Shown: piece after piece, positions 1-64,000 of the stretch
How positions within the stretch are numbered: position 1 is the stretch's first letter
How the letters are laid out: each line of letters opens with the position of its first letter
Source of the DNA: an uncultured Clostridia bacterium
GTDB taxonomy: Bacteria > Bacillota > Clostridia > Peptostreptococcales > Anaerovoracaceae
Assembly (NCBI GenBank): GCA_944386595.1
Contig: CALXBQ010000046.1
Location: 12,998-76,997, forward strand
Direction: 5' to 3'
Length of the DNA: 64,000 nucleotides
Notes under the pieces: model-generated
What the model was told of the DNA's origin: nothing
The model's input: only the letters and a program-made list of their open reading frames with translations
Database searches by the model: none
Made by a program: the position numbers and the translations under genes

Positions 1-1240
1 ATAGGGAGCCGAAGATAACAACCGCGTCATCATCTTCCGACGCTTCCATGACCCGGCGTACGGCAGCGCCTATCGAGTCTGCCGCCTTTGCCCGGGGGTT
101 TACCTTTCTCACCGCATCAGCAAGCTTTTTTGCAGGAAGAGCCCTCGGATTTCCCGGAGTCTCGACGCACACAATCTCCTCAGCAAAAGGCGCGGTCAGC
201 TCTATTATCTTCTCATAGTCTTTGTCGGCAAACACCCCGAAAACGTACCTGACTTTCTTCCCTGCAAGGCACTGTTTTACGGATTCCGCCAAAGCCTTCG
301 CGCCTGCAGGATTGTGAGCGCCGTCCAGAATCACCGCAGGTTTTTGGTTTATAGCTGTAAACCTGTATGGCCATTTAGTGTTTACAAATCCTCTGTGAAT
401 CGCTTCATTGCTTATTTTATATCCCCGTTCTCTCAAAGCCATCAATACTTCCAGAGCCGTGCAGGCGTTTTCCATCTGATAGGTCCCGGCGAGGGATATT
501 TCAAACTCCTCTCCCCTGTACCTGAACCTCTGACCGTCAAGGCACGCGTTAATCCTCTCTATGGAATCCGTATCCACGGCAGTCAGATGACAGCCCTCCC
601 GGAGACATTTTTCTCTTATGACGTTCATGACCGCCTCGTCCTGAGGCGCCGTTACGACCCCTGCGCCGGGTTTTATAATTCCGGCCTTCTTCTCCGCAAT
701 CTCTGTCAGGGTATTCCCCAGAACCGATCCGTGATCCATGCTCACCGGAGTGATGACGCACACTTCGGCATTTTCTATTATGTTGGTAGCATCGTCACTT
801 CCTCCCAGGCCCGTCTCAAGCACCACGACGTCGCAGTTTTTCTTTTTGAAATATAAAAAGGCAAGGACCGTTTCCACTTCAAAAACCGTAGGCGTCCCTG
901 CTTTTTCTCTTTTCTGAGCATCGGCCGCCCGGGCAATCTGAGTCACAAGCTCTGCCAGGTCGGCTTTATCTATGGGGATTCCGTCTACCTGTATTTTCTC
1001 CTCGTAGGAGGAAACCACGGGTGAAATGTATCTTCCCACCCTGTAACCGGCTTCCATAAGCACCGACGAAACGTATGCCAGTACGGAGCCCTTGCCGTTG
1101 GTTCCGGCAATGTGGACGAATTTCAGCTGATTTTGGGGATTTCCCAGTCTTTCAGCCAGTTCCCTCATATTACTGAGACCAAGTACACTTCCGTATCCGG
1201 CGATTTCGTCCAGATATACTCTTGCTTCTTCGTAATTCAT
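1..1240 (-). CDS. folC: folylpolyglutamate synthase / dihydrofolate synthase; 3' end runs off the window start
   Basis: Own translation of the minus strand from ATG 1240..1238: MNYEEARVYLDEIAGYGS...FVHIAGTNGKGSVLAYV (Mur-ligase P-loop)...VILDGAHNPAGAKAL. Missing from the ORF track because no stop codon lies inside the window. Confidence 0.9.
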   Translation of the reverse strand, partial: MNYEEARVYLDEIAGYGSVLGLSNMRELAERLGNPQNQLKFVHIAGTNGKGSVLAYVSSVLMEAGYRVGRYISPVVSSYEEKIQVDGIPIDKADLAELVTQIARAADAQKREKAGTPTVFEVETVLAFLYFKKKNCDVVVLETGLGGSDDATNIIENAEVCVITPVSMDHGSVLGNTLTEIAEKKAGIIKPGAGVVTAPQDEAVMNVIREKCLREGCHLTAVDTDSIERINACLDGQRFRYRGEEFEISLAGTYQMENACTALEVLMALRERGYKISNEAIHRGFVNTKWPYRFTAINQKPAVILDGAHNPAGAKALAESVKQCLAGKKVRYVFGVFADKDYEKIIELTAPFAEEIVCVETPGNPRALPAKKLADAVRKVNPRAKAADSIGAAVRRVMEASEDDDAVVIFGSL

Positions 1241-1310
1241 TTTGCTCCCGTATTCTGTTTTTATGAGGGACAAAGGGCTCAAGACCTGCACTCTTTGTCC
1301 CCTGAATTCA

Positions 1311-2501
1311 TTAAGAAATATAGTTATCGAAATATCCCTGAACCAGTACCACCGGCGTTCCCTTGTCTCCGGAGCCGCTTGTAAGGTCGCAGAGGGAACC
1401 GATAAGGTCAGTAAGTCTTCTCGGAGTGGTTCCCTGAGAAGACATGTCTCCCGTAAGGTCGGATTTCTTTGACTTTATCTTCTCGGAAATGGCGTCTCTT
1501 AAAGCCTCTCCGGAAAGGTCCTTAAAGTCGTTGTCCGCAAGATACTTAAGCTTCAGCTCGTTAGGCGTTCCGTTAAGGCCTTCCGTTGCGGCAACTCCCA
1601 CTACAGGGTCTGCAAGCTCCCAAATCTTTCCCACAGGATCCTTGAACGCTCCGTCGCCGTAAATCATTACCTCGACGTGCTTTCCCGTCGCCTTCAGTAT
1701 CTTCTCCTGAATTTCGTGAACCACAGGGTCGCCGTTTTCAGGGAAGAGCTTTATGGTGTCCTCCGTGGCCTTGTTGGAGCCTAAGAGTCCGTATCTGCTG
1801 TTGTATCCGCTTCCGTCTACGGATTCGTTCATTATGTCGTCAAGACCGCATACCGCCTTTGCGCCTGCTGCCTTAAGTATTCTCTTGGTGCGCGCTCTGG
1901 TGTGAATGTCGCAGGTCAGAACGCTGTCTGCGTATTTCAGAATCTCCCTCGGATTGTTGGCAAAGATTATCTCACACTCCGCGCCTGCCTCCTCTACGAG
2001 GGACTTGTAGTACGCCACGTAGTCGATGCCGGTGAACGGGTGAAGGTTCTCGCCGAAGAGCTCTCTGTACTTTTCCAGGGTGAGAACGTCGGAATAAGGG
2101 TTTATCTCCTTTTCATCGAGCTGGTCTAAAGACACGAGCGCATTTCCCACCTCGTCGGAAGGATAGCTGAGCATGAGAACCACCTTCTCCGCTCCTCCGG
2201 CGATTCCCTTAAGGCAGATTGCGAATCTGTTTCTGGAAAGTATAGGGAATATGACGCCTATGGTCTTTCCGCCCAGCTTTTTCTTTACGTCCTTTGATAT
2301 GGCGGAAACAGGGGCGTAGTTTCCCTGAGCCCTTGCGACTACAGATTCGGTCACACATATGACGTCTCTGTCTCTTATTTCAAAGCCGTCGCACTCTGCG
2401 GCCTCAAGGACGCTCTTTACGACTATATCTGCAACGTTGTCCCCTTCTCTGAAAATGGGACATCTTATACCTCTGGATATTGTACCGGTTCTTCTCTCCA
2501 T
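1311..2501 (-). CDS. CofE/FbiB-like gamma-glutamyl ligase family protein (F420-0:L-glutamate ligase-like)
   Basis: 396-aa ORF with ATG at 2501. N-terminal PIFREGDNVADIVV...DRDVICVTESVVARAQG and later EVMIYGDGAFKDP resemble the CofE fold signature. Family call is from memory only. Confidence 0.5.
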   Translation of the reverse strand: MERRTGTISRGIRCPIFREGDNVADIVVKSVLEAAECDGFEIRDRDVICVTESVVARAQGNYAPVSAISKDVKKKLGGKTIGVIFPILSRNRFAICLKGIAGGAEKVVLMLSYPSDEVGNALVSLDQLDEKEINPYSDVLTLEKYRELFGENLHPFTGIDYVAYYKSLVEEAGAECEIIFANNPREILKYADSVLTCDIHTRARTKRILKAAGAKAVCGLDDIMNESVDGSGYNSRYGLLGSNKATEDTIKLFPENGDPVVHEIQEKILKATGKHVEVMIYGDGAFKDPVGKIWELADPVVGVAATEGLNGTPNELKLKYLADNDFKDLSGEALRDAISEKIKSKKSDLTGDMSSQGTTPRRLTDLIGSLCDLTSGSGDKGTPVVLVQGYFDNYIS

Positions 2502-2535
2502 TATTTTCTCCTACTCTCTTTTTAAATGAATCGCG

Positions 2536-3471
2536 CTAACCTCTCAAGAAACCCTCTATTATCTTCTTCTCAGCCTCTTCCTCAGTAAGTCCCAGAGTTC
2601 TCAGTTTCATTATCTGCTCGCCTGCCACCTTTCCGATAGCCGCCTCGTGAATGAGGGAGGCGTCAAGGTGTCCCGCGTAAAGCTCGGGAGCCGCATTGAC
2701 TCTGCCCTTTCCAACCAGTATGGCGTCGCACTCGGAGTGTCCGGTGCAGCGGTTGTTTCCCGCAATGCGGGAGTGGTAAGTCTGATAGGAATTATCCCTC
2801 GCAACGGATCTTGAGATAAGGTCTACGGCGCTGTCTTCGCCATTCATCTCAACGTCGAAATCCGTCTCGGCGTATTCCTCTCCGTCCGTCATTATGCTTT
2901 CGTGGATTACGAGTCTCGCCCTGTCCGCCAGCTTTCCGCTGGTCTTTCTGATGCTGCTGTCAACTCCGCTTATCTGAACGGTGTTCATCTCAAGACATGA
3001 ATCTTCGGCAAGTTCCACGTGGGTGACAGGGTCGATGCGCTTTTTGCCGGCATTGTCTCCCGTTCCAATGTGCTTTTCCTCGTATATAACGTGAGCGCCT
3101 TTTTCAAGGAAAAACCTGTGTATTCCGTGATGAAGAGCCTCCCCTTCGCCGTCTGTGTGAACGCCGCATCCTGCGATAATTCTCACGTCCGCGTCCTCGC
3201 CAACGTGAAAGTCGTTATACACCACGTCCTTAACGTTGCTTCTCGTCACGCAGGCCGGAATGTAGACCTTTTCGCTCTTCGTTCCCGGCGCAATGTAGAT
3301 GTCTATTCCAGTGCCGCCTTCCTTAGGCTCGATTTTTATGTGCTCCGTGGAATGTCTTCCTGCGCAGCCACCATCCTCTCTGATGTTATACGCCGCTCCG
3401 TCAAAATCTCCGCTGACCCAGTCCGTAACGGCTCTCAAAAGTTCCTCGGTGACCTTGTTCATCTCAGCCAT
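2536..3471 (-). CDS. SufB/SufD-family Fe-S cluster assembly protein
   Basis: ATG at 3471 is preceded by AGGAGG 8 nt upstream. C-terminal ...GHSECDAILVG...DASLIHEAAIGKVAGEQIMKLRTLGLTEEEA is typical of SufB/SufD. The 350-aa track ORF carries an N-terminal extension that overlaps sufC. Confidence 0.8.
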   Translation of the reverse strand: MAEMNKVTEELLRAVTDWVSGDFDGAAYNIREDGGCAGRHSTEHIKIEPKEGGTGIDIYIAPGTKSEKVYIPACVTRSNVKDVVYNDFHVGEDADVRIIAGCGVHTDGEGEALHHGIHRFFLEKGAHVIYEEKHIGTGDNAGKKRIDPVTHVELAEDSCLEMNTVQISGVDSSIRKTSGKLADRARLVIHESIMTDGEEYAETDFDVEMNGEDSAVDLISRSVARDNSYQTYHSRIAGNNRCTGHSECDAILVGKGRVNAAPELYAGHLDASLIHEAAIGKVAGEQIMKLRTLGLTEEEAEKKIIEGFLRG

Positions 3472-4207
3472 TACTTCTCGCCTCCTTTTCAAACTTCCCG
3501 ATAGGGCAACCGCCCGACTTCTCGTCGTGCATGAGCTCCGGAAGTATCTCTTTCGCAGGGCCTGAAATTCTAACCTTTCCGTCGGCAATGACGACGATTT
3601 CGTCAGCTATTTCAAGAAGCCTCTCCTGATGGGAAATAACGAGAAGGGCCTTGTCCTTCTCCTTCTTCAGTTCCTCAAAGGCTTCAATGAGTCCCGCAAA
3701 GCTCCAAAGATCTATTCCGGCTTCCGGCTCATCAAAGATGAGCAGCCTGCTGTCCTTCCTGCAGAGAACCGTTGCAATTTCAATTCTCTTTATCTCGCCT
3801 CCCGACAGGCTGGCGTTGACTTCCCTGTCTATGTAGTCCTTTGTACATAGTCCCACCTTGTTCATGACGGTGCAGACATCTTCATCGGGAATGGTTCCAC
3901 CTGCCGCAAGATCCAGAAGGTCCTTAACCGTAAGTCCCTTAAACCTAACCGGCTGCTGGAACGCATAGCTTATGCCCCTGTTCGCCCTTTCGGTAATATC
4001 AAGATTCGTTATATCTTCGCCTTCCAGCAGAATCTGTCCGCCGGTTGCCTGTCTCAGCCCGGAAATGACCTTGGCAAGGGAAGTCTTTCCTCCTCCGTTA
4101 GGTCCCGTAACGACGGTCAGCTTTCCGGTCTCGACCGTAAGGTCGATGCCCTTTAACACCTCGTCGCCGTCGTCAGGCTTCCACTTTACGTTTTTAAGTG
4201 TAAGCAT
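3464..4207 (-). CDS. sufC: Fe-S cluster assembly ATPase SufC
   Basis: Walker A GPNGGGKTS, ABC signature LSGGEIKR, Walker B LLIFDEPEAGID. ATG at 4207 follows GGAGG. Confidence 0.85.
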   Translation of the reverse strand: MLTLKNVKWKPDDGDEVLKGIDLTVETGKLTVVTGPNGGGKTSLAKVISGLRQATGGQILLEGEDITNLDITERANRGISYAFQQPVRFKGLTVKDLLDLAAGGTIPDEDVCTVMNKVGLCTKDYIDREVNASLSGGEIKRIEIATVLCRKDSRLLIFDEPEAGIDLWSFAGLIEAFEELKKEKDKALLVISHQERLLEIADEIVVIADGKVRISGPAKEILPELMHDEKSGGCPIGKFEKEARSNG

Positions 4208-4459
4208 CAGCTTTCCTCCTCTATGTCGACGCCGCATTCATGCCGATGCGGCCTGTTTACTCCAACAAGTTATTATACCCTAAAACACGTGTCTCTAACA
4301 AGTACTAAATTCGGACAAAGGGTGGGGTGGCGGCTTTACGGTGGGCGCAAAGGCCGTGCCACCTTTACAAAAATTTTACCTTTATTTAATGAAAACGCGA
4401 TAGTCCGCCCCGGCCCAAAGTCCCATAATATAGACAGAAGTTGCAGGGAGGTAACGGAC

Positions 4460-4597
4460 ATGATGAGCATTCTTGATTATTTTGACTATCTGAACAATAT
4501 AGTAGTCTGGTCGGTGGTTGCGGTTTTTGCTGCGGCGGGCCTTATCTGCGACTGGGTCAAGGCCAGAAAAACGCGGCAAACAAATAAGGAAGGCTGA
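4460..4597 (+). CDS. small (45 aa) single-TM membrane peptide, hypothetical
   Basis: AGGGAGG lies 7 nt upstream of ATGATG. Product is MMSILDYFDYLNNIVVWSVVAVFAAAGLICDWVKARKTRQTNKEG, with one hydrophobic helix and a basic tail. It is the 3' part of track ORF 4223..4597. Confidence 0.35.
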   Translation: MMSILDYFDYLNNIVVWSVVAVFAAAGLICDWVKARKTRQTNKEG

Positions 4598-4750
4598 TTT
4601 TTTAACCTAACCTTCCCTTTCATTCTTTCTTTTCAGCCTCCACCTTTTTCCGGTGCTTTCGCGGCAATCTTCCTAGCTGCGGAGGCGCTTTTTATTTTTT
4701 GTCTTAACTTTCCCGGCGCGCACCCTTTGTCTGAGCTCCCCGCGGCAGAA

Positions 4751-5239
4751 TTAAATCTGTCTGAAAATCGTACTCTTATGCCTTTCCAGAACGGCCGCAA
4801 GCATTAGCCCTAAAACACCGACGGATACGACTTCGCCTATTCCCACGGTGCACATCATAAACGGGATTGAGAAAGGCTCGCCGTAGGCGTACTTCAGCAC
4901 AAAAGGCACGATGGCCGCGTTGGAGATTATCGGCGGCAGCACCGCGATTATGCGGTTTTTCTCCCTGAGCCTGTACGTGAGCACTGCTCCGATGAGGGTC
5001 GCTGCGGTTCCGCAGATAACGTCCGGCAGTATGGCGCCGCCCAGGATATTTGCGATAAAGCATCCCAGAGCCACTCCCGGCACCGCAGCCGGCGTAAAAA
5101 TCGGCAGCACGCACAGCATTTCCGAAATTCTCACCTGAACCGGGCCAAAACCGAGGGGCCTCAAAATCACCGTCACTACGACGTAGATGGCCGCAATCAG
5201 CGCAGCCTGAGTCATGTAGACTACTTTCCTGTTTTTCAT
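4751..5239 (-). CDS. queT: queuosine-precursor transporter QueT family
   Basis: 162-aa polytopic membrane protein (MTQAALIAAIYVVVTVILRPLGFGPVQVRISEML...). A preQ1-I-like leader lies directly upstream. Confidence 0.8.
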   Translation of the reverse strand: MKNRKVVYMTQAALIAAIYVVVTVILRPLGFGPVQVRISEMLCVLPIFTPAAVPGVALGCFIANILGGAILPDVICGTAATLIGAVLTYRLREKNRIIAVLPPIISNAAIVPFVLKYAYGEPFSIPFMMCTVGIGEVVSVGVLGLMLAAVLERHKSTIFRQI

Positions 5240-5250
5240 TTTTCATTTCT

Positions 5251-5296
5251 CCTTTAGTTTTGTTTTACGTGAGGAAGGTCTCGAACTCACGATTTT
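5251..5296 (-). promoter_or_regulatory. preQ1-I-like riboswitch (translational, sequesters the SD)
   Basis: Minus-strand RNA reads CGUGAG-UUCGAGACCUUC-CUCACG-UAAAACAAAACUAAAGGAG. It has a 6-bp P1, a 12-nt loop and an A-rich tail. Loop CCUU can pair with tail AAGG, which is part of the queT SD. The layout resembles the T. tengcongensis and B. subtilis preQ1-I aptamers. Confidence 0.6.
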
Positions 5297-5455
5297 CTGC
5301 CGTCAAAAAGCCGGCCTGACTATTTTAGCAGAATACGGCCGCAGGCGCAAGGGGAGTTGTAAATCGTATTAAAATACCGCACACCATTATATATTGGAAT
5401 ATCCAGGTATGCGGCATACTTGTAAACTTTATTTTTTGATTTGGTTTACATAGAT

Positions 5456-7303
5456 TTAGGCAGCATTTGCAGCGTTATATATCTTCTGAACAGTCTCTGC
5501 AGACACTGCGTTAACACCGCCGATAACGGTCATATCGTACTTCTTTTCCTTTATGATTTTCGAAGCCGCATCAGTATCGTTGACGTTCACCAGAAGCAGC
5601 GGGCATCCGGTATGTGCCGCAAGTGCTCCGCCTGTGAGGGCGTCAGCATAATTGAGGCCGTAAGCTATGTACGCGGTCTTGCCGGCTTTGTTCTCGAAGA
5701 ACTTATCTACAACCATTTCATTGGTTTCATATCTGGTTTCGCCTGCAAGGCGTACAACGTCTGCACTGGCGCCTGTGGTAGTGTCCTCTACGTAATCAAG
5801 ACTTCTGAGATCGCTCTCAACACCTGCACTTACAGCCGTCGTTCCTCCGATTACATAGTACATGTCGTTAACAGATTTTATGCTCTTAAGATATTCGTCC
5901 TGTTCTGCGGTCAATGCGCTTCCTACCAGCAGAACCGGCATTCCGGTAGCGGATACGGAAAGAGCGTCAGGATAATTAAGCCCTGCGCATACGGCAATAT
6001 CCTTTAAATGATTTTCCCCGTTTTCCTTATCGATTTCAGCAATCTGCTTCAGAATCGCAATATTGGTGTCGTATCTGGTTTCTCCTCCAAGTCTTACCTC
6101 GTCGAATTTTTCCACAGCCTTCTCAAAGTCTGCGGACACCGCACTGGTTCCGCCGAGGATGTATACCTTTCCCTGGTAATCCATATGCTTGTTTATGTAT
6201 TCTACAACCATGTCCTCGGTTTCACCGTTTACAAGGAGTATAGGCGCATTCTCAACGTATGCGAGAGCGGTTCCGGAGAGAGCATCCGCAAAATCAGTTC
6301 CATCGGCAACGAGAACGGCGTTGAATCTCTTTCCGCTGAGAGTGTTTCTGAGTTTCTCTGCAACATTGATAGCAGTTTCATATCTGGTAGCGCCGGAAAT
6401 TCTTTCAGCCACTGCAAGAGGCGCATTTCCGCTGCCCCAGGACACAGTACCGAAGATTCCTGATCCGTCTTTGTAAGTAACCGTAACACCTATGACTGCG
6501 CCTTTTGTCTTATCGCTGTCTTCGATTTTGCAGGAAAGTCCGGTTCCGATAGTCTCGGTTTTTCCGTTCTTATCTGCGGTCCATCTTACGTTCACGTAGT
6601 TATTGAGATCAAAATCTTCAGCGGAAAGCACGGTGTTGTAATCCAGTGTTATGCTGTCAATCTTATAGGTTTCGCCGGCAACAGGCTGGGTTGCAGCTTC
6701 TCCCTCACTGTCCACAACCCGGACACTTTTAATGTTCTCAGGATAGTCAACGTACATTATGTGCTTATGGGCAGAGGCCTGGGCATGCAGGCTGATTACG
6801 CCCGTCACGTTCTCCGGAAATCCTTCGGCCGTCATGGTTCCTACCGTTGTCGAAGCCTTTCCGTACTGCTGAACCTCAACGGTCACGCCGTCCTTATCCA
6901 CGGTCCAGTCAAAAGCGCAGATTCCCGAAAGTCCCACAGCCTTCTCACCGGTTCCGCCCAGCTGAGCCTCATACACGGCAGGATCAGCATTAGCGGCACT
7001 GGTCTTCTTCAAAACGAGCTCAAGAGATTTGTCCTGAGAGTAGTTCAGGCTGAAAGTAAGGGTGTTGCCCACTCCGTAGGACTTACAGTTATTCAGGTCC
7101 ACGACGGTGCTGAAGCTGATTCCGTCTTCAATGTCGCCCTTAACCTTTTCGGTAGTTATGCCTTTATCGTCAACAACCACCACGTTAGGGTTCTCATTTT
7201 CGACCTGAGTCGTTTCACCCCAGCCGCTTACAGCAAACACAGGTACGGCACTCGTAACGAGCATGACTGCCGTAACCGCAAAAGCCACGATTTTCTTTTT
7301 CAT
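5456..7303 (-). CDS. secreted cell-wall/S-layer-type protein, variable N-terminal domains + 3x CWB2 anchor (paralog 1)
   Basis: Signal peptide MKKKIVAFAVTAVMLVTSAVPVFA. The C-terminal third has three ~95-aa repeats, each RxSGxTRYETA...ADGTDFADALSG...APILLV (cell wall binding repeat 2 type). Confidence 0.9.
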   Translation of the reverse strand: MKKKIVAFAVTAVMLVTSAVPVFAVSGWGETTQVENENPNVVVVDDKGITTEKVKGDIEDGISFSTVVDLNNCKSYGVGNTLTFSLNYSQDKSLELVLKKTSAANADPAVYEAQLGGTGEKAVGLSGICAFDWTVDKDGVTVEVQQYGKASTTVGTMTAEGFPENVTGVISLHAQASAHKHIMYVDYPENIKSVRVVDSEGEAATQPVAGETYKIDSITLDYNTVLSAEDFDLNNYVNVRWTADKNGKTETIGTGLSCKIEDSDKTKGAVIGVTVTYKDGSGIFGTVSWGSGNAPLAVAERISGATRYETAINVAEKLRNTLSGKRFNAVLVADGTDFADALSGTALAYVENAPILLVNGETEDMVVEYINKHMDYQGKVYILGGTSAVSADFEKAVEKFDEVRLGGETRYDTNIAILKQIAEIDKENGENHLKDIAVCAGLNYPDALSVSATGMPVLLVGSALTAEQDEYLKSIKSVNDMYYVIGGTTAVSAGVESDLRSLDYVEDTTTGASADVVRLAGETRYETNEMVVDKFFENKAGKTAYIAYGLNYADALTGGALAAHTGCPLLLVNVNDTDAASKIIKEKKYDMTVIGGVNAVSAETVQKIYNAANAA

Positions 7304-7382
7304 TAAATAAATTCCTCCTTTTTCCCTTTCACATCAAAGTGTGAAAAGCGTTCTGTCAAAAACAAAACCGTTCGTATAGAAG

Positions 7383-7411
7383 AGAGTACCACGGACGCAG
7401 AGAAAATTCAA
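7383..7411 (-). promoter_or_regulatory. candidate sigma-A promoter of paralog 1 (TTGAAT-17-TGGTACTCT)
   Basis: Minus strand reads TTGAAT, a 17-nt spacer, then TACTCT preceded by TGG (extended -10). It lies about 80 nt upstream of ATG 7303. There is no homopolymer in the spacer. Confidence 0.4.
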
Positions 7412-7433
7412 GAGGGAAATCATTCATATCTCA

Positions 7434-7961
7434 TCAATTGGATTTCGCCTCAAGATATTCCGTAAACGAATTAGCACCTAGCTTTCTACGTTTAGACAAC
7501 ATTCTGCTCCATATAACATTCCCCTGAGATTCACTTATTATATTCCGTCTATATGCTTCCACCATAATGTCTCCAGTAGTAAAATGCCCTAACCCGTACT
7601 CTTCGATAAATACATTAATATCTCTCAGATTATTACTTGCAACCGCTCCTCCGTATGTCTTTGCAAGGGCTATGGATGCCGCCTCGCCCTTTCCTATTAT
7701 TCTATGCCCCGGAGTCGGCTCTTCTGTCAGCTGATAAAAAACGGTGTATTCTTCAGTTCCGATTTCAATATTCCTTAATATGACCTGCCCGGTTCTCAAA
7801 AGAACGTCTGTGGCGTTTCTCAGATGCGGGACGCTGGGTCGGCTCAACTCTACATATACAGGTTCCGGTATAACAATTCTGTTCGGATACAGTTTAGTAA
7901 GCATACCTTCTTCTCCAACCCATAAAAACGCCGACAGACAATCGGTGTCAAAATACAGCAT
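7434..7961 (-). CDS. PIN-like nuclease domain protein (toxin-like third gene of the XRE/ImmA module)
   Basis: MLYFDTDCLSAF... (N-terminal acidic D), GKGEAASIALA and SNNLRD motifs are typical of PIN-like domains (DUF4411/DUF3368-like). ATG 7961 starts 1 nt after the ImmA stop. The track ORF start at 8024 would overlap ImmA by 62 nt; ATG 7994 is an alternative. Confidence 0.65.
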   Translation of the reverse strand: MLYFDTDCLSAFLWVGEEGMLTKLYPNRIVIPEPVYVELSRPSVPHLRNATDVLLRTGQVILRNIEIGTEEYTVFYQLTEEPTPGHRIIGKGEAASIALAKTYGGAVASNNLRDINVFIEEYGLGHFTTGDIMVEAYRRNIISESQGNVIWSRMLSKRRKLGANSFTEYLEAKSN

Positions 7962-7962
7962 A

Positions 7963-8718
7963 TCAATCAATGACAGCTCCCCCTTCTGATTCATCTCCAA
8001 AGACAATATCGTCTCTAAAAGCATCCAGCAGCAGTTCTTCGTATTTTCCCTCTGAAATGATATCAGATTTAAATAACTTCTCCGCCTGGCTTACATAATG
8101 TCCCAATACCTTTACATTCTCACCCTGAGGTGAAGGCTTATACAGTGAAACGTTCATTCCCATTTTCGCAGTTCTGCTTATTATACCTGCCTGAATCACT
8201 TCTACATCTGCAGGTGTAATTTCTCCATCATCCTTTAAACGAACCAGCATCGCCTGATGACTTATACCGAAGTACTGCTCCAATCTGATAATCTCCTCCG
8301 GAGTGATTTTCCGTTCTTCACCTGCTTTAATGCTCTGTATTTCCTCGTACAGTGCCGCCTGCGGCATCAGCAGATATGAAGCAAACTGATCCGCTTTCTT
8401 CTCATTCTCATTTCCGGTGCCGATTTTCGATGAGCACACTGTTGATTTAACGCCGTCGTCAAAATAGTAATGATACAGTTCATGAGCTAGGGTATATCGC
8501 TGTCTTCCCACCGATTTAGCCGAATTCACTACTATAATCGCCGATGCCTCACCCCTGAAGCAGGCTCCACTTATACTTTCTCCTAACGGATAAAAGATTA
8601 AAGTCAACGAGTCAATCATCTGAACCAATGCAAAAATGTCGATTGGCGAAAGCTCATTCTCACCCAGTTTTCGCCTTATGTATACCGCCTTATTATTCAG
8701 TTCTGTTTTATTTATCAT
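7963..8718 (-). CDS. ImmA/IrrE-family zinc metallopeptidase (COG2856)
   Basis: HEXXH motif in TLAHELYHYYFDDG. Overlaps the upstream XRE gene by 11 nt, the usual XRE-ImmA arrangement. Confidence 0.85.
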   Translation of the reverse strand: MINKTELNNKAVYIRRKLGENELSPIDIFALVQMIDSLTLIFYPLGESISGACFRGEASAIIVVNSAKSVGRQRYTLAHELYHYYFDDGVKSTVCSSKIGTGNENEKKADQFASYLLMPQAALYEEIQSIKAGEERKITPEEIIRLEQYFGISHQAMLVRLKDDGEITPADVEVIQAGIISRTAKMGMNVSLYKPSPQGENVKVLGHYVSQAEKLFKSDIISEGKYEELLLDAFRDDIVFGDESEGGAVID

Positions 8719-9061
8719 TTTTCACGTCCTCATAAAGTTTATCCATTTTAAACTGATTCAGTGCAATCTTATTTATTACAGCCAAGGATGATAAATCGTC
8801 ACGTTTAAAATCCGATGTTCTGAAAGCAATCGAATATGTAGGTGTAATTTTTTCACCTGATATAATACTGGAAACAGGGCAGCAAAAGAGTGTAGCCAAC
8901 TGCTCCAGTGCGCTTGAAGTTATCGTTCTTTCTCCCTTTTCGAACTTTGAAATCAGGCTCTGGTCTACCGATAAATAATCTGCAACCTGCTTCTGTGTAA
9001 GTCCAGATTTCTCACGCAAGTTCTTCATTTTTTCACCGATCTCATATATATCTGCGTTCAT
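8708..9061 (-). CDS. XRE-family helix-turn-helix transcriptional regulator
   Basis: LREKSGLTQKQVADYLSVDQSLISKFEKGERTITSSALEQLATLF is a canonical Cro/CI-type HTH. GAGGAGG precedes ATG 9061. Confidence 0.9.
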   Translation of the reverse strand: MNADIYEIGEKMKNLREKSGLTQKQVADYLSVDQSLISKFEKGERTITSSALEQLATLFCCPVSSIISGEKITPTYSIAFRTSDFKRDDLSSLAVINKIALNQFKMDKLYEDVKNDK

Positions 9062-9097
9062 TTCATTTCGTCCTCCTCAATTACATTATACGCATTT

Positions 9098-9139
9098 TTG
9101 TCATATTGTAAATATATTTTTATATTAACAATATGACAA
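9098..9139. promoter_or_regulatory. operator: perfect 12-bp inverted repeat overlapping the XRE promoter
   Basis: TTGTCATATTGT (9098-9109), an 18-nt spacer, then ACAATATGACAA (9128-9139). On the minus strand TTTACA-16-TATAAT follows or overlaps the right arm, and GAGGAGG precedes the XRE start. Confidence 0.6.
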
Positions 9140-9246
9140 GGCCGGTAGTGCACACCTCTATCCGGGTGAGGCAAATCGCCTTATAAAAATAAATAATTCC
9201 TATCATTGAATCCCGTATTTCATCAATGTGAAAATTTCTTAGGATA

Positions 9247-10368
9247 CTATCTCTTACCAGGGAAAGAGGAAATTGCCACAGGTATTATTACCAGCGTAGA
9301 GATTAGATCAAAAAATACCAAACATGGATTATCAGAGTTCAAGTTAGTTGCCAAAATGAAATCTAATATTATCAGCTCTGATACTATTACAATCTTACAA
9401 AATCGACAAATGTTTTTCTTAAAATGTCCAACTCCCATTAAACCAGCTAATGTCCCCAGTGCTTTTTTCTCCAGAAGCATCAGCAGATATCGTACTGCAT
9501 GTACCCTTTCCTTTAAATAGTTTCGGAAAAATAAGCAAATCTTAATAACTTGATATTTCCCATTTCCCTTGTTTCCGTTGCCATGATTCTGAAGTTCATA
9601 AATCATAAATCTCTCTAGCCTTTTGTTTACTTCTTCGATCCGGATTTTTTGTGATAAAAGGCCGATGAATGAGTAAATATATATATAATGACATATTAAT
9701 GTAATAAGAATGTAACCTACTATCAGTGATATCATTAATATCTTTATTTCACTGTTCTCTGACTGAATAATGCCACGATAGATGTACATGACCCAATTTT
9801 CCCTGGTAAATAAAATTTGAAATTCAAACCACGCTAAAGGTAGAGATGTAATTCCTAACATCTTTTTCTGGTGAAATATGCTTGCTGTATTTATTTGTTT
9901 AATAAAAACCGCGCAGTAATTAACTATCTCCAATATCAATAAAAGTGCACAAACAAAACATATCACAAATGAAACAGTACTTTTCCCATGGTTGCTGCAT
10001 ATAACAAACGTGGTGGTTATAGCAATAAGCATTATCATATCTCTATATTGGCCCGGCTCGTCTGTAGCTGTACCATTTTCAATATCATTGATCAGCTTTT
10101 GTGGAATTTCAATATTAAGTTCCTTCTCAATGTTTTGAATTTCAGTAAGTTTGTGTTCACGTATCATATTAAAAATACCAAGAGCCACTTTTGCACAACA
10201 TATTAATCCAATCCCTGCGGAAGCCTTTGTAAAATACGAGATTAGATTAATATACAGTTCAATTTCCCCCGTATACGTGACAACATTGTAGTAAATTACA
10301 TATAGCGTTCCCACTATTATCACTGCAACAAAAATTTTCAACAACCGAACAAAAGTCTTTTCTTTCAT
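9247..10368 (-). CDS. hypothetical polytopic membrane protein (373 aa), very AT-rich
   Basis: At least 6 hydrophobic helices (LLKIFVAVIIVGTLYVIYY, VSFVICFVCALLLILEIV, ILMISLIVGYILITLICHYIYIY...). No recognisable motif. Ends in TAG. Confidence 0.65.
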   Translation of the reverse strand: MKEKTFVRLLKIFVAVIIVGTLYVIYYNVVTYTGEIELYINLISYFTKASAGIGLICCAKVALGIFNMIREHKLTEIQNIEKELNIEIPQKLINDIENGTATDEPGQYRDMIMLIAITTTFVICSNHGKSTVSFVICFVCALLLILEIVNYCAVFIKQINTASIFHQKKMLGITSLPLAWFEFQILFTRENWVMYIYRGIIQSENSEIKILMISLIVGYILITLICHYIYIYSFIGLLSQKIRIEEVNKRLERFMIYELQNHGNGNKGNGKYQVIKICLFFRNYLKERVHAVRYLLMLLEKKALGTLAGLMGVGHFKKNICRFCKIVIVSELIILDFILATNLNSDNPCLVFFDLISTLVIIPVAISSFPGKR

Positions 10369-10648
10369 ATCTCTTATCTCACAATGGCAATTTACGTTTC
10401 AGGAAATCACTTTTCCAGTAGTTGGAAAAATTGCATGCCAGATATCAAAAACGTTTTATTTCCCCTTCTCTCCCACCTAAAATATTTCGCTCTCACTTTA
10501 GTGCCATGCGTCAAGGCATGTGTCAATGTGTTGTCCAGACCATCACTGTATCCATTGCGCAAATCAAGCTCGATTAAAGTTCTCAAATACAAGTGGAACG
10601 CTCAGAGCAGAATAATATCGCGTTAAAGGGGTGCCTTTATGCCATATT

Positions 10649-11911
10649 TTAGATGCAATATCCTCCGGAATATTTAACGTCTTCCTGCTTAATACATTCA
10701 CATGCTTTAAAATACATTTGAATTTGTCCCAATGGTAATTTTGAAATATTTATTTTCTCTCTTTTTATACTTGCGAGAACATACTTCATCATCGGTATAG
10801 CTTTCAATTTTATACATACATCCAACAAGTCAATCACCAAATCCACACACATTATTAGACTAATCCCATCCATCAATTCTTTAATAGCCGCTAGAGCATT
10901 ATCAATCTCATTTTTGCTAACTATGTATCCCATTTCCAATTGGCTATGAAGCTCCTTTAAAAACTTAATTCGTGTACTATATTCAAATAATGTCAATGTT
11001 GAGTAATTATATATATCAATAATCTGCTTAAATAATTCCTTGACTCGAGCAGCATCGTAGAATTCCTTTGATCTCCTAATAAAATTAATTCTTTGCTCAA
11101 TCATTCTGCACCTCTCATGCACGCACTCAGTTGACAGCGTTCTCTCATAATCACCTATATCCTTATCTGCAGATTCTACAGCATATTTTATCAATTTCTC
11201 TCCCAATTCTTCGTATTTTCTCATATGTGCTTCCGAAACACCCGACGCAAACGGCATAAAGTGAATTACATCAACTTTACTAGGCATTGGTAAACTATCC
11301 ACATCCTCAAAACTGCTCCATATATCATTTAACACTTCTTCAGCTTCAAAGCCCCCATTAATTAAAAGTTGCAAGATATTTATTTTTAATTTCATTTTTT
11401 CGTCATCGAGTAACTCCATATCTTTTATATGCCAGTATAACTCTCTAATTACAGCTTCCTCCTTTGCCTTATCGCCTGTTTGTCGTGCAAGTCTAAGTTT
11501 AAAATCGTAAACGTGTTCAAGAATATTCAAATTTTTACTATCTTCTAGAACAAACAATCGATTCTTTATATCTTCATACTCCTCTTTATGCTTATCATCG
11601 TTCTCAATTAAAAAGAGGTAGTCCGTATATACCATGGACTTTATATTATTATCCTCAAAGTTTCTTGCCCTATCTACAGATTTTTGCATGAAAAAGATAG
11701 CTTCACCCATATTCCCTGCACGTACTGAAATATTTCCCATAAACGCATACAGCAAAATTGCAAATCTTTTATGAGATGCATCATCGATGAGATGACTTTC
11801 ACTTTTTAAAGCATACTCTCTTGCCCTTGGTAGGTTTCCCTGACAAAAATAAATCCTTGCTCGTAAGAAAAAGCATACCGCTTTATCCTTCTCTTCAGTA
11901 TCCTTTATCAT
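10649..11911 (-). CDS. TPR-like all-helical repeat protein (420 aa from the first ATG); possibly the C-terminal part of a 616-aa frame interrupted by TAG
   Basis: Helical-repeat text (FFLRARIYFCQGNLPRAREYALKS, LLYAFMGNISVRAGNMGEAIFFMQKSVDRA). No good SD before ATG 11911. The frame stays open 31 codons upstream, to the TAG of ORF 12005..12499. Confidence 0.6.
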   Translation of the reverse strand: MIKDTEEKDKAVCFFLRARIYFCQGNLPRAREYALKSESHLIDDASHKRFAILLYAFMGNISVRAGNMGEAIFFMQKSVDRARNFEDNNIKSMVYTDYLFLIENDDKHKEEYEDIKNRLFVLEDSKNLNILEHVYDFKLRLARQTGDKAKEEAVIRELYWHIKDMELLDDEKMKLKINILQLLINGGFEAEEVLNDIWSSFEDVDSLPMPSKVDVIHFMPFASGVSEAHMRKYEELGEKLIKYAVESADKDIGDYERTLSTECVHERCRMIEQRINFIRRSKEFYDAARVKELFKQIIDIYNYSTLTLFEYSTRIKFLKELHSQLEMGYIVSKNEIDNALAAIKELMDGISLIMCVDLVIDLLDVCIKLKAIPMMKYVLASIKREKINISKLPLGQIQMYFKACECIKQEDVKYSGGYCI

Positions 11912-12004
11912 TGATTCCGCTCTTGGAATATCACCAAGCGAAATTAAATGAGATGTTCGATCAATTAAAATGTGTGTCCATTCCTCCGGATATAAATATT
12001 CTGC

Positions 12005-12499
12005 CTAATTATTTAGAATCTCATCTAATGTTTTATATGCGCCAACTATATCTAGCATTGCACTTTGGTATTCGCTTTTTACCCTCAGATATCCTATTTT
12101 TTCATTTTTAAACTTACAATAACATGGAGGTTTCTCAATAAAATCCCTATGTGCAAGCACCTGTCCTTTCTGATACCATGCTATTTGACATTTAAATAAA
12201 GCTAATGGATTCTTAGCTATGTAGAAGATCTCTAGTGCCCATAAGATCAAAAAAACTGTAATACCTGCGCTAATTTCCAGTGAAATATGGATTTTAGTAA
12301 CAATATAAAGAAAAAAACATAAGCTGGTTATCCAAAACACAATTTTAAAATAGTTTCTTCTGTGCAAAATCTTTGACCATATATTGGAACCATATGACAC
12401 TATTCCATATCTCAAAACAAAAAACAATAGCATAAAAGGGACCAATACATATATTGTCATGCCGAAGCCTTTTGCTATTTCTAAGAAAAAATCACTCAT
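12005..12499 (-). CDS. hypothetical membrane protein (164 aa, ~4 TM), in frame with the downstream TPR-like ORF
   Basis: MTIYVLVPFMLLFFVL, IVFWITSLCFFLYIV and GITVFLILWALEIFYI helices. Ends at TAG 12007..12005. GGAGGG lies upstream of ATG 12499 and TGGTATAAT further upstream. Confidence 0.6.
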   Translation of the reverse strand: MSDFFLEIAKGFGMTIYVLVPFMLLFFVLRYGIVSYGSNIWSKILHRRNYFKIVFWITSLCFFLYIVTKIHISLEISAGITVFLILWALEIFYIAKNPLALFKCQIAWYQKGQVLAHRDFIEKPPCYCKFKNEKIGYLRVKSEYQSAMLDIVGAYKTLDEILNN

Positions 12500-12682
12500 C
12501 TTCTATACTTTCCCTCCAGAATTTCCAACTCAAATTGTAATGCAGGCAAATATATCAAAATTATAAAACAAAATGTCCAAATATAATTAAGCCTATAACC
12601 CATCATATTCAAGGGATATGCAAATTATACCATATATCAATAAGAGCAGCAACGATTCGGAACGTATGTTCGCACGATACGT

Positions 12683-12714
12683 AAAATAAAGGACCACATT
12701 TCTGTGATCCTTTA
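12683..12714 (-). terminator. rho-independent terminator downstream of paralog 2
   Basis: Minus strand reads AAAGGAUCACA-GAAA-UGUGGUCCUUU followed by AUUUUA. Confidence 0.6.
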
Positions 12715-12758
12715 TTCCGTCGAAAATCTCTTTTTCTAAAACATTACTTATGTTGCTG

Positions 12759-14675
12759 TTACGCGATTTTCTGAACTGTTGCGTTGGAAACTGCGTTCTC
12801 TCCGCCGATTACAACCAGGCCTACATAGTTAGGACTAGCTTTAACTGCATCGATAGTGTCCTGAGCTGCATCGATATTGTTCTGGTTTACGAGAACCAGA
12901 GGTGCATGATTCTGAGCTGCGAGAACTCCACCAGTAAGAGCGTCGGCATAATCCATTCCAGTAGCTACAAATGCATACTTAGCCGTACTCATATTTAATG
13001 CTGAATCGTAGCTATTGTTATATTTTGCCATTACCATCTGATTGGTTTCATATCTGTCGGCTCCGCCTGTACGAGTTACCGTAGCATCATACAGATCAGT
13101 CTCAGAAAGCTCATCTTTGATATCGTCACTTACAGCATTTCTTCCACCGATAATGTCATAAGTTCTATGACCGCCTCTAGTTAATCCGTGCAGATAGCTT
13201 CTCTGCTCCCTAGTCAGCTCAGTTCCAACAAGAAGAACAGGTTTTCCAGTAGCTGCTGCAGAGAGTGCATCTGGGTAATTAGTTCCAGATGCTACTAAGA
13301 TATTGTCGAGATTTGTCGGGTCAGCTCCAACCACTCCTAAAGCATCATATTCCTGCATAACCTTGATATTGGTGTCATATCTAGTCTCTCCGGCGATTCT
13401 CTCTACGTCAACATTGTACTGTCCGAGACTGTCTTCGAACTCTGCAGATACTGCGTTAGTTCCACCTACAATATAAACAGTGGTTCCTGCATAGCTTGCA
13501 GTGTTCTGATCAATGTATGCTTTTACTTCATCCTCGTAATCGCTATTTACAAGAAGTATCGGTGCATTCATAGCATTAGCCAATGCCGTTACAGAAAGTG
13601 CATCTGCATAGTTGGTTCCGGTAGCTACGAAAATCTTAGTGAAGTTACCAGCGTTGTCCATCTGGTCAGCTACGAGCATAGCTGTTTCGTATCTGTTAGC
13701 TCCTGCCAGTCTGTCATAGATGGCAAGTGGGTTCATATCGCCTCCCCAAGTGTAGGTTCTGAAGATTCCAGAAGTCTGATTGCCTTTTACTTCTAAGGTA
13801 ATATAGCAGCCTTCATAAGTATTATCCAGAAGATTGATATATCTTCCGTCCCAACCAATATAGCCACTACCAGTGTCGATAACCGTAACGTTCCCGTTCT
13901 TGTCAGTTGCCTTCCAAGTAAGATCTGCATAATCAAGCATTTCATCTATGGACACTTCTGTGCCATCGTCAAACGTGATGCTCTCAACTCTGTAAGCTTC
14001 ACCTTTAACTACCTGATCCACAACCTGTTCTCTATCATACTTGTCAAGTTCAACACTCCAATCAGCCGGATCAGCCTTAACAATCTTCACATCAGTAACC
14101 TTAGTAGGTACAGCGTTCTGATAAACAACGGTGTGATAGTCAGTGTTGGTAGCGCTTGCCCAAGGTCTAACTTCTACAGATACAACTGTTACAGGCTCTA
14201 CAGAACCAAGATCCCATCTGAGATAGTCTTCAACTCCTGCACTGGTGCCCTTCTCGTCAACATTCAGGAATACAAATCCGTTGGCAGTATCAACATTCCA
14301 AGAGAAAGTTGTTATGCTCTTTTCAATCGGATTGCCATCATGGTTTGCATTTCCATACTTCCAAACACCATCATTATCAAAGTTTGCGACATAATGGTAT
14401 AAATCACCATTTGTGCCCCTGAGTGTAAGGTCGATTTCCCAGATTCCACTAGTTCTGAGCATATCAACATTAACATCATAGGACTTGTCGGCGCTTATAG
14501 ATTCATTATAGGTGTTCTCAATGCCACCTTTGAGATCATTCGCATCGTCTAGTACAACCGCATTAGCAGTAGGCATATCTACCTTATCAGACGGCTCCCA
14601 GACAGCGAATACAGGTACAGCGCTGGTAACAACCATAGCGGCTGTAACTGCAAAAGCCACAAGTTTCTTTTTCAT
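12759..14675 (-). CDS. secreted cell-wall/S-layer-type protein, variable N-terminus + 3x CWB2 (paralog 2)
   Basis: Signal peptide MKKKLVAFAVTAAMVVTSAVPVFA. Three repeats of RLAGANRYETA...ATGTNYADALS...APILLVN. C-terminus is ...GGENAVSNATVQKIA. Confidence 0.9.
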   Translation of the reverse strand: MKKKLVAFAVTAAMVVTSAVPVFAVWEPSDKVDMPTANAVVLDDANDLKGGIENTYNESISADKSYDVNVDMLRTSGIWEIDLTLRGTNGDLYHYVANFDNDGVWKYGNANHDGNPIEKSITTFSWNVDTANGFVFLNVDEKGTSAGVEDYLRWDLGSVEPVTVVSVEVRPWASATNTDYHTVVYQNAVPTKVTDVKIVKADPADWSVELDKYDREQVVDQVVKGEAYRVESITFDDGTEVSIDEMLDYADLTWKATDKNGNVTVIDTGSGYIGWDGRYINLLDNTYEGCYITLEVKGNQTSGIFRTYTWGGDMNPLAIYDRLAGANRYETAMLVADQMDNAGNFTKIFVATGTNYADALSVTALANAMNAPILLVNSDYEDEVKAYIDQNTASYAGTTVYIVGGTNAVSAEFEDSLGQYNVDVERIAGETRYDTNIKVMQEYDALGVVGADPTNLDNILVASGTNYPDALSAAATGKPVLLVGTELTREQRSYLHGLTRGGHRTYDIIGGRNAVSDDIKDELSETDLYDATVTRTGGADRYETNQMVMAKYNNSYDSALNMSTAKYAFVATGMDYADALTGGVLAAQNHAPLVLVNQNNIDAAQDTIDAVKASPNYVGLVVIGGENAVSNATVQKIA

Positions 14676-14751
14676 TACATCCTCCTTCTCACTTTTTTCA
14701 AAAGTGAACGTGTTTTAGTTTGATAATACAGCAACATAAATTATCGTGATA

Positions 14752-14781
14752 AGAGTACCACAGGCTTCTAAATTTTGTCAA
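14752..14781 (-). promoter_or_regulatory. candidate promoter of paralog 2 (TTGACA-18-TGGTACTCT)
   Basis: Minus strand reads TTGACA (14781-14776), an 18-nt spacer, then TACTCT (14757-14752) preceded by TGG. The leader box AGCAACATAAAT lies at 14730-14741. There is no homopolymer. Confidence 0.4.
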
Positions 14782-15022
14782 GACACAAAAAACCTTGTGA
14801 AATCGCGGGAAATCATCGGAGTTAAATACATAATTGACAAAGACTGTAATTTTTTATCCGTCAAAGTACACCTACAAAATCTAAAGTCTACAATTATATG
14901 TCCGGCATTTTTTGATTTGTAGTTTCAGATTCTCTGTCGGAATGTTTGTTCAGAAAAATATACAAGAAATTTTTTCAAAAAAACAATTAAAGACTCGTCG
15001 GGTTCTCGGGACGTCTTTTCGC

Positions 15023-15061
15023 AAAAACAAAAACAGAACCCCGGTGCGAACCGAGGTTCTG
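15023..15061 (-). terminator. rho-independent terminator ending the paralog 3 transcript
   Basis: Minus strand reads CAGAACCUCGG-UUCGCA-CCGGGGUUCUG followed by UUUUUGUUUUUG. Confidence 0.75.
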
Positions 15062-15234
15062 CAAGAAACACCAACGCGATTTTTCTATGTTGCTGCATTA
15101 TCAAAATCTGACGGAGGTGTTTTCAGCTATTTTTTTCCGAATAAATGTCCGGAATACATATCGAGTCGCGACCACCTAGGTCGCGACTCAATATCCTTGA
15201 AAATCGTTTTTATTAGTCTATTTATGTTGCTATG
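15023..15234 (-). other. conserved structured 3' UTR module of paralog 3
   Basis: In mRNA order: an 8-bp stem GAAAAUCG/CGAUUUUC (15199-15247) encloses the stop codon and box UAGCAACAUAAAU (15220-15232). Next is a 16-bp GC hairpin (15158-15194). Then an inverted pseudo-leader with CACCUCC and UGCAGCAACAUA (15085-15120). The terminator is last. Confidence 0.55.
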
Positions 15235-17205
15235 TTATGCGATTTTCTGAACTGTTGCGTTGGAAACTGCGTTCTCTCCGCCGATTACTACCATACCTGC
15301 GTAGTCAGTATTGTCTGCAACTCTGTCTACAGTATCACTTGCAGGATCTGTTACGTTAGCATTTACAAGAGCCAGAGGTGCACCGTTCTGAGCTGCGAGA
15401 ACTCCTCCAGTTAACGCATCTGGATAATCCATACCGGATGCTACGAATACATACTTAGCGCTGTCTATTGTCGGTACGAACTTATCCATAACCATCATGT
15501 TAGTCTCGTATCTGTTAACGCCACCGACACGAGTTACGCTATTAGCACTGTATGCCTTTTCGAGAAGCTCATCCTTGATGTCATCGCTTACTGCAACTCT
15601 TCCGCCTACAATAACATAATCCACATCACTGTAAGTGCTGATCACATCATGTAAGTAAGTTCTCTGAGCCTTAGTAAGTTCATCACCCACAAGAAGAACT
15701 GGCTTGCCAGTAGCTGCTGCAGAAAGGGCATCTGGATAATCCATTCCGGATGCTACAAGGATCTCTCCCATGCTACCGTTCACCGTACCGATTCCACCCT
15801 TAGTCTCATCATTGTCAAATGCCTTGAGTACTTCGATATTAGTATCGTATCTGGTGTCACCGGCAATTCTCTCTACATCAACTACAAATTTCTTCAGTTC
15901 TTTTTCGAATGATGCAGATACAGCACTAGTTCCGCCTACAATATAAACCTCAGCGTTGTAGCTGGACAGATTAGCCTTGATGTAAGCAGCAACTTCATCT
16001 TCATGAGCTGCATTCACAAGAAGGATAGGTGCATCTACTTTGTTAGCGAGAGCTGTTACAGAAAGTGCATCAGCATAGTTAGTTCCGGTTGCTACGAAGA
16101 TTTTATCAAATCCGGTTCCGTCATTCATCTGGTCAGCAACTTTCATAGCGGTATCATATCTGTCATCACCAGCAATTCTCTGCTGGATTGCGAGAGATTC
16201 AGCATCCTCTCCCCATGTGGTTTCACCAAAGATACCGGAAGTCTTGTTACCGGTAACAGTTAAAGTTACATATGCGCCTTCGTACTTATCCGAAACGTAG
16301 AATTCAGTACCACCATAGCTCTTATCGTTAAGCTTATTTCCGGCAGCATCATACATATTCATTGCTGTTCCGTCTCTCTTGGTAACCTCCCAGCTAAGAT
16401 TTACATATTCTTCAACTGCGTTCTTGTCACCAGTTACATTCTTAACCTCAACCGGATTTCCATTATCATCAACAGTCCATCCGTTGATTACAGTTCCGTC
16501 ATTGAAAGTTATGCTTTTTACAACATACCAATCTTTAATTACCGGCTGATCTACAACCTGAAAATCTCCATATCTGTCAAGTATAGGGGTACCGGTTTTG
16601 TCAGCAAGAACAACTTCCACGCTAGCTACCTCGTCAGGAATCTGATTCTGGTAAACTACCGCAGTACCACTTACATCATTTCCGCCCCATCCTTCGAAAA
16701 CTACTGATTCTACATATTCAACTTCAGGATCAAGCTCTATAACGTAAGTTCTCTCTGTTCCATAAATGCCCTGATCATCGACGATCATTTCTACAAACTT
16801 CGTATCATGGGAAGTGTCAAATCTCCATGTCAAAGTGGTGATTCCACTTACACCGCATAAATCTTCGTTCGCTTCATGGCCTTTGATAAATACATGAGAG
16901 CCCGAATCACGATTTATTCCGAGAATCTGCTGGTATTCCTTGCCGTTGTTTCCTGTCATGTTCAGAACATACTGGTAGCTACCACCCGTTCTGTTCATGT
17001 CAACGGTTATACTATACTCAGCGTCATCAGTGATTTTGGTATGGTTGTAATTTTCAACAATACCGCCCTCCAGATGGGTACTGGTGAGTACGACCTCGTT
17101 ACTTTCAGGCACGCTGTCACCAGTAGCAGTCCAAGCAAGTGCAGGTACAGCGCTGGTGATCACCATAGCGGCTGTAACTGCAAAAGCCACAAGTTTCTTT
17201 TTCAT
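15235..17205 (-). CDS. secreted cell-wall/S-layer-type protein, variable N-terminus + 3x CWB2 (paralog 3)
   Basis: Signal peptide MKKKLVAFAVTAAMVITSAVPALA. Three repeats of RIAGDDRYDTA...ATGTNYADALS...APILLVN. C-terminus is GGENAVSNATVQKIA. Confidence 0.9.
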   Translation of the reverse strand: MKKKLVAFAVTAAMVITSAVPALAWTATGDSVPESNEVVLTSTHLEGGIVENYNHTKITDDAEYSITVDMNRTGGSYQYVLNMTGNNGKEYQQILGINRDSGSHVFIKGHEANEDLCGVSGITTLTWRFDTSHDTKFVEMIVDDQGIYGTERTYVIELDPEVEYVESVVFEGWGGNDVSGTAVVYQNQIPDEVASVEVVLADKTGTPILDRYGDFQVVDQPVIKDWYVVKSITFNDGTVINGWTVDDNGNPVEVKNVTGDKNAVEEYVNLSWEVTKRDGTAMNMYDAAGNKLNDKSYGGTEFYVSDKYEGAYVTLTVTGNKTSGIFGETTWGEDAESLAIQQRIAGDDRYDTAMKVADQMNDGTGFDKIFVATGTNYADALSVTALANKVDAPILLVNAAHEDEVAAYIKANLSSYNAEVYIVGGTSAVSASFEKELKKFVVDVERIAGDTRYDTNIEVLKAFDNDETKGGIGTVNGSMGEILVASGMDYPDALSAAATGKPVLLVGDELTKAQRTYLHDVISTYSDVDYVIVGGRVAVSDDIKDELLEKAYSANSVTRVGGVNRYETNMMVMDKFVPTIDSAKYVFVASGMDYPDALTGGVLAAQNGAPLALVNANVTDPASDTVDRVADNTDYAGMVVIGGENAVSNATVQKIA

Positions 17206-17277
17206 TACATCCTCCTTCTCACTTTGTTAAAGTGATGTTTGCTTTGATTAAGTTTTAGCAACATAAATTTCACAGTA

Positions 17278-17308
17278 AGTATACCCCCCCCCGGTAAATA
17301 TTTGTCAA
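17278..17308 (-). promoter_or_regulatory. sigma-A promoter of paralog 3 with a G9 tract in the spacer
   Basis: Minus strand reads TTGACA (17308-17303), AATATTTACC, G9 (C-run 17284-17292), TATACT (17283-17278). The spacer is 19 nt. An A-rich UP-like stretch lies upstream. Confidence 0.7.
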
Positions 17309-17707
17309 CACCTAATTTTTGCCCCTATGGGGGATAATACGGATGGTTTTGACAAAAAGCTCATCGTAATGACTATGCCTCTATTCCTTGATAATTTAAG
17401 GCTATAGCCTGTTTTAGTGTTCCTGCAAAGTCGTGAGAACCGGTTTTCTGCGCAGATAATTTCGCAAAAAAACTTTTTTATTCATTGCTGTTTTTGGCCA
17501 TTTTCCCTCTTCCGTAGACTCGTGTAAGTTAAATTCATTAAACCTCGCTCAGAGGGGCAAATTTCGCTTCCATTTTTTTACAAATCGTTGAAATTTCAAC
17601 GATTTTCGCGATTTTTCGCGGACTTTCTCAAAGTGGCCCCGGCTTCGTAAAAATCCACTTTTTTCCGTATCTCAAAAAACCACCATTTCCAACGTTTTTG
17701 AGCACAC

Positions 17708-17732
17708 AAAAAGAACCGCATCATTGCGGTCC
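17708..17732 (-). terminator. rho-independent terminator ending the paralog 4 transcript
   Basis: Minus strand reads GGACCGCA-AUGA-UGCGGUUC followed by UUUUUGUG. Confidence 0.75.
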
Positions 17733-17900
17733 TTAATTGAAAATCACCCGGCGATTCATTATGTTGCTGCACTATCAAACCGCCGGAGGTGTTTCCCACT
17801 TATTTTGTTATAATCCCGGATACAATATCGAGCCGTGACCTTACGGTCACGACTCAATATCCCTGAAAATCGTTTTTATTAGTCTATTTATGTTGCTATG
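17708..17900 (-). other. conserved structured 3' UTR module of paralog 4
   Basis: Same order as in paralog 3: post-stop box at 17886-17898, GC hairpin at 17825-17860, pseudo-leader / anti-SD at 17759-17795, then the terminator. Confidence 0.55.
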
Positions 17901-19832
17901 TTATGCGATTTTCTGAACTAATTCGTTGGATACTGCATTTTCTCCACCGAATACTACCATTCCGTATGCTGGATCTACAGCCTTAACGATTCTCTTAGCA
18001 GCCTTGTAGTTGCTGTCATTTACGAGTACCAGAGGTGCTCCTTCCTTAGCAGCGAGTACTCCACCAGCAAGTGCATCTGCATAATCGTTTCCGGTTGCTA
18101 CAAATACATAAGCTGCATCCTTGTAGTTAGGAACAAGCTTTTCAACGATGTTTCTGTTGGTTGCATATCTGTCAGCTCCACCGATACGTTCTACCTTCTT
18201 AGCATCAGCGATGTAGCTTCTTCCAGCAAGCTCGTTAAGGATGTTGCCGTTAACTGCAGTTGTTCCACCGAGAACCTTGATGTTCTTTACTGCGTAGTTT
18301 ACACCATCAGTGAGGTCTTCTCTTAAGAATTCTCTCTGATCCTTAGTCAGTCTATCACCAACAAGAAGTACAGGATATCCAGTTGCGGATGCAGAGAGTG
18401 CATCTGCATAATTGGTACCGGTAGCTACAAGGAGTGTTCTCATTCCATCATGATATCCGGTTCCAAGATTATTTGTCACCTCATCGTATGCCTTAAGCAC
18501 TTCAAGGTTAGTATCATATCTGTTGTCGCCTGCAAGTCTTTCAACATCTACGTCGAGCTTATAGAGCTTATCGGTAAATGCCTTGGATACAGCTTCATAT
18601 CCACCGATTACATAAACGTTAACATTGTAGCTAGCAGCATTGTCCATGATGTAATCTGCAACTGTATCTTCAGTTCCTGCGTTTACAAGAAGTATAGGCG
18701 CACCAATCGCCTTAGCAAAAGCTGTAGCGGACAGAGCATCTGCATACTGGTTAGCATTTCCTGTAGCAACAACATAGTTGGTGAATCCCTTTGCAAGCTT
18801 CATCTCATCAGCGATTGCCATAGCAGTTTCAAATCTGTCAGCACCTGCGATTCTGTCCATAATAGCGAGTGCGGAAGCATCATCACCCCATGTACCGTCG
18901 GTAAATATTCCGGAAGCCTTTTTTGCAACTGCCTTCAATGTAACATACTTACCCTTATAGCCATCTTTCACGGTAAATACATTAGATGCACTTTCTCCAT
19001 GATTAGTACCATCTGAATTAGTGATTACCCACTTGTAGTCAGCATATTTTGAAATCTCACCACCGTTCCACTTATAGGAACCATCTTTGTCAAGATTGTA
19101 GTTGGAAATTACAGTCTCATCATCAAAGGTAATGCTGTAAATAGCGTAAGTTTCTCCTATTACTGGCTGATCAGCAAACTGAAGCTTACCATATTTATCC
19201 AACTCAGGAACTCCAGCTTCAGTTGACTTAATTACCTGAACATCTACAATCTTGCTAGGAAGCTGCTCATCATAAACGATAGCCTGATGTCCATCCTTTA
19301 CATCTCCGTCCCAACCTTCGAACACTACGTTTTCAACGGATTCTACTTCCTTATCGAGTTTGATAGTGAACACCTCGTCAACGCCCTTTGTTCCCTGGTT
19401 GTCCACTTCTAAGTAGAGATATTTCTGATTAGGATCTCCGGCAATGTCAAACTTCCAGGTAAGAGTAGTAATCGCTGCAGGAACGGCAACATTCTTTCCC
19501 GAATCAACTACGCTCAAACCTTTTGCACCGAGACTGGTATCAATTGCCAATACCTCATCATACTTCTGTCCCTGGTTACCTACCATGTTGATAGCATACC
19601 TGAAGGTACCCTTTGTTCTCAAGAAGTCAACATTAACGGTGTAGGTATCACCGTCACTAATTGTGGTTCCGGTCTGGGAAATACCGCCCTTGAGATGAGT
19701 GTTGTCGATGAGCACCTCATTTGTCTCAGGCATGGTCTGGGTATTGTCCGGACCCCAAACAGCGAATGCAGGTACAGCGCTTGTTACAATCATAGCGGCT
19801 GTAACTGCAAAAGCCACAAGTTTCTTTTTCAT
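17901..19832 (-). CDS. secreted cell-wall/S-layer-type protein, variable N-terminus + 3x CWB2 (paralog 4)
   Basis: Signal peptide MKKKLVAFAVTAAMIVTSAVPAFA. Three repeats of RIAGADRFETA...ATGNANQYADALS...APILLVN. C-terminus is GGENAVSNELVQKIA. Confidence 0.9.
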   Translation of the reverse strand: MKKKLVAFAVTAAMIVTSAVPAFAVWGPDNTQTMPETNEVLIDNTHLKGGISQTGTTISDGDTYTVNVDFLRTKGTFRYAINMVGNQGQKYDEVLAIDTSLGAKGLSVVDSGKNVAVPAAITTLTWKFDIAGDPNQKYLYLEVDNQGTKGVDEVFTIKLDKEVESVENVVFEGWDGDVKDGHQAIVYDEQLPSKIVDVQVIKSTEAGVPELDKYGKLQFADQPVIGETYAIYSITFDDETVISNYNLDKDGSYKWNGGEISKYADYKWVITNSDGTNHGESASNVFTVKDGYKGKYVTLKAVAKKASGIFTDGTWGDDASALAIMDRIAGADRFETAMAIADEMKLAKGFTNYVVATGNANQYADALSATAFAKAIGAPILLVNAGTEDTVADYIMDNAASYNVNVYVIGGYEAVSKAFTDKLYKLDVDVERLAGDNRYDTNLEVLKAYDEVTNNLGTGYHDGMRTLLVATGTNYADALSASATGYPVLLVGDRLTKDQREFLREDLTDGVNYAVKNIKVLGGTTAVNGNILNELAGRSYIADAKKVERIGGADRYATNRNIVEKLVPNYKDAAYVFVATGNDYADALAGGVLAAKEGAPLVLVNDSNYKAAKRIVKAVDPAYGMVVFGGENAVSNELVQKIA

Positions 19833-19902
19833 TACATCCTCCTTCTCACTTTATAAAAGTGATGTTTGCTTGATTAAGTTTAGCAACATAAATTTCACAG
19901 TA

Positions 19903-19933
19903 AGTATACCCCCCCCCGGTAAATATTTGTCAA
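19903..19933 (-). promoter_or_regulatory. sigma-A promoter of paralog 4 with a G9 tract in the spacer
   Basis: TTGACA (19933-19928), 19-nt spacer with C-run 19909-19917, TATACT (19908-19903). Confidence 0.7.
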
Positions 19934-20754
19934 CACCTAATTTTTTCGCCTTCGGCGGAGGTTTATGAGAATTTTGACTGAAATTTCATCGGATCCGATA
20001 TGGCTTCAGACGTTGAAAATCACGGGATACAGCCGGTTTTGCGCGGAACGGTATGCACGTTTTGTGAGAGAAATGGCAGCGAAAATCCTCTAAAAACTTT
20101 TTTCTTGTCTCACCGATTTTCCGCATCTTCCGTGTAACTCTTCGCATCTTCAGAAAAACCCCGCTCAGAGGCGAAATTTAGGCTTCCAATTTCTTACAGA
20201 CCCTTGAAATTCCAACGATTTTCGCCATTTTTCGCCGCATTTTCTCTTTTGTCTCTAAAAGCCGAAACATCGCCGCCCGCAGCCGTTGAAATTCCAACGT
20301 TTGCGACGCTCAGAATTTCACTTTAAAATACCTGGCGCATAGGCTATATTAAAGCTGGATGGTTTGGCTTTCGTTAGGTTAACCGCTCTTCACCTGTCCT
20401 CTTGGTCCTGCCATTATGCCACGGCTTCAGCGCTGTGGTTTTTTGCAATTTACTGTTTTTACCATATGGCAGCAATGGGCGTGCACACTTCTACCTTATT
20501 CCGCCTGGCACTGCGCTTTGGTCTAACGAAATTCTAACAAAAACGCTGCAATACGCTGTTTGGTAGAACTTTTCAGGCTTAACAAAGCTCATTCCGGATA
20601 AATTCTTCTACCAAATCTTGTGACCTCTGTTGAAAAATCTAATATCGTTAGATTGAAATCCCGAAACCACCGCAAAAAGTAGAACCCTCGTCAGCGCAGC
20701 AGCCCGAATACCTATAGCCAAAGCGCGCTTCTCCCATCCGGCCTTTGATCCCAC

Positions 20755-20785
20755 GAAAAAAGACCGCAGGTTTCCCCGCGGCCCT
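20755..20785 (-). terminator. rho-independent terminator ending the paralog 5 transcript
   Basis: Minus strand reads GGCCGCGG-GGAAA-CCUGCGGUC followed by UUUUUUCG. Confidence 0.7.
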
Positions 20786-20983
20786 AGAAATCACCTGGCG
20801 ATTTATCTATGTTGCTGCACTATCAAATCACCGGAGGTGTTTCTTGTTATTAAATTTCGCCGCGCAAAACCCGCAGCCTCGTTAATCTCAATAATTCCTG
20901 AGACAATATCGAGCCGCGACCTTCCTGGCCGCGACTCAATATACTGAAAATCGTGTTTACTTTAGTCTATTTATGTTGCTATG
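20755..20983 (-). other. conserved structured 3' UTR module of paralog 5
   Basis: Post-stop box at 20969-20981, GC hairpin at 20906-20942, pseudo-leader / anti-SD at 20807-20845, then the terminator. Confidence 0.55.
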
Positions 20984-22933
20984 TTATGCGATTTTCTGAA
21001 CTAATTCGTTGGATACTGCATTTTCTCCACCGATTACTACAAGTCCTGCATAGTTGGAATTAGATCCTGTGTTAACCATCTCAATGATGTCCTTAGCAGG
21101 GTCGATTTCGCTGTTGTTTACCAGTACGAGCGGTGCACCATTGTGTGCAGCCAGTGCTCCACCGGTAAGTGCGTCTGCATAATCGTTTCCAGTTGCAACG
21201 AATACATACTTAGCAGAACCCTTATTTTCAACGAACTTTTCCATAACCATCATGTTGGTTTCAAATCTGTCAGCTCCGCCTATTCTGGTTACGCTCTTTG
21301 CTTTGTAAGCTTTAGAGGAAAGTTCATCTTTTACATCATCGCTTACAGCATTTCTTCCGCCAATGATTGTGTAGTTTCTCTGATCTGCTGCTTCGCTATT
21401 AATCTCATAGATATAATTTCTCTGCTCCTTTGTAAGCGCATCTCCTACCAGAAGAACCGGCTTGCCAGTAGCAGCTGCAGAAAGTGCATCTGGGAAATTA
21501 TTACCGGAAGCTACGAGAATATCAAACATATCTCCGTCTGCTCCTATACCTTCTGGTGCCTTGTTATCAAATGCCTTCAGAACCGCAATGTTAGTTGCAT
21601 ATCTGTCAGCACCTGCAATTCTGTCTACATCTACTGCGAACTTCTTAAGCGCTGTTTCAAAGTCTGCGGATACAGCCTTTTCTCCACCAACGATATACAC
21701 GTTAGCATTGTAATTTGCTGCGTTATCCTTAATGTACTGTGCTACTTTTTCTTCATAATCGCCATTTACCAGAAGAACCGGTGCGCCTACTTTATCAGCA
21801 AGTGCGGTTACAGAAAGTGCATCTGCGTAGTTAGCTCCTGTAGCTACGAAAATGTTGGTAAATCCGTCTGCTGGCTTCATCTGATCAGCAACCTTTATAG
21901 CGGTTTCATATCTGTCAGCGCCAGCGATTCTCTGCTGAATAGCAATGGATTCTGCATCTTCACCCCATGTTGCCTCGCCGAAAATACCAGAAGTCTTGTT
22001 GCCGGAAACAGTAGCCGTTACATATGCACCCTTGTAATTGTCGTTGTTAACTTCGAAGTGAACATTCTTAGAAAGATTTTCTAACTTAACTTCTGTACCG
22101 TCTCTCTTAGTAACTGCCCAGTTATAGTTAACATACTCTCCTACATCACCAGTGTAACCCGTTACCTTTCCGTCTTTGATGACAAAGTTACTAATTTCAG
22201 TTCCATCATTAAAGGTGATGCTGTTAACCACATACTTTCCACCGAAAACCGGCTGGTCTACTACCTGAACTCTGCCATATTTATCAAGGTCAGGAATCCA
22301 TCCGGTCATTTCGTTCACTCCATTTACATACTCAGCCTTAACTACTTCTACGTCAGTTACATATTCAGGAACCTGATCCTGGTAAATGGTAGTAGTATCG
22401 CTAGCAGCACCAGCTTTGTAACCATCTCTGTTAACAACCGATACGGATACTACTTCTTCTGCTTCTGTTGGGAGATCCCACTCAAGGTAAGTATCTACAG
22501 CCGTTGTAGTATTCAGTGAGTCAACATTAAGAAAAATCTTCTTGGCTTTTTCGCTTACTTCCCAAGAGAAAGTAGTGATTCCCGTATTGATAGTCTTGTG
22601 TGATCCAGGTACACCGCCCTTCCAAACCTGATCATTATCAAATACAGCCTTTGTTGTGATAATCTTATCCTTATTGGTTCTCAGGTCAAGACTTAAAACA
22701 TAGTTACCACTGGTCTTTAACAGGTCAACGGTAACACCGTAGGTAGCACCTTCTGTTATAGAGGCTTCAATCTCGTTAGTGATTCCGCCTTTAAGGGTAT
22801 CCTTATCGAGAACAACTGCATTGGCTTCAGGCCAATCAGCCTGTCCTGCAGGACCCCACTCAGCAAATACAGGTACAGCGCTGGTTACTACCATAGCGGC
22901 TGTAACTGCAAAAGCCACAAGTTTCTTTTTCAT
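20984..22933 (-). CDS. secreted cell-wall/S-layer-type protein, variable N-terminus + 3x CWB2 (paralog 5)
   Basis: Signal peptide MKKKLVAFAVTAAMVVTSAVPVFA. Three repeats of RIAGADRYETA...ATGANYADALS...APVLLVN. C-terminus is GGENAVSNELVQKIA. Confidence 0.9.
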   Translation of the reverse strand: MKKKLVAFAVTAAMVVTSAVPVFAEWGPAGQADWPEANAVVLDKDTLKGGITNEIEASITEGATYGVTVDLLKTSGNYVLSLDLRTNKDKIITTKAVFDNDQVWKGGVPGSHKTINTGITTFSWEVSEKAKKIFLNVDSLNTTTAVDTYLEWDLPTEAEEVVSVSVVNRDGYKAGAASDTTTIYQDQVPEYVTDVEVVKAEYVNGVNEMTGWIPDLDKYGRVQVVDQPVFGGKYVVNSITFNDGTEISNFVIKDGKVTGYTGDVGEYVNYNWAVTKRDGTEVKLENLSKNVHFEVNNDNYKGAYVTATVSGNKTSGIFGEATWGEDAESIAIQQRIAGADRYETAIKVADQMKPADGFTNIFVATGANYADALSVTALADKVGAPVLLVNGDYEEKVAQYIKDNAANYNANVYIVGGEKAVSADFETALKKFAVDVDRIAGADRYATNIAVLKAFDNKAPEGIGADGDMFDILVASGNNFPDALSAAATGKPVLLVGDALTKEQRNYIYEINSEAADQRNYTIIGGRNAVSDDVKDELSSKAYKAKSVTRIGGADRFETNMMVMEKFVENKGSAKYVFVATGNDYADALTGGALAAHNGAPLVLVNNSEIDPAKDIIEMVNTGSNSNYAGLVVIGGENAVSNELVQKIA

Positions 22934-23004
22934 TACATCCTCCTTCTCACTTTTGCAAGTGATGTTTGCTTTGATTAAGTTTTAGCAACATAAATTTCAC
23001 AGTA

Positions 23005-23034
23005 AGTATACCCCCCCCGGTAAATATTTGTCAA
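23005..23034 (-). promoter_or_regulatory. sigma-A promoter of paralog 5 with a G8 tract in the spacer (the only 18-nt spacer)
   Basis: TTGACA (23034-23029), 18-nt spacer with C-run 23011-23018 (8 C), TATACT (23010-23005). Confidence 0.7.
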
Positions 23035-23269
23035 CACCTATTTTTTGAACCCGTGAGAAATCTTTCAGCGAATTTTGACTCAAACGCCGACGGAACCGGT
23101 GTGGGGGTATAAGCCAAAATAGGAGGATTACAGGGGGTTTTGCCCAAATAGGCAGGTGAGGATTTTGAAGCAAAGAATGTTTGTTATTAGAAAAACATTT
23201 CTGCAACGTCGATCAACTTTTTTCGGCTTTACGGTTGAAAGTCGCGAAAGGTTAGATTATAATAAAGCC

Positions 23270-23358
23270 AAGAGGAAGCGGGTAGCCGACTTTCTGATAG
23301 AGTTTTAATTAAAATCAAAACCGTCTCAGGTGGTCAGACCTGGGGCGGTTTACTTTTT
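23270..23358 (+). ncRNA. candidate antitoxin sRNA (~90 nt), convergent with and 3'-overlapping the small toxin ORF
   Basis: Near-consensus promoter: TTGAAA (23235-23240), 17 nt, TATAAT (23258-23263). The transcript would start near 23270. It would end at hairpin AAAACCGUCUCAGGU-GGUCAG-ACCUGGGGCGGUUU followed by ACUUUUU. Confidence 0.45.
23317..23358. terminator. bidirectional terminator shared by the toxin mRNA and the sRNA
   Basis: A 12-bp stem flanked by AAAAUCAAAA on one side and UUUACUUUUU on the other. It pairs fully (with two G-U) in the plus transcript and has two C-A mismatches in the minus transcript. Confidence 0.55.
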
Positions 23359-23427
23359 ACGGTGGTTATCCCATCTGATTAACCCCATAATCATCAAGAC
23401 GATTACGAGGATTTCATAATCAGACAT
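23350..23427 (-). CDS. type I toxin-like 25-aa hydrophobic peptide
   Basis: GGAAAGGAGCC then ATG. Product is MSDYEILVIVLMIMGLIRWDNHRKK, one TM helix plus a basic tail. An extended -10 TGGTATAAT (core at 23482-23477) lies upstream. The stop codon abuts the shared hairpin. Below the 60-aa cutoff of the ORF track. Confidence 0.5.
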   Translation of the reverse strand: MSDYEILVIVLMIMGLIRWDNHRKK

Positions 23428-23633
23428 AAGGCTCCTTTCCGAAAGTCGACCGCCTCCCGTCCTCTTGGCAAGTTTGATTATACCACAGTCGTCACACCAT
23501 TTCTGTAGCATACCCCTCATATACAAAAACAGAATTTCCAGACATAATTTCAGAAAATGAATTGTAGGGGAAACCGGGACAATTCAACATCGCAGGTTTT
23601 CACTGATTAATTATGCGTCACAATCACGACACG

Positions 23634-23662
23634 AAAAACCGCAGACATTTGCGCCTGCGGTT
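23634..23662 (-). terminator. rho-independent terminator ending the paralog 6 transcript
   Basis: Minus strand reads AACCGCAG-GCGCAAAUGU-CUGCGGUU followed by UUUCGUG. Confidence 0.75.
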
Positions 23663-23969
23663 TCGTTCGAAAATCCCTTGTGGCTTTTGCTTTATGTTGC
23701 TGCATAAACTTAATCACTGGGAGATTTTCCTTGTTTTGTTTTCGTGGGGTATCCCCCCGAAAGGACAAAGTGTGCCGCCCGGATCTTCGGCATCCGGGTT
23801 ATGAGCCCGACGCGCTTACCAGCACCGGCCTGTCGCTTGCCTCAAGCGTTCTGTAATCTTCCTCCTGTCTTTTCGGTGAGACACTTTTTATATAATATCG
23901 AGCCGCGGGCATTAACTCCGCGACTCGATATCTTTTGAAAATCGTGTTTACTTTAGTCTATTTATGTTG
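23634..23969 (-). other. conserved structured 3' UTR module of paralog 6 (longer variant)
   Basis: Post-stop box at 23960-23972 overlaps the TAG stop. GC hairpin at 23895-23931. Pseudo-leader at 23691-23735, where TTTATGTTGCTGCATAAACTTAATCA mirrors the 5' leader TTTATGTTGCTAAAACTTAATCA. Confidence 0.55.
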
Positions 23970-25820
23970 CTACTGTCCTACTACGATTTCCTGAACCAAT
24001 TCGTTGGAAACTGCAGCCGTTCCACCGAATACGAAGATTCTGCCCTCACTAGCAACACCTTCACTTGCGATAATGTAGTTAGCAGTTTCAACGTTGTTAT
24101 TGTTTACCAATGCCAGAGGGTAAGGACCATAAGCTGCGGCATTTGCTGCGGCAACGAGACCGTCTGCAAAATCATCGCCCGTCGCTACGTATACAGCAGG
24201 TGTAGAATTCCACTTATCAGAGAATGCCTGATATACTCTCTCATTAGTTGTATATCTGTTATCTCCTGCCACTCTTACAACATCAGTCAGTACATTTGCT
24301 ACATATTCTCCACTCTGCAGTTCACCGAACAAATCAGCACTTACAGCATTGGTGCCACCAATTACGTAGTACTTGTCATTCTGTCCGAGAGAGCCTAAGA
24401 ACTTTCTCTGTGCACTGTTAAGGCTGTCACCTACCAGAAGCACTGGTTCTCCGGTTGCAGCTGCTGAAAGAACATCTGCATACGAGGTTCCAGATGCAAC
24501 GAGTATTTCAGCTGAAGAATCTATTTCCAGCTCATCGAGTACTGCAAGATTTGTTACATATCTATCTGCACCCGCAAGTCTCTCTACATCAGCGTATCTA
24601 TAAAGAGCATCTTCAAAACCCTGAGAAACGACGCTGGTTCCACCGATGATGTAAATCTTGGTTCCATTATAAGTTGCATTTGCATTTATAAAGTCTACGA
24701 CTGCCTCTTCATAATCGTCATTTACCAGAAGTACTGGATATTTTTTCTCAGCTGCAAGTGCAACTGCAGAAAGTGCATCAGGATAATCCGCACCGCTTGC
24801 AATTACAACTCCACCGAACTTCTGTCCTGACTGCAATGTTGCTTTCGCAAGATTCATCGCAGTTTCATATCTGTTAGCACCTGCATAACGTGTAAATCTT
24901 GCAAGAGCCTCAGAGTCAGCACCCCAAACTACTTCATCGAATACTCCAGTTCCTGCCTTACCGGATACCACTGCAGTAATCTTATGTCCCTGATCGTCAG
25001 CGGTTGGAGTGTACTTAACGTCTGTACCAACAACAGTAACACCATCTCTCAGCCAGGCGATATCAGTGTATGTTTTAATATCATCGGCTGTCGTAAGCTT
25101 GGTATCAGCTGTCAGTGTAACTTCGCTTATAGTGAGTTCCTGTCCGAGAACGGCCTGAGTAGCCTCAACATATTCAGGAACAGTATAACTTGCTCCCTGT
25201 CTTGCGGCCTCTATAGGGTCGTATTCTTCATTCTTAACGATAACCTTGAGGCTTTCTACGTTTTCCGGATGCTCATAATACATAGTCATTGCGACATCTC
25301 CGCCTGCATTGAAGTGAGAAATCCAGTCAGCTCCTTCAGCAAGTCCAAGCTTCTTTGTGGTTACTTTTGGGGTCTGAAGCCCAAGTTCAATAACCGATAC
25401 ATCCACTCCGTATTCAGATACATCGTACACAAGTTCAATCATTCCCTTGGTGTTAGAAACTATCTGTTCACCATTCACAGTGATATTAGATCCTGTGCTC
25501 CAACCACGAACAACGGTTGAAATCTGATCCTTCTGAGTACCATTTTCCTTGTCGGCAAAGAATAAATCGTACTGATAATAGTGTCCCTCTCCAGGACCCT
25601 TGTTTAAATCAATCACCTGACTGAAGTGAGCACCATCAGCAGCAGGGCCAGCTACAGCATAAGTTGCCCTATTCTCACCTGCATTTAAGGTGATCACATT
25701 TGGATTCGGATTAGTCGTCGGAGTAGTCGGCTTATCCGTCCAGTCTACAGCAAATACAGGTACAGCGCTGGTGATTATCATAGCTGCCGTAACTGCAAAA
25801 GCTACAAGTTTCTTTTTCAT
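23970..25820 (-). CDS. secreted cell-wall/S-layer-type protein, variable N-terminus + 3x CWB2 (paralog 6)
   Basis: Signal peptide MKKKLVAFAVTAAMIITSAVPVFA. Three repeats of RYAGANRYETA...ASGADYPDALS...YPVLLVN. The N-terminal type resembles paralog 1 (MYYEHPENVESL vs MYVDYPENIKSV). Confidence 0.9.
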   Translation of the reverse strand: MKKKLVAFAVTAAMIITSAVPVFAVDWTDKPTTPTTNPNPNVITLNAGENRATYAVAGPAADGAHFSQVIDLNKGPGEGHYYQYDLFFADKENGTQKDQISTVVRGWSTGSNITVNGEQIVSNTKGMIELVYDVSEYGVDVSVIELGLQTPKVTTKKLGLAEGADWISHFNAGGDVAMTMYYEHPENVESLKVIVKNEEYDPIEAARQGASYTVPEYVEATQAVLGQELTISEVTLTADTKLTTADDIKTYTDIAWLRDGVTVVGTDVKYTPTADDQGHKITAVVSGKAGTGVFDEVVWGADSEALARFTRYAGANRYETAMNLAKATLQSGQKFGGVVIASGADYPDALSAVALAAEKKYPVLLVNDDYEEAVVDFINANATYNGTKIYIIGGTSVVSQGFEDALYRYADVERLAGADRYVTNLAVLDELEIDSSAEILVASGTSYADVLSAAATGEPVLLVGDSLNSAQRKFLGSLGQNDKYYVIGGTNAVSADLFGELQSGEYVANVLTDVVRVAGDNRYTTNERVYQAFSDKWNSTPAVYVATGDDFADGLVAAANAAAYGPYPLALVNNNNVETANYIIASEGVASEGRIFVFGGTAAVSNELVQEIVVGQ

Positions 25821-25888
25821 TACATCCTCCTTCTCACTTTGTTAAAGTGATGTTTGCTTATTAGTTTAGCAACATAAATTTCACAGTA

Positions 25889-25919
25889 AGTATACCCCCC
25901 CCCGGTAAATATTTGTCAA
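25889..25919 (-). promoter_or_regulatory. sigma-A promoter of paralog 6 with a G9 tract in the spacer
   Basis: TTGACA (25919-25914), 19-nt spacer with C-run 25895-25903, TATACT (25894-25889). Confidence 0.7.
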
Positions 25920-26032
25920 CACCTATTTTTTTGAACCTGTGAGAAATCTTTCAGCGGATTTTAATCTAAACGCCGGCGGAACCGGTGTGGGGGCATTGCC
26001 GGAAGTCTGTGGATAAGCGCAAAAGGCAACAC

Positions 26033-26069
26033 TAAAACAGCCTGCGAAGGATTTCTCCCTCGCAGGCTC
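26033..26069 (-). terminator. rho-independent terminator ending the paralog 7 transcript
   Basis: Minus strand reads GAGCCUGCGAGGG-AGAAAU-CCUUCGCAGGCU followed by GUUUUAG. Confidence 0.65.
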
Positions 26070-26301
26070 AGTAATGAAAATCACATGTGGCTTTGAAATT
26101 TATGTTGCTGTAATATGCGATTTTCGGATGTGTTTTGTGAAGCGGCGCTCCACTTGAAACCTGCGGCTTTTGTCCGATATGCACGCGGCAAGTTTCAAAA
26201 GAAGCACTTGCGTTTATATGATACCGAGCCGCTGACCTTTCGGCCGCGGCCCGGTATTTCTTTAGAAAATCGTTTTCTATTCGTTTATGATTATGTTGCT
26301 A
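26033..26301 (-). other. conserved structured 3' UTR module of paralog 7 (diverged)
   Basis: Post-stop box variant TTATGTTGCTA at 26291-26301. Hairpin at 26221-26257. Second box AATTTATGTTGCTGTAA at 26098-26114, followed by TATGCGATTTTCGGA, which looks like a decayed copy of a gene 3' end. Confidence 0.45.
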
Positions 26302-28242
26302 TTATGCGATTTTCTGAACTACTTCGTTGGATACAGCGTTCTCTCCACCGATTACGATGAAGCGGTCGAATGCTGCTTCTCCGATATCAGTCTTGATGTT
26401 GCTTACGATATTCTTAGCCACCTTAGTGTTAGATTCGCTTACGAGTACGAGCGGTGCTCCATACTGTGAATTGGTTGCTGCAAGTACGCCACCGGTAAGA
26501 GCATCTGCATATCCGTTTCCGGACGCAACATATACAACATTTGCTGATCCTGCGCTGTACTTACCGCCAACCTTGAAGAAAGTCTCCACAATCTTCTTGT
26601 TGGTAGCATATCTGTCGGTTCCGCCGAGACGGGTTACCTGAGTTGTATCAGTTATGTAATCCTTAGACTTCAGCGCCTTCTCAACGCTCTTCGATACAGC
26701 GCTGGTTCCTCCTGCAATGTATATTGCATCTACTGTGTCAGCATCTTCAAGAGCCTTAAGATAAGTGTCCTGAACCGGCTTAATGCTGTCTCCTACGAGA
26801 AGCACAGGTCTTGCTGTTGCAGCTGCAGTCAGTGCGTCTGCGTAATTATTTCCAGTTGCTACAAAGAGCTGGCTCATTGCACCATCAGTTGCACCAAGTC
26901 CGGTGCCGGCAGTTTCGTTGCCTGCGTAAGCCTTGAGTATTGCAACGTTAGTCTGATATCTGTTAGCGCCTTCAAGTCTTGTTACATTCTTATACTTGTA
27001 AAGGCTGTCTTCAAAGCTCTGAGATACTGCACTTGTTCCACCAAGAACTACAATCTGAGTATTGCTGAAGCTTTTTGCATTTTCATCGATATATGCTTTT
27101 ACTGCAGCTTCGTGGCTTCCATCTACCAGAAGTATAGGAGCCTCAAGTTTGCTGGCAAGAGCAGTTGCAGAAAGTGCGTCTGCATAATCAGTTCCGGTAG
27201 CTACGATTACGTACTCAAGTTTGCCATTCTTAGCAATCATCTTGTCTGCAACCTTCATTGCAGTTTCATATCTGTCGTCACCGGCGATTCTGTCTTTAGT
27301 TGCAAGAGCCTCTGCATCAGCACCCCAGGTTACAGTATCAAAGATGCCGGATACTTTGTTACCCTTTACAGTAACGGTAACGAGAGCTCCCTCGAACTTC
27401 TTGACATCACTTATCATGAGACCATTACCGTCGTAAATCAAATCACAATCTGATGCGCCAATCGGGCTAATCTGATTCACACCATTCTTCATGGCTTTCC
27501 ATTCTACTGTTACATACTTTGCGAGATCGTCATAGCCGATAACTGTTCCATCATCTAACGTTACGCTGTTTACTCTGTATGCCTTGCCTGCTACCGGCTG
27601 GGTTGCAACCACAGGCTTGCCATCAGTACCAGTAACTACTGCAAAATTATTAGCAGGATCACACTCAACAACCTCTACAGACTGTACATCTACAGGAGCT
27701 TCGTTCTGATAGATAACGAACTGACCCGTTGTACTTAAAACTACAGATGATACAGTGTCAAACTCGCCAACAAGCTTCGAAGATACTGTTATTTCATCCC
27801 TTTCCGTCTCACCGAGTTCATCCATGACGAGAGTAACCTCTCCTGCTTTGAAAGTCCATTTCAAATTAACAATACCTTTAACTACTTTCTCTGTAGAATA
27901 GTCCTCTCCAATTCTAACACGAGCAGACCTGGATGTGTCAGGCCAAACCCAAGTCTTTACCAATCCAGCTTTGGCATTATCACCCTTACCTAAATGGATG
28001 TCAACTACGCTGTTGCCCGCAATTCTGTTGGTATCAACAATCATCTCGTAAGTAGCACCCTCTTCAGTAATAGCTGCGTTGATGTTTTCAACGATACCCT
28101 GTGACTGAGCCGGTGTCACTATAACCTCATTCTTGGTGAGGTCGATAGATGGCTGACCGCCGATCTCCCAAGCAAGTGCAGGTACAGCGCTGGCAACTAC
28201 CATAGCGGCTGTAACTGCAAAAGCTACAAGTTTCTTTTTCAT
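26302..28242 (-). CDS. secreted cell-wall/S-layer-type protein, variable N-terminus + 3x CWB2 (paralog 7)
   Basis: Signal peptide MKKKLVAFAVTAAMVVASAVPALA. Three repeats of RIAGDDRYETA...ATGTDYADALS...APILLVD. C-terminus is GGENAVSNEVVQKIA. Confidence 0.9.
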   Translation of the reverse strand: MKKKLVAFAVTAAMVVASAVPALAWEIGGQPSIDLTKNEVIVTPAQSQGIVENINAAITEEGATYEMIVDTNRIAGNSVVDIHLGKGDNAKAGLVKTWVWPDTSRSARVRIGEDYSTEKVVKGIVNLKWTFKAGEVTLVMDELGETERDEITVSSKLVGEFDTVSSVVLSTTGQFVIYQNEAPVDVQSVEVVECDPANNFAVVTGTDGKPVVATQPVAGKAYRVNSVTLDDGTVIGYDDLAKYVTVEWKAMKNGVNQISPIGASDCDLIYDGNGLMISDVKKFEGALVTVTVKGNKVSGIFDTVTWGADAEALATKDRIAGDDRYETAMKVADKMIAKNGKLEYVIVATGTDYADALSATALASKLEAPILLVDGSHEAAVKAYIDENAKSFSNTQIVVLGGTSAVSQSFEDSLYKYKNVTRLEGANRYQTNVAILKAYAGNETAGTGLGATDGAMSQLFVATGNNYADALTAAATARPVLLVGDSIKPVQDTYLKALEDADTVDAIYIAGGTSAVSKSVEKALKSKDYITDTTQVTRLGGTDRYATNKKIVETFFKVGGKYSAGSANVVYVASGNGYADALTGGVLAATNSQYGAPLVLVSESNTKVAKNIVSNIKTDIGEAAFDRFIVIGGENAVSNEVVQKIA

Positions 28243-28317
28243 TACATCCTCCTTCTCACTTATCTCTAAGTGAATGTTTGCTTTGATTTAAAATAGCAAC
28301 ATAATTTGTTCTCTGTA

Positions 28318-28348
28318 AGTATACCCCCCCCCGGTAAATATTTGTCAA
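28318..28348 (-). promoter_or_regulatory. sigma-A promoter of paralog 7 with a G9 tract in the spacer
   Basis: TTGACA (28348-28343), 19-nt spacer with C-run 28324-28332, TATACT (28323-28318). Confidence 0.7.
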
Positions 28349-28610
28349 CACCTATTTTCACAACCTTACGGGAAATTTTCGAAATTGTTTCCTGCTGCGG
28401 CCGGAAACCGGGCGTGGGGTCATGGAGGTTTTGTATGACCGTGCGAGCTCTGCTGCCGCCACCCTCCCCGCCGGAATGCTCCTGTGGCGTCCTGTTTGCG
28501 TTTCTGGCGGATTTTGTTCCTTTAATCGGGTGAATCTTCACCTGCGGCCGTATCGCGTTCTTAAATCGCCGATTTTGGGCTGCCGTGAATTCTGTCGATG
28601 GCGAGTCAGA

Positions 28611-28862
28611 GTGTGGGCCAAATGACGATTAGACGAAAGGATGGCCCGCAGATCTCGTCAGTTTGCGGGCCAGATTAAATTTTTAAGAGACCATGGCCCG
28701 CAGTGTACCATGAAAACGTGGGCCAAATCTCAGTCATACGGGTAGATGGCCCGCAAATTCAGCTCAGGCGTGGGCCAGACTGCAGTTTAACGAAAAATTG
28801 GCCCGCAGATTCCGTTAGTTTGCGGGCCAAATTAAATTTTTAAAAGAATATGGCCCGCAACT
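28611..28862. repeat. five phased (52-53 bp) copies of an inverted-repeat unit GGGCCA...TGGCCCGCA
   Basis: TGGCCCGCA occurs at 28642, 28694, 28747, 28799 and 28851. GGGCCA occurs at 28615, 28667, 28720, 28772 and 28824. Units 1-2 (28641-28700) and 4-5 (28797-28860) are roughly 85-90 percent identical by eye and include the hairpin GGCCCGCA-N13-TGCGGGCC followed by ATTAAATTTTTAA. Confidence 0.8.
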
Positions 28863-29052
28863 GCAAAACGGCGGCAACTGCGCAGCCACAAACGCAAGGC
28901 CGCCGCAAACTGCCGAAAATTCTTCCCTTTCCCTTGAATTCCCGCTCCGACGGATATAGAATATCTAATATAGGTAAAAAACGGTTATACGGGCGTTTAG
29001 GGCCCTTCTCAAAGCTTTGGGAAAGCTATCAGACACGGAGGTGTTACGGACT

Positions 29053-29946
29053 ATGAAATTTTACATTGCTGATGCGTTTACGGATTCTCTTTTCGGCGGC
29101 AACCCGGCAGGGGTTGTCATACTCGACGGTGACGGCGGCTTCCCGCCTGACGAGATCATGAGAAAAACGGCCGCCGAGCTTCGCTACTCGGAGACCGCTT
29201 TCATTAAAGTTCTGGGCGACAGGGAATTTCAGATAAGATATTTTACGCCGGCTGCGGAAGTGGATCTTTGCGGACACGCCACCATCGCATCTTTTGTATG
29301 CCTGGTCAAAGCCGGCATTCTGCCGGAGAACTGCGCCTGCATCAACCACACCCTGGCAGGCGACCTCAACATTGAAATCAAAGACGGCTTTGTCATGATG
29401 GACATGGCGTCCCCTGTGGAAATGGGCGCAATATCCGAGCCCGGGGAAATCCAGCGCCTTTACGACGTTATGGGCTACGGCGGGGAAGTTCCCGATTTTG
29501 GCGGGCTGAAGCCTCAGCTCATCTCCACCGGACTTCCGGACATTATGATGCCTGTGGGAAGCTGCGCGGAGCTTGACGCCCTCAACCCGGATATGAAGGC
29601 TCTCTCGGACCTTTCCGCCGAGTACAAGGTTACCGGCGTCCACGCGTTTACGGTAAACTGCGACGACGCCACCGCCCACTGCAGGAATTTTGCGCCCCTC
29701 TATGACATAGACGAGGAGGCTGCGACGGGAACCTCCAACGGCGCTCTCACCTACTACTTCAAACTCAACGGACTTCTGCCTGAAGCCGCTGCCGACGGCT
29801 CCGTATCATGCCGCATCGTTCAGGGCGAGAAGATGGACAGGCCGTCCGTTATCCTCACTGACATTCGCGAAGACGCTGACGGCGGATGCCTTATCCGCGT
29901 GGGAGGCAGCGCCGTTCTCCTGGCCGAGGGCGACATAAAGCTGTAG
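29053..29946 (+). CDS. PhzF-family (phenazine biosynthesis-like) isomerase
   Basis: MKFYIADAFTDSLFGGNPAGVVIL..., ETAFI...RYFTP..EVDLCGHATIA, and TGTSNGAL near the C-terminus. ATG 29053 lies downstream of GGAGG; the track ORF starts at an upstream TTG. Confidence 0.8.
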   Translation: MKFYIADAFTDSLFGGNPAGVVILDGDGGFPPDEIMRKTAAELRYSETAFIKVLGDREFQIRYFTPAAEVDLCGHATIASFVCLVKAGILPENCACINHTLAGDLNIEIKDGFVMMDMASPVEMGAISEPGEIQRLYDVMGYGGEVPDFGGLKPQLISTGLPDIMMPVGSCAELDALNPDMKALSDLSAEYKVTGVHAFTVNCDDATAHCRNFAPLYDIDEEAATGTSNGALTYYFKLNGLLPEAAADGSVSCRIVQGEKMDRPSVILTDIREDADGGCLIRVGGSAVLLAEGDIKL

Positions 29947-30228
29947 GTTGTGAGGCTCTCATCGTCTCTATATGTTTCGATTTTTACGGCTTCGACAAAA
30001 TCGTCTGTTCCGGGCGGTTTTGCCGAAGCTTTTTCGGCTTAAAAGACCGGTTTTTCAGGTTTTGTCGAAGATTCACCGGTCAAAACCTGCGCGACCGGCC
30101 ACTTTTTTCGGCAGATTGCGGTTTTAAGGGCAAAAATGTCGAAAAGCCTTCGACAACTTCCCGGAAAAACCGTTTCGTTGTCGAAGACTTCCTTAAAATC
30201 TAAAAATCCGACATATATTAACCGCCGC

Positions 30229-31146
30229 CTACTCTTCCTTTTCCCCGTTGAGTATGCTGCAGCTCAGTATTATCGACGAAACCCTTCCCCTTACGGTGGA
30301 TTCCCTCGACGTCATGGAGATCGGGCATCTACCGCCCAGTATTACGCCGCCCATGGTTGCGCCGCCGAAGGTGTAGATGGATTTAACAAGCATGTTGCCT
30401 GCGGCTATTCCCGGCACCAGAATTATGTCGGCGTCTCCGGCCACGGGACTTGCGAATTTCTTTACCTTTGAGGCTTCCGGAATCATGGCAAGGTCGAAGG
30501 AAATAGGGCCCTCCACTATGCAGCCTCCGATTTCTCCTCTTTCGCTCATTCCTTTAAGGGCTGCGGCCTCCACCGTCTCCGGCATCTTCGGGTTTATCTC
30601 CTCTACGGCGCACATGCACGCCACCTTAGGCTTCTTCACGCCGAAGCTGTGGAAGAGCTCCACGGTGCTCTCTATGATTTCCTTCTTCTGAGCCAGGTTC
30701 GGGGCTATCTGCATTCCGCCGTCGGTGATTGCGAAAAGCTTATGGTAGTAGTCCGATTCGAAGACGGCGACGTAGTTCATCATCTTTCCCGCTCTGAGAC
30801 CGTGCTCCTTGTTGACAACGGCCTTCAGCATGGTAGACGTGTGAAGGAGCCCCTTCTGCAGAAAATCGGCGTCGCCGCTTCTGATAAGCTCCACCGCCTT
30901 TACTGCAGATTCGTGGTCGCTTTCGGCGTCTATTATCCTCGACCTGTCTACGGTTCTGCCTATCTCCTCGGCCGTCTTAAGTATTTCGTCTCTGGGGCCC
31001 GTCAGAATGTAGTCCACAAGTCCCATGTCGTGGGCCTCTAAAACAGCTTCGAGGGTTTTGTCCTCGATGGCCGAAGCCACGGCTACGGTACGCTTTGTGT
31101 CCGACTTCATATTTTGTCTGATGTCGTCAAAATTTTTCAGAACCAT
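30229..31146 (-). CDS. phosphate butyryl/acetyltransferase family protein
   Basis: 305 aa with VAVASAIEDKTLEAVLEAHDMGLVDYILTG... and VPGIAAGNMLVKS, typical of the Ptb/Pta_PtaB family. Confidence 0.75.
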   Translation of the reverse strand: MVLKNFDDIRQNMKSDTKRTVAVASAIEDKTLEAVLEAHDMGLVDYILTGPRDEILKTAEEIGRTVDRSRIIDAESDHESAVKAVELIRSGDADFLQKGLLHTSTMLKAVVNKEHGLRAGKMMNYVAVFESDYYHKLFAITDGGMQIAPNLAQKKEIIESTVELFHSFGVKKPKVACMCAVEEINPKMPETVEAAALKGMSERGEIGGCIVEGPISFDLAMIPEASKVKKFASPVAGDADIILVPGIAAGNMLVKSIYTFGGATMGGVILGGRCPISMTSRESTVRGRVSSIILSCSILNGEKEE

Positions 31147-31182
31147 ATCAATCCCTTCCTTTCGTCAATCATAACCTGACGC

Positions 31183-31692
31183 TTAACCAAGCGCCTTTAT
31201 TATTCTCTCTATTACATCCTCCACCGTGCCGCCGTCGGCTTTTACCCTGACGTCGCACCTGGATTCGTAAAGAGGAGTCCTCGCGTTGTAGAGATCCTCG
31301 AGGGTCTGGCCCTTTTCCAGCGTCACCCCTCTTGTCTTAATGTTCCTCAGCCTTTCCAGCACCGATTCAAGTGTAATGTCAAGATATACAACGGTGCCGG
31401 ATTTTCTGAACTTCTCCAGAGCGTCGGGAAAATACACTGCGCTTCCTCCCGTGGCTATTACGGTGTTTTCAGCCTCCACGCCGAGAAGAACCGCCTCTTC
31501 CACCCTGTGAAAGTAGTCGTTTCCCTTTTCGTTGATTATCTCCTGAAGGGTCTTTCCCTCCCTCTGCTGAATAAGAAGATCCGTGTCAATGAAGGCTTTG
31601 CCGAGAGTCTTGGCGAGTATTACTCCTACGGTGCTCTTTCCCGACGAAGGCATTCCTATGAGTATTATATTTCCGCTCTTTCCGCAAGCCAT
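31183..31692 (-). CDS. aroK: shikimate kinase
   Basis: NIILIGMPSSGKSTVGVILAKTLGKAFIDTDLLIQQREGKTLQEI (P-loop plus shikimate-binding motif). Confidence 0.9.
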   Translation of the reverse strand: MACGKSGNIILIGMPSSGKSTVGVILAKTLGKAFIDTDLLIQQREGKTLQEIINEKGNDYFHRVEEAVLLGVEAENTVIATGGSAVYFPDALEKFRKSGTVVYLDITLESVLERLRNIKTRGVTLEKGQTLEDLYNARTPLYESRCDVRVKADGGTVEDVIERIIKALG

Positions 31693-32306
31693 AGGCTGTC
31701 CACCTCCGCGTATTTTCCGGCGGGAATCCTGAGGGCATATCCGTAGTCATCTTCCAGCCTTTTGTACAGTCCGTCGTCCAGGAGAACCGTAAGCTTCTCG
31801 TCTCCCGGCGCAGTGCTCTCGTCCCAGATTATGAGATATTCCTCCCCGTCGTTGGCATAGTAGATGAGATCCACCGGCGTCACGTCCGGCCAGTCCTCTC
31901 TGATGCTTTCGGTCACTACGGCCTTGTAAAGCTCCATGACCCTGTCGTCTCTGCCGTTATCGAATATCATAATCTTCTCCAGAAGCTGAGAGCTGAAGCT
32001 TACGACTCTGAATACGGCCTCCTCGTCCACCGCTTCATCGGGTATTTCAAGGCTGTTAAGCTGATCCACCAGGCCCGGCTCGTGATCCGGCGCAAGGTAA
32101 ATGGTAAGCTTTTTCTCCGGGTCCATGTACATGACCGGATACTCCACCAGCGTCTCGTCGCCGCAGGAGGGACATTTCACCATGAAAAAGCTGCCGTCCA
32201 GAATTGCGTCCTTGTATTTCGGGTCTTCGGAGACGTCGACGAACTCCGTCATCGGCACGTTCATCTCTTCTCCGCAGTTTTCACAAATAAGTTTAAACGT
32301 GTTCAT
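31665..32306 (-). CDS. CpXC domain-containing protein
   Basis: Two CxxC pairs (CENCGEE..., KCPSCGDE) in the N-terminal ~50 aa followed by an acidic domain. The family name is from memory. Confidence 0.6.
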   Translation of the reverse strand: MNTFKLICENCGEEMNVPMTEFVDVSEDPKYKDAILDGSFFMVKCPSCGDETLVEYPVMYMDPEKKLTIYLAPDHEPGLVDQLNSLEIPDEAVDEEAVFRVVSFSSQLLEKIMIFDNGRDDRVMELYKAVVTESIREDWPDVTPVDLIYYANDGEEYLIIWDESTAPGDEKLTVLLDDGLYKRLEDDYGYALRIPAGKYAEVDSLWLAERAEI

Positions 32307-32895
32307 CGTTAACCTCCGGGAACTTCATCTGCTCGCTTCCGTCATCTTCGTACTCGTCGTCCCCCGAGGACAGAACCCCCTCAAGGTCGTTTATCTCGGG
32401 AAGCTCCTTTATGGAGCTGAATCCGAAATGCTTTAAAAACTCGTCGGTGGTTCCGTAGAGAATCGGCCTTCCAACAGCTTCGGATCTTCCCTTCTCCTCC
32501 ACAAGCCCCTTTGCGGCAAGGCCTTCCATGACTCTGTCGCATTTTACTCCTCTGATAGAGTCGATCTCGGCCTTTGTCACAGGCTGCTTATAGGCGACTA
32601 TGGCGAGAACCTCAAGGGCCGACTGGGACAGCTTTCTCACCCTTACCGGTGTGCAGAGCCTCTCTATGAATTCTGCGTTTTCCGGCCTGGTGGCAAACTG
32701 AAAGCTCTTTCCTATCTGTCTTATCATTATGCCCCGGCCCTCTTTGTCGTACTCTTCCCTAAGCTCCGTAAGGTACGCCATGGCATCTTCTTTTGATATA
32801 TTGCAGACCTCCGCCGCCGTCTTCACCTCCAGAGGCTGTCCCCATACGTACATCATGGACTCCAGGGCGGATTTTATGGTTTTCTTACTGTTCAA
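32293..32895 (-). CDS. scpB: segregation and condensation protein B
   Basis: LSQSALEVLAIVAYKQPVTKAEIDSIRGVKCDRVMEGLAAKGLVEE...GRPILYGTTDEFLKHFG. Likely TTG start at 32895, 8 nt after GGAGG. The track ATG at 32940 lies inside scpA. Confidence 0.85.
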   Translation of the reverse strand: MNSKKTIKSALESMMYVWGQPLEVKTAAEVCNISKEDAMAYLTELREEYDKEGRGIMIRQIGKSFQFATRPENAEFIERLCTPVRVRKLSQSALEVLAIVAYKQPVTKAEIDSIRGVKCDRVMEGLAAKGLVEEKGRSEAVGRPILYGTTDEFLKHFGFSSIKELPEINDLEGVLSSGDDEYEDDGSEQMKFPEVNDEHV

Positions 32896-33652
32896 TTTCT
32901 CTATCCTCCTCGTCCGCAAGGGAAATGGATATGTCGCCATACAGAGACTTCTGCTCGGCGGTTATCTCGTGGTCTCTCATCATCTGCAGCACGGAGACAA
33001 AGCTTACGGCTATGTCGTACTTATCCTTCCTGTCCGGAACCGTCTCCTTAAAGCTTATGCGCCTGCTTCCGCCTTTCAGGGCTCTCGTCAGGTGCTCTCT
33101 GATGAAGGTCATTCTGTCCTCCATGGTGGCCCTGTCCCTTTCGATGCGGGTATATCTGGCCCGGACCTCGTCGGCCCGCTGCTTTTTCGTAAGGAAAAGG
33201 TCAAAGGCTGCCGCGAACTGATCCAGGTTAAGCCTTAAAAGCTCGTCGGGGCTGTCCGTGTACTCGGAGATGTCCTCCTGAGGCTTTTCGTATATCAAAG
33301 CCGTCAGCTCCTCGCGTTCTTTGAGCATCTGGGCGCACTCTTTGAACCTTCTGTATTCCAGAAGTTTTTCCACCAGAGCGCTTCTCGGATCTTCCTCGTA
33401 ATCTCCGCCTTCAAGAGGCTTCGGTCTCGGAAGTATCATTCTGGACTTTATATCTATGAGAGTCGCCGCAAGAACCATAAACTCGGTGGCCGCGGCAACG
33501 TCGGTTTTCTTTATTTCGTTTACGTACTCGATGTACTGCTCCGTGATTTCGGAAATGCGTATGTCGTATATGTCCATCCTGGCGTTCTCAATGAGGTACA
33601 CCAGCAGGTCGAAAGGCCCCTCAAAGCTGTGAAGTCTTACTTTATAGCTCAT
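32885..33652 (-). CDS. scpA: segregation and condensation protein A
   Basis: MSYKVRLHSFEGPFDLLVYLIENARMDIYDIRISEITEQYIEYV is the canonical ScpA N-terminus. Confidence 0.9.
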   Translation of the reverse strand: MSYKVRLHSFEGPFDLLVYLIENARMDIYDIRISEITEQYIEYVNEIKKTDVAAATEFMVLAATLIDIKSRMILPRPKPLEGGDYEEDPRSALVEKLLEYRRFKECAQMLKEREELTALIYEKPQEDISEYTDSPDELLRLNLDQFAAAFDLFLTKKQRADEVRARYTRIERDRATMEDRMTFIREHLTRALKGGSRRISFKETVPDRKDKYDIAVSFVSVLQMMRDHEITAEQKSLYGDISISLADEEDREIEQ

Positions 33653-34575
33653 TTCCTTCCTCCCTGATTTTTAAGAGCTTCCTTCTCGGCGATGCCCGTG
33701 TGGTAGTTATAGTAGAGAAGTCCCGTAACGACTACGGCGCAGCCCACTATCTCCCAGCCTTCCGGAATCTGTCCCAGGAAGATTATGCCAAGGACAATGG
33801 CAAACACCGATTCTCCCGACTCCCATGCCGAAACGTAGAGGGAATCCACGTAGCCGAAGCAGAGATTGAACACGGCGTGGGCCCCGATCTGGCACACAAA
33901 GGTCATCGCCACTATGAGCAGGTAGTCGTGAGCGCTGTATCCTAAGACCGGCGTCTTTGTCGCTACGATTCCTATGACGAAACAAATCCAGCAGGACGCG
34001 AACACGAGAAAAACGTATACGCTTCCCGCTACGGTCTTTCTCACCTCGTTTCCTATGGCAAAATATATGCCCATGCAGATTGCTGCGCCCAAAGCCAGCA
34101 TATCGCCGGTGAAGTTTCCCGATGAAAGCTGCCTGTAGTCAAAGCCTGCAACCATGCAGCAGCCTAAAAGAGCCAGGACTATTCCCATTACCGGCCTTAT
34201 TCCCACCTTTCTACGGAGAAGGAAAACCGTTATGACGAGAACCACCAGAGGGTGCATTGCGGCGAGCACCACGGCGCTTGCCACGTTAGTCAGCTTCACT
34301 GCGTTAAACCAGGTGAAATAGTGGCCGAACAGAAAGGCTCCGGCTATGAAGGTCCAGATAAGCTCCTTGGGCTTAACCGCCTTAAGCTGCTCCCTTTGTT
34401 TAAGGAAAACAGGAATGGCGCAGAAAGGAACGCCCACCGTCAGCCTCCAGAACCCTATGGCAAGGGACGGAGCCGCAATGGCGCTTCCGAATATTCCCGA
34501 CGACGAGCTTGCTACCACCGCCAGGACCACTACAATCTTCACGTATTTTTTCAAGAAAGCGTTTTCGTTGTTCAT
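33649..34575 (-). CDS. DMT-superfamily (EamA-like) transporter
   Basis: 308 aa, about 10 TM helices arranged as two similar halves. Confidence 0.75.
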   Translation of the reverse strand: MNNENAFLKKYVKIVVVLAVVASSSSGIFGSAIAAPSLAIGFWRLTVGVPFCAIPVFLKQREQLKAVKPKELIWTFIAGAFLFGHYFTWFNAVKLTNVASAVVLAAMHPLVVLVITVFLLRRKVGIRPVMGIVLALLGCCMVAGFDYRQLSSGNFTGDMLALGAAICMGIYFAIGNEVRKTVAGSVYVFLVFASCWICFVIGIVATKTPVLGYSAHDYLLIVAMTFVCQIGAHAVFNLCFGYVDSLYVSAWESGESVFAIVLGIIFLGQIPEGWEIVGCAVVVTGLLYYNYHTGIAEKEALKNQGGRK

Positions 34576-35640
34576 CTACTTATCTTCTCCTGTTACGAGA
34601 TTCCTGAGGCTCTCGGAATAAGGCGGGTACGCTATGCCCTTTTCCGTGATCACGGCCGTGATGTCGCCTGCGCATGTCACGTCAAAAGCCGGATTGAAGG
34701 TTTTGATTCCCGCAGGAGCCATAGGCCTTTCGTACCACATCTCATATATCTCTTTTCCGTCTCTTTCCTCTATGACGATGTCCTCACCCGTGGCCGTTTC
34801 AAGGTCGATGGTGGACGTAGGCACGAACATATAAAACGGAATGTTATACCTCTTCGCAAGGATTGCCACTGCCGACGTTCCTATCTTGTTGGCTCCGTCG
34901 CCGTTTGCCGCCATGCGGTCGCAGCCCACCACAACGGCGTCGATTTTTCCCTGCTTCATTACGGTTGCCGCCATGTTGTCGCATATCAGGGTCACGTCGA
35001 CTCCGGCTTTGTTAAGCTCCCAGGACGTAAGCCTTGCCCCCTGAAGGAGAGGCCTGGTCTCGTCGGCAAACACCCTGAAATCATAACCCTTTTCCATTCC
35101 CAGATAAATCGGTGAAAGGCAGGTTCCGTACCTGCTGGTTGCCAGGGCTCCGGCGTTGCAGTGGGTGAGAATTCCCATGCCCGGTTTGAGGAGGGTCAGG
35201 CCGTACTCTCCCATGGCTCTGCATGCCGCCTCGTCCTCGGCGTGAATGGCGGCAGCCTCATCTCTGATGATATCAATGGCTTGATTTACAGAGGTTATGG
35301 CAGTATTGTCAACTTTGTTTTTAATACGGTTTACAGCCCACATCAGGTTTACCGCCGTAGGTCTTGCCCCTTTTATGTACTCGCAGACTTTGTCAAAGAC
35401 TGCTCTGAATTCCTCTACCGTCTCCGGCACCTCGTGCTTCACCGCCACATAGACTCCGTAGCCTGCGGCAACTCCTATGGCAGGGGCGCCCCTCACCTTA
35501 AGCTTATATATGGCGTCCCAGATGTCGTCCGCCGTCTCCGGCTCCAGCCACTCCTCCGCGCCGGGAAGCCTGGTCTGATCCAGTATGTAAAGCCTGTCGC
35601 CCTCAAACTTCAGAGGCGTTATATCAGAATAATGTCCCAT
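34576..35640 (-). CDS. mtnA: S-methyl-5-thioribose-1-phosphate isomerase
   Basis: LYILDQTRLP...VRGAPAIGVAAGYG...THCNAGALAT...VVVGCDRMAANGD match the eIF2B-related MtnA family. Confidence 0.85.
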   Translation of the reverse strand: MGHYSDITPLKFEGDRLYILDQTRLPGAEEWLEPETADDIWDAIYKLKVRGAPAIGVAAGYGVYVAVKHEVPETVEEFRAVFDKVCEYIKGARPTAVNLMWAVNRIKNKVDNTAITSVNQAIDIIRDEAAAIHAEDEAACRAMGEYGLTLLKPGMGILTHCNAGALATSRYGTCLSPIYLGMEKGYDFRVFADETRPLLQGARLTSWELNKAGVDVTLICDNMAATVMKQGKIDAVVVGCDRMAANGDGANKIGTSAVAILAKRYNIPFYMFVPTSTIDLETATGEDIVIEERDGKEIYEMWYERPMAPAGIKTFNPAFDVTCAGDITAVITEKGIAYPPYSESLRNLVTGEDK

Positions 35641-35666
35641 GGATTTTTCTCCTTTTGTTTATTCTC

Positions 35667-36035
35667 CTATTCTTCGGCGCCCATAAGGGCCAGCTTCTCT
35701 CCAATCCACACTCCGGCAAGGCACGCCGCGAGACTTATCACGCAGTAAACCCCCGCCAGCAGCGTCCTGCCCTCCCGGTTCATGTTATATGCCTCCAGGG
35801 ACAAAGCCGACAGTGTGCTGAAGCCGCCGCAGAATCCCGTCTGCACGAAAAGCCTCAACTCCTCGGGCATATTCTTTCTCACCGTCAGTCCGGCAAAGAA
35901 GCCTATTACGACGGCCGCAGTTATATTGATAAGAAGGGTCCAGACCGGAAAGTCGGTCTTTACCGGAATAGATGAAATTCCGTATCTCAAAGCCGCTCCC
36001 AGAGCTCCGCCGACCCCCACAAAAAGAAAGTTCAT
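35667..36035 (-). CDS. crcB: fluoride efflux channel CrcB
   Basis: MNFLFVGVGGALGAALRYGIS... and GFCGGFSTLSALSLE; 122 aa with 4 TM helices. Confidence 0.9.
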   Translation of the reverse strand: MNFLFVGVGGALGAALRYGISSIPVKTDFPVWTLLINITAAVVIGFFAGLTVRKNMPEELRLFVQTGFCGGFSTLSALSLEAYNMNREGRTLLAGVYCVISLAACLAGVWIGEKLALMGAEE

Positions 36036-36110
36036 TTCCTAATTCTCCGCTGATTATAATTCTCCGCTGAAATATAAGCGATACGCGCGCAATCGCCCCG
36101 GCGTATTACG

Positions 36111-36148
36111 AAAAATTCGGTGTCCGTCAGAGCTTCGGCGAACACCGA
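36111..36148 (-). terminator. rho-independent terminator after the CobW-like gene
   Basis: Minus strand reads UCGGUGU...ACACCGA (7-bp outer stem plus inner pairs) followed by AUUUUU. Confidence 0.55.
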
Positions 36149-36238
36149 TTTAATTCCAATTTGAATTTTCGGCCCGCAGGCATTGCCCCGTCGGAACTCT
36201 GCCGCCTCGGGGCTTTGCGGCTCTTTCGCCGCCGGGCT

Positions 36239-37339
36239 CTACAGTCCGAAAAGCTCCTTTACCGCGTCCTCTTCAAGGTCCGCGCCTATTACGCAGATCT
36301 TACCTGTAACGTCGGCGCTTCCGTACCGTACATCAGGTTCTCCGGGAACGTAGTCGAAGTGGATCCATCTTCCGTCCTCGCCCTCGACGATTCCCTTGGC
36401 TCTGAGCACCTGACCGTACTCGGTGAAGTTCCCCAGCTTTACGAGAGCTTCTTCTATGCCCTCAGCAGTGAACTTCTTCGCCGTTTCCACACCGAAGCTG
36501 GTGAACACTTCGTCGGCATGGTGGTGATGGTGGTCATGATGATGCTCATGGTCGTGATGGTCGTGACCGCAGCCGCACTCATCGTCATGGTCGTGATGAT
36601 GATGGTCATGTTCATGGTGATGCTCGTGGTCGTGATGGTCGTGGCCGCAGCCGCACTCGTCGTCGTGGTCGTGATGCTCATGCTCATGATGATGGTCGTG
36701 CTCCGCCACCTCGGCCGCAAGCTTTTCTATCTCTATCTGAATGGTATTCTTTCGCTCCATGGTCTCGAGAATCTGCGCCCCGGTAAGTTCCTCCCACGGC
36801 GTGGTTATGAGGGAAGCCTTGTCGTTGTGGCCTTTTATCAGCTCAACGCACTGATCAAGCTTCTCCTGGGAAAGCCCGGAAGTGTGGCTCAAAACTATGG
36901 TGCTGGCGTTTTCTATCTGATTGTTGAAAAACTCACCGAAATTCTTCATGTACATCTTGCACTTTTTGGCGTCTACCACGGTGGTAAACCCGTTGAGAGC
37001 GATCTTCTCGTTGTGAAGTCCCTCCACAGCCAGAATAACGTCGCTGAGCTTGCCCACTCCCGACGGCTCGATGAGAATTCTGTCAGGATCGTAGTCTGCG
37101 ATTACCTGATCCAGCGCACGACCGAAATCCCCCACGAGAGAGCAGCAGATGCAGCCCGAATTCATCTCGTTGATCTTCACTCCGGCATCTTTCAAAAATC
37201 CGCCGTCTATGCCGATTTCGCCAAACTCGTTCTCTATGAGAACCACCTGCTCGCCCTTATAGGTCTCCTCGATGAGCTTTTTGATAAGAGTCGTCTTTCC
37301 CGCTCCGAGGAATCCCGAAAAAATATCTACCTTAGCCAT
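36239..37339 (-). CDS. CobW/COG0523-family GTPase metallochaperone with His-rich insertion
   Basis: FSGFLGAGKTTLIKKLI (P-loop) and CICCS motif. The His/Asp/Cys-rich stretch contains a tandem 26-aa unit DHDDECGCGHDHHDHEHHH. Confidence 0.85.
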   Translation of the reverse strand: MAKVDIFSGFLGAGKTTLIKKLIEETYKGEQVVLIENEFGEIGIDGGFLKDAGVKINEMNSGCICCSLVGDFGRALDQVIADYDPDRILIEPSGVGKLSDVILAVEGLHNEKIALNGFTTVVDAKKCKMYMKNFGEFFNNQIENASTIVLSHTSGLSQEKLDQCVELIKGHNDKASLITTPWEELTGAQILETMERKNTIQIEIEKLAAEVAEHDHHHEHEHHDHDDECGCGHDHHDHEHHHEHDHHHHDHDDECGCGHDHHDHEHHHDHHHHHADEVFTSFGVETAKKFTAEGIEEALVKLGNFTEYGQVLRAKGIVEGEDGRWIHFDYVPGEPDVRYGSADVTGKICVIGADLEEDAVKELFGL

Positions 37340-37344
37340 TTATA

Positions 37345-38118
37345 TCATCTCTTTCCTGAAAAATTATTACAAAACTGCCCCTCTATTATACCACTTTTTT
37401 CGGCTTTTGCACTATGTATTGCAGTATTGCGCGGAAAATCAGGTGATGGGCCCGTCGCCTCATCGAACTCCCCTTCACCGTACAGCGTAAAGCGGCTCTT
37501 CCTGTAATCGATTAGACCGTCCCGCTTCATTCGGGAAAGCTCGGCGCTCATGGCGCTCCTGTCCACGGAAAGGTAATCGGCAAGGCCCTGCCTGTCGAAA
37601 GGTATATCGAAGGTGCGGCTTCCTTTGCGCCTCATCTCATAAGTCAGGTACGACAAAAGCTTCTCCCTGGTGCTGCGCCTGGACAGGTGCTCGATCTTCC
37701 TGTTCAGCATCAGATTCTTTCCGGCGATGACTCCGAGAAGGCTCGTCACCAGCTTTTCCCCGCCGTTTTCAAGAATCTCCCGCACCTTTATCCAGGTTAC
37801 CCGGCTGTCCGCCTCCGCCTCTACGTCCACGGAAATCACGGCTTCCTTTACGCTGGCAAAGACCTCGGCGAACAGCTCCCCCGGCTCAATTTCGGAGATG
37901 ATGTTTCTGTTTCCCGCAAAGTCTTCCGTTACTATCCGCAGAGCGCCCTCCGTCAAAATCCCCAGACTGTCGGTAACGTCTCCCTGCCTCAGCACAAAGC
38001 TTCCCTTCGGGTACTTTCTCTCCGCCGCGTGAAGGTTTCCCAGCAGGTTTTCAATGTCTTCAGCCTTTGTCCCCCGAAAAAGGCTGCACTTTTCAAGAAT
38101 CTCAAATTTTTTCTCCAT
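37345..38118 (-). CDS. Crp/Fnr-family transcriptional regulator
   Basis: A cNMP-binding-like N-terminus (LFRGTKAEDIENLL...GELFAEVFAS) and a C-terminal HTH (RQGLADYLSVDRSAMSAELSRMKRDGLI). ATG at 38118. Confidence 0.85.
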   Translation of the reverse strand: MEKKFEILEKCSLFRGTKAEDIENLLGNLHAAERKYPKGSFVLRQGDVTDSLGILTEGALRIVTEDFAGNRNIISEIEPGELFAEVFASVKEAVISVDVEAEADSRVTWIKVREILENGGEKLVTSLLGVIAGKNLMLNRKIEHLSRRSTREKLLSYLTYEMRRKGSRTFDIPFDRQGLADYLSVDRSAMSAELSRMKRDGLIDYRKSRFTLYGEGEFDEATGPSPDFPRNTAIHSAKAEKSGIIEGQFCNNFSGKR

Positions 38119-38172
38119 ATTTTTTCCTTTCGTTGTAAAAACAACGTACTTTTCCTCCATAGTAGCCTATAC

Positions 38173-38188
38173 TGTGACCATAGTCAAC
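38173..38188. promoter_or_regulatory. CRP/FNR-type box TGTGA-N6-TCAAC in the divergent intergenic region
   Basis: TGTGACCATAGTCAAC lies between the Crp/Fnr gene start (38118) and the ferredoxin-domain gene start (38222). Confidence 0.45.
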
Positions 38189-38221
38189 GGAATTTCAAAG
38201 TTTAAAGAAAGGAAACGAGAA

Positions 38222-39031
38222 ATGATAAGAAAGATAATACACATAGATCAGGACAAATGCAACGGCTGCGGACTTTGCGCCAAAGCCTGCCACGAGGGGG
38301 CCATCGGAATGGTGGACGGAAAGGCGACCCTCCTGAGAGACGACTACTGCGACGGCCTGGGAGACTGCCTGCCGACGTGCCCTACCGGAGCAATAAGTTT
38401 TGTGGAGAGAGAAGCCCTCGCATACGACGAGGCTGCGGTTAAAGCCAATATGGCCGCCCGCGCAAAGGCTGCAAACTCCGCAACCTCTACAAACTCCTCA
38501 ACCTCTGCAGGAGCCGGAGCCGAAGAGCCCCTTGCCTGCGGTTGTCCCGGTTCCCACAGCAGAGCAATAAACCGCTCCTGTGAAGATATGAGCGCCTCAC
38601 CAGCAGCGTCCGGAGCTTCAGCTGCGCCGACAGCGCCTTCGACAGCTCCGGCTTTCAGACAAAACACCAGCCGCCTTTCCCAGTGGCCGGTTCAGATAAA
38701 GCTCGCCCCGGTAAACGCTCCGTATTTTGACGGCGCCAACCTTCTCGTAGCCGCAGACTGCACCGCCTACGCCTACGGCAGCTTCCACGAGGACTTCATC
38801 AGGAACAAGATTACCCTGATAGGCTGCCCGAAGCTGGACGGCGTGGACTACTCCGAAAAGCTCACGGAGATTATAAGGAACAACGACATTAGAAGCGTCA
38901 CCGTGGTGAGAATGGAGGTTCCCTGCTGCGGAGGCATAGAAATGGCCGTGAAGAAAGCGCTTCAGGACAGCGGAAAATTTATCCCTTGGCAGGTGGTCAC
39001 CATCTCCACCGAAGGGGAAATACTGGAGTAA
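38222..39031 (+). CDS. 4Fe-4S dicluster domain protein with a Cys-rich C-terminal domain
   Basis: CNGCGLCAKAC and CDGLGDCLPTCP ferredoxin motifs. An Ala/Ser-rich linker. C-terminal ...ADCTAYAYG...IGCPKLDG...EVPCCGG. ATG at 38222. Confidence 0.8.
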   Translation: MIRKIIHIDQDKCNGCGLCAKACHEGAIGMVDGKATLLRDDYCDGLGDCLPTCPTGAISFVEREALAYDEAAVKANMAARAKAANSATSTNSSTSAGAGAEEPLACGCPGSHSRAINRSCEDMSASPAASGASAAPTAPSTAPAFRQNTSRLSQWPVQIKLAPVNAPYFDGANLLVAADCTAYAYGSFHEDFIRNKITLIGCPKLDGVDYSEKLTEIIRNNDIRSVTVVRMEVPCCGGIEMAVKKALQDSGKFIPWQVVTISTEGEILE

Positions 39032-39048
39032 ACGTCTGCAAGGATTTT

Positions 39049-39090
39049 GCACCCTGAGAGGTAACAGCTGCCTCTTAGGGTGTATTTTTT
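39049..39090 (+). terminator. rho-independent terminator
   Basis: GCACCCUGAGAGG-UAACAGCUG-CCUCUUAGGGUG followed by UAUUUUUU. Confidence 0.8.
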
Positions 39091-39190
39091 CTCCTTTTAG
39101 TAGCAATCGCTCCGCCTGTAGATTCATTTTTGGCCGTTTTTCACCGGTTTACACTATACCCGTGATATTCACGAAAGGAGACCGGAGAAA

Positions 39191-39589
39191 ATGGCGGCAA
39201 AGCTTTACACAAAACCCGAGCTTAAGGAGCTGAACCACATTCACATGGGCAGACGCATCAGAACCCAGCGCGAGCATCTGGATATGACGAGAGAAGACCT
39301 TGCCTTCGCAACCGACCTTTCGCCAAAGTTCATCGCAGAGGTTGAGTACGGCAACAAGGGCATCGCCCTGGGCAACCTCTACAAAATCAGCCAGGTCCTC
39401 GACGTGTCCTGCGACTATCTGATAGCCGGCGCGTACACCGGCGTCGAGTTGGAGGAGCAGGTTTCAAGAATCGCCGAGGACGTTATCGAGCCGATGATGG
39501 GTTTCAGCCCCGACGAAGTCAAATTCATAGAAAGCGTTGCGACATCCTACAAAGCCCTTCGCAAGAAGCTGAACAAACAGGACAGGTAA
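39191..39589 (+). CDS. XRE-family HTH transcriptional regulator
   Basis: IRTQREHLDMTREDLAFATDLSPKFIAEVEYGNKGIALGNLYKISQVL. Confidence 0.85.
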   Translation: MAAKLYTKPELKELNHIHMGRRIRTQREHLDMTREDLAFATDLSPKFIAEVEYGNKGIALGNLYKISQVLDVSCDYLIAGAYTGVELEEQVSRIAEDVIEPMMGFSPDEVKFIESVATSYKALRKKLNKQDR

Positions 39590-39842
39590 CCGCCCGCTTT
39601 CAATGGAGCGCAGGCGCAGGCGGCTGTTTTGTCGTGCCCTGAAAAGCCCAATCTGCTGACATCAGCCTTTCAATATTGTTTTTTCCTCGCCTTCCGGAAG
39701 GCTGTTCGACCTCGAGGGCTTTTTTCGCTTTTCAGGTTGAACGTTTTTTCGACCTCAAAGCTTGAGAACGCGGTTTTCATCGAACACTTTCTTAAATTCC
39801 ATAATTAATCTCGAGTCGCAGGCCTCTGTACATCGATAAGCC

Positions 39843-41027
39843 CTATTCTTCATTCTCAGCTGTCGCAGTGCCGCCTACCGCGCCAGGCGCCCCAGCCTCG
39901 TCGCCAGCTTCAGCCTCTTCCTCGGCGGCGGCGCGCTCCGAAGCCGCCTGCTTCTTCTCCTCCTTGGCGATGTTGACGGCTTTGATGTGAGGCATCTTGT
40001 GGTTAGGGTCCGTCAGGAACACGTAGAGGTAGACGGCGGCGATAACAGCAAGGGCCGCAGCGTCTTTGTAGAGCTCGCGGCTTATGAGTACGGCGGCCAT
40101 TCCCATAATGGCGCTGATGCCGTAGAGCATGAGTACCGCCCTGCGCTGACCGTAGCCCGCATCCATGAGACGGTGGTGAAGATGGCCTTTGTCCGCTTCC
40201 ATGATAGGCTTGCGGTTTACGATGCGCCTTACTATGGCAAAGGACGTATCGAAAATAGGAATGGCCAGAACCACTACAGGCACCACCACTGCGATTACAG
40301 TGGAACGCTTTAAAGGTCCGATGACGGAAAGAACCGCTATCATAAAGCCGAGGAACAGCGCCCCTCCGTCGCCCATGAAGGTTTTGGCCGGTGAAAAGTT
40401 ATACGGCAGAAATCCCAGGCAGGAGCCTGCAAGAGCCAGCATCGCCACGCACACGGTCGCCATTCCGAAGGTATCTCCGTGAATATAGGCGATGTACGCG
40501 ATGCATAGCGCCGCTATGGCTGAAGTCCCGGCCGCAAGACCGTCAAGACCGTCTATGAGGTTTATGGTGTTTGTGATACCGACTATCCATAATACCGTAA
40601 CTATAAAGCAGATGGCGTCGCTTAAAATCCAGTTGCCCGGCCCGAAGTAATTGTTTATTATGCTTATCCTGATGCCCATGGCGTAGATCATAACCGCCAC
40701 GGCTATCTGATATCCGAACTTTATCCCCGCGTGGAGGTTTTTCAGGTCGTCCACGACGCCCAGGACGTACATCAGCGCGCCGCCCAGCATGGCAACGCGT
40801 ATCTTCGGATCGTCCCACAGGAAAAACCCCACGGTTATCATGGTTCCCGCAAAAACCGCAAGACCTCCGAACCGGGGTATGGTTCTTCTGTGCATGCGCC
40901 GGCTGTCCTTCGGCACATCTACTGCGCCTATCTTCGGCGCTATTTTTATGCTGAGCGGGGTGACGATAAATGCGATCATAAACGCCACGCCCAAAATCAG
41001 CAGAACACTGCGCAGTGTAATTTCCAT
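39843..41027 (-). CDS. glycosyltransferase family 4 (undecaprenyl-phosphate HexNAc-1-phosphate transferase, TagO/WecA-like)
   Basis: DVPKDSRRMHRRTIPRFGG, NTINLIDGLDGLAAG and GDGGALFLGF motifs. About 10 TM helices and an Ala/Glu-rich tail. Confidence 0.85.
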   Translation of the reverse strand: MEITLRSVLLILGVAFMIAFIVTPLSIKIAPKIGAVDVPKDSRRMHRRTIPRFGGLAVFAGTMITVGFFLWDDPKIRVAMLGGALMYVLGVVDDLKNLHAGIKFGYQIAVAVMIYAMGIRISIINNYFGPGNWILSDAICFIVTVLWIVGITNTINLIDGLDGLAAGTSAIAALCIAYIAYIHGDTFGMATVCVAMLALAGSCLGFLPYNFSPAKTFMGDGGALFLGFMIAVLSVIGPLKRSTVIAVVVPVVVLAIPIFDTSFAIVRRIVNRKPIMEADKGHLHHRLMDAGYGQRRAVLMLYGISAIMGMAAVLISRELYKDAAALAVIAAVYLYVFLTDPNHKMPHIKAVNIAKEEKKQAASERAAAEEEAEAGDEAGAPGAVGGTATAENEE

Positions 41028-41035
41028 TTTATCTC

Positions 41036-41500
41036 CTAAGCGTCCTTCAGCATGACTATCCTAAGTCCCGCTTCTGCAAGAATCTCCACCGAAAGCTCGT
41101 CCGGGTAACCGTCCTTCACCACGATGCGCTCAATTCCCGCGTTGATAATCATCTTCGCGCATATCACGCACGGCTGATTGGTGATGTAGATGGTCGCTCC
41201 CTCTATGCTCTGGCCTAAAGTCGCCGCCTGGATTATGGCGTTCTGCTCGGCGTGAAGAGCCCGGCAGAGCTCGTGTCTTTCTCCCGACGGCACGCCCAGC
41301 TTCTCTCTCAGGCAGCCTCCCTTTTCGTCGCAGTGGGCGATTCCCCTCGGGGCTCCGTTGTATCCCGTTGCGATTATATGCTTATCCTTTACGATAACCG
41401 CGCCTACGTGGCGGCGAAGGCAGGTGGAGCGCTGAGCCGTAAGCTCCGCCATCTGCATGAAGTAGTGATCCCAGTCCGGGCGATTTTTGCTCTCGTACAT
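41036..41500 (-). CDS. comEB: dCMP deaminase (ComEB-type)
   Basis: HAEQNAI and [14 protein letters not shown] zinc-binding motifs. Confidence 0.9.
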
Positions 41501-41501
41501 G

Positions 41502-42293
41502 CTATCCTCTCATTTCTTCCCGGTCGTAATAGACCTTTGCAAGGTAAAGACCTCTCGCCGGCGCCGTGTGCCCGGCCTTCGTGCGGTCCTTTGCTTCAAG
41601 AATATCCTTAAGGGACGCTGCCGGAATTTTCCCCAGGCCCGCGTCCACCAGGGTTCCTGCGATAATTCTCACCATATTGTACAGAAATCCGTCGCCGGTT
41701 ATCTCCATTGTGATGTAGTCTCCGGCGCTCCCGTCAATTCTCAGATCGTACACGGTTCTGACGGTGGTCTCTCTCTCGTTTCCTCCCGCCGCCTGAAAGC
41801 TTGCGAAGTCATGTTCTCCTGTGACAAAGGCTGCAGCCTCTCTCATGGCCTCTGCGTCAAGTCTCTGCTGAACGTGGTAGCAGCGGTTTCTCATGAATAT
41901 GTCAGGCTCGGAACTGTTGTTTATAAGGTACCTGTACGTCTTTCCCACCGAGCTGAATCTGGCGTGGAAGTCAGCCGGAACCTCTTCAGCCCTTATTATT
42001 CTCACGTCCGACGGCTGACGGGCCGGCTTCTTCCCTCCATCGAGGAGGTTATTGGCCACCTCCGCTATTTTCTCGACCGGTATGGCAAAATCCGCGGAAA
42101 AGGTTGCCTTCTGGTCCAGAGCGTGAACTCCCGCGTCAGTCCTGCTCACTCCGTTTATCTCTATCTTCCGGGCGCAGATGACGCTTAAAACCTTTTCTAT
42201 TTCACCCTGAACCGTCCTGACGTCGGGCTGCCTCTGCCAGCCGAAAAAGTCCGTTCCGTCGTACTCTACGGTTAAAAGTATGTTCTTCTCCAT
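41502..42293 (-). CDS. truA: tRNA pseudouridine(38-40) synthase
   Basis: [17 protein letters not shown] and SRTDAGVHA catalytic motif. Confidence 0.9.
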
Positions 42294-42299
42294 GGCTTG

Positions 42300-42593
42300 C
42301 TACTTCGGCAGATAAATCTTCTTGTTGTCCTTTGACTCTCTGTAGAGGACGAATTTGCGGCCTATGGCCTGAACGAACTCGGCCCCCAGCATATCCGCCA
42401 GCCTGTTTGCCGTCTCCTTCGGGTCGAGGAGAGAGCTTTCCTGTATCTTCACCTTCACCAGCTCCCTGGCGTTGAGAACGTTGTCTATCTCTTTTATTAC
42501 TGTATCCGTCAGGTCCGCCTTGCCGATGAACACCAGCGGATCCAGCTGATTGGCAAGACCTTTAAGATAACTTCTCTGCTTTCCTGTAATCAT
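42300..42593 (-). CDS. yhbY: ribosome-assembly RNA-binding protein YhbY (CRM domain)
   Basis: ITGKQRSYLKGLANQLDPLVFIGKADLTDTVIKEIDNVLNARELVKVKI. Confidence 0.85.
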   Translation of the reverse strand: MITGKQRSYLKGLANQLDPLVFIGKADLTDTVIKEIDNVLNARELVKVKIQESSLLDPKETANRLADMLGAEFVQAIGRKFVLYRESKDNKKIYLPK

Positions 42594-42622
42594 ATTCGAA
42601 TCTCCTTAATCGGTTTATTATA

Positions 42623-43345
42623 TCAAAAATTCATAAGTCCTGCAAACAGGGTTTCCTCGATGCCGTACCCGAATACCAGATAAATGCAGGAAGCTATGGC
42701 TATATACGGTGCCATGGCGATGGTATCTGTTCTCTTCAGTTTTCCTCTCGCCATCAGAATCACGGCGTGGCCAGCGCTGAGAAGAGCCGTCATCATGAAC
42801 ACCAGTATTATCCCTCCCGGCCCGCACACGAGGCCGAGGGCCGAAAACAGCTTGATGTCTCCTCCCCCTACGGTATCGCGCCTGTATGTAATCTTTCCCA
42901 GGATTGCCGTCAGAGCCATAAATCCGAAGCCTATGATAACGCCGTAAAGGCACCTCTGCCAGCTTCCGTGGAACGGAATAAGCCCTATGCCGCACACCGC
43001 GATGAGAACCACCAGCTGATCGGGGATTATCCTGTATTTGCTGTCGGCTATGGCGGTCTCAAGAAGCAGCCAGAGAACGCAGGCTCCCGCGGCGGCAAGC
43101 TGCACGTCCTCCGTTACCAGCTTTATGTAGAGCACGGAAAAGAGCATGGTGAACACGAACTTCCACGGGTAGCTCTTCACCCTTTGGGTGTAAGGGTCCA
43201 GAAGCTCCTCCGAAGGCTTTTCCCCGTAGTCCGTAAGCCATGCCGCAGGCATTTTATTGAAGAAGTACACGGCGCCGTTTCCCGCGAAAATTCCGGCGAG
43301 GACGGCGGCGAGACACTTTATTAAAGTGATGAGCGCGTCGGTCAT
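42623..43345 (-). CDS. A24-family prepilin peptidase
   Basis: IIPDQLVV and GGGDIKLFSALGL aspartyl-protease motifs, polytopic. ATG 43345 follows GGGGAGGGG. The longer track ORF extension is rejected. Confidence 0.8.
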   Translation of the reverse strand: MTDALITLIKCLAAVLAGIFAGNGAVYFFNKMPAAWLTDYGEKPSEELLDPYTQRVKSYPWKFVFTMLFSVLYIKLVTEDVQLAAAGACVLWLLLETAIADSKYRIIPDQLVVLIAVCGIGLIPFHGSWQRCLYGVIIGFGFMALTAILGKITYRRDTVGGGDIKLFSALGLVCGPGGIILVFMMTALLSAGHAVILMARGKLKRTDTIAMAPYIAIASCIYLVFGYGIEETLFAGLMNF

Positions 43346-43503
43346 TTTCCCCTCCCCTTCAGGCCGTTTTTTTCGTAGTGACATTTTACCGTTTTTTGGA
43401 AGAATTTGCAAGATGAAAATATAGGGTGAAACCTGCCCGATATGTGGTATAATAAACAAGATAGGCACCAGACAAAAAGTGCCGGGACAGGAGACAATTA
43501 AAA

Positions 43504-44940
43504 ATGATTAAAACGAAAAACCTGACTATGCTTACGGATTTCTACGAAATCACCATGGCAAACGGATACTTTCAGTCAGGTAAGGTGGACGAGATCGCTT
43601 ATTTTGACATGTTCTTCAGAACAGTGCCCGACGGCGGAGGCTACGCCATCATGGCCGGAATAAGCCAGCTCATCGACTACCTTGATAATCTCACCTTTAC
43701 GGACGAAGACATCGAGTATTTAAGGGAGAAGAACCTCTTCTGCGATGACTTTCTGGAATACCTGAGAAACTTCAGGTTCACCTGCGACGTTTGGGCCGTT
43801 CCGGAAGGAACACCTATATTCCCTCACGAGCCTATAGTCACGGTAAGAGGCCCCGTTATCCAGGCTCAGTTCGTGGAGACCATGATTCTTCTCACCGTCA
43901 ACCACCAGTGCCTCATAGCCACCAAGGCCAACAGAATCGTAAGAGCGGCCAAGGGCCGTCCTGTCATGGAGTTCGGTACAAGAAGAGCTCACGGAACCGC
44001 AGCCGCAGTATACGGAGCCAGAGCGGCCTACATCGCAGGCTGCGCGGGAACGGCGTGTACCATCGCGGACAGGGATTACGGCATCGCGGCTCTCGGAACC
44101 ATGGCCCACAGCTGGGTTCAGATGTTCCCAAGCGAATACGAGGCCTTCAAGAAGTACGCTGAGATCTACCCTGACAACTGCGTACTCCTCGTCGACACCT
44201 ACAACGTGCTGAAGTCGGGGGTTCCGGCCGCCATCAAAATCTTCAAAGAAATGAAGCCTGCCCGAATGGGCATAAGAATAGACAGCGGCGACATCACCTA
44301 TCTGACGAAGAAAGCCAGAAAGATGCTGGACGACGCCGGTCTTAAGGACTGCACCATCACCGTCTCCAACTCGCTGGACGAGTACATCATCAGAGACGTA
44401 ATACTGGAAGGCGCCGAGATAGATAACTTCGGCGTAGGCGAAAGGCTCATTACGGCAAAATCGGAGCCCGTGTTCGGCGGAGTGTACAAGCTTGCCGCCC
44501 TTGAAAAGGACGGAGAGATTATACCTAAGATAAAGATTTCCGAAAACGTGGGCAAGATTACCAACCCGGGCTTTAAGACTCTCTACAGGCTTTACGACAA
44601 AGACAGCCACAAGGCGCTTGCGGACGTTATGACCCTGGACGGCGAAACCATCCCCGAGGTGGACGGATATGAAATCTTCGATCCGGACGCCGTATGGAAG
44701 AGGAAGAAGCTCTACAACTTCTACGCAAAGAACCTGAGAGTTCAGCTCTTCGATCACGGAAAACTGGTCTACGACGAGCCCGATATCGAGGACGTAAAGA
44801 CTTACTGCAGAGAGCAGATAGACACTCTCTGGGATGAAACCCTGAGATTTGAAAACCCGCAGACCTACTACGTGGATCTTTCCCAGAAGCTGTGGGACGT
44901 TAAGGATAAGCTCATAAAGGAGCATACGGAGGAAAAATAA
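43504..44940 (+). CDS. pncB: nicotinate phosphoribosyltransferase
   Basis: LTMLTDFYEITMANGYF..., FGTRRAHG, GTMAHSWVQ, RIDSGD. Confidence 0.9.
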   Translation: MIKTKNLTMLTDFYEITMANGYFQSGKVDEIAYFDMFFRTVPDGGGYAIMAGISQLIDYLDNLTFTDEDIEYLREKNLFCDDFLEYLRNFRFTCDVWAVPEGTPIFPHEPIVTVRGPVIQAQFVETMILLTVNHQCLIATKANRIVRAAKGRPVMEFGTRRAHGTAAAVYGARAAYIAGCAGTACTIADRDYGIAALGTMAHSWVQMFPSEYEAFKKYAEIYPDNCVLLVDTYNVLKSGVPAAIKIFKEMKPARMGIRIDSGDITYLTKKARKMLDDAGLKDCTITVSNSLDEYIIRDVILEGAEIDNFGVGERLITAKSEPVFGGVYKLAALEKDGEIIPKIKISENVGKITNPGFKTLYRLYDKDSHKALADVMTLDGETIPEVDGYEIFDPDAVWKRKKLYNFYAKNLRVQLFDHGKLVYDEPDIEDVKTYCREQIDTLWDETLRFENPQTYYVDLSQKLWDVKDKLIKEHTEEK

Positions 44941-45629
44941 TGAACAATTACATGGATACCGCCGGAAACTATTCCGGCATCGGAACCAATAAGCTTTTAG
45001 GAAAGAGCTTCATATGGATGTTTATAGGAATGATCGTCTCGGGAGGCGCGGCGTGGTTCACGTATTCGTCGGGCCTGTGGATGCGGGTGTTTACATCGGG
45101 AATGTTTACGGGACTTCTTCTTACGGAGCTTGCAGCCGTGGTCATCTTCTCATTCCTCTTCAGAAGGCTGCCCGCTTTCATGGTGACCTTCCTTTACCTG
45201 CTCTACGCCCTCATAAACGGCGTAACCCTTTCGTGCATATTCGTGGTTTACGAGCTCGGCTCCATAGTGATGCTGTTCGGCGTTGCCGCTCTTGCATTCG
45301 GAGCTCTCGGAATCATAGGCTATAACTCGAAGAAGGATATGACCGGCTGGGGAGTATATCTGTTCGTATTCCTCATCGCCGCCATCATCATCGAGGCGCT
45401 GAACATATTCCTCTTCAAAAGCGATTTCACCCAGCTTCTCATAAACGCCGGCGTGCTGACCCTTTTCTTTGCAATCACCATCTACGACGTGAACAAGCTG
45501 AAGAACACTCAGAACTACGGCTACTACGACGTGAGCAAGGCTCACATCTACTTCGCAATGCAGCTTTATCTGGACTTTATCAACATCTTCTTAAGGCTCC
45601 TCGCTCTCTTCGGAAAGCAGAAGAGCTAA
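44940..45629 (+). CDS. Bax inhibitor-1/YccA-family membrane protein
   Basis: 229 aa, 7 TM helices. The C-terminal AMQLYLDFINIFLRLLALFG motif is typical of the family. Confidence 0.8.
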   Translation: MNNYMDTAGNYSGIGTNKLLGKSFIWMFIGMIVSGGAAWFTYSSGLWMRVFTSGMFTGLLLTELAAVVIFSFLFRRLPAFMVTFLYLLYALINGVTLSCIFVVYELGSIVMLFGVAALAFGALGIIGYNSKKDMTGWGVYLFVFLIAAIIIEALNIFLFKSDFTQLLINAGVLTLFFAITIYDVNKLKNTQNYGYYDVSKAHIYFAMQLYLDFINIFLRLLALFGKQKS

Positions 45630-45657
45630 GCTGCGATTGTTTGGGATTTTACAAGGG

Positions 45658-45692
45658 GCTGCCCGGCAGATTTACGCCGGGCGGCGTTTTAT
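45658..45692 (+). terminator. rho-independent terminator
   Basis: GCUGCCCGGC-AGAUUUAC-GCCGGGCGGC followed by GUUUUAU. Confidence 0.7.
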
Positions 45693-45708
45693 GTTAAAGG
45701 GATAAAAA

Positions 45709-47040
45709 ATGAAACAGATGTCATTTTTTGAAAACAGCATGAGCCAGCCCCTGGCGGCCCGGGTGAGACCCCGCACCCTGGACGAATTCGTAGGTCAGAA
45801 GCACCTTCTAGGCGAGGGAAAAGTCCTGAGGAAACTCATAGAGGAAGACAACATTTCCTCCATGATATTCTGGGGGCCTCCGGGCGTGGGCAAGACTACC
45901 CTTGCACGGATCATAGCGGGCCAAACCCGCTCCGAGTTCGTGGATTTCTCCGCCGTTACCAGCGGCATAAAGGAAATACGCCAGGTCATGAAGCAGGCTG
46001 ATGAAAACGGCTTTACCGGCCGCAGGACCATAGTGTTCGTTGACGAGATTCACCGCTTCAACAAGGCACAGCAGGACGCCTTCCTTCCTTTCGTGGAAAA
46101 GGGCAGCATAATCCTCATAGGCGCGACTACGGAAAATCCGTCCTTTGAGGTCAACAGCGCTCTTCTGTCCAGGTGCAAGGTTTTCGTCCTTCAGGGGCTT
46201 ACTGTAGACGACCTGACGGAGCTTCTTTCAAGAGCGGTGAAAAATCCCTTAGGCTTCGGGGACCAGAAGGTGGAGATAGACGAGGACGCTTTAAGGCTCA
46301 TCGCAGAATTTGCAAACGGAGATGCAAGGACTGCTCTTTCCACCCTCGAGATGGCCGTCCTTAACGGCGAAGCCCTTGAAGGAGGCGGCACGGCCGTAAC
46401 GGAAGATGTGCTCAGGCAGTGCATCTCCACGAAATCCCTTCTCTACGACAAAAACGGCGAAGAGCACTACAACATAATCTCCGCCCTTCACAAGTCCATG
46501 AGAAACTCGGATCCCGACGCGGCCGTCTACTGGCTTGCCAGAATGCTTGAAGCGGGAGAGGACCCTCTCTACGTTGCCAGAAGGGTTGTCCGCTTTGCCA
46601 GCGAGGACGTGGGCCTTGCCGATTCCAGAGCTCTCGAGGTTGCCGTGGCGGCCTACCAGGCCTGTCACTTTATAGGCATGCCCGAGTGCTCCGTAAACCT
46701 TACTCATGCCGTGGTTTACATGTCTATGGCGCCTAAGTCAAACGCCATGGAGGTTGCGTATAACCGCGCAAAGGACGACGCGCTGAACACTTTGAGCGAG
46801 CCCGTTCCTCTCGTGATACGAAACGCCCCGACCCGCCTCATGAAAGACCTGAAGTACGGCGAGGGCTACGTGTACGCCCATAACACCAAGGAAAAGATGG
46901 CCGCCATGCAGTGCCTTCCCGATTCCCTTAAGGACAGAGTCTACTACGAACCGACGGAGCAGGGCCTTGAGGCCAGGTACAAGGAGCGCCTCGCTTCCAT
47001 CAAGGACTGGAAACGCCGTCATCAGAAACAGGAGAAATAG
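45709..47040 (+). CDS. rarA: replication-associated recombination protein A (AAA+ ATPase)
   Basis: [69 protein letters not shown]. Confidence 0.9.
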
Positions 47041-47046
47041 CTTTAA

Positions 47047-47274
47047 ATGAAACTGAGCCAGTGTGTACCCGGAAAAACCTACCGGGTTAAAAATATAGAC
47101 TTGCCCGAAGCTCTTGCGAAAAGGCTGGAGGTTTTGGGCATGATTGAAAACACTCCCATATCCGTCTACAACAGGAAGGGCAGGGGAATCCTCATCGTAT
47201 ACGTGAGAGGCACCCGTCTCGCCCTTGGGGTGAACATCACCGAAAACATCACCGTGGAAGGAGGCGATAACTGA
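47047..47274 (+). CDS. feoA: ferrous iron transport protein A
   Basis: A 75-aa SH3-like FeoA (LSQCVPGKTYRVKNI...RLEVLGM...) directly upstream of feoB. Confidence 0.85.
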   Translation: MKLSQCVPGKTYRVKNIDLPEALAKRLEVLGMIENTPISVYNRKGRGILIVYVRGTRLALGVNITENITVEGGDN

Positions 47275-49310
47275 TGTCCATGACAATAGGCTTTATCGGA
47301 AACCCTAACTGCGGAAAGACGACGCTGTTCAACGCCTACACCGGAGCCAACCTGAAAGTTGCCAACTGGCCGGGAGTTACCGTCGAAAGGACCGAAGGAA
47401 CCATTACGAGAAACGGCGAAGAGATACGCCTTGTGGATCTTCCCGGAACATACAGCCTCACCTCCTACACAATGGAGGAGCAGGTTGCCAGAAACTTCAT
47501 AATGAGCGAGGAGGCCGACGTAATAATCGACGTTGTGGACGCTTCCGTTCTTGAGAGAAATCTTTACCTTACCCTCCAGCTTTTGGAACTGGGAAAGCCG
47601 GTAGTCGTTGCCCTCAACATGATGGACATAGTAAAGAAGCGCGGCGCGGAAATAGACATGCACAGGCTTCCGGAAATGCTGGGCTGCCCTGTGATTCCCA
47701 TTTCCGCAAGGAAGAGAACGGGTCTTTCCATACTCATGCACGCCGCGGAGCACCACAAGGACGCGCAGGTTCACGACCCTCTCATTCACGAGCACGCCTA
47801 CGACTCCGGACACCGTCACGACCATCATGCCGAATTTGCCATGGTTTACAGCGACGAGATAGAGGATAAGATAGACGTCATTATGGACGCTCTTTCCGAA
47901 AAGTATCCGGATATCGAAAACCCGAGATGGCACGCCATAAAGCTTTTGGAACAGGACGGCGAGGTCTGTCGGAATTATCCCGTAGATCTTCCGGACGTCC
48001 TTGACAGAAGCTACGAGTCGGACATTATAAATCAGAAATACGACTTCATTCAGGAAATCATCGACGAGGTTCTCGTCAAAAGCGAAAAGGCCGAGGCTCT
48101 CACCGAGAAAATCGACGGACTCCTCACCAGCAGAATCTGGGGCGTTCCGTGTTTCCTCGCCATCATGGCCGTGGTATTCATTCTGACCTTTGCCTTCGGC
48201 GACTGGATCAAAGGCTTCATGGAGGTGGGGATCGACTCCCTTTCGTCGGGCCTTTCCGAAGGCCTTGAAGCCCTGGGCGCAAGTCCCGTTATAATATCCC
48301 TCATAGTAGACGGCATCGTTGCGGGCGTGGGAGGAATTCTCACGTTCCTGCCTAACATATTCATACTGTTTCTCGCTCTGGCCCTCCTTGAAGACAGCGG
48401 CTATATGTCCAGAGTCGCCTACGTCATGGAAGGCATCATGAGCAGACTGGGCGTAAGCGGCAGAGCTTTCATTCCGATGATTTTAGGCTTCGGCTGCACC
48501 GTGCCGGCCATCATGGCGAGCCGTACCCTTGAAAACGTGAGGGACAGACAGAAAATTATGCTGGTGACTCCGTTTATGAGCTGCAGCGCCCGTCTTCCCA
48601 TTTACATACTGTTTTCGGGCATGTTCTTTCCGGACAGCCCCGCTCTCATAGCCTTCTGCCTCTACGTGGGAGGACTGCTGACGGCCATCATCGTACTTGC
48701 GGTCTTTCACGCCGTGGATAAGAGAAGAGATCCGGGCAGGCTTTTGATCGAGCTTCCCGACTACAAGCTTCCGGGGGCGCGGACGGTGGGAATATACGTC
48801 TGGGAAAAGGTTAAGGACTACCTGACAAAGGCAGGAACCACCATATTCATAGCCTCCATAATCCTCTGGGCTCTCATGAGCTTCGGAAGCGGCGGCTACA
48901 CGTCCGATATGACGGAAAGCTTTGCCGCGGTTATAGGAAAGGCTCTGGTGCCGTTCTTTGCGCCTGTCGGCCTCGGAATCTGGCAGATAGCGGTTGCCCT
49001 TATCGCAGGTATCTCCGCAAAGGAAGTAGTGGTATCGAGCTGCGCCGTTCTGTTCGGCATCGGCAACATAAACTCCGCAGACGGCATGAGCGAAATGGCC
49101 GGTATTCTGGCCTCCTTAGGCTTCGGTCAGCTTAACGCCCTGTGCCTCATGGTGTTCTGCCTCCTCTACATACCTTGCGCCGCCACCCTTGCCACCATCA
49201 GGAAAGAGGCCGGCAGCACGAAGTGGATGTTCATAGCGGCCGGCTTTCAGCTTGCCGTGGCATGGGCCGTCACCTTCATCGTGTACAGAATCGGACTTCT
49301 TATCGTATAG
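47274..49310 (+). CDS. feoB: ferrous iron transporter B
   Basis: G-domain GNPNCGKTTLFN, DLPGTYSL and NMMD, followed by a polytopic membrane domain. Confidence 0.9.
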   Translation: MSMTIGFIGNPNCGKTTLFNAYTGANLKVANWPGVTVERTEGTITRNGEEIRLVDLPGTYSLTSYTMEEQVARNFIMSEEADVIIDVVDASVLERNLYLTLQLLELGKPVVVALNMMDIVKKRGAEIDMHRLPEMLGCPVIPISARKRTGLSILMHAAEHHKDAQVHDPLIHEHAYDSGHRHDHHAEFAMVYSDEIEDKIDVIMDALSEKYPDIENPRWHAIKLLEQDGEVCRNYPVDLPDVLDRSYESDIINQKYDFIQEIIDEVLVKSEKAEALTEKIDGLLTSRIWGVPCFLAIMAVVFILTFAFGDWIKGFMEVGIDSLSSGLSEGLEALGASPVIISLIVDGIVAGVGGILTFLPNIFILFLALALLEDSGYMSRVAYVMEGIMSRLGVSGRAFIPMILGFGCTVPAIMASRTLENVRDRQKIMLVTPFMSCSARLPIYILFSGMFFPDSPALIAFCLYVGGLLTAIIVLAVFHAVDKRRDPGRLLIELPDYKLPGARTVGIYVWEKVKDYLTKAGTTIFIASIILWALMSFGSGGYTSDMTESFAAVIGKALVPFFAPVGLGIWQIAVALIAGISAKEVVVSSCAVLFGIGNINSADGMSEMAGILASLGFGQLNALCLMVFCLLYIPCAATLATIRKEAGSTKWMFIAAGFQLAVAWAVTFIVYRIGLLIV

Positions 49311-49319
49311 GAGAATTCA

Positions 49320-50264
49320 ATGCTCGTAGTAATCGAAAAGGTTTTAGTCATATTTCTAATGATATTGGTAGGCTTTGTGGCAAACAAGGCCCGGGTGCTA
49401 CCGGACAGCGCGTCGGGCCCTCTTTCCAACCTGATGCTCTACGTTACGGCGCCCTGTATGGCCATGTGCTCCATATACGACAAAGAGCTTTCGCCGGAGA
49501 TAATCTCCTCCACGGTGCAGGTTCTCGCAGGCTCCGCCGTATACTTTGCGGCGGCAACCTTTATCGGCCTCGGTGTGGTGCGGATTTTCAAATTCAGCCC
49601 TAAGGAGGACTTCGGCATATACGTCGCCGCAACCGCCTGCGTCAACAGCGGATTCATGGGCTTTCCCGTCACCATGGCCATATTCGGAAGCGACATCTTC
49701 TATCTCATGGTCATGCAGAACATCATACTCAACGTCTACATGTACGGGGCCGTGCCTCCCGTTCTGGAGCTGGGACACAGGGAAAAGCCCGATGTAAAGG
49801 CGACCCTTAAATCCATGTGCAACATCTCCATGCTTGCGGTAATCGCGGGAATCGTAATGCTCCTTACGGGAGTTCAGCCTCCCGCCATGCTGGACGAGGT
49901 CATAGTCACCTTAAGCGACGTGACCGTTCCCCTTTCCATGATAATAGTGGGAATCCGTCTCGGCTCCGCCGACATAGGAAAGATGTTCTCTGACAGGCAG
50001 ATGGTGATAACCAACTTCGTTTCAATGCTGGTAATCCCTCTGCTGGTCTTTGCGGTAACTGCGCCTCTTGATTTTCTCCACGACGACGCGAAGATTACCC
50101 TGGTATTTGCCGCAACCTTCCCAAGCGCCATGGTGCCCGTCGCTCTTGCCGAACAAAAAAAGAAAAACAGCCAGTTAATGGCTGAAATCGTTTCTCTCAC
50201 CACCTTCACCTCGCTTATCACCATACCCCTTATGGCGATGCTTCTGATGTGGTGGTACTATTAA
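49320..50264 (+). CDS. AEC-family (auxin efflux carrier-like) transporter
   Basis: 314 aa, about 10 TM helices, two-lobed topology. Confidence 0.7.
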   Translation: MLVVIEKVLVIFLMILVGFVANKARVLPDSASGPLSNLMLYVTAPCMAMCSIYDKELSPEIISSTVQVLAGSAVYFAAATFIGLGVVRIFKFSPKEDFGIYVAATACVNSGFMGFPVTMAIFGSDIFYLMVMQNIILNVYMYGAVPPVLELGHREKPDVKATLKSMCNISMLAVIAGIVMLLTGVQPPAMLDEVIVTLSDVTVPLSMIIVGIRLGSADIGKMFSDRQMVITNFVSMLVIPLLVFAVTAPLDFLHDDAKITLVFAATFPSAMVPVALAEQKKKNSQLMAEIVSLTTFTSLITIPLMAMLLMWWYY

Positions 50265-50500
50265 AGATTTTCACCGCAGGCTGCGGCAGCTTCAAGAAGC
50301 TCCCTGCGTTCGTCCTCCGAAAGGAGCATGCCTTCGCACATCTTCATCAGAGCTTCTTCCGTCGGTATGAATCCGTCCTCCGTGCAGAGCCTGGTAAAAT
50401 CGTTCTTTGATATTCCGCTTCGGGAAAAGGTTATCTCTCCCGAAGCTATTTTTCTGTCGTAAATTCTGAAGAACACCTGCTTAAAGGTCGTCATGGTCAT
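50261..50500 (-). CDS. hypothetical small protein (79 aa)
   Basis: Soluble and helical (…ISKNDFTRLCTEDGFIPTEEALMKMCEGMLLSEDERRELLEAA). Family not recognised. Confidence 0.45.
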   Translation of the reverse strand: MTMTTFKQVFFRIYDRKIASGEITFSRSGISKNDFTRLCTEDGFIPTEEALMKMCEGMLLSEDERRELLEAAAACGENL

Positions 50501-51221
50501 CTTTTTCCTCCTCTGCAGCCTTTGGCGCGTACTCCATGAGCATATGGAAAACCGCCGCTACGGCAGCTCCCAGAAGCGGCGCGGCAACGAAAACCCACAG
50601 CTGGCTGAGGGGATTGCCGTTAGTCTGCCAGATGGCGGCCCCCATGGACTTTGCAGGATTTGACGAGCCTCCTGTGAAAGGAATCTCCACCATATATACG
50701 GCCGCAAAGGTAAGACCGTATATGATTCCCGCCGGATTTTTCATATCATCTTTTCCCGATACGTTAAGATAGACTGTCACAAGAGCGAAGGTCATCACCA
50801 CGTCGACGATTACGGCCTGCCACATTTCAAGGCCGAAGGTGCTCATATTTTCGTAGCCGCTGGAAAAGAGAGTCTCCCTCGTTCCCATGATTGCCGCAAC
50901 CAGTCCCGCTCCGGCTATGCCTCCTCCGATCTGGGCCACTGCGTATACGGCAAAGTCCACAGGACTCAGCTTTCCCGACAGCATAAGGCCGAAGGAAACG
51001 GCAGGGTTCAGGTTTGCCCCGGAAATGTGTCCGAAGCAGTAGTACATGGCCGTAATTCCGAGGCCGAAGGCCAGCGCCGTAACGGTGACGCTGAATCCCA
51101 TAGGCACTCCCACGCTGTTTGCCGACAGCATGGTGTTTACCGATATGGCTACGGCAATTCCCGTAAAAATCATTATCGCGGTTCCGACAAACTCCGCCGC
51201 GAATTTTTTAACTGTGTTCAA
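50481..51221 (-). CDS. MIP-family aquaporin/glycerol facilitator
   Basis: Two NPA boxes (NLNPAVSFG, SSNPAKSMG). Likely TTG start at 51221, 8 nt after GGAGG. The track start at 51236 is also TTG and includes the SD itself. Confidence 0.85.
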   Translation of the reverse strand: MNTVKKFAAEFVGTAIMIFTGIAVAISVNTMLSANSVGVPMGFSVTVTALAFGLGITAMYYCFGHISGANLNPAVSFGLMLSGKLSPVDFAVYAVAQIGGGIAGAGLVAAIMGTRETLFSSGYENMSTFGLEMWQAVIVDVVMTFALVTVYLNVSGKDDMKNPAGIIYGLTFAAVYMVEIPFTGGSSNPAKSMGAAIWQTNGNPLSQLWVFVAAPLLGAAVAAVFHMLMEYAPKAAEEEKDDHDDL

Positions 51222-51915
51222 TGTCTTTTCCTCCAATAATATCTCTTATTATCTCTCCGGCCATCATAAGCCCCGCTGCCGGCGGCACGAAGCTGATGCT
51301 GGCGGGAGTCCTGCTTCCCGTCTTTGCGGGCGGCTCCTTTGAGAAAAGGACCTTTACGCCCTCCTCAATCCCCACTTCCCTTAAACGCTTTCTTACGGCC
51401 TTTGCCAGGGGACAGACGCTGGTGCGGCTTATATCGTCTATTACGAATCCGTCGCCGTGAAGCTTGTTTCCCGTTCCCATGGACGAGATTACGGGAACTC
51501 CGCCGTCGATGCAGGCCTTTATCAGGTGAACTTTAGACGAAACGCTGTCTATAGCGTCGGCCACGTAATCGTATCCGGTGACGTCGGGCTGAACCCCTTC
51601 CCCGTCAGGGTAGAATACGGGATATTTCCTCACGATGCAGTCCGGATTTATGCGTCCGATTCTCTCCTCCATGACGTCCGTCTTGAGGCGGCCCAGGGTA
51701 GTGTAATCGGCTATTATCTGCCTGTTTATGTTGCTTTCCGCCACTCTGTCGGAGTCCACGATTCCTATGGTTCCCACTCCGGCCCGGGCGAGGGCTTCGG
51801 CTATGTAGCCCCCTACTCCGCCGATACCGGCGATGAGCACTTTGGCGTTCTTCAGCTTTTCAAGGGCGTCCCCGCCTATGAGGGCGGCCGTTCTTGCGTC
51901 TCTTTCCAAAATCAT
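51208..51915 (-). CDS. tcdA: tRNA threonylcarbamoyladenosine dehydratase (ThiF/MoeB-like)
   Basis: VLIAGIGGVGGYIAEALARAGVGTIGIVDSDRVAESNINRQI. Confidence 0.8.
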   Translation of the reverse strand: MILERDARTAALIGGDALEKLKNAKVLIAGIGGVGGYIAEALARAGVGTIGIVDSDRVAESNINRQIIADYTTLGRLKTDVMEERIGRINPDCIVRKYPVFYPDGEGVQPDVTGYDYVADAIDSVSSKVHLIKACIDGGVPVISSMGTGNKLHGDGFVIDDISRTSVCPLAKAVRKRLREVGIEEGVKVLFSKEPPAKTGSRTPASISFVPPAAGLMMAGEIIRDIIGGKDIEHS

Positions 51916-51921
51916 ATGGTC

Positions 51922-52404
51922 TTAATTCTCTTCCTCAAGATACCTTTCAACGCGCCGGAGAGTCTCGTAGAAGATACTGGGCGAATATCCGTAGGAGGCA
52001 AGTCTCCTGCCTATGCGGCCTTTGACCTTCTCCGTAAACTCCTCCCGCGAAAGGATATCCGAACTTCTGACGATTGAAAGGGCTGCGGCAAACGCCCTGT
52101 CCGCCTCGGAAATTCCGCCCTCTCTTACGTACTCCGTTAAAGCGTCCCTGCCCGTTTCGGGGCTTACTCCCCGCTTTTCAAGCTCGGCGGCGATTCTCCT
52201 GTCCGACCAGCCTTTGCCCGCGCCGTAGGCGGCAAAATCCGCCGAATACCGGCGGTCGTCCAGATATCCGTAATCTGTGAAATCGTTTATTACGGCTTCT
52301 ATTTCCCCGGGTTCAAAGCCCTTATCCTTAAGGTGCTTTCTAACCTCAGAAACCGTCCTGCTCCTTGAGGCAACGTATTTTGCCCCCGCGTCGTATGCGT
52401 TCAT
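51922..52404 (-). CDS. recX: recombination regulator RecX
   Basis: SRSRTVSEVRKHLKDKGF...INDFTDYGYLDDRRYS shows the three-helix repeat pattern of RecX. Confidence 0.8.
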   Translation of the reverse strand: MNAYDAGAKYVASRSRTVSEVRKHLKDKGFEPGEIEAVINDFTDYGYLDDRRYSADFAAYGAGKGWSDRRIAAELEKRGVSPETGRDALTEYVREGGISEADRAFAAALSIVRSSDILSREEFTEKVKGRIGRRLASYGYSPSIFYETLRRVERYLEEEN

Positions 52405-52407
52405 GAC

Positions 52408-53250
52408 TTAAAACTCGTACTTTCTACCGGCCGTAGCTGCGGAGCATCTGTCCTTAAGCCGGTTTTTCAGCATGCATATGGCGTCGATTCCCGTGCAGTG
52501 AACGGGAATCACCAGGTCGGGATTAAGCCCTGCGATTTTCTCTACCGCCCTTTCCCTTTCCTCGTCGCTTACACAGTAAAGGTGCATTCCGGCTATGACT
52601 GCGGCGATGCGTTCCCCGGGAAAAAGCTCTCCCGCATACTCTATGGCGGGAATTATGCCCTTGTGGCTGCATCCCGAAAAAAGAAACACGCCTTTTTCCG
52701 TTCTGGCGGCCAGAAACTGCTCGTGGCTTAAGGAATCCTCCCTGTATACCGCTTTTCCCTCTGCGTCCGTTTCCTTAACGTAAAACTTCTCCGGCGGCTC
52801 GCAGCCCGATATATCGGGTATGGTTCCCGATATCACTATGTTATCCGTAAGCCACAATGGTCCGTCGGTCAGAACGAGTCTGGGCTTCACCTGCGCCTGC
52901 TCTTCCCCGTCCCACATTATTCCGCATGGCTTACTGTCTATCTTTCCCCCGTGACTTCCGTAAAAGTCGCCGAAGGCGTCTTTGTGAATGTATACGGGAG
53001 CTTTTTCGTTTATTTCCGTAAAGAGGGGAACTCCTCCCGTGTGGTCGTAGTGACCGTGGCTTATGACGCAGCAGTCCGCGTCCGCAAGCCGGACTCTCTT
53101 TCTCACCGCATTTTCGGCGTACATGTCGCTGGCGCCTGCGTCGAAGAGAATCTTCATCTCCTCCGTCTCTATGAATACGGAAAGACCGTGTTCCGCCGTA
53201 CATGGCGGCGCGTCGGTCTTGTTCTCCACAAGAAATCTGAACCTGATCAT
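52408..53250 (-). CDS. MBL-fold metallo-hydrolase
   Basis: HGLSVFIE...ISHGHYDHTGG motif. ATG 53250 overlaps the upstream stop (ATGA). The 379-aa track ORF extension is rejected. Confidence 0.8.
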   Translation of the reverse strand: MIRFRFLVENKTDAPPCTAEHGLSVFIETEEMKILFDAGASDMYAENAVRKRVRLADADCCVISHGHYDHTGGVPLFTEINEKAPVYIHKDAFGDFYGSHGGKIDSKPCGIMWDGEEQAQVKPRLVLTDGPLWLTDNIVISGTIPDISGCEPPEKFYVKETDAEGKAVYREDSLSHEQFLAARTEKGVFLFSGCSHKGIIPAIEYAGELFPGERIAAVIAGMHLYCVSDEERERAVEKIAGLNPDLVIPVHCTGIDAICMLKNRLKDRCSAATAGRKYEF

Positions 53251-53807
53251 ATGAGCAGTCTCACCTCCGGCTCCTCGTCCCTTTCTGAGCAAAATGCGCA
53301 CTTTATATCGTCGGCAATATATATTTCCCGCATGAAGAGCCTCTTCCCGTCGGCCTCGACTGTTTCCGCCGGGTCGATGTTTTCGTCCACGGTCTGAGGC
53401 ATGTGGCTGAAAAAGCCCTTTCCCGTGTACTTTGCCAGGGCTTCCTTTCTGACCCACACCTGGAAAAAGCCTTCCTCGCCGAAAAGCTCCGCATACCTTA
53501 TCTCCCTGTCTGTGAAGTTTCTCTCGGCAATCTTCTCCCAGCTGCATTTTCTCATCTTCTGCACGTCAAGACCGCAGGGCGTATCTGCGAACATGCACAT
53601 CCACATGGATTCGGAGTGGGACAGGGAAAAATACATGGGAAAATCCAGAAAATACGGCTTTCCCTTTTCCTCCCTCAAAATCTGCAGGTCTTCGGGAATC
53701 TCTATACCGTTCTCCTCCCCGAAGAGCTCTGCCGCCCTTTTTATCATGGGAAATCCGGCGTCTCCCGTGGAGAAGTCGCCTTCGTAGATATATATGAGGG
53801 GTTTCAT
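53247..53807 (-). CDS. 4'-phosphopantetheinyl transferase (Sfp type)
   Basis: FSLSHSESMWMCMFA...GLDVQ and WVRKEALAKYTGKG motifs. Confidence 0.8.
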   Translation of the reverse strand: MKPLIYIYEGDFSTGDAGFPMIKRAAELFGEENGIEIPEDLQILREEKGKPYFLDFPMYFSLSHSESMWMCMFADTPCGLDVQKMRKCSWEKIAERNFTDREIRYAELFGEEGFFQVWVRKEALAKYTGKGFFSHMPQTVDENIDPAETVEADGKRLFMREIYIADDIKCAFCSERDEEPEVRLLI

Positions 53808-53808
53808 T

Positions 53809-54111
53809 CTACTTTTCCTCTTCGGACAGCCTGTCCAGGACTCTTCTGTATCCGTCGGCTCCGTAGACTAGGCATTTGTTGATTCTGCTTATGGTCGCCG
53901 TTGAAGCCTTTGTCTCCTCCTCTATTTCCGTGTACGTCTTCTTCTGCGAAAGGAGCTTGGCCACCTGAAGCCTCTGGGCTATGGCGTGAATTTCATTCAC
54001 CGTGCATATGTCCTCAAAAAACCTGTAGCAGTCCTCTCTGTCCTTTAGCGTGAGAATGCCGTCGAACAGTTCGTCAATATCCTCTCTCTGAAATTTGGAT
54101 TCGTATGACAT
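53809..54111 (-). CDS. YerC/YecD-family TrpR-like protein
   Basis: LKDREDCYRFFEDICTVNEIHAIAQRLQVAKLL...TYTEIEEETKASTATISRINKCL. Confidence 0.8.
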   Translation of the reverse strand: MSYESKFQREDIDELFDGILTLKDREDCYRFFEDICTVNEIHAIAQRLQVAKLLSQKKTYTEIEEETKASTATISRINKCLVYGADGYRRVLDRLSEEEK

Positions 54112-54112
54112 C

Positions 54113-55300
54113 TTAACGTCCTTTCCCGGGCTGACCCGTTATCTCCTCTATGGCCGCTTCAAGCTGAAGGTCTCTGCCCCTCTCGTCGCCTGTACCGGTC
54201 TCTATATCCGGCTTTACCCCTTTCTCATGAATGGTCGCTCCCGAAGGAGAAAAGTACTGTCTCGCAGTAAGGCTCACTCCCGTTCCGTCGTCAAAGAAAA
54301 CGGTCTCCTGAATGACCCCTTTGCCGTAGGTTCTCTCACCTATGAGCTTTCCTCCGCCGTTGTCCTTTACTGCCGCAGCCACTATTTCCGCAGCGCTTGC
54401 CGTCTCACCGTCTACGAGAAGAACGTACTTCAGCGAAGTGCATACGCTGTCGGAATTGAAGGTTTCCCTGTCACCGTTTTTGTCCTCGGTGTACACTATG
54501 GTCCCCTCGGGGAGGAGCGCGTCCGCAATGGCTATTCCCTGCTCCATCAGCCCCCCGGAATTACCTCTCAGGTCTATGATTACGCCTTGAACCTGTCTTT
54601 TCTCCATGGCCGAAAGCTCCGAGGCAAAGTCGTCGGCCGTCTTTTCGCCGAAGGTCTTAATGCGTATGTATCCGACGTTATCCTCCAGCATAACCGAATT
54701 TACGCTGCTGTCCCGGATTTCGCCGCGAACCAGAGAGACCGTCGTTTCCTCCCCGTCTCTCTCATATGTTACTGATACCGTTGTCCCAGCCTCTCCGTAA
54801 AGAGCCGAGGAGACCTCCTCCGTGGTCGACACTTTTTTTCCGTCTATTTTTCTGATTATGTCTCCCGCTTCAATGCCCGACGCGTCCGCAGGGCTTTCCG
54901 AAATTACGTCGCTTACGGCGGGAGCTCCGTCTTCATTTTCGTAAATCCTGATTCCCACGCCCACCATGTCGCCGGACAGGCGGCTCTCCATACCCGCTAT
55001 TTCCTCTTCGCTCAGGTATCTGCTGTAGGGATCTCCCAGGGCTGCTAAAAGAGCGTCGCAGGCCGCCTCCAAAAGCGCGTTTTCGTCGGCGTCCCAGAGA
55101 TAGTCGCTTTCTATAAGCTCTTCTATTTCGGCAAGCTTTGCGTACCTCCTTGCGGTTTCCCGGTAGTCCTCATATGTCTTTTCGTCGGCGAGCATGGTGC
55201 CGGTGGCCTTCATCCATCCGTAAACGCCTCCTGCGGTTACCCCGACGCCGAGGACAAAGGCTGCCGCTGCCGCTATTATTCTTTTCTTTCCTTCGTTCAT
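54113..55300 (-). CDS. S41-family C-terminal processing peptidase
   Basis: N-terminal TM anchor, PDZ-like segment (GIEAGDIIRKIDGK) and IIDLRGNSGG...ETASAAEI catalytic region. Confidence 0.85.
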   Translation of the reverse strand: MNEGKKRIIAAAAAFVLGVGVTAGGVYGWMKATGTMLADEKTYEDYRETARRYAKLAEIEELIESDYLWDADENALLEAACDALLAALGDPYSRYLSEEEIAGMESRLSGDMVGVGIRIYENEDGAPAVSDVISESPADASGIEAGDIIRKIDGKKVSTTEEVSSALYGEAGTTVSVTYERDGEETTVSLVRGEIRDSSVNSVMLEDNVGYIRIKTFGEKTADDFASELSAMEKRQVQGVIIDLRGNSGGLMEQGIAIADALLPEGTIVYTEDKNGDRETFNSDSVCTSLKYVLLVDGETASAAEIVAAAVKDNGGGKLIGERTYGKGVIQETVFFDDGTGVSLTARQYFSPSGATIHEKGVKPDIETGTGDERGRDLQLEAAIEEITGQPGKGR

Positions 55301-55319
55301 CTCAATCGTCTCCGCCGGA

Positions 55320-56975
55320 TTACCTGGCTCCGGTTACCTGAAGCTGCAGGTATTTTCTTCCGTTCCAGCTCTGACCGCTCAAAAATCCCTTTAACGTTAC
55401 GGCTTTTCCTGCCCCTTCGTCTCCCCGGGATCTGATTACCGCTTCCGTATCGTCGGCGTTTTTAAAATCCACGCATCTGAGCTCCCTGCCGTCTCCGAGG
55501 ACCGCCGTAAAGCTCAGGTACTTTCCGTCCCTTCCGATTCGCTTAAGGGCTCTTGCAGACGCCGAAATCACCACCTCGGGCTCCGGATTGTCCCTGCCAA
55601 AGGGCGCAATCCGCGCAAGCTGCTCCGCAGTTTTAAGTGTAACTTCCGAGGAATCAAAAAATATATCCCCGAACGGTCTTTCTTCGCGCAGGCAGCGGGC
55701 CTCCTCCAGCATAGGTTCAATATCTCTTTTCAGATTCTCCCGCAGCCGGGGAAGCTTATCCTTTTCCATGGTGAAGCCGCAGGCTGCGCTGTGGCCCCCG
55801 AACTTAAGAAAAAGCTCTCTGCTCCTGTTCAGCAGGTCGAATATGTTTATGCCTTCCACGCTTCTCCCCGTTCCCTTTAGCAGGCCGTTTTCCGTCGGCG
55901 TAACGATGATTGCCGGCTTTGAGAAGCGTTCCTTCAGCTTTCCCGCAACTATTCCCGTTATGCCCTCGTGGGCATCGTCAGCCTCTACAAGCAGAACGTC
56001 GTCCTGCTCATATTTCTCCGAGACAACGGCGCAGCACTTCTGAAACTCCTTTTCCTGAACGTCCCTGCGCTGTCTGTTTAGCTCCGTAAGCTTTTCCGCC
56101 AGAGCGCGGGCTTTTTCGTCGTCCTTCGTTCTGAGAAGCTCCACGGCCACGGACGCGTCCTCCATGCGACCCGCAGCATTGAGGTGAGGCACTATGACGA
56201 AGGAAATCTGCTCCGGGGTTATATGTCCCGGCTTAAGGCCTGCCGCTTCGGCGAGAGCCTTGAGTCCTTTTCTCTCTCCCAGATTCAGCATTCTTATTCC
56301 GTACTTGGCCCACGTCCTGTTTTCGTCTCTTAAGGGAACGATGTCGCCTATGGTTCCTATCCCCACCAGATCCAGATTTCCCGTGAGAACCCTTCTGTCG
56401 AGGCCCGCGGAATCCGCCAGGGCCTGCGCCAGCTTGAACGCTACTCCCACACCCGCAAGGTAGTTAAACGGGTACGGGCAGTCCTCCCTGGCAGGGTTTA
56501 TGAACGGGCAGTCCGGGGCCAGCTCCTTTACGGCCGTATGGTGATCGGTAACCACCATCTTAAGACCCAGGCTCTCTCCGTACCTTACCTCCTCCGCCGA
56601 CACGCTGCCGCAGTCCACGGTTATGACAAGGCCTGCGCCTGCCTCACGTATCCTGTAAAGGGCTTCACGGTTCAGGCCGTACCCTTCGTCAAAACGTGAA
56701 GGTATGTAGTAGAAGACGTCGTCGGTAAGCTCCGAAAGGACGTCCGTAAGCAGCGCCACCGAAGTGATTCCGTCGGCATCGTAGTCTCCGTAGACGCACA
56801 CGGTCTCCCCTTCGTCTATGGCTGATAATATTAAATCCACCCCCGGGTCCATATCAAGGAGCAGGAATGGATCGTATGCTTTGCGGGGTTTGTCGGAGAG
56901 GAACTCAGAGAGCTCCTCTTCCGTATCATATCCCAGTGTGTTCAGATATTCCAGTATCTTATGATTCAGTTCCAT
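55320..56975 (-). CDS. recJ: single-stranded-DNA-specific exonuclease RecJ
   Basis: DHH motifs: VYGDYDADGITS, VITVDCG, VVTDHH, GGHSAACG. Confidence 0.9.
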   Translation of the reverse strand: MELNHKILEYLNTLGYDTEEELSEFLSDKPRKAYDPFLLLDMDPGVDLILSAIDEGETVCVYGDYDADGITSVALLTDVLSELTDDVFYYIPSRFDEGYGLNREALYRIREAGAGLVITVDCGSVSAEEVRYGESLGLKMVVTDHHTAVKELAPDCPFINPAREDCPYPFNYLAGVGVAFKLAQALADSAGLDRRVLTGNLDLVGIGTIGDIVPLRDENRTWAKYGIRMLNLGERKGLKALAEAAGLKPGHITPEQISFVIVPHLNAAGRMEDASVAVELLRTKDDEKARALAEKLTELNRQRRDVQEKEFQKCCAVVSEKYEQDDVLLVEADDAHEGITGIVAGKLKERFSKPAIIVTPTENGLLKGTGRSVEGINIFDLLNRSRELFLKFGGHSAACGFTMEKDKLPRLRENLKRDIEPMLEEARCLREERPFGDIFFDSSEVTLKTAEQLARIAPFGRDNPEPEVVISASARALKRIGRDGKYLSFTAVLGDGRELRCVDFKNADDTEAVIRSRGDEGAGKAVTLKGFLSGQSWNGRKYLQLQVTGAR

Positions 56976-57003
56976 ATCGTAAGTTCTTATCCCAATCCGC
57001 TAA

Positions 57004-58077
57004 TTAAGACAGGTAGTTCCGCGGTTCCGTAACCACTCCGTTTATTCTCACCTCGAAGTGACAGTGAGGTCCCGTGGAGTTTCCGGTGGAGCCTGCGGCC
57101 GCTATGGTCTGTCCCTTGCTCACCTGCTGTCCCACGCTGACGTTAAGGGCGCTGTTGTGCCCGTAAAGGGTGGAAATTCCGCCGCCGTGGTCTATTACCA
57201 CGCAGTTTCCGTATCCGCCGTACCACTGGGCCAAAATTACGGTTCCCGACTCGGCTGCCGCTATGGCCGTTCCCGTAGGTACCGCTATGTCCATACCGCT
57301 GTGGTATCTGTAATCTCCGAATATAGGGTGAATTCTCCAGCCGAAGTAGGAGGTTATGGTTCCGTAGCATGGCCACTGGAAGCTTCCGCTTCCCTCATAC
57401 TCTTTATCCGGATTCTGACTTGCCGCAATCTGAGCGCTAATGTTGGCCGCATCGGCATTGAGTTCGTCAAGCTTTGCGTCCAGGGCGTCAAGCTCGGCCT
57501 GCATGGAATCCTTCTTCTCCTGAGCTTCCTTCTGCTTCTCGCTGAGAGCCTTCTTCTCCTCTTCAAGAGCCGCCTGCTGTCTTTCCAGCTCCGCGTACTG
57601 CTGCTCCAGAAGCTGCTGCTGCTTTTCCAGCTCGTTCATGGTCTCCTGATCGCTCTGATAGAGTCTCTGAACCATGGAGAGGTTGCTTAGGAATTCGGAA
57701 AGGCTGTTGGATCCCAGGATAACGTCTATATATCCTACAGAGCCGTTCTTGTACATGGTTCTCAGCCTGAGCCCCAAGTCCTCTTCTCTCTGCTCTATAT
57801 CCTTCTTAGTCTTTTCTATCTTTTCCTTGGTTGCTTTAATCTCGGCCTCGGCAGCTGCTATTTCGGCTTCCTTTGCGGAGACGGCAGCCTCGATTTCGTC
57901 AAGCTCCGCCTTCTGCTTTTCCAGGCTGTCCTCAAGCTCAGCCATGTCGTTTGAAACCTGGTCCTTCTGGTTGTTAATGTCTTCAAGCTCGCTGTTCAGG
58001 TCCGCATATACGTACGCCGGAACCATGGCAAGAACCAGCAGCGCGGCAAGAGCGCATGACAGGATTTTCTTTTTCAT
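57004..58077 (-). CDS. coiled-coil M23-family peptidoglycan hydrolase/activator
   Basis: Signal peptide, about 200 aa of heptad-rich sequence, then YHSGMDIAVPTGTAI...HGGGISTLYGHNS...GPHCHFEV (LytM/M23 motifs). Sits next to ftsEX. Confidence 0.85.
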   Translation of the reverse strand: MKKKILSCALAALLVLAMVPAYVYADLNSELEDINNQKDQVSNDMAELEDSLEKQKAELDEIEAAVSAKEAEIAAAEAEIKATKEKIEKTKKDIEQREEDLGLRLRTMYKNGSVGYIDVILGSNSLSEFLSNLSMVQRLYQSDQETMNELEKQQQLLEQQYAELERQQAALEEEKKALSEKQKEAQEKKDSMQAELDALDAKLDELNADAANISAQIAASQNPDKEYEGSGSFQWPCYGTITSYFGWRIHPIFGDYRYHSGMDIAVPTGTAIAAAESGTVILAQWYGGYGNCVVIDHGGGISTLYGHNSALNVSVGQQVSKGQTIAAAGSTGNSTGPHCHFEVRINGVVTEPRNYLS

Positions 58078-58098
58078 CTTCCAAAGTCTCTCCCTTCA

Positions 58099-58989
58099 TC
58101 AGGTATCAAGAAATCTCCTCATGGATATTATGCTTCCGCAGGCGCCTATGGATACTCCCATGGCTGCGAAAACGGCCACCAGGTTCATGGCAAGGTAAGT
58201 TGCCGGAACCATCGGGCAGGACAGGATAGTCATGACGTCCGTCCCTATGATATCCACTATCTTATCGTATATCAGATAGGTAACTCCCGCCGAAACCAGC
58301 GCGGAGAATATGCCTATTATTATACCTTCGACCAGGAACGGTCCCCTTATGAACCAGTTGGACGCTCCTATGTACTTCATTATGGAAATCTCTCTGGCTC
58401 TTGCAAAAACCGTAAGCTTTATGGTGTTGGATACCACCACCACCGAAACCACTATGAGGAACGCCATGACCACCAGAGCGCCTATCTGAAGGGAATCGGT
58501 TATGGACGTCAGCTTTTCAACGGTTTCCTTGTAGTACTTCACGTCCTCGATTCCGTCCATCCCTTCCGCCGCCTCGGTAATCTTTGAAGCGTTTTCAGGA
58601 GAGTCAACCGTTACGAGAACTGAATCCGGCAGAGGGTTGTCTCCCAGAGAATCCAGAAGATATCCGTTTTCTCCCCACCTCTGCTTCATTATCTTCATGG
58701 CGTCGTCCTTTGAGCGGAAGGCAACCTCCTGAACCCCCGGCTCGTTTTCGAACTTGTCCATTATGGCCTGGGCTTCGTCGGCATCGGTTCCGTCCTCCAG
58801 GAAGAATTCCACCTCGTCGTATTCGGATTTCAGCATTTCCGAAAAGAGATTCACGTTTACCGTTATTACGAAAAAGAGTCCCAGTATGAGCATCATGGCG
58901 GTTATGGCAAACACCGAAGCCAGGCTCATACCCTTGTTTCTGCCTATCTGAAGGAAGGCCTGCTTGAGATTATAGCCTATCGTACGCAT
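58099..58989 (-). CDS. ftsX: cell-division ABC transporter permease FtsX
   Basis: 4-TM FtsX topology with a large extracellular loop. ATG 58989 lies 9 nt after GGAGGAGG. The track start at 58995 is TTG. Confidence 0.85.
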   Translation of the reverse strand: MRTIGYNLKQAFLQIGRNKGMSLASVFAITAMMLILGLFFVITVNVNLFSEMLKSEYDEVEFFLEDGTDADEAQAIMDKFENEPGVQEVAFRSKDDAMKIMKQRWGENGYLLDSLGDNPLPDSVLVTVDSPENASKITEAAEGMDGIEDVKYYKETVEKLTSITDSLQIGALVVMAFLIVVSVVVVSNTIKLTVFARAREISIMKYIGASNWFIRGPFLVEGIIIGIFSALVSAGVTYLIYDKIVDIIGTDVMTILSCPMVPATYLAMNLVAVFAAMGVSIGACGSIISMRRFLDT

Positions 58990-59701
58990 CGTCAAAGACC
59001 TCCTCCTTCACATCGTCCTGCGCCATTTCATAGCCGTACTGTCCCTGCTCGTCTCTTACGATGTGGCCGGACTCTATGGCGATAACGCGCTTATTCATCT
59101 TGTCAACTATATCCTTGGCATGGGTAACCATAACTATGGTAGTTCCCGACATATTTATCTTATTCAGCAGATCCATGATGTCGTCTGCCGTTGCAGGGTC
59201 AAGATTTCCCGTAGGCTCGTCCGCAATGAGAAGGGACGGCTTATTTATTATGGCGCGGGCTATGGCAACTCTCTGCTGCTCGCCGGCGGAAAGCTCGTCC
59301 GGGTATTTATCGGCCTTATCGGGAATTCCAACCAGGGCGAGAGCCTGAGGAACCCTCTTCTTTATCTGCTTTCTGGACTTATGGAGGATCTCCATGGCAA
59401 AGGCCACGTTCTCGTAAACCGTCTTCTTCGGAAGAAGCCTGAAGTCCTGAAACACTATTCCTATCTTTCTTCTGAGCAGCGGAACCTCTCGGTTGCTGAG
59501 GCGGGTCACCTCCTGACCGTCTACGACTATGCTGCCCGAATCGGCGTCTATCTCCTTAAGAAGGAGCTTGATGAACGTGGATTTTCCGGCTCCGCTGGGG
59601 CCTACCAGAAACACGAAATCGCCCTTATCTATATGTATGCTGGCATCTTCCAGACCAATATTGCTGGAATATGTCTTAGTAACATTCTCAAGAGTTATCA
59701 T
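58970..59701 (-). CDS. ftsE: cell-division ABC transporter ATPase FtsE
   Basis: [40 protein letters not shown]. Confidence 0.9.
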
Positions 59702-59783
59702 CGAATTACCTCATCAAAACTTTTTCGCGTACACAGGCTACATTATACTACAAAATCTATTTTTTTTAAACCGCCATAAGCCA

Positions 59784-60566
59784 TTATATTCCAAGACTTT
59801 GTGAAATTTTAGTGAAAATGCTGTCATATTCTGACATTACCTCCCTGTCGCTGTGGGCAAGTCCGCACCTGAACTCGGCCGTATATATCTTCTCTGCCGG
59901 CACATCCCCCGCGAACAAAATCTGCTCTTCCCGAAGGAATCCCTGAACCTGCCTTTTGCTGACGCCGTCGTTCATTCTGTTTACGACCCACAGGATTCTG
60001 TTTCCCGCAGCTCCTGTTTTCTTAAGGGCCTTTATCCTGTCCTTCTGCCGCAGGAGCTTCGAGGGCATGGGGTCCGCCACCGCTATTATGAGATCCATGT
60101 CCAGAAGATGTCTGTCAAGGCCCTCGTCTGCCTGCACGTCGAACACCTGAATCGTCCCCCGCGCCGTGGATATGAGCCTTGCCGTCTCTCCCGGATCAAG
60201 CTCCACGCCGCAGGCGGCGTCCTCCTCCGTAATGACTCTCCAGAACACGCCGTCCACGGGATTTTCCCCCTCCTTCAGAGGCTTTGAATCCTTTACGGCG
60301 GAGTAGACGGACGTTACGTTTTCCTTTCCAAGCCTCCTGTCCAGGGCGAGACTGTCGTACATGAGCCTTCTCATTTCCGCCGGTCTTCCCACCTCGGTGT
60401 AACTGGTTCTTACCCCTTTACGCGCAAAAAACAGGCAGAGGCCTGAGGCGATAAAAGTCGCCCCTACGCACTCTCCTGTTCCCGTCACAGCTATTTTTCT
60501 CACTCCGGAAGGATATACGAATCCTCCGGCGTTTCCGCTTTTAACCGCAAATCGTTCCTTAAACAT
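59784..60566 (-). CDS. hypothetical protein, possibly ParA/MinD-like fold with a degenerate P-loop
   Basis: KIAVTGTGECVGATFIASGL sits where a deviant Walker A would be but lacks the Lys. A later DLIIAVADP is Walker-B-like. The call is weak. Confidence 0.4.
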   Translation of the reverse strand: MFKERFAVKSGNAGGFVYPSGVRKIAVTGTGECVGATFIASGLCLFFARKGVRTSYTEVGRPAEMRRLMYDSLALDRRLGKENVTSVYSAVKDSKPLKEGENPVDGVFWRVITEEDAACGVELDPGETARLISTARGTIQVFDVQADEGLDRHLLDMDLIIAVADPMPSKLLRQKDRIKALKKTGAAGNRILWVVNRMNDGVSKRQVQGFLREEQILFAGDVPAEKIYTAEFRCGLAHSDREVMSEYDSIFTKISQSLGI

Positions 60567-60665
60567 GATTTCTCCCCGATCTGTCGTTTAAGCCCCGATT
60601 CTTTAAGTCCCGTTTATTTTAATCGATCCGGTTCTATGTAATTCAATGTATTTGATGCCTTTATT

Positions 60666-62162
60666 TTACAGCACTTCTCCGCCCGGCGCAAGCTGTTTTT
60701 TCTCGAGAAGGGCCACGGCTTCCGATTCGGCCGTGTGAGGAAACATATCCACCGGCGCGGCCTTTGTCAGAACGTAGCCAAGTCCCGAAAGGTACTTCAC
60801 GTCTCTGGACAGGGTTCCGCTGTCGCAGGAGACGTAGACGATTCTTTTTGCCCCCGCTTTTGCCACGGCATCTAAGAGCTCTTCCCTGCACCCTGCCCGA
60901 GGCGGATCGAGAACGGCTATGTCTGCCTTTTCAAGAGTTATTCCGCCAACCTCTTCACCGCCTGCAAGACGAGGCAGAACCTCCTCCGCCTTTCCGCATA
61001 TGTATCTGGCGTTTACGATTCCGTTTATAACGGCGTTTCTGTTGGCGTCAAGAACCGCATCTCTGACCGATTCTATTCCTATGACCGTCCCTGCGCCTTT
61101 TCTTGCAAGCCACAGGCCGATGCTTCCCACGCCGCAGTAAAGGTCGAGAACCGTCTTTCCCGAAAGTCCTTCCTTCCCTCCCGCAAAATCTGCGGCGATG
61201 TCGTAAAGACTTTCCATCTGAACCGGGTTTACCTGATAGAAGGACGCCGGCGAAATCTCAAAATCTAGCCCGCCTATGCGTTCGTGTATCACCGGGCTTC
61301 CCGCCACGGTCGTAAATTCGTCGCCGAAGACGCTTCCCCGGCCGTTCCCCTTTTTGCAGCTTACGACAACGCTTTCAAGGCTGTATTCCGTTCCGTCAGG
61401 TCCCGGCGGTAGGTCGTATATTGCGTCGTCCAGCATGCCGATAAGCTTCTGCGCGTTGGGAATTCCTTTGCCGTTTATGACAAAGACTGCCATCACCTCT
61501 CCGGTGCCGAAAGCGGTTCTTATCATCATGTGACGCATGAGACCCTTTTCCCACTTCGGGTCGTAGGCCGTAATGTTATCCGATATCATAAACTCCTTTA
61601 CGGCGCGGGCAGCGGCTGCCACCGTCGGCGCCTGAAGCATGCAGTCGCCGCAGTCCACCACGTCATGGCTTCCCCGGCGGTGAAAGCCTATTACGGGCTC
61701 TCCCGCGTTTTTCTGTATGCCGCCCTTCAGCGTTATGAGACCTCCTGCCGTAATCTCCATGACGGCTTTGTTCCTGTATCTGAAAGGCTCCTCCATGGTT
61801 ACCGTGTCGGACGCTATTCCGTCCGCCCGGGCTCCGCCTATTCTCTCAAGCCTGTCCGAAAGGTGCTTTTTCCTTATTTCGGCCTGAGCCTCGTATGCCA
61901 GGGTGCCGAAAGGGCACCCTCCGCACTCTCCCGCTGCCGGGCAGAACGGCTCCCTGCGGTCCTTCGACGGCTCCTCCACGGATATGAGCTCTCCTTCGGC
62001 AAAATTCTTCTTCACCTTGGAAAGCCTTGCCGTCACTACGTCTCCCGTCACCGCTCCCGGAACAAAAACAGCAAAGCCGGCATCTTTTCCGATTCCGGCT
62101 CCGCTGTCCGCCATGTCAACTATCTTAACTTTTACCGTTTCACCTTTTGTTCTCTTTTCCAT
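60666..62162 (-). CDS. TRAM-domain 23S rRNA (uracil-5)-methyltransferase, RlmD/RumA family
   Basis: N-terminal TRAM (VKIVDMADSGAGIGK...VTARLSKVKKNFAEGEL), Cys cluster CPAAGECGGCPF, SAM motif LDLYCGVGSIGL, and catalytic YVSCD. Confidence 0.85.
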   Translation of the reverse strand: MEKRTKGETVKVKIVDMADSGAGIGKDAGFAVFVPGAVTGDVVTARLSKVKKNFAEGELISVEEPSKDRREPFCPAAGECGGCPFGTLAYEAQAEIRKKHLSDRLERIGGARADGIASDTVTMEEPFRYRNKAVMEITAGGLITLKGGIQKNAGEPVIGFHRRGSHDVVDCGDCMLQAPTVAAAARAVKEFMISDNITAYDPKWEKGLMRHMMIRTAFGTGEVMAVFVINGKGIPNAQKLIGMLDDAIYDLPPGPDGTEYSLESVVVSCKKGNGRGSVFGDEFTTVAGSPVIHERIGGLDFEISPASFYQVNPVQMESLYDIAADFAGGKEGLSGKTVLDLYCGVGSIGLWLARKGAGTVIGIESVRDAVLDANRNAVINGIVNARYICGKAEEVLPRLAGGEEVGGITLEKADIAVLDPPRAGCREELLDAVAKAGAKRIVYVSCDSGTLSRDVKYLSGLGYVLTKAAPVDMFPHTAESEAVALLEKKQLAPGGEVL

Positions 62163-62178
62163 TGGTTCACCGACAGGC

Positions 62179-63108
62179 TTAATATACTTCTCTCACGGCC
62201 TTCACTATGTCGGCCGCCGTCATGCCGTACTTTTCCTTAAGCTCCTCAGGCTTACCCGACTCGCCGTAGGTGTCGTGCTGGCCCACCATCTCGATTCTCA
62301 CAGGGCAGTGCTTTGACGTCACCTCTGCTACCGCAGAGCCCAGTCCGCCTATGACGGAGTGCTCTTCGGCGGTTACGATTTTTCCCGTGGTCTTCGCTGC
62401 GTTTATGACGGCCTCCTCGTCCAGAGGCTTTATGGTGTGCATGTCTATCACGCCTACGTCGATTCCTTCCTCTGCAAGCTGAGATGCGGCCATCATGGCC
62501 TCGGAAACCATTATGCCCGTCGCGATGACCGTAACGTCCCTTCCTTCCCTGAGGACGTTGGCTTTTCCTATGGTTACGGAATCCTCCTCGTTATAGAAAA
62601 CGGGAACGGCCGCTCTTCCAAGCCTTACGTATGCCGGGCCCTTAAATCCTATAACCTGCTCCAAAAGCTTTTCGGCGCTTACGGCGTCGCACGGGTTCAC
62701 CACGGTCATGCCCGGTATGGTCCTCATAAGGGCGATGTCCTCGAAAGTCTGGTGGCTGGCGCCGTCCTCGCCTACGGTGATTCCCGCATGGGTCGCGCAG
62801 ACTTTGACGTTGGCCCCCGTATATCCTATGGAATTTCTTATTATCTCAAAAGCTCTTCCAGCCGCGAACATTGCAAATGTGGAAGCGCAGACGGTCTTTC
62901 CCGAAAGAGCCAGCCCCGCAGCCGTGCCGTAAAGGTTCTGCTCGGCGATGCCCATGTTGAAAAATCTCTCCGGATACGCCTTCGCAAATTCCGCGGTCAT
63001 GGTGGACTTGGAAAGGTCGGCGTCCATTACGATAAGGTCCTTGTCGGTCTCTCCCAGCTTTACAAGAGTCTTTCCGTAAGCTGCTCTCGTTGCGATTTTG
63101 TCTGTCAT
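62179..63108 (-). CDS. transketolase, C-terminal (pyrimidine-binding) subunit
   Basis: RAAYGKTLVKLG..., FNMGIAEQNL, HAGITVGEDGASHQ. ATG 63108 overlaps the upstream TAA (TAATG). Confidence 0.9.
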   Translation of the reverse strand: MTDKIATRAAYGKTLVKLGETDKDLIVMDADLSKSTMTAEFAKAYPERFFNMGIAEQNLYGTAAGLALSGKTVCASTFAMFAAGRAFEIIRNSIGYTGANVKVCATHAGITVGEDGASHQTFEDIALMRTIPGMTVVNPCDAVSAEKLLEQVIGFKGPAYVRLGRAAVPVFYNEEDSVTIGKANVLREGRDVTVIATGIMVSEAMMAASQLAEEGIDVGVIDMHTIKPLDEEAVINAAKTTGKIVTAEEHSVIGGLGSAVAEVTSKHCPVRIEMVGQHDTYGESGKPEELKEKYGMTAADIVKAVREVY

Positions 63109-63926
63109 TACCACTCACCTCCAAGTTCCTCTACTGCCTGCTTTGCCTGCTCCTCGTTCGGGGCCTTGCCGTGCCAGCCCGCTTCGTCCTCCATGAAGGA
63201 AACGCCTTTTCCCTTATGGGTTTTCGCTATGATCGCGGTCGGCTTTCCCTTGCACTCTCTGGCCTGATCAAAGGCTTTAAATATCTCCTCAAAATCGTGT
63301 CCGTCTATTACGATGACGTTCCAACCGAAGGCCCTGAATTTCTCGTCCACAGGTGCAACGGTCATGACCTTTTCGTTGGGGCCGTCTATCTGAAGTCCGT
63401 TGTAGTCGAGAATCGCCACCAGATTGTCCAGCTTATAGTGAGCCGCCGACATTGCGGCCTCCCACACCAGGCCCTCCTGAATCTCGCCGTCGCCTAAAAG
63501 GGTGTAGATTCTTCCCGGATTTCCGTCTATCTTATTCGCAAGAGCCATTCCTACGGACACGGAAATCCCCTGGCCCAGGGAGCCCGTGGACATCTCAATG
63601 CCCGGGACCTTGTGCATGTTCGGGTGTCCCTGAAACGGACTGCCCAGTTTTCTAAGGCTCATCATATCCTCCACCGGATAATATCCCCTCTCAGCAAGGG
63701 CCGCATACTGCACCGGGCCCGCGTGACCCTTTGACAGTATGAACTTGTCCCTGTCCGGCTTGTCCGGGTTCTTCGGGTCGATGTTCATCTCCTTAAAATA
63801 GAGCGCCGTAACGATGTCGGCGGCGGAAAGGCTTCCGCCCGGGTGTCCCGACCCTGCGTGGTATATGGCCTTTATAACGTCAATTCTGACCCTTGCGGCC
63901 ACATCGGCAAAATACTTTGTGTCCAT
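63108..63926 (-). CDS. transketolase, N-terminal (TPP-binding) subunit
   Basis: GSGHPGGSLSAADI, SKGHAGP, GSLGQGISVSVGMA, GDGEIQEG. ATG 63926 follows AAGGAG. Confidence 0.9.
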   Translation of the reverse strand: MDTKYFADVAARVRIDVIKAIYHAGSGHPGGSLSAADIVTALYFKEMNIDPKNPDKPDRDKFILSKGHAGPVQYAALAERGYYPVEDMMSLRKLGSPFQGHPNMHKVPGIEMSTGSLGQGISVSVGMALANKIDGNPGRIYTLLGDGEIQEGLVWEAAMSAAHYKLDNLVAILDYNGLQIDGPNEKVMTVAPVDEKFRAFGWNVIVIDGHDFEEIFKAFDQARECKGKPTAIIAKTHKGKGVSFMEDEAGWHGKAPNEEQAKQAVEELGGEW

Positions 63927-64000
63927 AGCGTATCTCCTTATATAATCATTTGCACCGGCTGACATGAATTACCGCATCAGGCAGCCTCTCTACAATATCC

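Follow-up and report, generated by a model that had tools for sequence, protein, structure and literature searches.

Neisseria, Bordetella, Treponema and Mycoplasma are textbook examples of bacteria with homopolymer switches in promoter spacers. The vlp genes of Mycoplasma hyorhinis and the fim2/fim3 genes of Bordetella pertussis are variable surface families with independent promoter homopolymer switches, which results in combinatorial display. In Campylobacter fetus the sap genes form a tandem S-layer gene family with conserved 5′ ends and variable bodies. As to Clostridia, nearly all phase variation described there is, to our knowledge, by inversion of DNA (cwpV, flagella, cmr).

The poly-G design of a promoter spacer has been established experimentally for porA of Neisseria meningitidis; according to the summary in PMC7864442, gain or loss of a single base shifts the distance between the hexamers and, with it, the level of transcription. 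The same is true for tp0126 of Treponema pallidum, with poly-G between the −35 and −10 hexamers (PMC7864442). For tprE, tprG and tprJ of T. pallidum, tracts of up to 8 G are permissive and longer ones are not; tprL carries mostly 9 G, with an 8-G minority, and in T. p. pertenue a natural promoter deletion silences tprL (PMC7864442). In Clostridioides difficile, cwpV undergoes phase variation and has been linked with resistance to phages (work cited in PMC9210968).

The stretch of DNA analyzed here (the window, 64,000 nt) comes from an uncultured Clostridia bacterium of the Anaerovoracaceae (GCA_944386595.1, contig CALXBQ010000046.1, positions 12,998–76,997 of the forward strand), an organism known from metagenome bins only. 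It carries an array of CWB2 paralogs, five of which, all on the minus strand, have promoters with poly-G tracts: 15235–17205 (656 aa), 17901–19832 (643 aa), 20984–22933 (649 aa), 23970–25820 (616 aa) and 26302–28242 (646 aa), the last being the first gene of the array and adjoining phzF. Each protein has three tandem PF04122 (CWB2) stretches (E-values from 1e-48 to 1e-59), and the CWB2 half of the 649-aa paralog matches structures of C. difficile Cwp6, Cwp8 and SlpA HMW. With a signal peptide, a hypervariable N-terminal half and the triple CWB2 wall anchor, the products have the makeup of surface proteins; judging by this architecture, we refer to them as putative S-layer-type proteins. Gene content of the array differs strongly even between strains of about 96% identity. 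Each gene with a tract promoter has its own terminator, so the transcription units are independent.

The five promoters have the form TTGACA-AATATTTACC-Gn-TATACT, i.e. TTGACA-N10-G8/9-TATACT, with a homopolymer longer than 7 nt between recognizable −35 (6/6 consensus matches) and −10 (5/6) hexamers and an A-rich block upstream. The tract makes up the last 8–9 nt of the spacer, abutting the −10 hexamer, and the distance from −10 to the ATG codon is 68–75 nt. In the promoter of paralog 15235–17205 (17278–17308, minus strand) the −35 TTGACA is at 17303–17308, the 19-nt spacer at 17284–17302 with G9 at 17284–17292, and the −10 TATACT at 17278–17283. The other four, also on the minus strand, are at 19903–19933 (G9 at 19909–19917, 19-nt spacer; paralog 17901–19832), 23005–23034 (G8 at 23011–23018, 18-nt spacer; paralog 20984–22933), 25889–25919 (G9 at 25895–25903, 19-nt spacer; paralog 23970–25820) and 28318–28348 (G9 at 28324–28332, 19-nt spacer; paralog 26302–28242). 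Thus, n is 9, 9, 8, 9 and 9, and the spacers are 19, 19, 18, 19 and 19 nt long, exactly as given in the preliminary description, which had located the tracts as C-runs on the plus strand. Only the promoter at 23005–23034 has a spacer in the canonical range of 16–18 nt, and this G8 copy is the only one accepted in a sigma-70 consensus scan (11/12 matches).

Two further paralogs have promoters with no homopolymer, and here, too, the preliminary description was right in assigning them a different promoter that lacks the tract. The promoter of paralog 12759–14675 (14752–14781, minus strand), homologous to the tract promoters, consists of TTGACA, an 18-nt spacer ending in TGG, and TACTCT; the one of the seventh CWB2 paralog, 5456–7303 (7383–7411, minus strand), consists of TTGAAT, a 17-nt spacer ending in TGG, and TACTCT. 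Variants of the former in related contigs read TGA-TACTCT (L009) and TGG-TATTCT (L010); both keep TGn-TAYTCT, the only pattern to survive these variants, and a parsing with a 16-nt spacer and GGTACT was dropped.

The assignment of the hexamers in the tract promoters is supported by three observations: conservation begins just upstream of the −35, a conserved RNA motif starts at the predicted transcript start, and the hexamers of the homologous tract-free promoter, 18 nt apart, occupy matching positions, the second tract-free promoter having a 17-nt spacer. Placing the −10 at 17 nt would make it GGTATA or GTATAC, both of them poor hexamers in which the conserved A2/T6 pattern is missing; TATACT at 18 or 19 nt is therefore retained. 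Given the spacers of 17 and 18 nt in the tract-free promoters, a G8 tract corresponds to the normal promoter geometry, and G9 makes the spacer one base too long.

We consider it likely that the spacer of each tract promoter holds a slipped-strand phase variation switch, as the preliminary description had suggested on seeing the tracts; the polymorphism between strains and the hexamer evidence, along with the failure to find an inversion or a dyad operator, have added support to that suggestion. The proposal builds on the promoter anatomy, on the position, purity and conservation of the tract, and on an 8/9 length polymorphism between strains, all of which were observed. Each of the five genes would be transcribed as its own unit from a near-consensus sigma-A promoter, the 3′ part of whose spacer would be a hypermutable poly-G tract abutting the −10. 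Slipped-strand mispairing in replication would add or remove one G, switching the tract between G8 and G9 and hence the spacer between 18 and 19 nt. With G8 the promoter would have the geometry of its tract-free homolog, presumably the state of higher expression; with G9 a surplus base would separate the hexamers and put them out of phase by ∼34 degrees, presumably a low or off state. As the tracts would mutate independently, cells of one population could display different subsets of CWB2 proteins with variable N-termini, on top of the two tract-free paralogs, which are presumably constitutive. Such bet-hedging would most plausibly be directed against phages or host factors recognizing the cell surface. 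How fast the tracts slip, the ON length, how strongly expression is affected and what selects for the switch we infer.

The array fits promoter-spacer phase variation of the porA or Treponema tp0126/tpr type, in this case in the S-layer-type array of an Anaerovoracaceae-like Firmicute. As in porA, the sigma-70-type promoter that serves a major surface protein has a G homopolymer within its spacer; porA, however, is a single gene of a Gram-negative pathogen with about 9–11 G, the longest tract giving 17 nt, whereas the array has five paralogs in a Firmicute, with 8–9 G giving 18 or 19 nt. The likeness to tp0126 and tprE/G/J/L is that several paralogous surface-protein genes each have a promoter poly-G of their own. 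T. pallidum is, in contrast, a spirochaete pathogen, the products are outer-membrane beta-barrels, and the tpr tracts are positioned differently with respect to the hexamers; also, measurements there cover both the heterogeneity of tract length within isolates and its effect on reporters, whereas the array is known from assembled sequence. The vlp tracts are poly-A and the fim tracts are poly-C, the latter situated between the site of an activator (BvgA) and the −10, and both gene families are unrelated to the CWB2 array.

We compared the window with seven related metagenome contigs, which gave eight sequences with 27 promoter copies in a total of 191.6 kb. The −35 and −10 hexamers were invariant in all 27 copies, and the AT half of the spacer was altered in two. 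The tract states, read from assembly consensus sequences, were G9 (18 copies), G8 (7 copies) and interrupted (2 copies). When promoters with identical 30-nt upstream flanks were grouped, four of the five groups were 8/9 polymorphic in metagenome assembly consensus; invariance across related strains, which the preliminary description had named as an outcome that would refute the switch, was thus not what was seen. For instance, the promoter at 17278–17308, with an identical flank, has G9 in L001 and L005 and G8 in L006; the ortholog of the promoter at 28318–28348 has G9 in L005 and G8 in L006. In contig L008, from another, more remote species with only 87% nucleotide identity in the flanking phzF, pure G9 tracts are retained despite changes in nearby promoter bases. 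No G7 tract, corresponding to the supposed spacer optimum of 17 nt, was seen among the 25 pure tracts. Since only G8 and G9 occur, the working states appear to be 18 and 19 nt rather than a drift toward 17 nt. Since G9, the presumed OFF state, is in the majority and G7 is absent, the ON/OFF assignment itself is inferential. In L006 four of the six tracts are G8, which poorly fits a scheme in which exactly one promoter is ON at any given moment.

One of the copies with an interrupted tract (10 nt) belongs to a frameshifted gene, and in two further copies the promoter has been lost by deletions of 87 nt and 23 nt (L007 and L013), a parallel to the tprL promoter deletion in T. p. pertenue. These cases indicate that silencing of single paralogs is tolerated.

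Runs of G or C are rare in these sequences. The five tracts are the only G/C runs of at least 8 nt in the window, and in the whole 191.6 kb all 25 G/C runs of at least 7 nt belong to this promoter tract. In shuffled versions of the window, overlapping G8 matches had a mean of 2.4, compared with nine observed, and 3 of 100 shuffles reached nine, so judged by base composition alone the excess is weakly significant. The five tracts are paralogous copies and not independent events. The real support for the switch comes from comparison, the tract being the sole G/C run of at least 7 nt in 191.6 kb and remaining free of interruptions although strains differ in its length.

A different reading, which we regard as unlikely, is that the G tract is a fixed part of the promoter: a rigid, GC-rich, A-form-like spacer segment setting promoter strength or supercoiling sensitivity, or a regulator site, copied along with the cassette, with 8/9 differences being assembly errors or neutral and the genes being under ordinary regulation. 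The whole cassette of ∼130 nt is identical between paralogs; gene conversion, or selection on the entire cassette, could therefore maintain the tract without selection for mutability. There are just two lengths, with G9 dominating (18 of 25), and mismatch repair by MutS/MutL, which is normal in Firmicutes and lowers slippage rates, may count against the switch. The commonest homopolymer error is a G9 miscalled as G8, and G8 and G9 are the sole pure tract lengths among the metagenome assemblies compared. However, the length differs between promoters that are 100% identical in all other positions and that stem from several independent samples, assembled with several short-read programs (SPAdes, IDBA and others, to judge by the contig names). 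In comparisons of ortholog pairs the tracts differed in 1/3, 2/3 and 4/6 cases, whereas A/T runs of 6–7 nt in the same alignments differed in 2/44, both at one site. A run of 8–9 G is intrinsically unstable, and its being pure across species, and the only such run in 192 kb, gives it the look of a contingency locus. Finally, the related tract-free promoter shows that the tract is dispensable for promoter function.

We think it very unlikely that the actual switch is DNA inversion or recombination at inverted repeats of 12–19 nt, in the style of cwpV or C. fetus sap, with the G tract being incidental. The repeats do exist, flanking both promoters and coding regions (ATTTATGTTGCT in each 5′ UTR; AGCAACATAAAT behind each stop codon and again farther along): the motif is present at every unit, a 19-nt pair with 95% complementarity and 204 nt apart (25868–25886 and 26091–26109) encloses the promoter at 25889–25919, and the strain differences in array gene content described above would suit a recombining locus. 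The cwpV protein has the same triple CWB2 anchoring module and comes from the same bacterial order. Its switch, however, is not a homopolymer but a segment that lies between promoter and gene and is inverted site-specifically, whereas in the array none of the 27 promoter copies in the eight sequences was in the opposite orientation; in sap one promoter is moved among silent genes by recombination, whereas here every paralog has a complete promoter. The promoter of the first array gene, at 28318–28348, has no upstream partner repeat, most partner repeats elsewhere are just 10–13 nt long and 500–900 nt distant, and no recombinase was found among the neighboring ORFs tested. The repeats change on both sides, between the 5′ and 3′ ends of the same gene, and the copy at the 5′ end begins where the transcript is predicted to start, a pattern that RNA pairing fits at least equally well. 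An inverton was rejected, given that no inverted copy was seen among the 27 and the first promoter has no partner repeat.

A 19-nt spacer between good hexamers is a hallmark of MerR-family targets, whose operators are dyad-symmetric and centered in the spacer. Although four of the five promoters do have a 19-nt spacer, it is hardly credible that they need a MerR-type activator to untwist an over-long spacer, with the G tract being part of the operator: on direct inspection the spacer AATATTTACCGGGGGGGGG has no dyad except for the 8-nt AAATATTT overlapping the −35, for which reason the idea was rejected, no MerR-family gene was found among the ORFs tested, and G8 copies with 18-nt spacers stand in the same array.

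Taking slipped-strand switching as the preferred explanation, one can picture a combinatorial S-layer in an uncultured Anaerovoracaceae-like gut or rumen anaerobe, with 5–7 CWB2 paralogs each under its own 18/19-nt poly-G switch in addition to constitutive tract-free paralogs, conserved across species and coupled to mRNA 5′/3′ UTR complementarity of 12–14 nt; this full picture is tentative, with its chances somewhat short of even. If true, S-layers of Clostridia would have their first contingency system based on simple sequence repeats, and phase variation by slippage, usually seen as a trait of small-genome pathogens, would also mold the surface of commensal Firmicutes, with phages as the probable driving force. 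Commensal anaerobic Firmicutes, and the CWB2 family with them, would join the known carriers of slippage contingency loci through a conserved poly-G system spanning several genes of an S-layer-type array, and S-layer paralogs would stand out as something on which phages or hosts exert selection. The G8 or G9 state of each promoter would make a simple, sequence-readable metagenome marker of surface proteins expressed by a population. No precedent came up when the literature was searched for homopolymeric or poly-G phase variation in connection with CWB2 or S-layer, in agreement with the preliminary description, which knew of none for Firmicute CWB2/S-layer arrays; the one apparent match was irrelevant.

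The identical 130-nt cassettes are places where assemblers break or mis-join, and homopolymer calls there should be kept and not ‘polished’ away. In an exact-protein look-up, three of the five tract-promoter paralogs had no record, and the other two were present only on contigs breaking at the repeated cassette. An exact scan with a promoter 20-mer gave no match in species-representative genomes and none in viral contigs; in JGI metagenomes it gave one match (L003), which lay within a permease gene and was attributed to chance.

An Rfam search of 12–30 kb of the window gave nothing credible (two snoRNA matches with E-values of 0.2–0.7 are noise), so the leader is not a known riboswitch or RNA family. 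The extreme 5′ end of every paralog's predicted mRNA is complementary over 12–14 nt to its 3′ UTR. Computed duplex energies of the 5′ and 3′ UTR motifs were marginally better for a gene's own pairing than for cross-type pairing, a small gain that makes the covariation of the two UTRs suggestive rather than decisive.

A search of the window for G8 found runs at five sites only, all on the minus strand: nine G at 17284-17292 (gene 15235-17205), 19909-19917 (gene 17901-19832), 25895-25903 (gene 23970-25820) and 28324-28332 (gene 26302-28242), and eight at 23011-23018 (gene 20984-22933). The minus-strand context at all five tracts is AAAA(A/T)TAGGTG-TTGACA-AATATTTACC-Gn-TATACT, with the ATG 68-75 nt downstream. 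Since Gn, with n of 9/9/8/9/9, lies between TTGACA-AATATTTACC and TATACT, the spacers are 19/19/18/19/19 nt; on recount in the window sequence, both series were identical to those of the preliminary description. A consensus promoter scan accepted the G8 copy alone among the five, because its spacer limit was 16-18 nt.

The preliminary description was also right in distinguishing seven paralogs with two promoter types, five with the tract and two CWB2 paralogs without. The tract-free promoter of gene 12759-14675 has -35 TTGACA and an 18-nt spacer, and that of gene 5456-7303 has -35 TTGAAT and a 17-nt spacer; both have the extended -10 TGG-TACTCT. Four lines of evidence agree that TTGACA...TATACT is the probable promoter. 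Inter-paralog conservation starts abruptly ∼12 nt upstream of the -35 and extends through leader and signal peptide, while farther upstream the paralog sequences are unrelated. The 12759-14675 promoter has clear homology to the tract promoters (shared -35, shared leader motif), and its -10 occupies the place of TATACT in a G8 copy. A conserved RNA motif, ATTTATGTTGCT, starts a few bases past the predicted transcript start, and every gene has its own hairpin terminator downstream. At 14752-14757 the tract-free promoter reads TGG-TACTCT in the window and in contigs L005 and L006, TGA-TACTCT in L009 and TGG-TATTCT in L010. Each of these variants either falls on the free ‘n’ of TGn or gives a better hexamer, and nothing else is altered; that only the extended -10 reading is conserved suggests that the tract-free promoters rely on TGn.

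Syntenic arrays from other samples were obtained by exact-protein look-ups and one protein-pattern scan. L001 is 99.9% identical; L005 and L006 have ∼96% nucleotide identity in phzF/ptb and differing paralog sets; L008 and L007 represent a second species, 87% identical in phzF; L010, L011 and L013 were also retrieved. In all 27 tract-promoter copies the -35 and -10 are invariant; two copies have a single substitution each in the AT half of the spacer. Of the tracts, 18 are G9 and seven G8, and the remaining two read GGGAGGGGGG and GGGGGGAGG. We observed 8/9 polymorphism in four of the five groups of copies sharing an identical 30-nt upstream flank; e.g. the phzF-proximal promoter has G9 in the window and L005 and G8 in L006, and the 17278-17308 promoter has G9 in the window, L001 and L005 and G8 in L006. 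Orthologous tracts compared in pairwise alignments differed in 1/3, 2/3 and 4/6 cases; among A/T runs of 6-7 nt in the same alignments 2/44 did, both at one site. No G/C run of at least 7 nt occurred elsewhere than in the tract in the 191.6 kb examined. The second species has kept a pure G9 despite changed neighbouring promoter bases. Length that varies while purity and surroundings hold is what would be the signature of a maintained, hypermutable tract. The slipped-strand phase variation proposed earlier, which invariance of tracts across related strains would have refuted, is thus supported by these assembly comparisons, as the lengths vary.

On this evidence we consider it fairly probable that the G tract of the five promoters is a functional slippage switch. 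The main caveat is that the tract could be a fixed structural element and the 8/9 differences sequencing errors, given that every sequence compared is an assembly consensus and a G9 read as G8 is the typical homopolymer miscall; however, several independent samples and several short-read assemblers show the same pattern, the genes have no frameshifts, and at other homopolymers the assemblies agree. DNA inversion as the switch would find its repeats in the 12-19 nt inverted repeats that flank promoters and genes, but none of the 27 copies has an inverted promoter, the first promoter is without a partner repeat and no recombinase was seen. MerR-type activation of the 19-nt spacers is improbable, as the spacer contains no dyad operator.

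Turning to the direction of the slippage switch, it is well established that sigma-70/sigma-A promoters work best with a 17 ± 1 nt spacer, 19 nt being normally poor (PMC7864442). Because of this optimum, and because the tract-free promoters of this lineage have 17- and 18-nt spacers, the promoters are most likely active at G8 and weak or off at G9. G8 accounts for 1/5 pure tracts in the window, 1/6 in L005, 1/2 in L010 and 4/6 in L006, counts that would fit ‘mostly off, a few on’ but not strict mutual exclusion. Pure tracts of G7, or of G10 and longer, were absent among the 27 copies, which suggests either that a two-state toggle is selected for or that sampling was limited. One could speculate that the poly-G block shortens or under-twists the spacer slightly and so shifts the effective optimum.

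In its proposed mechanism the array resembles Neisseria meningitidis porA and Treponema pallidum tp0126 (poly-G between -35 and -10); in architecture it resembles the T. pallidum tpr and Mycoplasma vlp genes, several paralogous surface-protein genes with a tract each. It differs from all of them in lineage (Clostridia), gene family (CWB2, S-layer type) and operating range (18/19 nt). In Clostridioides difficile, which belongs to the same order as the host and builds its S-layer from CWB2 proteins, CWB2 phase variation is known from cwpV, which switches by inversion. Full-text literature searches found no report of homopolymeric or poly-G phase variation in connection with CWB2 or S-layer, nor of slipped-strand promoter variation in Clostridia; the preliminary description likewise knew of no such mechanism for Firmicute CWB2/S-layer arrays. 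Given these precedents and the lack of a CWB2 or Clostridia report, the poly-G array is ordinary in mechanism; its novelty is taxonomic and functional.

Some copies have decayed. The interrupted 10-nt tract GGGAGGGGGG (L005 4456-4465) precedes a frameshifted gene and GGGGGGAGG (L011 831-839) an intact one; such promoters would be ‘locked’. An 87-nt deletion in L007 (10088-10089, against L008 9858-9944) takes the whole promoter and transcript start, and a 23-nt deletion in one L013 copy (∼5760-5790) takes the -10 along with most of the tract. The genes behind both deletions are intact. Thus, judging from the interrupted tract with frameshift and the natural promoter deletions, single paralogs can apparently be switched off permanently, as one would expect of surface genes that are dispensable and of use only under certain conditions. 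A parallel to these deletions is that of the tprL promoter in yaws treponemes (PMC7864442).

The proteins encoded by the five tract-promoter genes are 616-656 aa long and share an identical signal peptide. Their N-terminal halves are highly variable, paralogs being 37-58% identical there, and each protein has three CWB2 domains, with matches to Cwp6, Cwp8 and the HMW subunit of SlpA in C. difficile. Chromosomal genes of ordinary kind flank the array (phzF-family, ptb, shikimate kinase, scpB, pncB, recJ, feoB, rlmD). The nearest named relatives of PncB (82-84% aa identity) are Emergencia, ‘Clostridiales Family XIII’ and Anaerovoracaceae MAGs, and the host is by this measure probably an uncultured member of the Peptostreptococcales/Anaerovoracaceae neighbourhood.

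Compared with L005 and L006, array 12759-28348 is hypervariable, with paralogs differing in number and type despite ∼96% identical flanking genes; within it a 130-nt promoter-leader-signal-peptide cassette remains identical, which suggests that the array evolves in concert or recombines through the cassette. Short-read contigs L002, L004, L012 and L013 end exactly at this cassette. Arrays of related strains contain foreign genes (L005 3694-4267; L006 6575-6847; L010 2372-3256), namely a ParE/PhdYeFM toxin-antitoxin pair and a Bro-N domain gene, and L010 760-1860 is a CWB2 gene fragment in opposite orientation. Region 7434-12499, between the two tract-free paralogs, carries genes for an M78 peptidase (IrrE-like) and a TPR protein, together with several ORFs that matched no family and by eye are lower in G+C; it could be an insertion, mobile or defence-related. 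The arrangement in L012 is different, with HTH, M78 and DUF3368 genes.

The predicted mRNA of every paralog starts with ATTTATGTTGCTA (17258-17270, 19883-19895, 22985-22997, 25869-25881, 28296-28306, 14731-14742), and the reverse complement TAGCAACATAAAT lies immediately past its own stop codon (17896, 15230, 20979, 23970, 26299, 12756). The two pair over 12-14 bp (duplex dG -16 to -19 kcal/mol versus ∼-6 for shuffles), and in the three sequence types of the motif both sides change together. This may be pairing of the 5′ with the 3′ UTR, protecting the 5′-end of the mRNA, or the two may be repeats used in recombination. A second copy, GCAGCAACATA(A/G), lies 130-170 nt past each stop codon, ahead of the terminator (17767, 15093, 20815, 23700 and 26108, minus strand); copy 26091-26109 and the leader of the following gene make up a 19-nt inverted repeat around that gene's promoter, with 204 nt between the arms. 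Directly 5′ of the Shine-Dalgarno the leaders have a small hairpin (e.g. 17225-17245), for which the leader alignment has compensatory changes between copies: the stem occurs as CACTTT...AAAGTG, CACCCG...GGGTG and CACCTG...AGGTG, with 5-6 double changes in two pairs. The leader at L006 15453-15557 has a 27-28 nt tandem duplication including the ATTTATGTTGCT motif, so that -10 to ATG is 99 nt versus ∼70.

Follow-up and report, generated by a model that had tools for sequence, protein, structure and literature searches.

A probable type I toxin-antitoxin-like module of the TxpA/BsrG superfamily in an intergenic region of an uncultured clostridial bacterium

The window analysed here, a stretch of 64,000 nucleotides of DNA from an uncultured clostridial bacterium, contains between two paralogous genes a compact pair of convergent transcription units that probably belongs to the TxpA/BsrG ('holin-like toxin') superfamily as a type I toxin-antitoxin-like module, its toxicity and expression being predictions from homology and architecture. 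A sequence-only reading of the same DNA had proposed a type I module arranged like txpA/RatA and bsrG/SR4 of Bacillus subtilis. This proposal gained support from coding constraint on the ORF, from conserved promoters, SD and hairpin, from the alignment of the peptide family with BsrG and from rli28 and RatA matches in related loci. The outcome is solid and not surprising: the module is of a known kind (type I toxin-antitoxin, BsrG/TxpA relatives), and what is new is an unannotated subfamily or variant of it.

Layout of the module

The module is single-copy in the window and lies inside a unique insert of ~780 nt (~23110-23890). Only the first ~177 nt and the last ~80 nt of the spacer that bears this insert are common to the other paralog spacers. 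The flanking paralogs encode secreted proteins of 616-649 aa with three CWB2 repeats each. BLAST similarity of the insert to other loci was confined to 23258-23455, i.e. to the module itself, which is composed of the following elements.

23477..23485, minus: toxin promoter, TG-extended -10 TGGTATAAT, TATAAT core at 23482-23477 (read directly)
23428..23469, minus: putative toxin mRNA leader, ~42 nt (read directly and from homolog alignment)
23469-23460, minus: leader 5' motif GCCAAGAGGA
23454-23449, minus: leader box GGCGGT
23445-23441, minus: anti-SD CUUUC in the toxin leader
23440-23432, minus: SD GGAAAGGAG of the toxin gene
23350..23427, minus: toxin ORF, 25 codons (MSDYEILVIVLMIMGLIRWDNHRKK) plus TAA; ATG at 23427-23425, TAA at 23352-23350
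23374..23424, minus: predicted stem inside the ORF (MFE, RNAalifold), UCUGAUUA (codons 2-4, 23424-23417) with UAAUCAGA (codons 16-18, 23381-23374)
23235..23263, plus: antisense RNA promoter TTGAAA-17-TATAAT, 11 of 12 consensus positions
23267..23360, plus: predicted antisense sRNA, ~90 nt, with a two-part 5' hairpin (~23273-23295), an A/U-rich linker and the terminator
23318..23351, both strands: shared bidirectional terminator hairpin, 14 bp; each transcript has a U tract there, and the stop codon overlaps the start of the hairpin

All of the minus-strand elements of the earlier proposal (extended -10, leader, SD, ATG, 25-aa ORF and stop) were present where they had been placed. The -35 element of the toxin gene, CAGAAA at 23505-23500 (minus), is weak and agrees with the consensus at three of six positions. 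At the equivalent -10 position, six homologous loci (L015, L030, L033, L055, L063 and L068) carry TGGTATAAT, TGGTATATT or TGGTATACT. The 25-aa peptide consists of a hydrophobic core followed by a charged RWDNHRKK tail, which fits the pattern of small (<60 aa) type I toxins; the core comprises only ~12-15 residues, which is short for a membrane span.

On the plus strand, the near-consensus promoter and the convergent hairpin with its U-tracts were likewise as the sequence-only reading had described them, the hairpin being followed 3' by a T run on the plus strand and by TTTTGATTTT on the minus strand. Since both RNAs would end at one bidirectional hairpin, they would be perfectly complementary over ~50 nt (predicted overlap ~23308-23360), an interval that runs from the last 3-4 codons through the stop codon to the terminator, as in the TxpA/RatA and BsrE-G-H families. 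The claimed complementarity over the last toxin codons and the terminator thus follows from the positions of promoters and terminator, which are themselves predicted signals. The predicted sRNA folds at -35 kcal/mol (z = -5.0 versus shuffles), and its 5' hairpin is found in the RNAalifold consensus with limited covariation.

Relatives and conservation

Relatives of the peptide came from degenerate DNA patterns and not from the tblastn check that had been recommended, which returned no match in the phage and plasmid collections. When the first nine codons were back-translated into a pattern, true diverged homologs came to light in three viral contigs, and a slightly relaxed pattern, applied to a collection with one genome per species, recovered 75 loci where ~7 were expected by chance. 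A 58-aa extended form of the ORF had one match only, a 97%-identical metagenome contig (L001) in which D20V is the sole informative change. Other patterns led nowhere: a scan of viral contigs for the leader motif GCCAAGAGGA-N8-14-GACTTTC yielded chance matches only (L002-L014), and two further degenerate patterns added only chance matches (L018, L020 and L021).

Nearly all of the 75 loci encode peptides of 22-40 aa that begin M[ST]DYEI[LF][VMI]I and continue with a hydrophobic stretch and a basic tail, and a GGAGG-type SD precedes the ORFs of the family peptides found; only L062 and L089 resemble chance matches. Because the shared N-terminus was imposed by the search pattern, it cannot alone count as evidence of homology. 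The pattern placed no constraint on the SD, on the basic tail, on the shortness of the ORF or on anything outside the ORF. The loci include the following subgroups.

Subgroup A: the window type with the ...RWDNHRK tail, eleven loci including the viral L015 and L016
Subgroup B: MSDYEIFMIILTTASLIVSILTYTHKK, shared without change by many Lachnospiraceae genomes, Blautia included
Subgroup C: peptides of 39-40 aa in Pseudobutyrivibrio, Butyrivibrio and Oribacterium
Subgroup D: Staphylococcus and Mammaliicoccus
Subgroup E: Spirochaete MAGs, with several copies each

Most of these relatives are unannotated or labelled 'hypothetical', and a full-text search of the literature library for the peptide motifs found no paper. 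The module falls into a distinct DYEIL clade, most of which escapes current gene callers and Pfam and Rfam models in Clostridia.

The pattern of substitutions shows coding constraint on the ORF. In pairwise comparisons of nine distinct group A sequences (36 pairs, codons 1-17), 109, 0 and 223 substitutions fall at codon positions 1, 2 and 3, respectively; with changes almost only at positions 1 and 3, the ORF is therefore most likely translated. A comparison of the window with L015 shows the same in a single pair, with four synonymous and three conservative changes (M14I, L16I and I17V) in codons 1-17 and, beyond codon 17, one synonymous change (CGT to CGA) and one lysine fewer. Loss of the ORF in loci that keep the nucleotide sequence had been named as a finding that would speak against a toxin gene; the opposite was found, the peptide being kept by way of synonymous and conservative changes.

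The two-RNA architecture is conserved as well. The 12 aligned group A loci keep the extended -10, the G(T/C)CAAGAG start motif, the GGCGG box, the (C/T)TTCGGAAAGG anti-SD/SD stretch, the ORF and a hairpin beginning at the stop codon, and their opposite strand has the promoter TTGCA(A/T)-17-TATA(A/T)T and, downstream of it, the G(T/C)CAAGAG... leader once more. In a wider set of 65 distinct modules, many of which are close relatives and not independent, a convergent promoter-like site lies 69-121 nt past the stop codon in 53 (86 nt in the window); shuffled sequences yield 4.1, and the toxin strand of that region yields 6. In most modules the last codons are in addition overlapped by a hairpin that has a T run on the antisense strand. 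The 3' overlap typical of RatA/SR4-type antitoxins is thus seen at the level of predicted signals, in an arrangement kept in those 53 modules.

Mirrored leaders and RNA pairing

The motif GCCAAGAGGA forms an exact 10-nt inverted repeat (23267-23276 and 23460-23469) and is followed on both strands by CGACTTTC, which bears out the earlier observation that both RNAs begin with the same motif. The toxin and sRNA genes have a promoter-plus-leader cassette in common, in inverted orientation, and the unit is bounded by an imperfect inverted repeat of ~30 nt. Of 32 representative loci, 16 reached z > 3 in a local alignment of the mirrored cassette, and the window reached z = 9.7. No clear equivalent of this mirrored cassette was detected for bsrG/SR4, and no earlier description of a mirrored promoter-leader arrangement combined with leader-to-terminator complementarity was found in the literature compared.

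The fold of the toxin mRNA is moderately more stable than that of shuffles (z = -2.6). Both the MFE structure and the RNAalifold consensus of nine group A mRNAs place a small hairpin over the SD and pair the GGCGG of the leader box with CCGCC in the 5' arm of the terminator. In the consensus, the stem between codons 2-4 and 16-18 is accompanied by two compensatory changes (GAT/ATC to GAC/GTC). The structures at the SD and the start codon derive from MFE and RNAalifold predictions, and covariation within the closest group is limited.

Pairing between leader and terminator was compared across 32 loci with distinct terminators. The toxin leader paired more favourably with its own terminator arm than with the arms of other loci (-16.3 versus -14.5 kcal/mol, permutation p = 0.001), and in the window's column no value was better than the cognate one, -26.3 kcal/mol. 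With a control target placed within the ORF the effect was absent (p = 0.66), and for the equivalent arm of the sRNA the cognate pairing gave p = 0.007. This complementarity suggests either a translationally inert conformer closed from 5' to 3' or an additional contact with the sRNA. The data do not separate these options, of which the cis one has the better score in the window.

A further contact proposed by the sequence-only reading, between CUUUCUG of the sRNA and the toxin SD, is not supported statistically. The complementarity CUUUCUG(A)/(U)CGGAAAG exists in the window sequence (7-8 bp), but the 5' part of the sRNA scored no better than shuffles (z ~ -0.7), and the sRNA 5' region paired with the toxin leader above shuffles in none of 12 loci. 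The sRNA leader and the toxin leader are paralogs, and the toxin leader carries the anti-SD; the resemblance follows from this.

From homology and architecture we infer how such a module would operate, including its transcription, the toxicity of the peptide, the action of the antitoxin and the RNase involved. The minus strand would give rise, from the extended -10, to an mRNA of ~160 nt encoding the 25-aa peptide, a single hydrophobic helix followed by a basic tail, which by analogy with BsrG and TxpA would enter the membrane and do harm when overproduced. From the near-consensus promoter of the plus strand would come an sRNA of ~90 nt that would pair with the 3' end of the toxin mRNA, as RatA and SR4 do. 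This pairing may lead to cleavage of the duplex, possibly by RNase III, and/or to a fold in which the SD stays closed. Even without the sRNA, poor translation of the toxin mRNA is predicted, because its SD adjoins the anti-SD CUUUC, codons 2-4 pair with codons 16-18 and GGCGG can pair with CCGCC; the last of these pairings, between leader box and terminator arm, would close the mRNA from 5' to 3'.

Affiliation, rival readings and meaning

To relate the peptides to known toxins, we used a family profile (A5) of 38 peptides with the window peptide first, and a BsrG sequence verified in phage SPbeta. Alignment with hhalign gave a probability of 89.8% (E = 1.8e-6) over residues 1-18, with 44% identity. 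The Pfam family Hol_Tox (PF16935) was the top family for 13 of the 38 members at E <= 1, and one of the 38 reached 25 bits against a gathering threshold of 23.3 bits. The window peptide itself had no Pfam match at E <= 10 and so did not reach that threshold, and neither it nor the 58-aa extended ORF matched anything in Pfam, NCBIfam or PHROGs.

The RNAs behaved in a similar manner. No match to Rfam rli28, RatA or BsrG was found for the window RNAs, even at E <= 10 on 251 nt (23240-23490), and RatA (RF01776; gathering threshold 49 bits) and rli28 (RF01492; 45 bits) were not found in 22900-24000 either; a permissive Rfam search of the module returned only spurious weak matches (greA leader, His leader and snoRNAs). 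In the Staphylococcus/Mammaliicoccus loci L027, L087 and L090, rli28 matched with 76-105 bits, and in L087 and L090 the match covers the mRNA of a DYEIL-family peptide. Opposite these staphylococcal matches, RatA scored a sub-threshold 30-40 bits, and BsrG RNA was also sub-threshold. DNA homologs of the Mammaliicoccus module occur on 482 plasmids of Enterococcus, Staphylococcus and Listeria; one of these homologs adjoins an annotated 'putative holin-like toxin', and one carries an annotated 25-aa peptide, MSDYEMLMIVLTIIGLVLISNNQKK. Listeria plasmids carry rli28 in convergent orientation to RatA and overlapping a BsrH-like ORF (PMC9484302).

A covariance search with the sRNA had been suggested as well, and it succeeded in part: matches appeared at the expected antisense positions, and those outside the training set were weak. 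The model built from homolog sRNAs scored 69.5 bits at window positions 23266-23364, a value obtained with the window sequence in the training set. The clostridial model gave weak matches (E = 0.02-0.8) in staphylococcal loci and one Spirochaete locus, among them matches on staphylococcal plasmids at the exact antisense position opposite the 'putative holin-like toxin' and the 25-aa MSDYEM peptide. The first model contained only 6 base pairs, the MAFFT alignment of the terminators being poor, and was therefore used as a sequence profile only. The peptide and RNA matches show homology of the module to BsrG and to rli28/RatA-type loci.

The likeness to bsrG/SR4 (SPbeta prophage) and txpA/RatA (skin element) of B. 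subtilis extends to the N-terminus M-[ST]-x-Y-E-x-L-[MV]-I, the hydrophobic helix and the basic tail, to a convergent antisense RNA over the 3' end and part of the ORF and to the association with prophages, and it may include the predicted occlusion of the SD. The window module differs in an RNA overlap of only ~50 nt and in the length of the peptide, 25 aa compared with 38 aa for BsrG; TxpA, with 59 aa, is longer still. For the TxpA family, the count of Fozo et al. stands at 118 members, a part of which go by the name of holin-like toxins (PMC2887945), and Clostridiales are represented in it (PMC2887945; PMC6563280). Type I families of Gram-positive bacteria have antisense RNAs that overlap at the 3' end and also overlap the ORF (PMC8594479).

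The rli28 (RF01492)/RatA-like loci on plasmids and chromosomes of Listeria, Staphylococcus and Enterococcus have the same geometry as the window module. Staphylococcaceae peptides starting M[ST]DYE[IM]LMI lie within the rli28 matches, with a RatA-like RNA opposite, and a GA(U/C)GGUGGCU-type box is present in both RNAs, whereas the uncultured clostridial host, the RWDNHRKK tail and the leader sequence set the window module apart. For SprG/SprF of S. aureus, with its TxpA-like toxin, the likeness is to the 3' (antisense/terminator) part of the Mammaliicoccus module, whose DNA is 75.8% identical to the sequence next to a 'putative holin-like toxin' annotated in S. aureus, where the sRNA model also matches at the antisense position; the S. 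aureus peptide (VVSVVDALNLMFSF...) is without the DYEIL start, and its hhalign match was weak (probability 55%).

Convergent transcripts and a bidirectional terminator are also found in par (fst/RNA II) of the Enterococcus plasmid pAD1. That locus has repeated sequence elements near both 5' ends, and the repeats are direct in the DNA, so that the two RNAs are complementary there, whereas the repeats of the window module are inverted, so that both RNAs carry the same sequence. Fst has no similarity to the window peptide, and in the Fst/RNAII geometry the antisense RNA does not overlap the ORF (PMC8594479). Type I systems of C. difficile (e.g. CD2517.1/RCd8) are likewise clostridial and prophage-linked and combine a small membrane peptide with an antisense RNA (PMC6563280). 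Their toxins, of 34-59 aa, are unrelated to the B. subtilis families (PMC6563280), and for this reason no similarity to the window peptide is expected.

A tentative and rather doubtful reading goes further and takes M[ST]DYEI[LF] as a distinct, undescribed type I toxin-antitoxin family whose regulatory logic, with a mirrored cassette and a leader box that co-varies with the terminator arm, is unlike that of txpA/RatA. Were it true, the terminator arms would be contested by two RNAs with identical 5' domains, and regulation would consist in a conformational switch over termination, 5'-3' closure or RNA-RNA recognition and not in simple 3' antisense pairing. A family so defined would spread over Clostridia, Staphylococcaceae and Spirochaete MAGs, and its toxins of 22-27 aa would be among the shortest in Gram-positives.

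The genomic setting bears on the question of whether the peptide is a toxin at all. It could instead be a small membrane peptide with a physiological role in the timing of phage lysis, in holin activity or in the regulation of a membrane protein, tuned by the cis-antisense RNA, which we consider unlikely. Such a role would agree with six close homologs located exactly between the holin and amidase-endolysin genes of prophages and with L091, which adjoins a holin, as well as with the 'holin-like' name of the closest Pfam family, the very short hydrophobic segment and the existence of type I-like peptides that are not toxic, e.g. YhzE-2 (PMC2887945). The window copy, L022, L033, L036 and L054, however, lie outside phage lysis cassettes, other copies being chromosomal and intergenic; in L015 a Phd/RelE-like pair follows the module of the prophage lysis cassette. 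Moreover, the relatives BsrG and TxpA are experimentally toxic (PMC2887945; PMC6563280). With its own promoters and terminator the module behaves as an autonomous unit, a small and often phage-borne one, as is usual for type I systems of Firmicutes, and this too argues against such a role.

It is highly improbable that the 25-codon ORF is fortuitous and that the unit is a non-coding palindrome or a mobile element, whether MITE-like or made up of two convergent non-coding RNAs. The inverted repeat that bounds the unit, the end of homology between loci at the module borders, the unrelated genomic contexts and the several copies per genome in some MAGs are what one would expect of such an element. 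Yet the inverted repeats are promoters and leaders and not element termini, codon position 2 never changes while position 3 changes most, and every family member retains the SD and the start codon. A search for the marks of a MITE or small mobile element (terminal repeats, target-site duplication, dispersed copies) did not bear this reading out: no target-site duplication was seen, the window has a single copy, and the multi-copy genomes carry their copies in prophages.

A chance coincidence of promoter-, SD- and hairpin-like motifs in an AT-rich spacer, which the counts in the window alone would allow (3 promoter-like sites versus 1.9 expected and 2 matches to the shared motif versus 1.4, neither remarkable nor above shuffled expectation), is refuted by the retention of the whole arrangement in dozens of genomes of several families. 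The signals of the module owe their significance to this conservation in other genomes and not to rarity within the window.

Since gene callers, Pfam and Rfam miss the module in Clostridia, a sizeable BsrG/TxpA-like clade appears to be hidden in gut and rumen Firmicutes and their prophages. Loci of this kind are relevant to the maintenance of prophages and mobile elements, to phage defence and to persistence. The mirrored cassette and the leader-arm complementarity offer concrete, testable hypotheses of regulation, and the 25-aa peptide is a compact candidate for a membrane-active peptide.

Genomic setting of the module

Seven paralogous secreted proteins of ~615-656 aa are arrayed in the window, all encoded on the minus strand:

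5456-7303, minus, paralog gene
12759-14675, minus, paralog gene
15235-17205, minus, paralog gene
17901-19832, minus, paralog gene
20984-22933, minus, paralog gene
23970-25820, minus, paralog gene
26302-28242, minus, paralog gene

The signal peptide (MKKKLVAFAVTAAM...) is almost identical across the seven proteins, and three CWB2 cell-wall-binding repeats per protein were found in both of the paralogs tested (2 of seven). The N-terminal halves of the paralogs differ, and the spacer ends upstream and downstream are conserved. The array looks like a surface-protein variation locus.

The unique insert that carries the toxin-antitoxin-like module also contains a weak match to the Rfam PreQ1 family (15.8 bits, gathering score 39; E = 2.9) on GGGGGGAUACCCCACGAAAACAAAACAAGG, located between the paralog 6 terminator on one side and the toxin promoter on the other:

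23725-23764, minus, PreQ1-like match, Rfam, below the gathering score
23630-23665, terminator-like hairpin, about 60 nt downstream of the match

The A-rich tail of this match is similar to the tails of preQ1-I aptamers. The match is probably due to chance.

Toxin ORF boundaries and the distribution of the peptide family

Gene callers moved the start of the toxin ORF upstream, as in the two following cases:

23350-23526, minus, extended toxin ORF of 58 aa with a TTG start
P0001, L001 (metagenome contig) 261-500, extended toxin ORF of 79 aa, a length caused by a 1-nt deletion

Therefore, database entries of the M[ST]DYEI[LF] peptide family may be wrongly long fusions that conceal the true 25-aa peptide.

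One peptide, MSDYEIFMIILTTASLIVSILTYTHKK, occurs with the same or nearly the same sequence in more than 20 species-level genomes (loci L023-L025, L029, L032, L037, L040, L043, L048, L052, L057, L064, L070, L072, L073, L078, L079, L082, L084, L086, L092 and L094), including those of Blautia, Muricoprocola, Ruminococcus and Marvinbryantia, as well as bins labelled Prevotella and Eggerthellaceae. The consensus antisense promoter TTGACA-17-TATAAT is present at every copy. This pattern suggests either that the copies travel on a promiscuous mobile element or that the bins are contaminated.

Sphaerochaetaceae and Spirochaetales MAGs contain two to three copies of the family each, with the same architecture (L056/L080/L081, L058/L074/L077 and L061/L083); thus, if the binning is correct, the family crosses phylum boundaries.

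Tandem and prophage-borne modules

Modules occur in tandem at two loci. At L036, a second sRNA-like copy (2451-2543, minus; 41.8 bits with model R1) adjoins what looks like the remnant of another toxin ORF, and L087 carries two rli28-type copies ~500 nt apart (943-1125 and 1429-1614, minus).

Prophage modules are placed precisely between the holin and amidase endolysin genes (L015, 9957-11698; L016, L030, L055, L068 and L075), and in L015 the module is followed by a Phd/RelE-like type II pair (11119-11698). The predicted bidirectional terminator of the module would lie within the lysis cassette, which leaves transcription of the endolysin gene to be explained.
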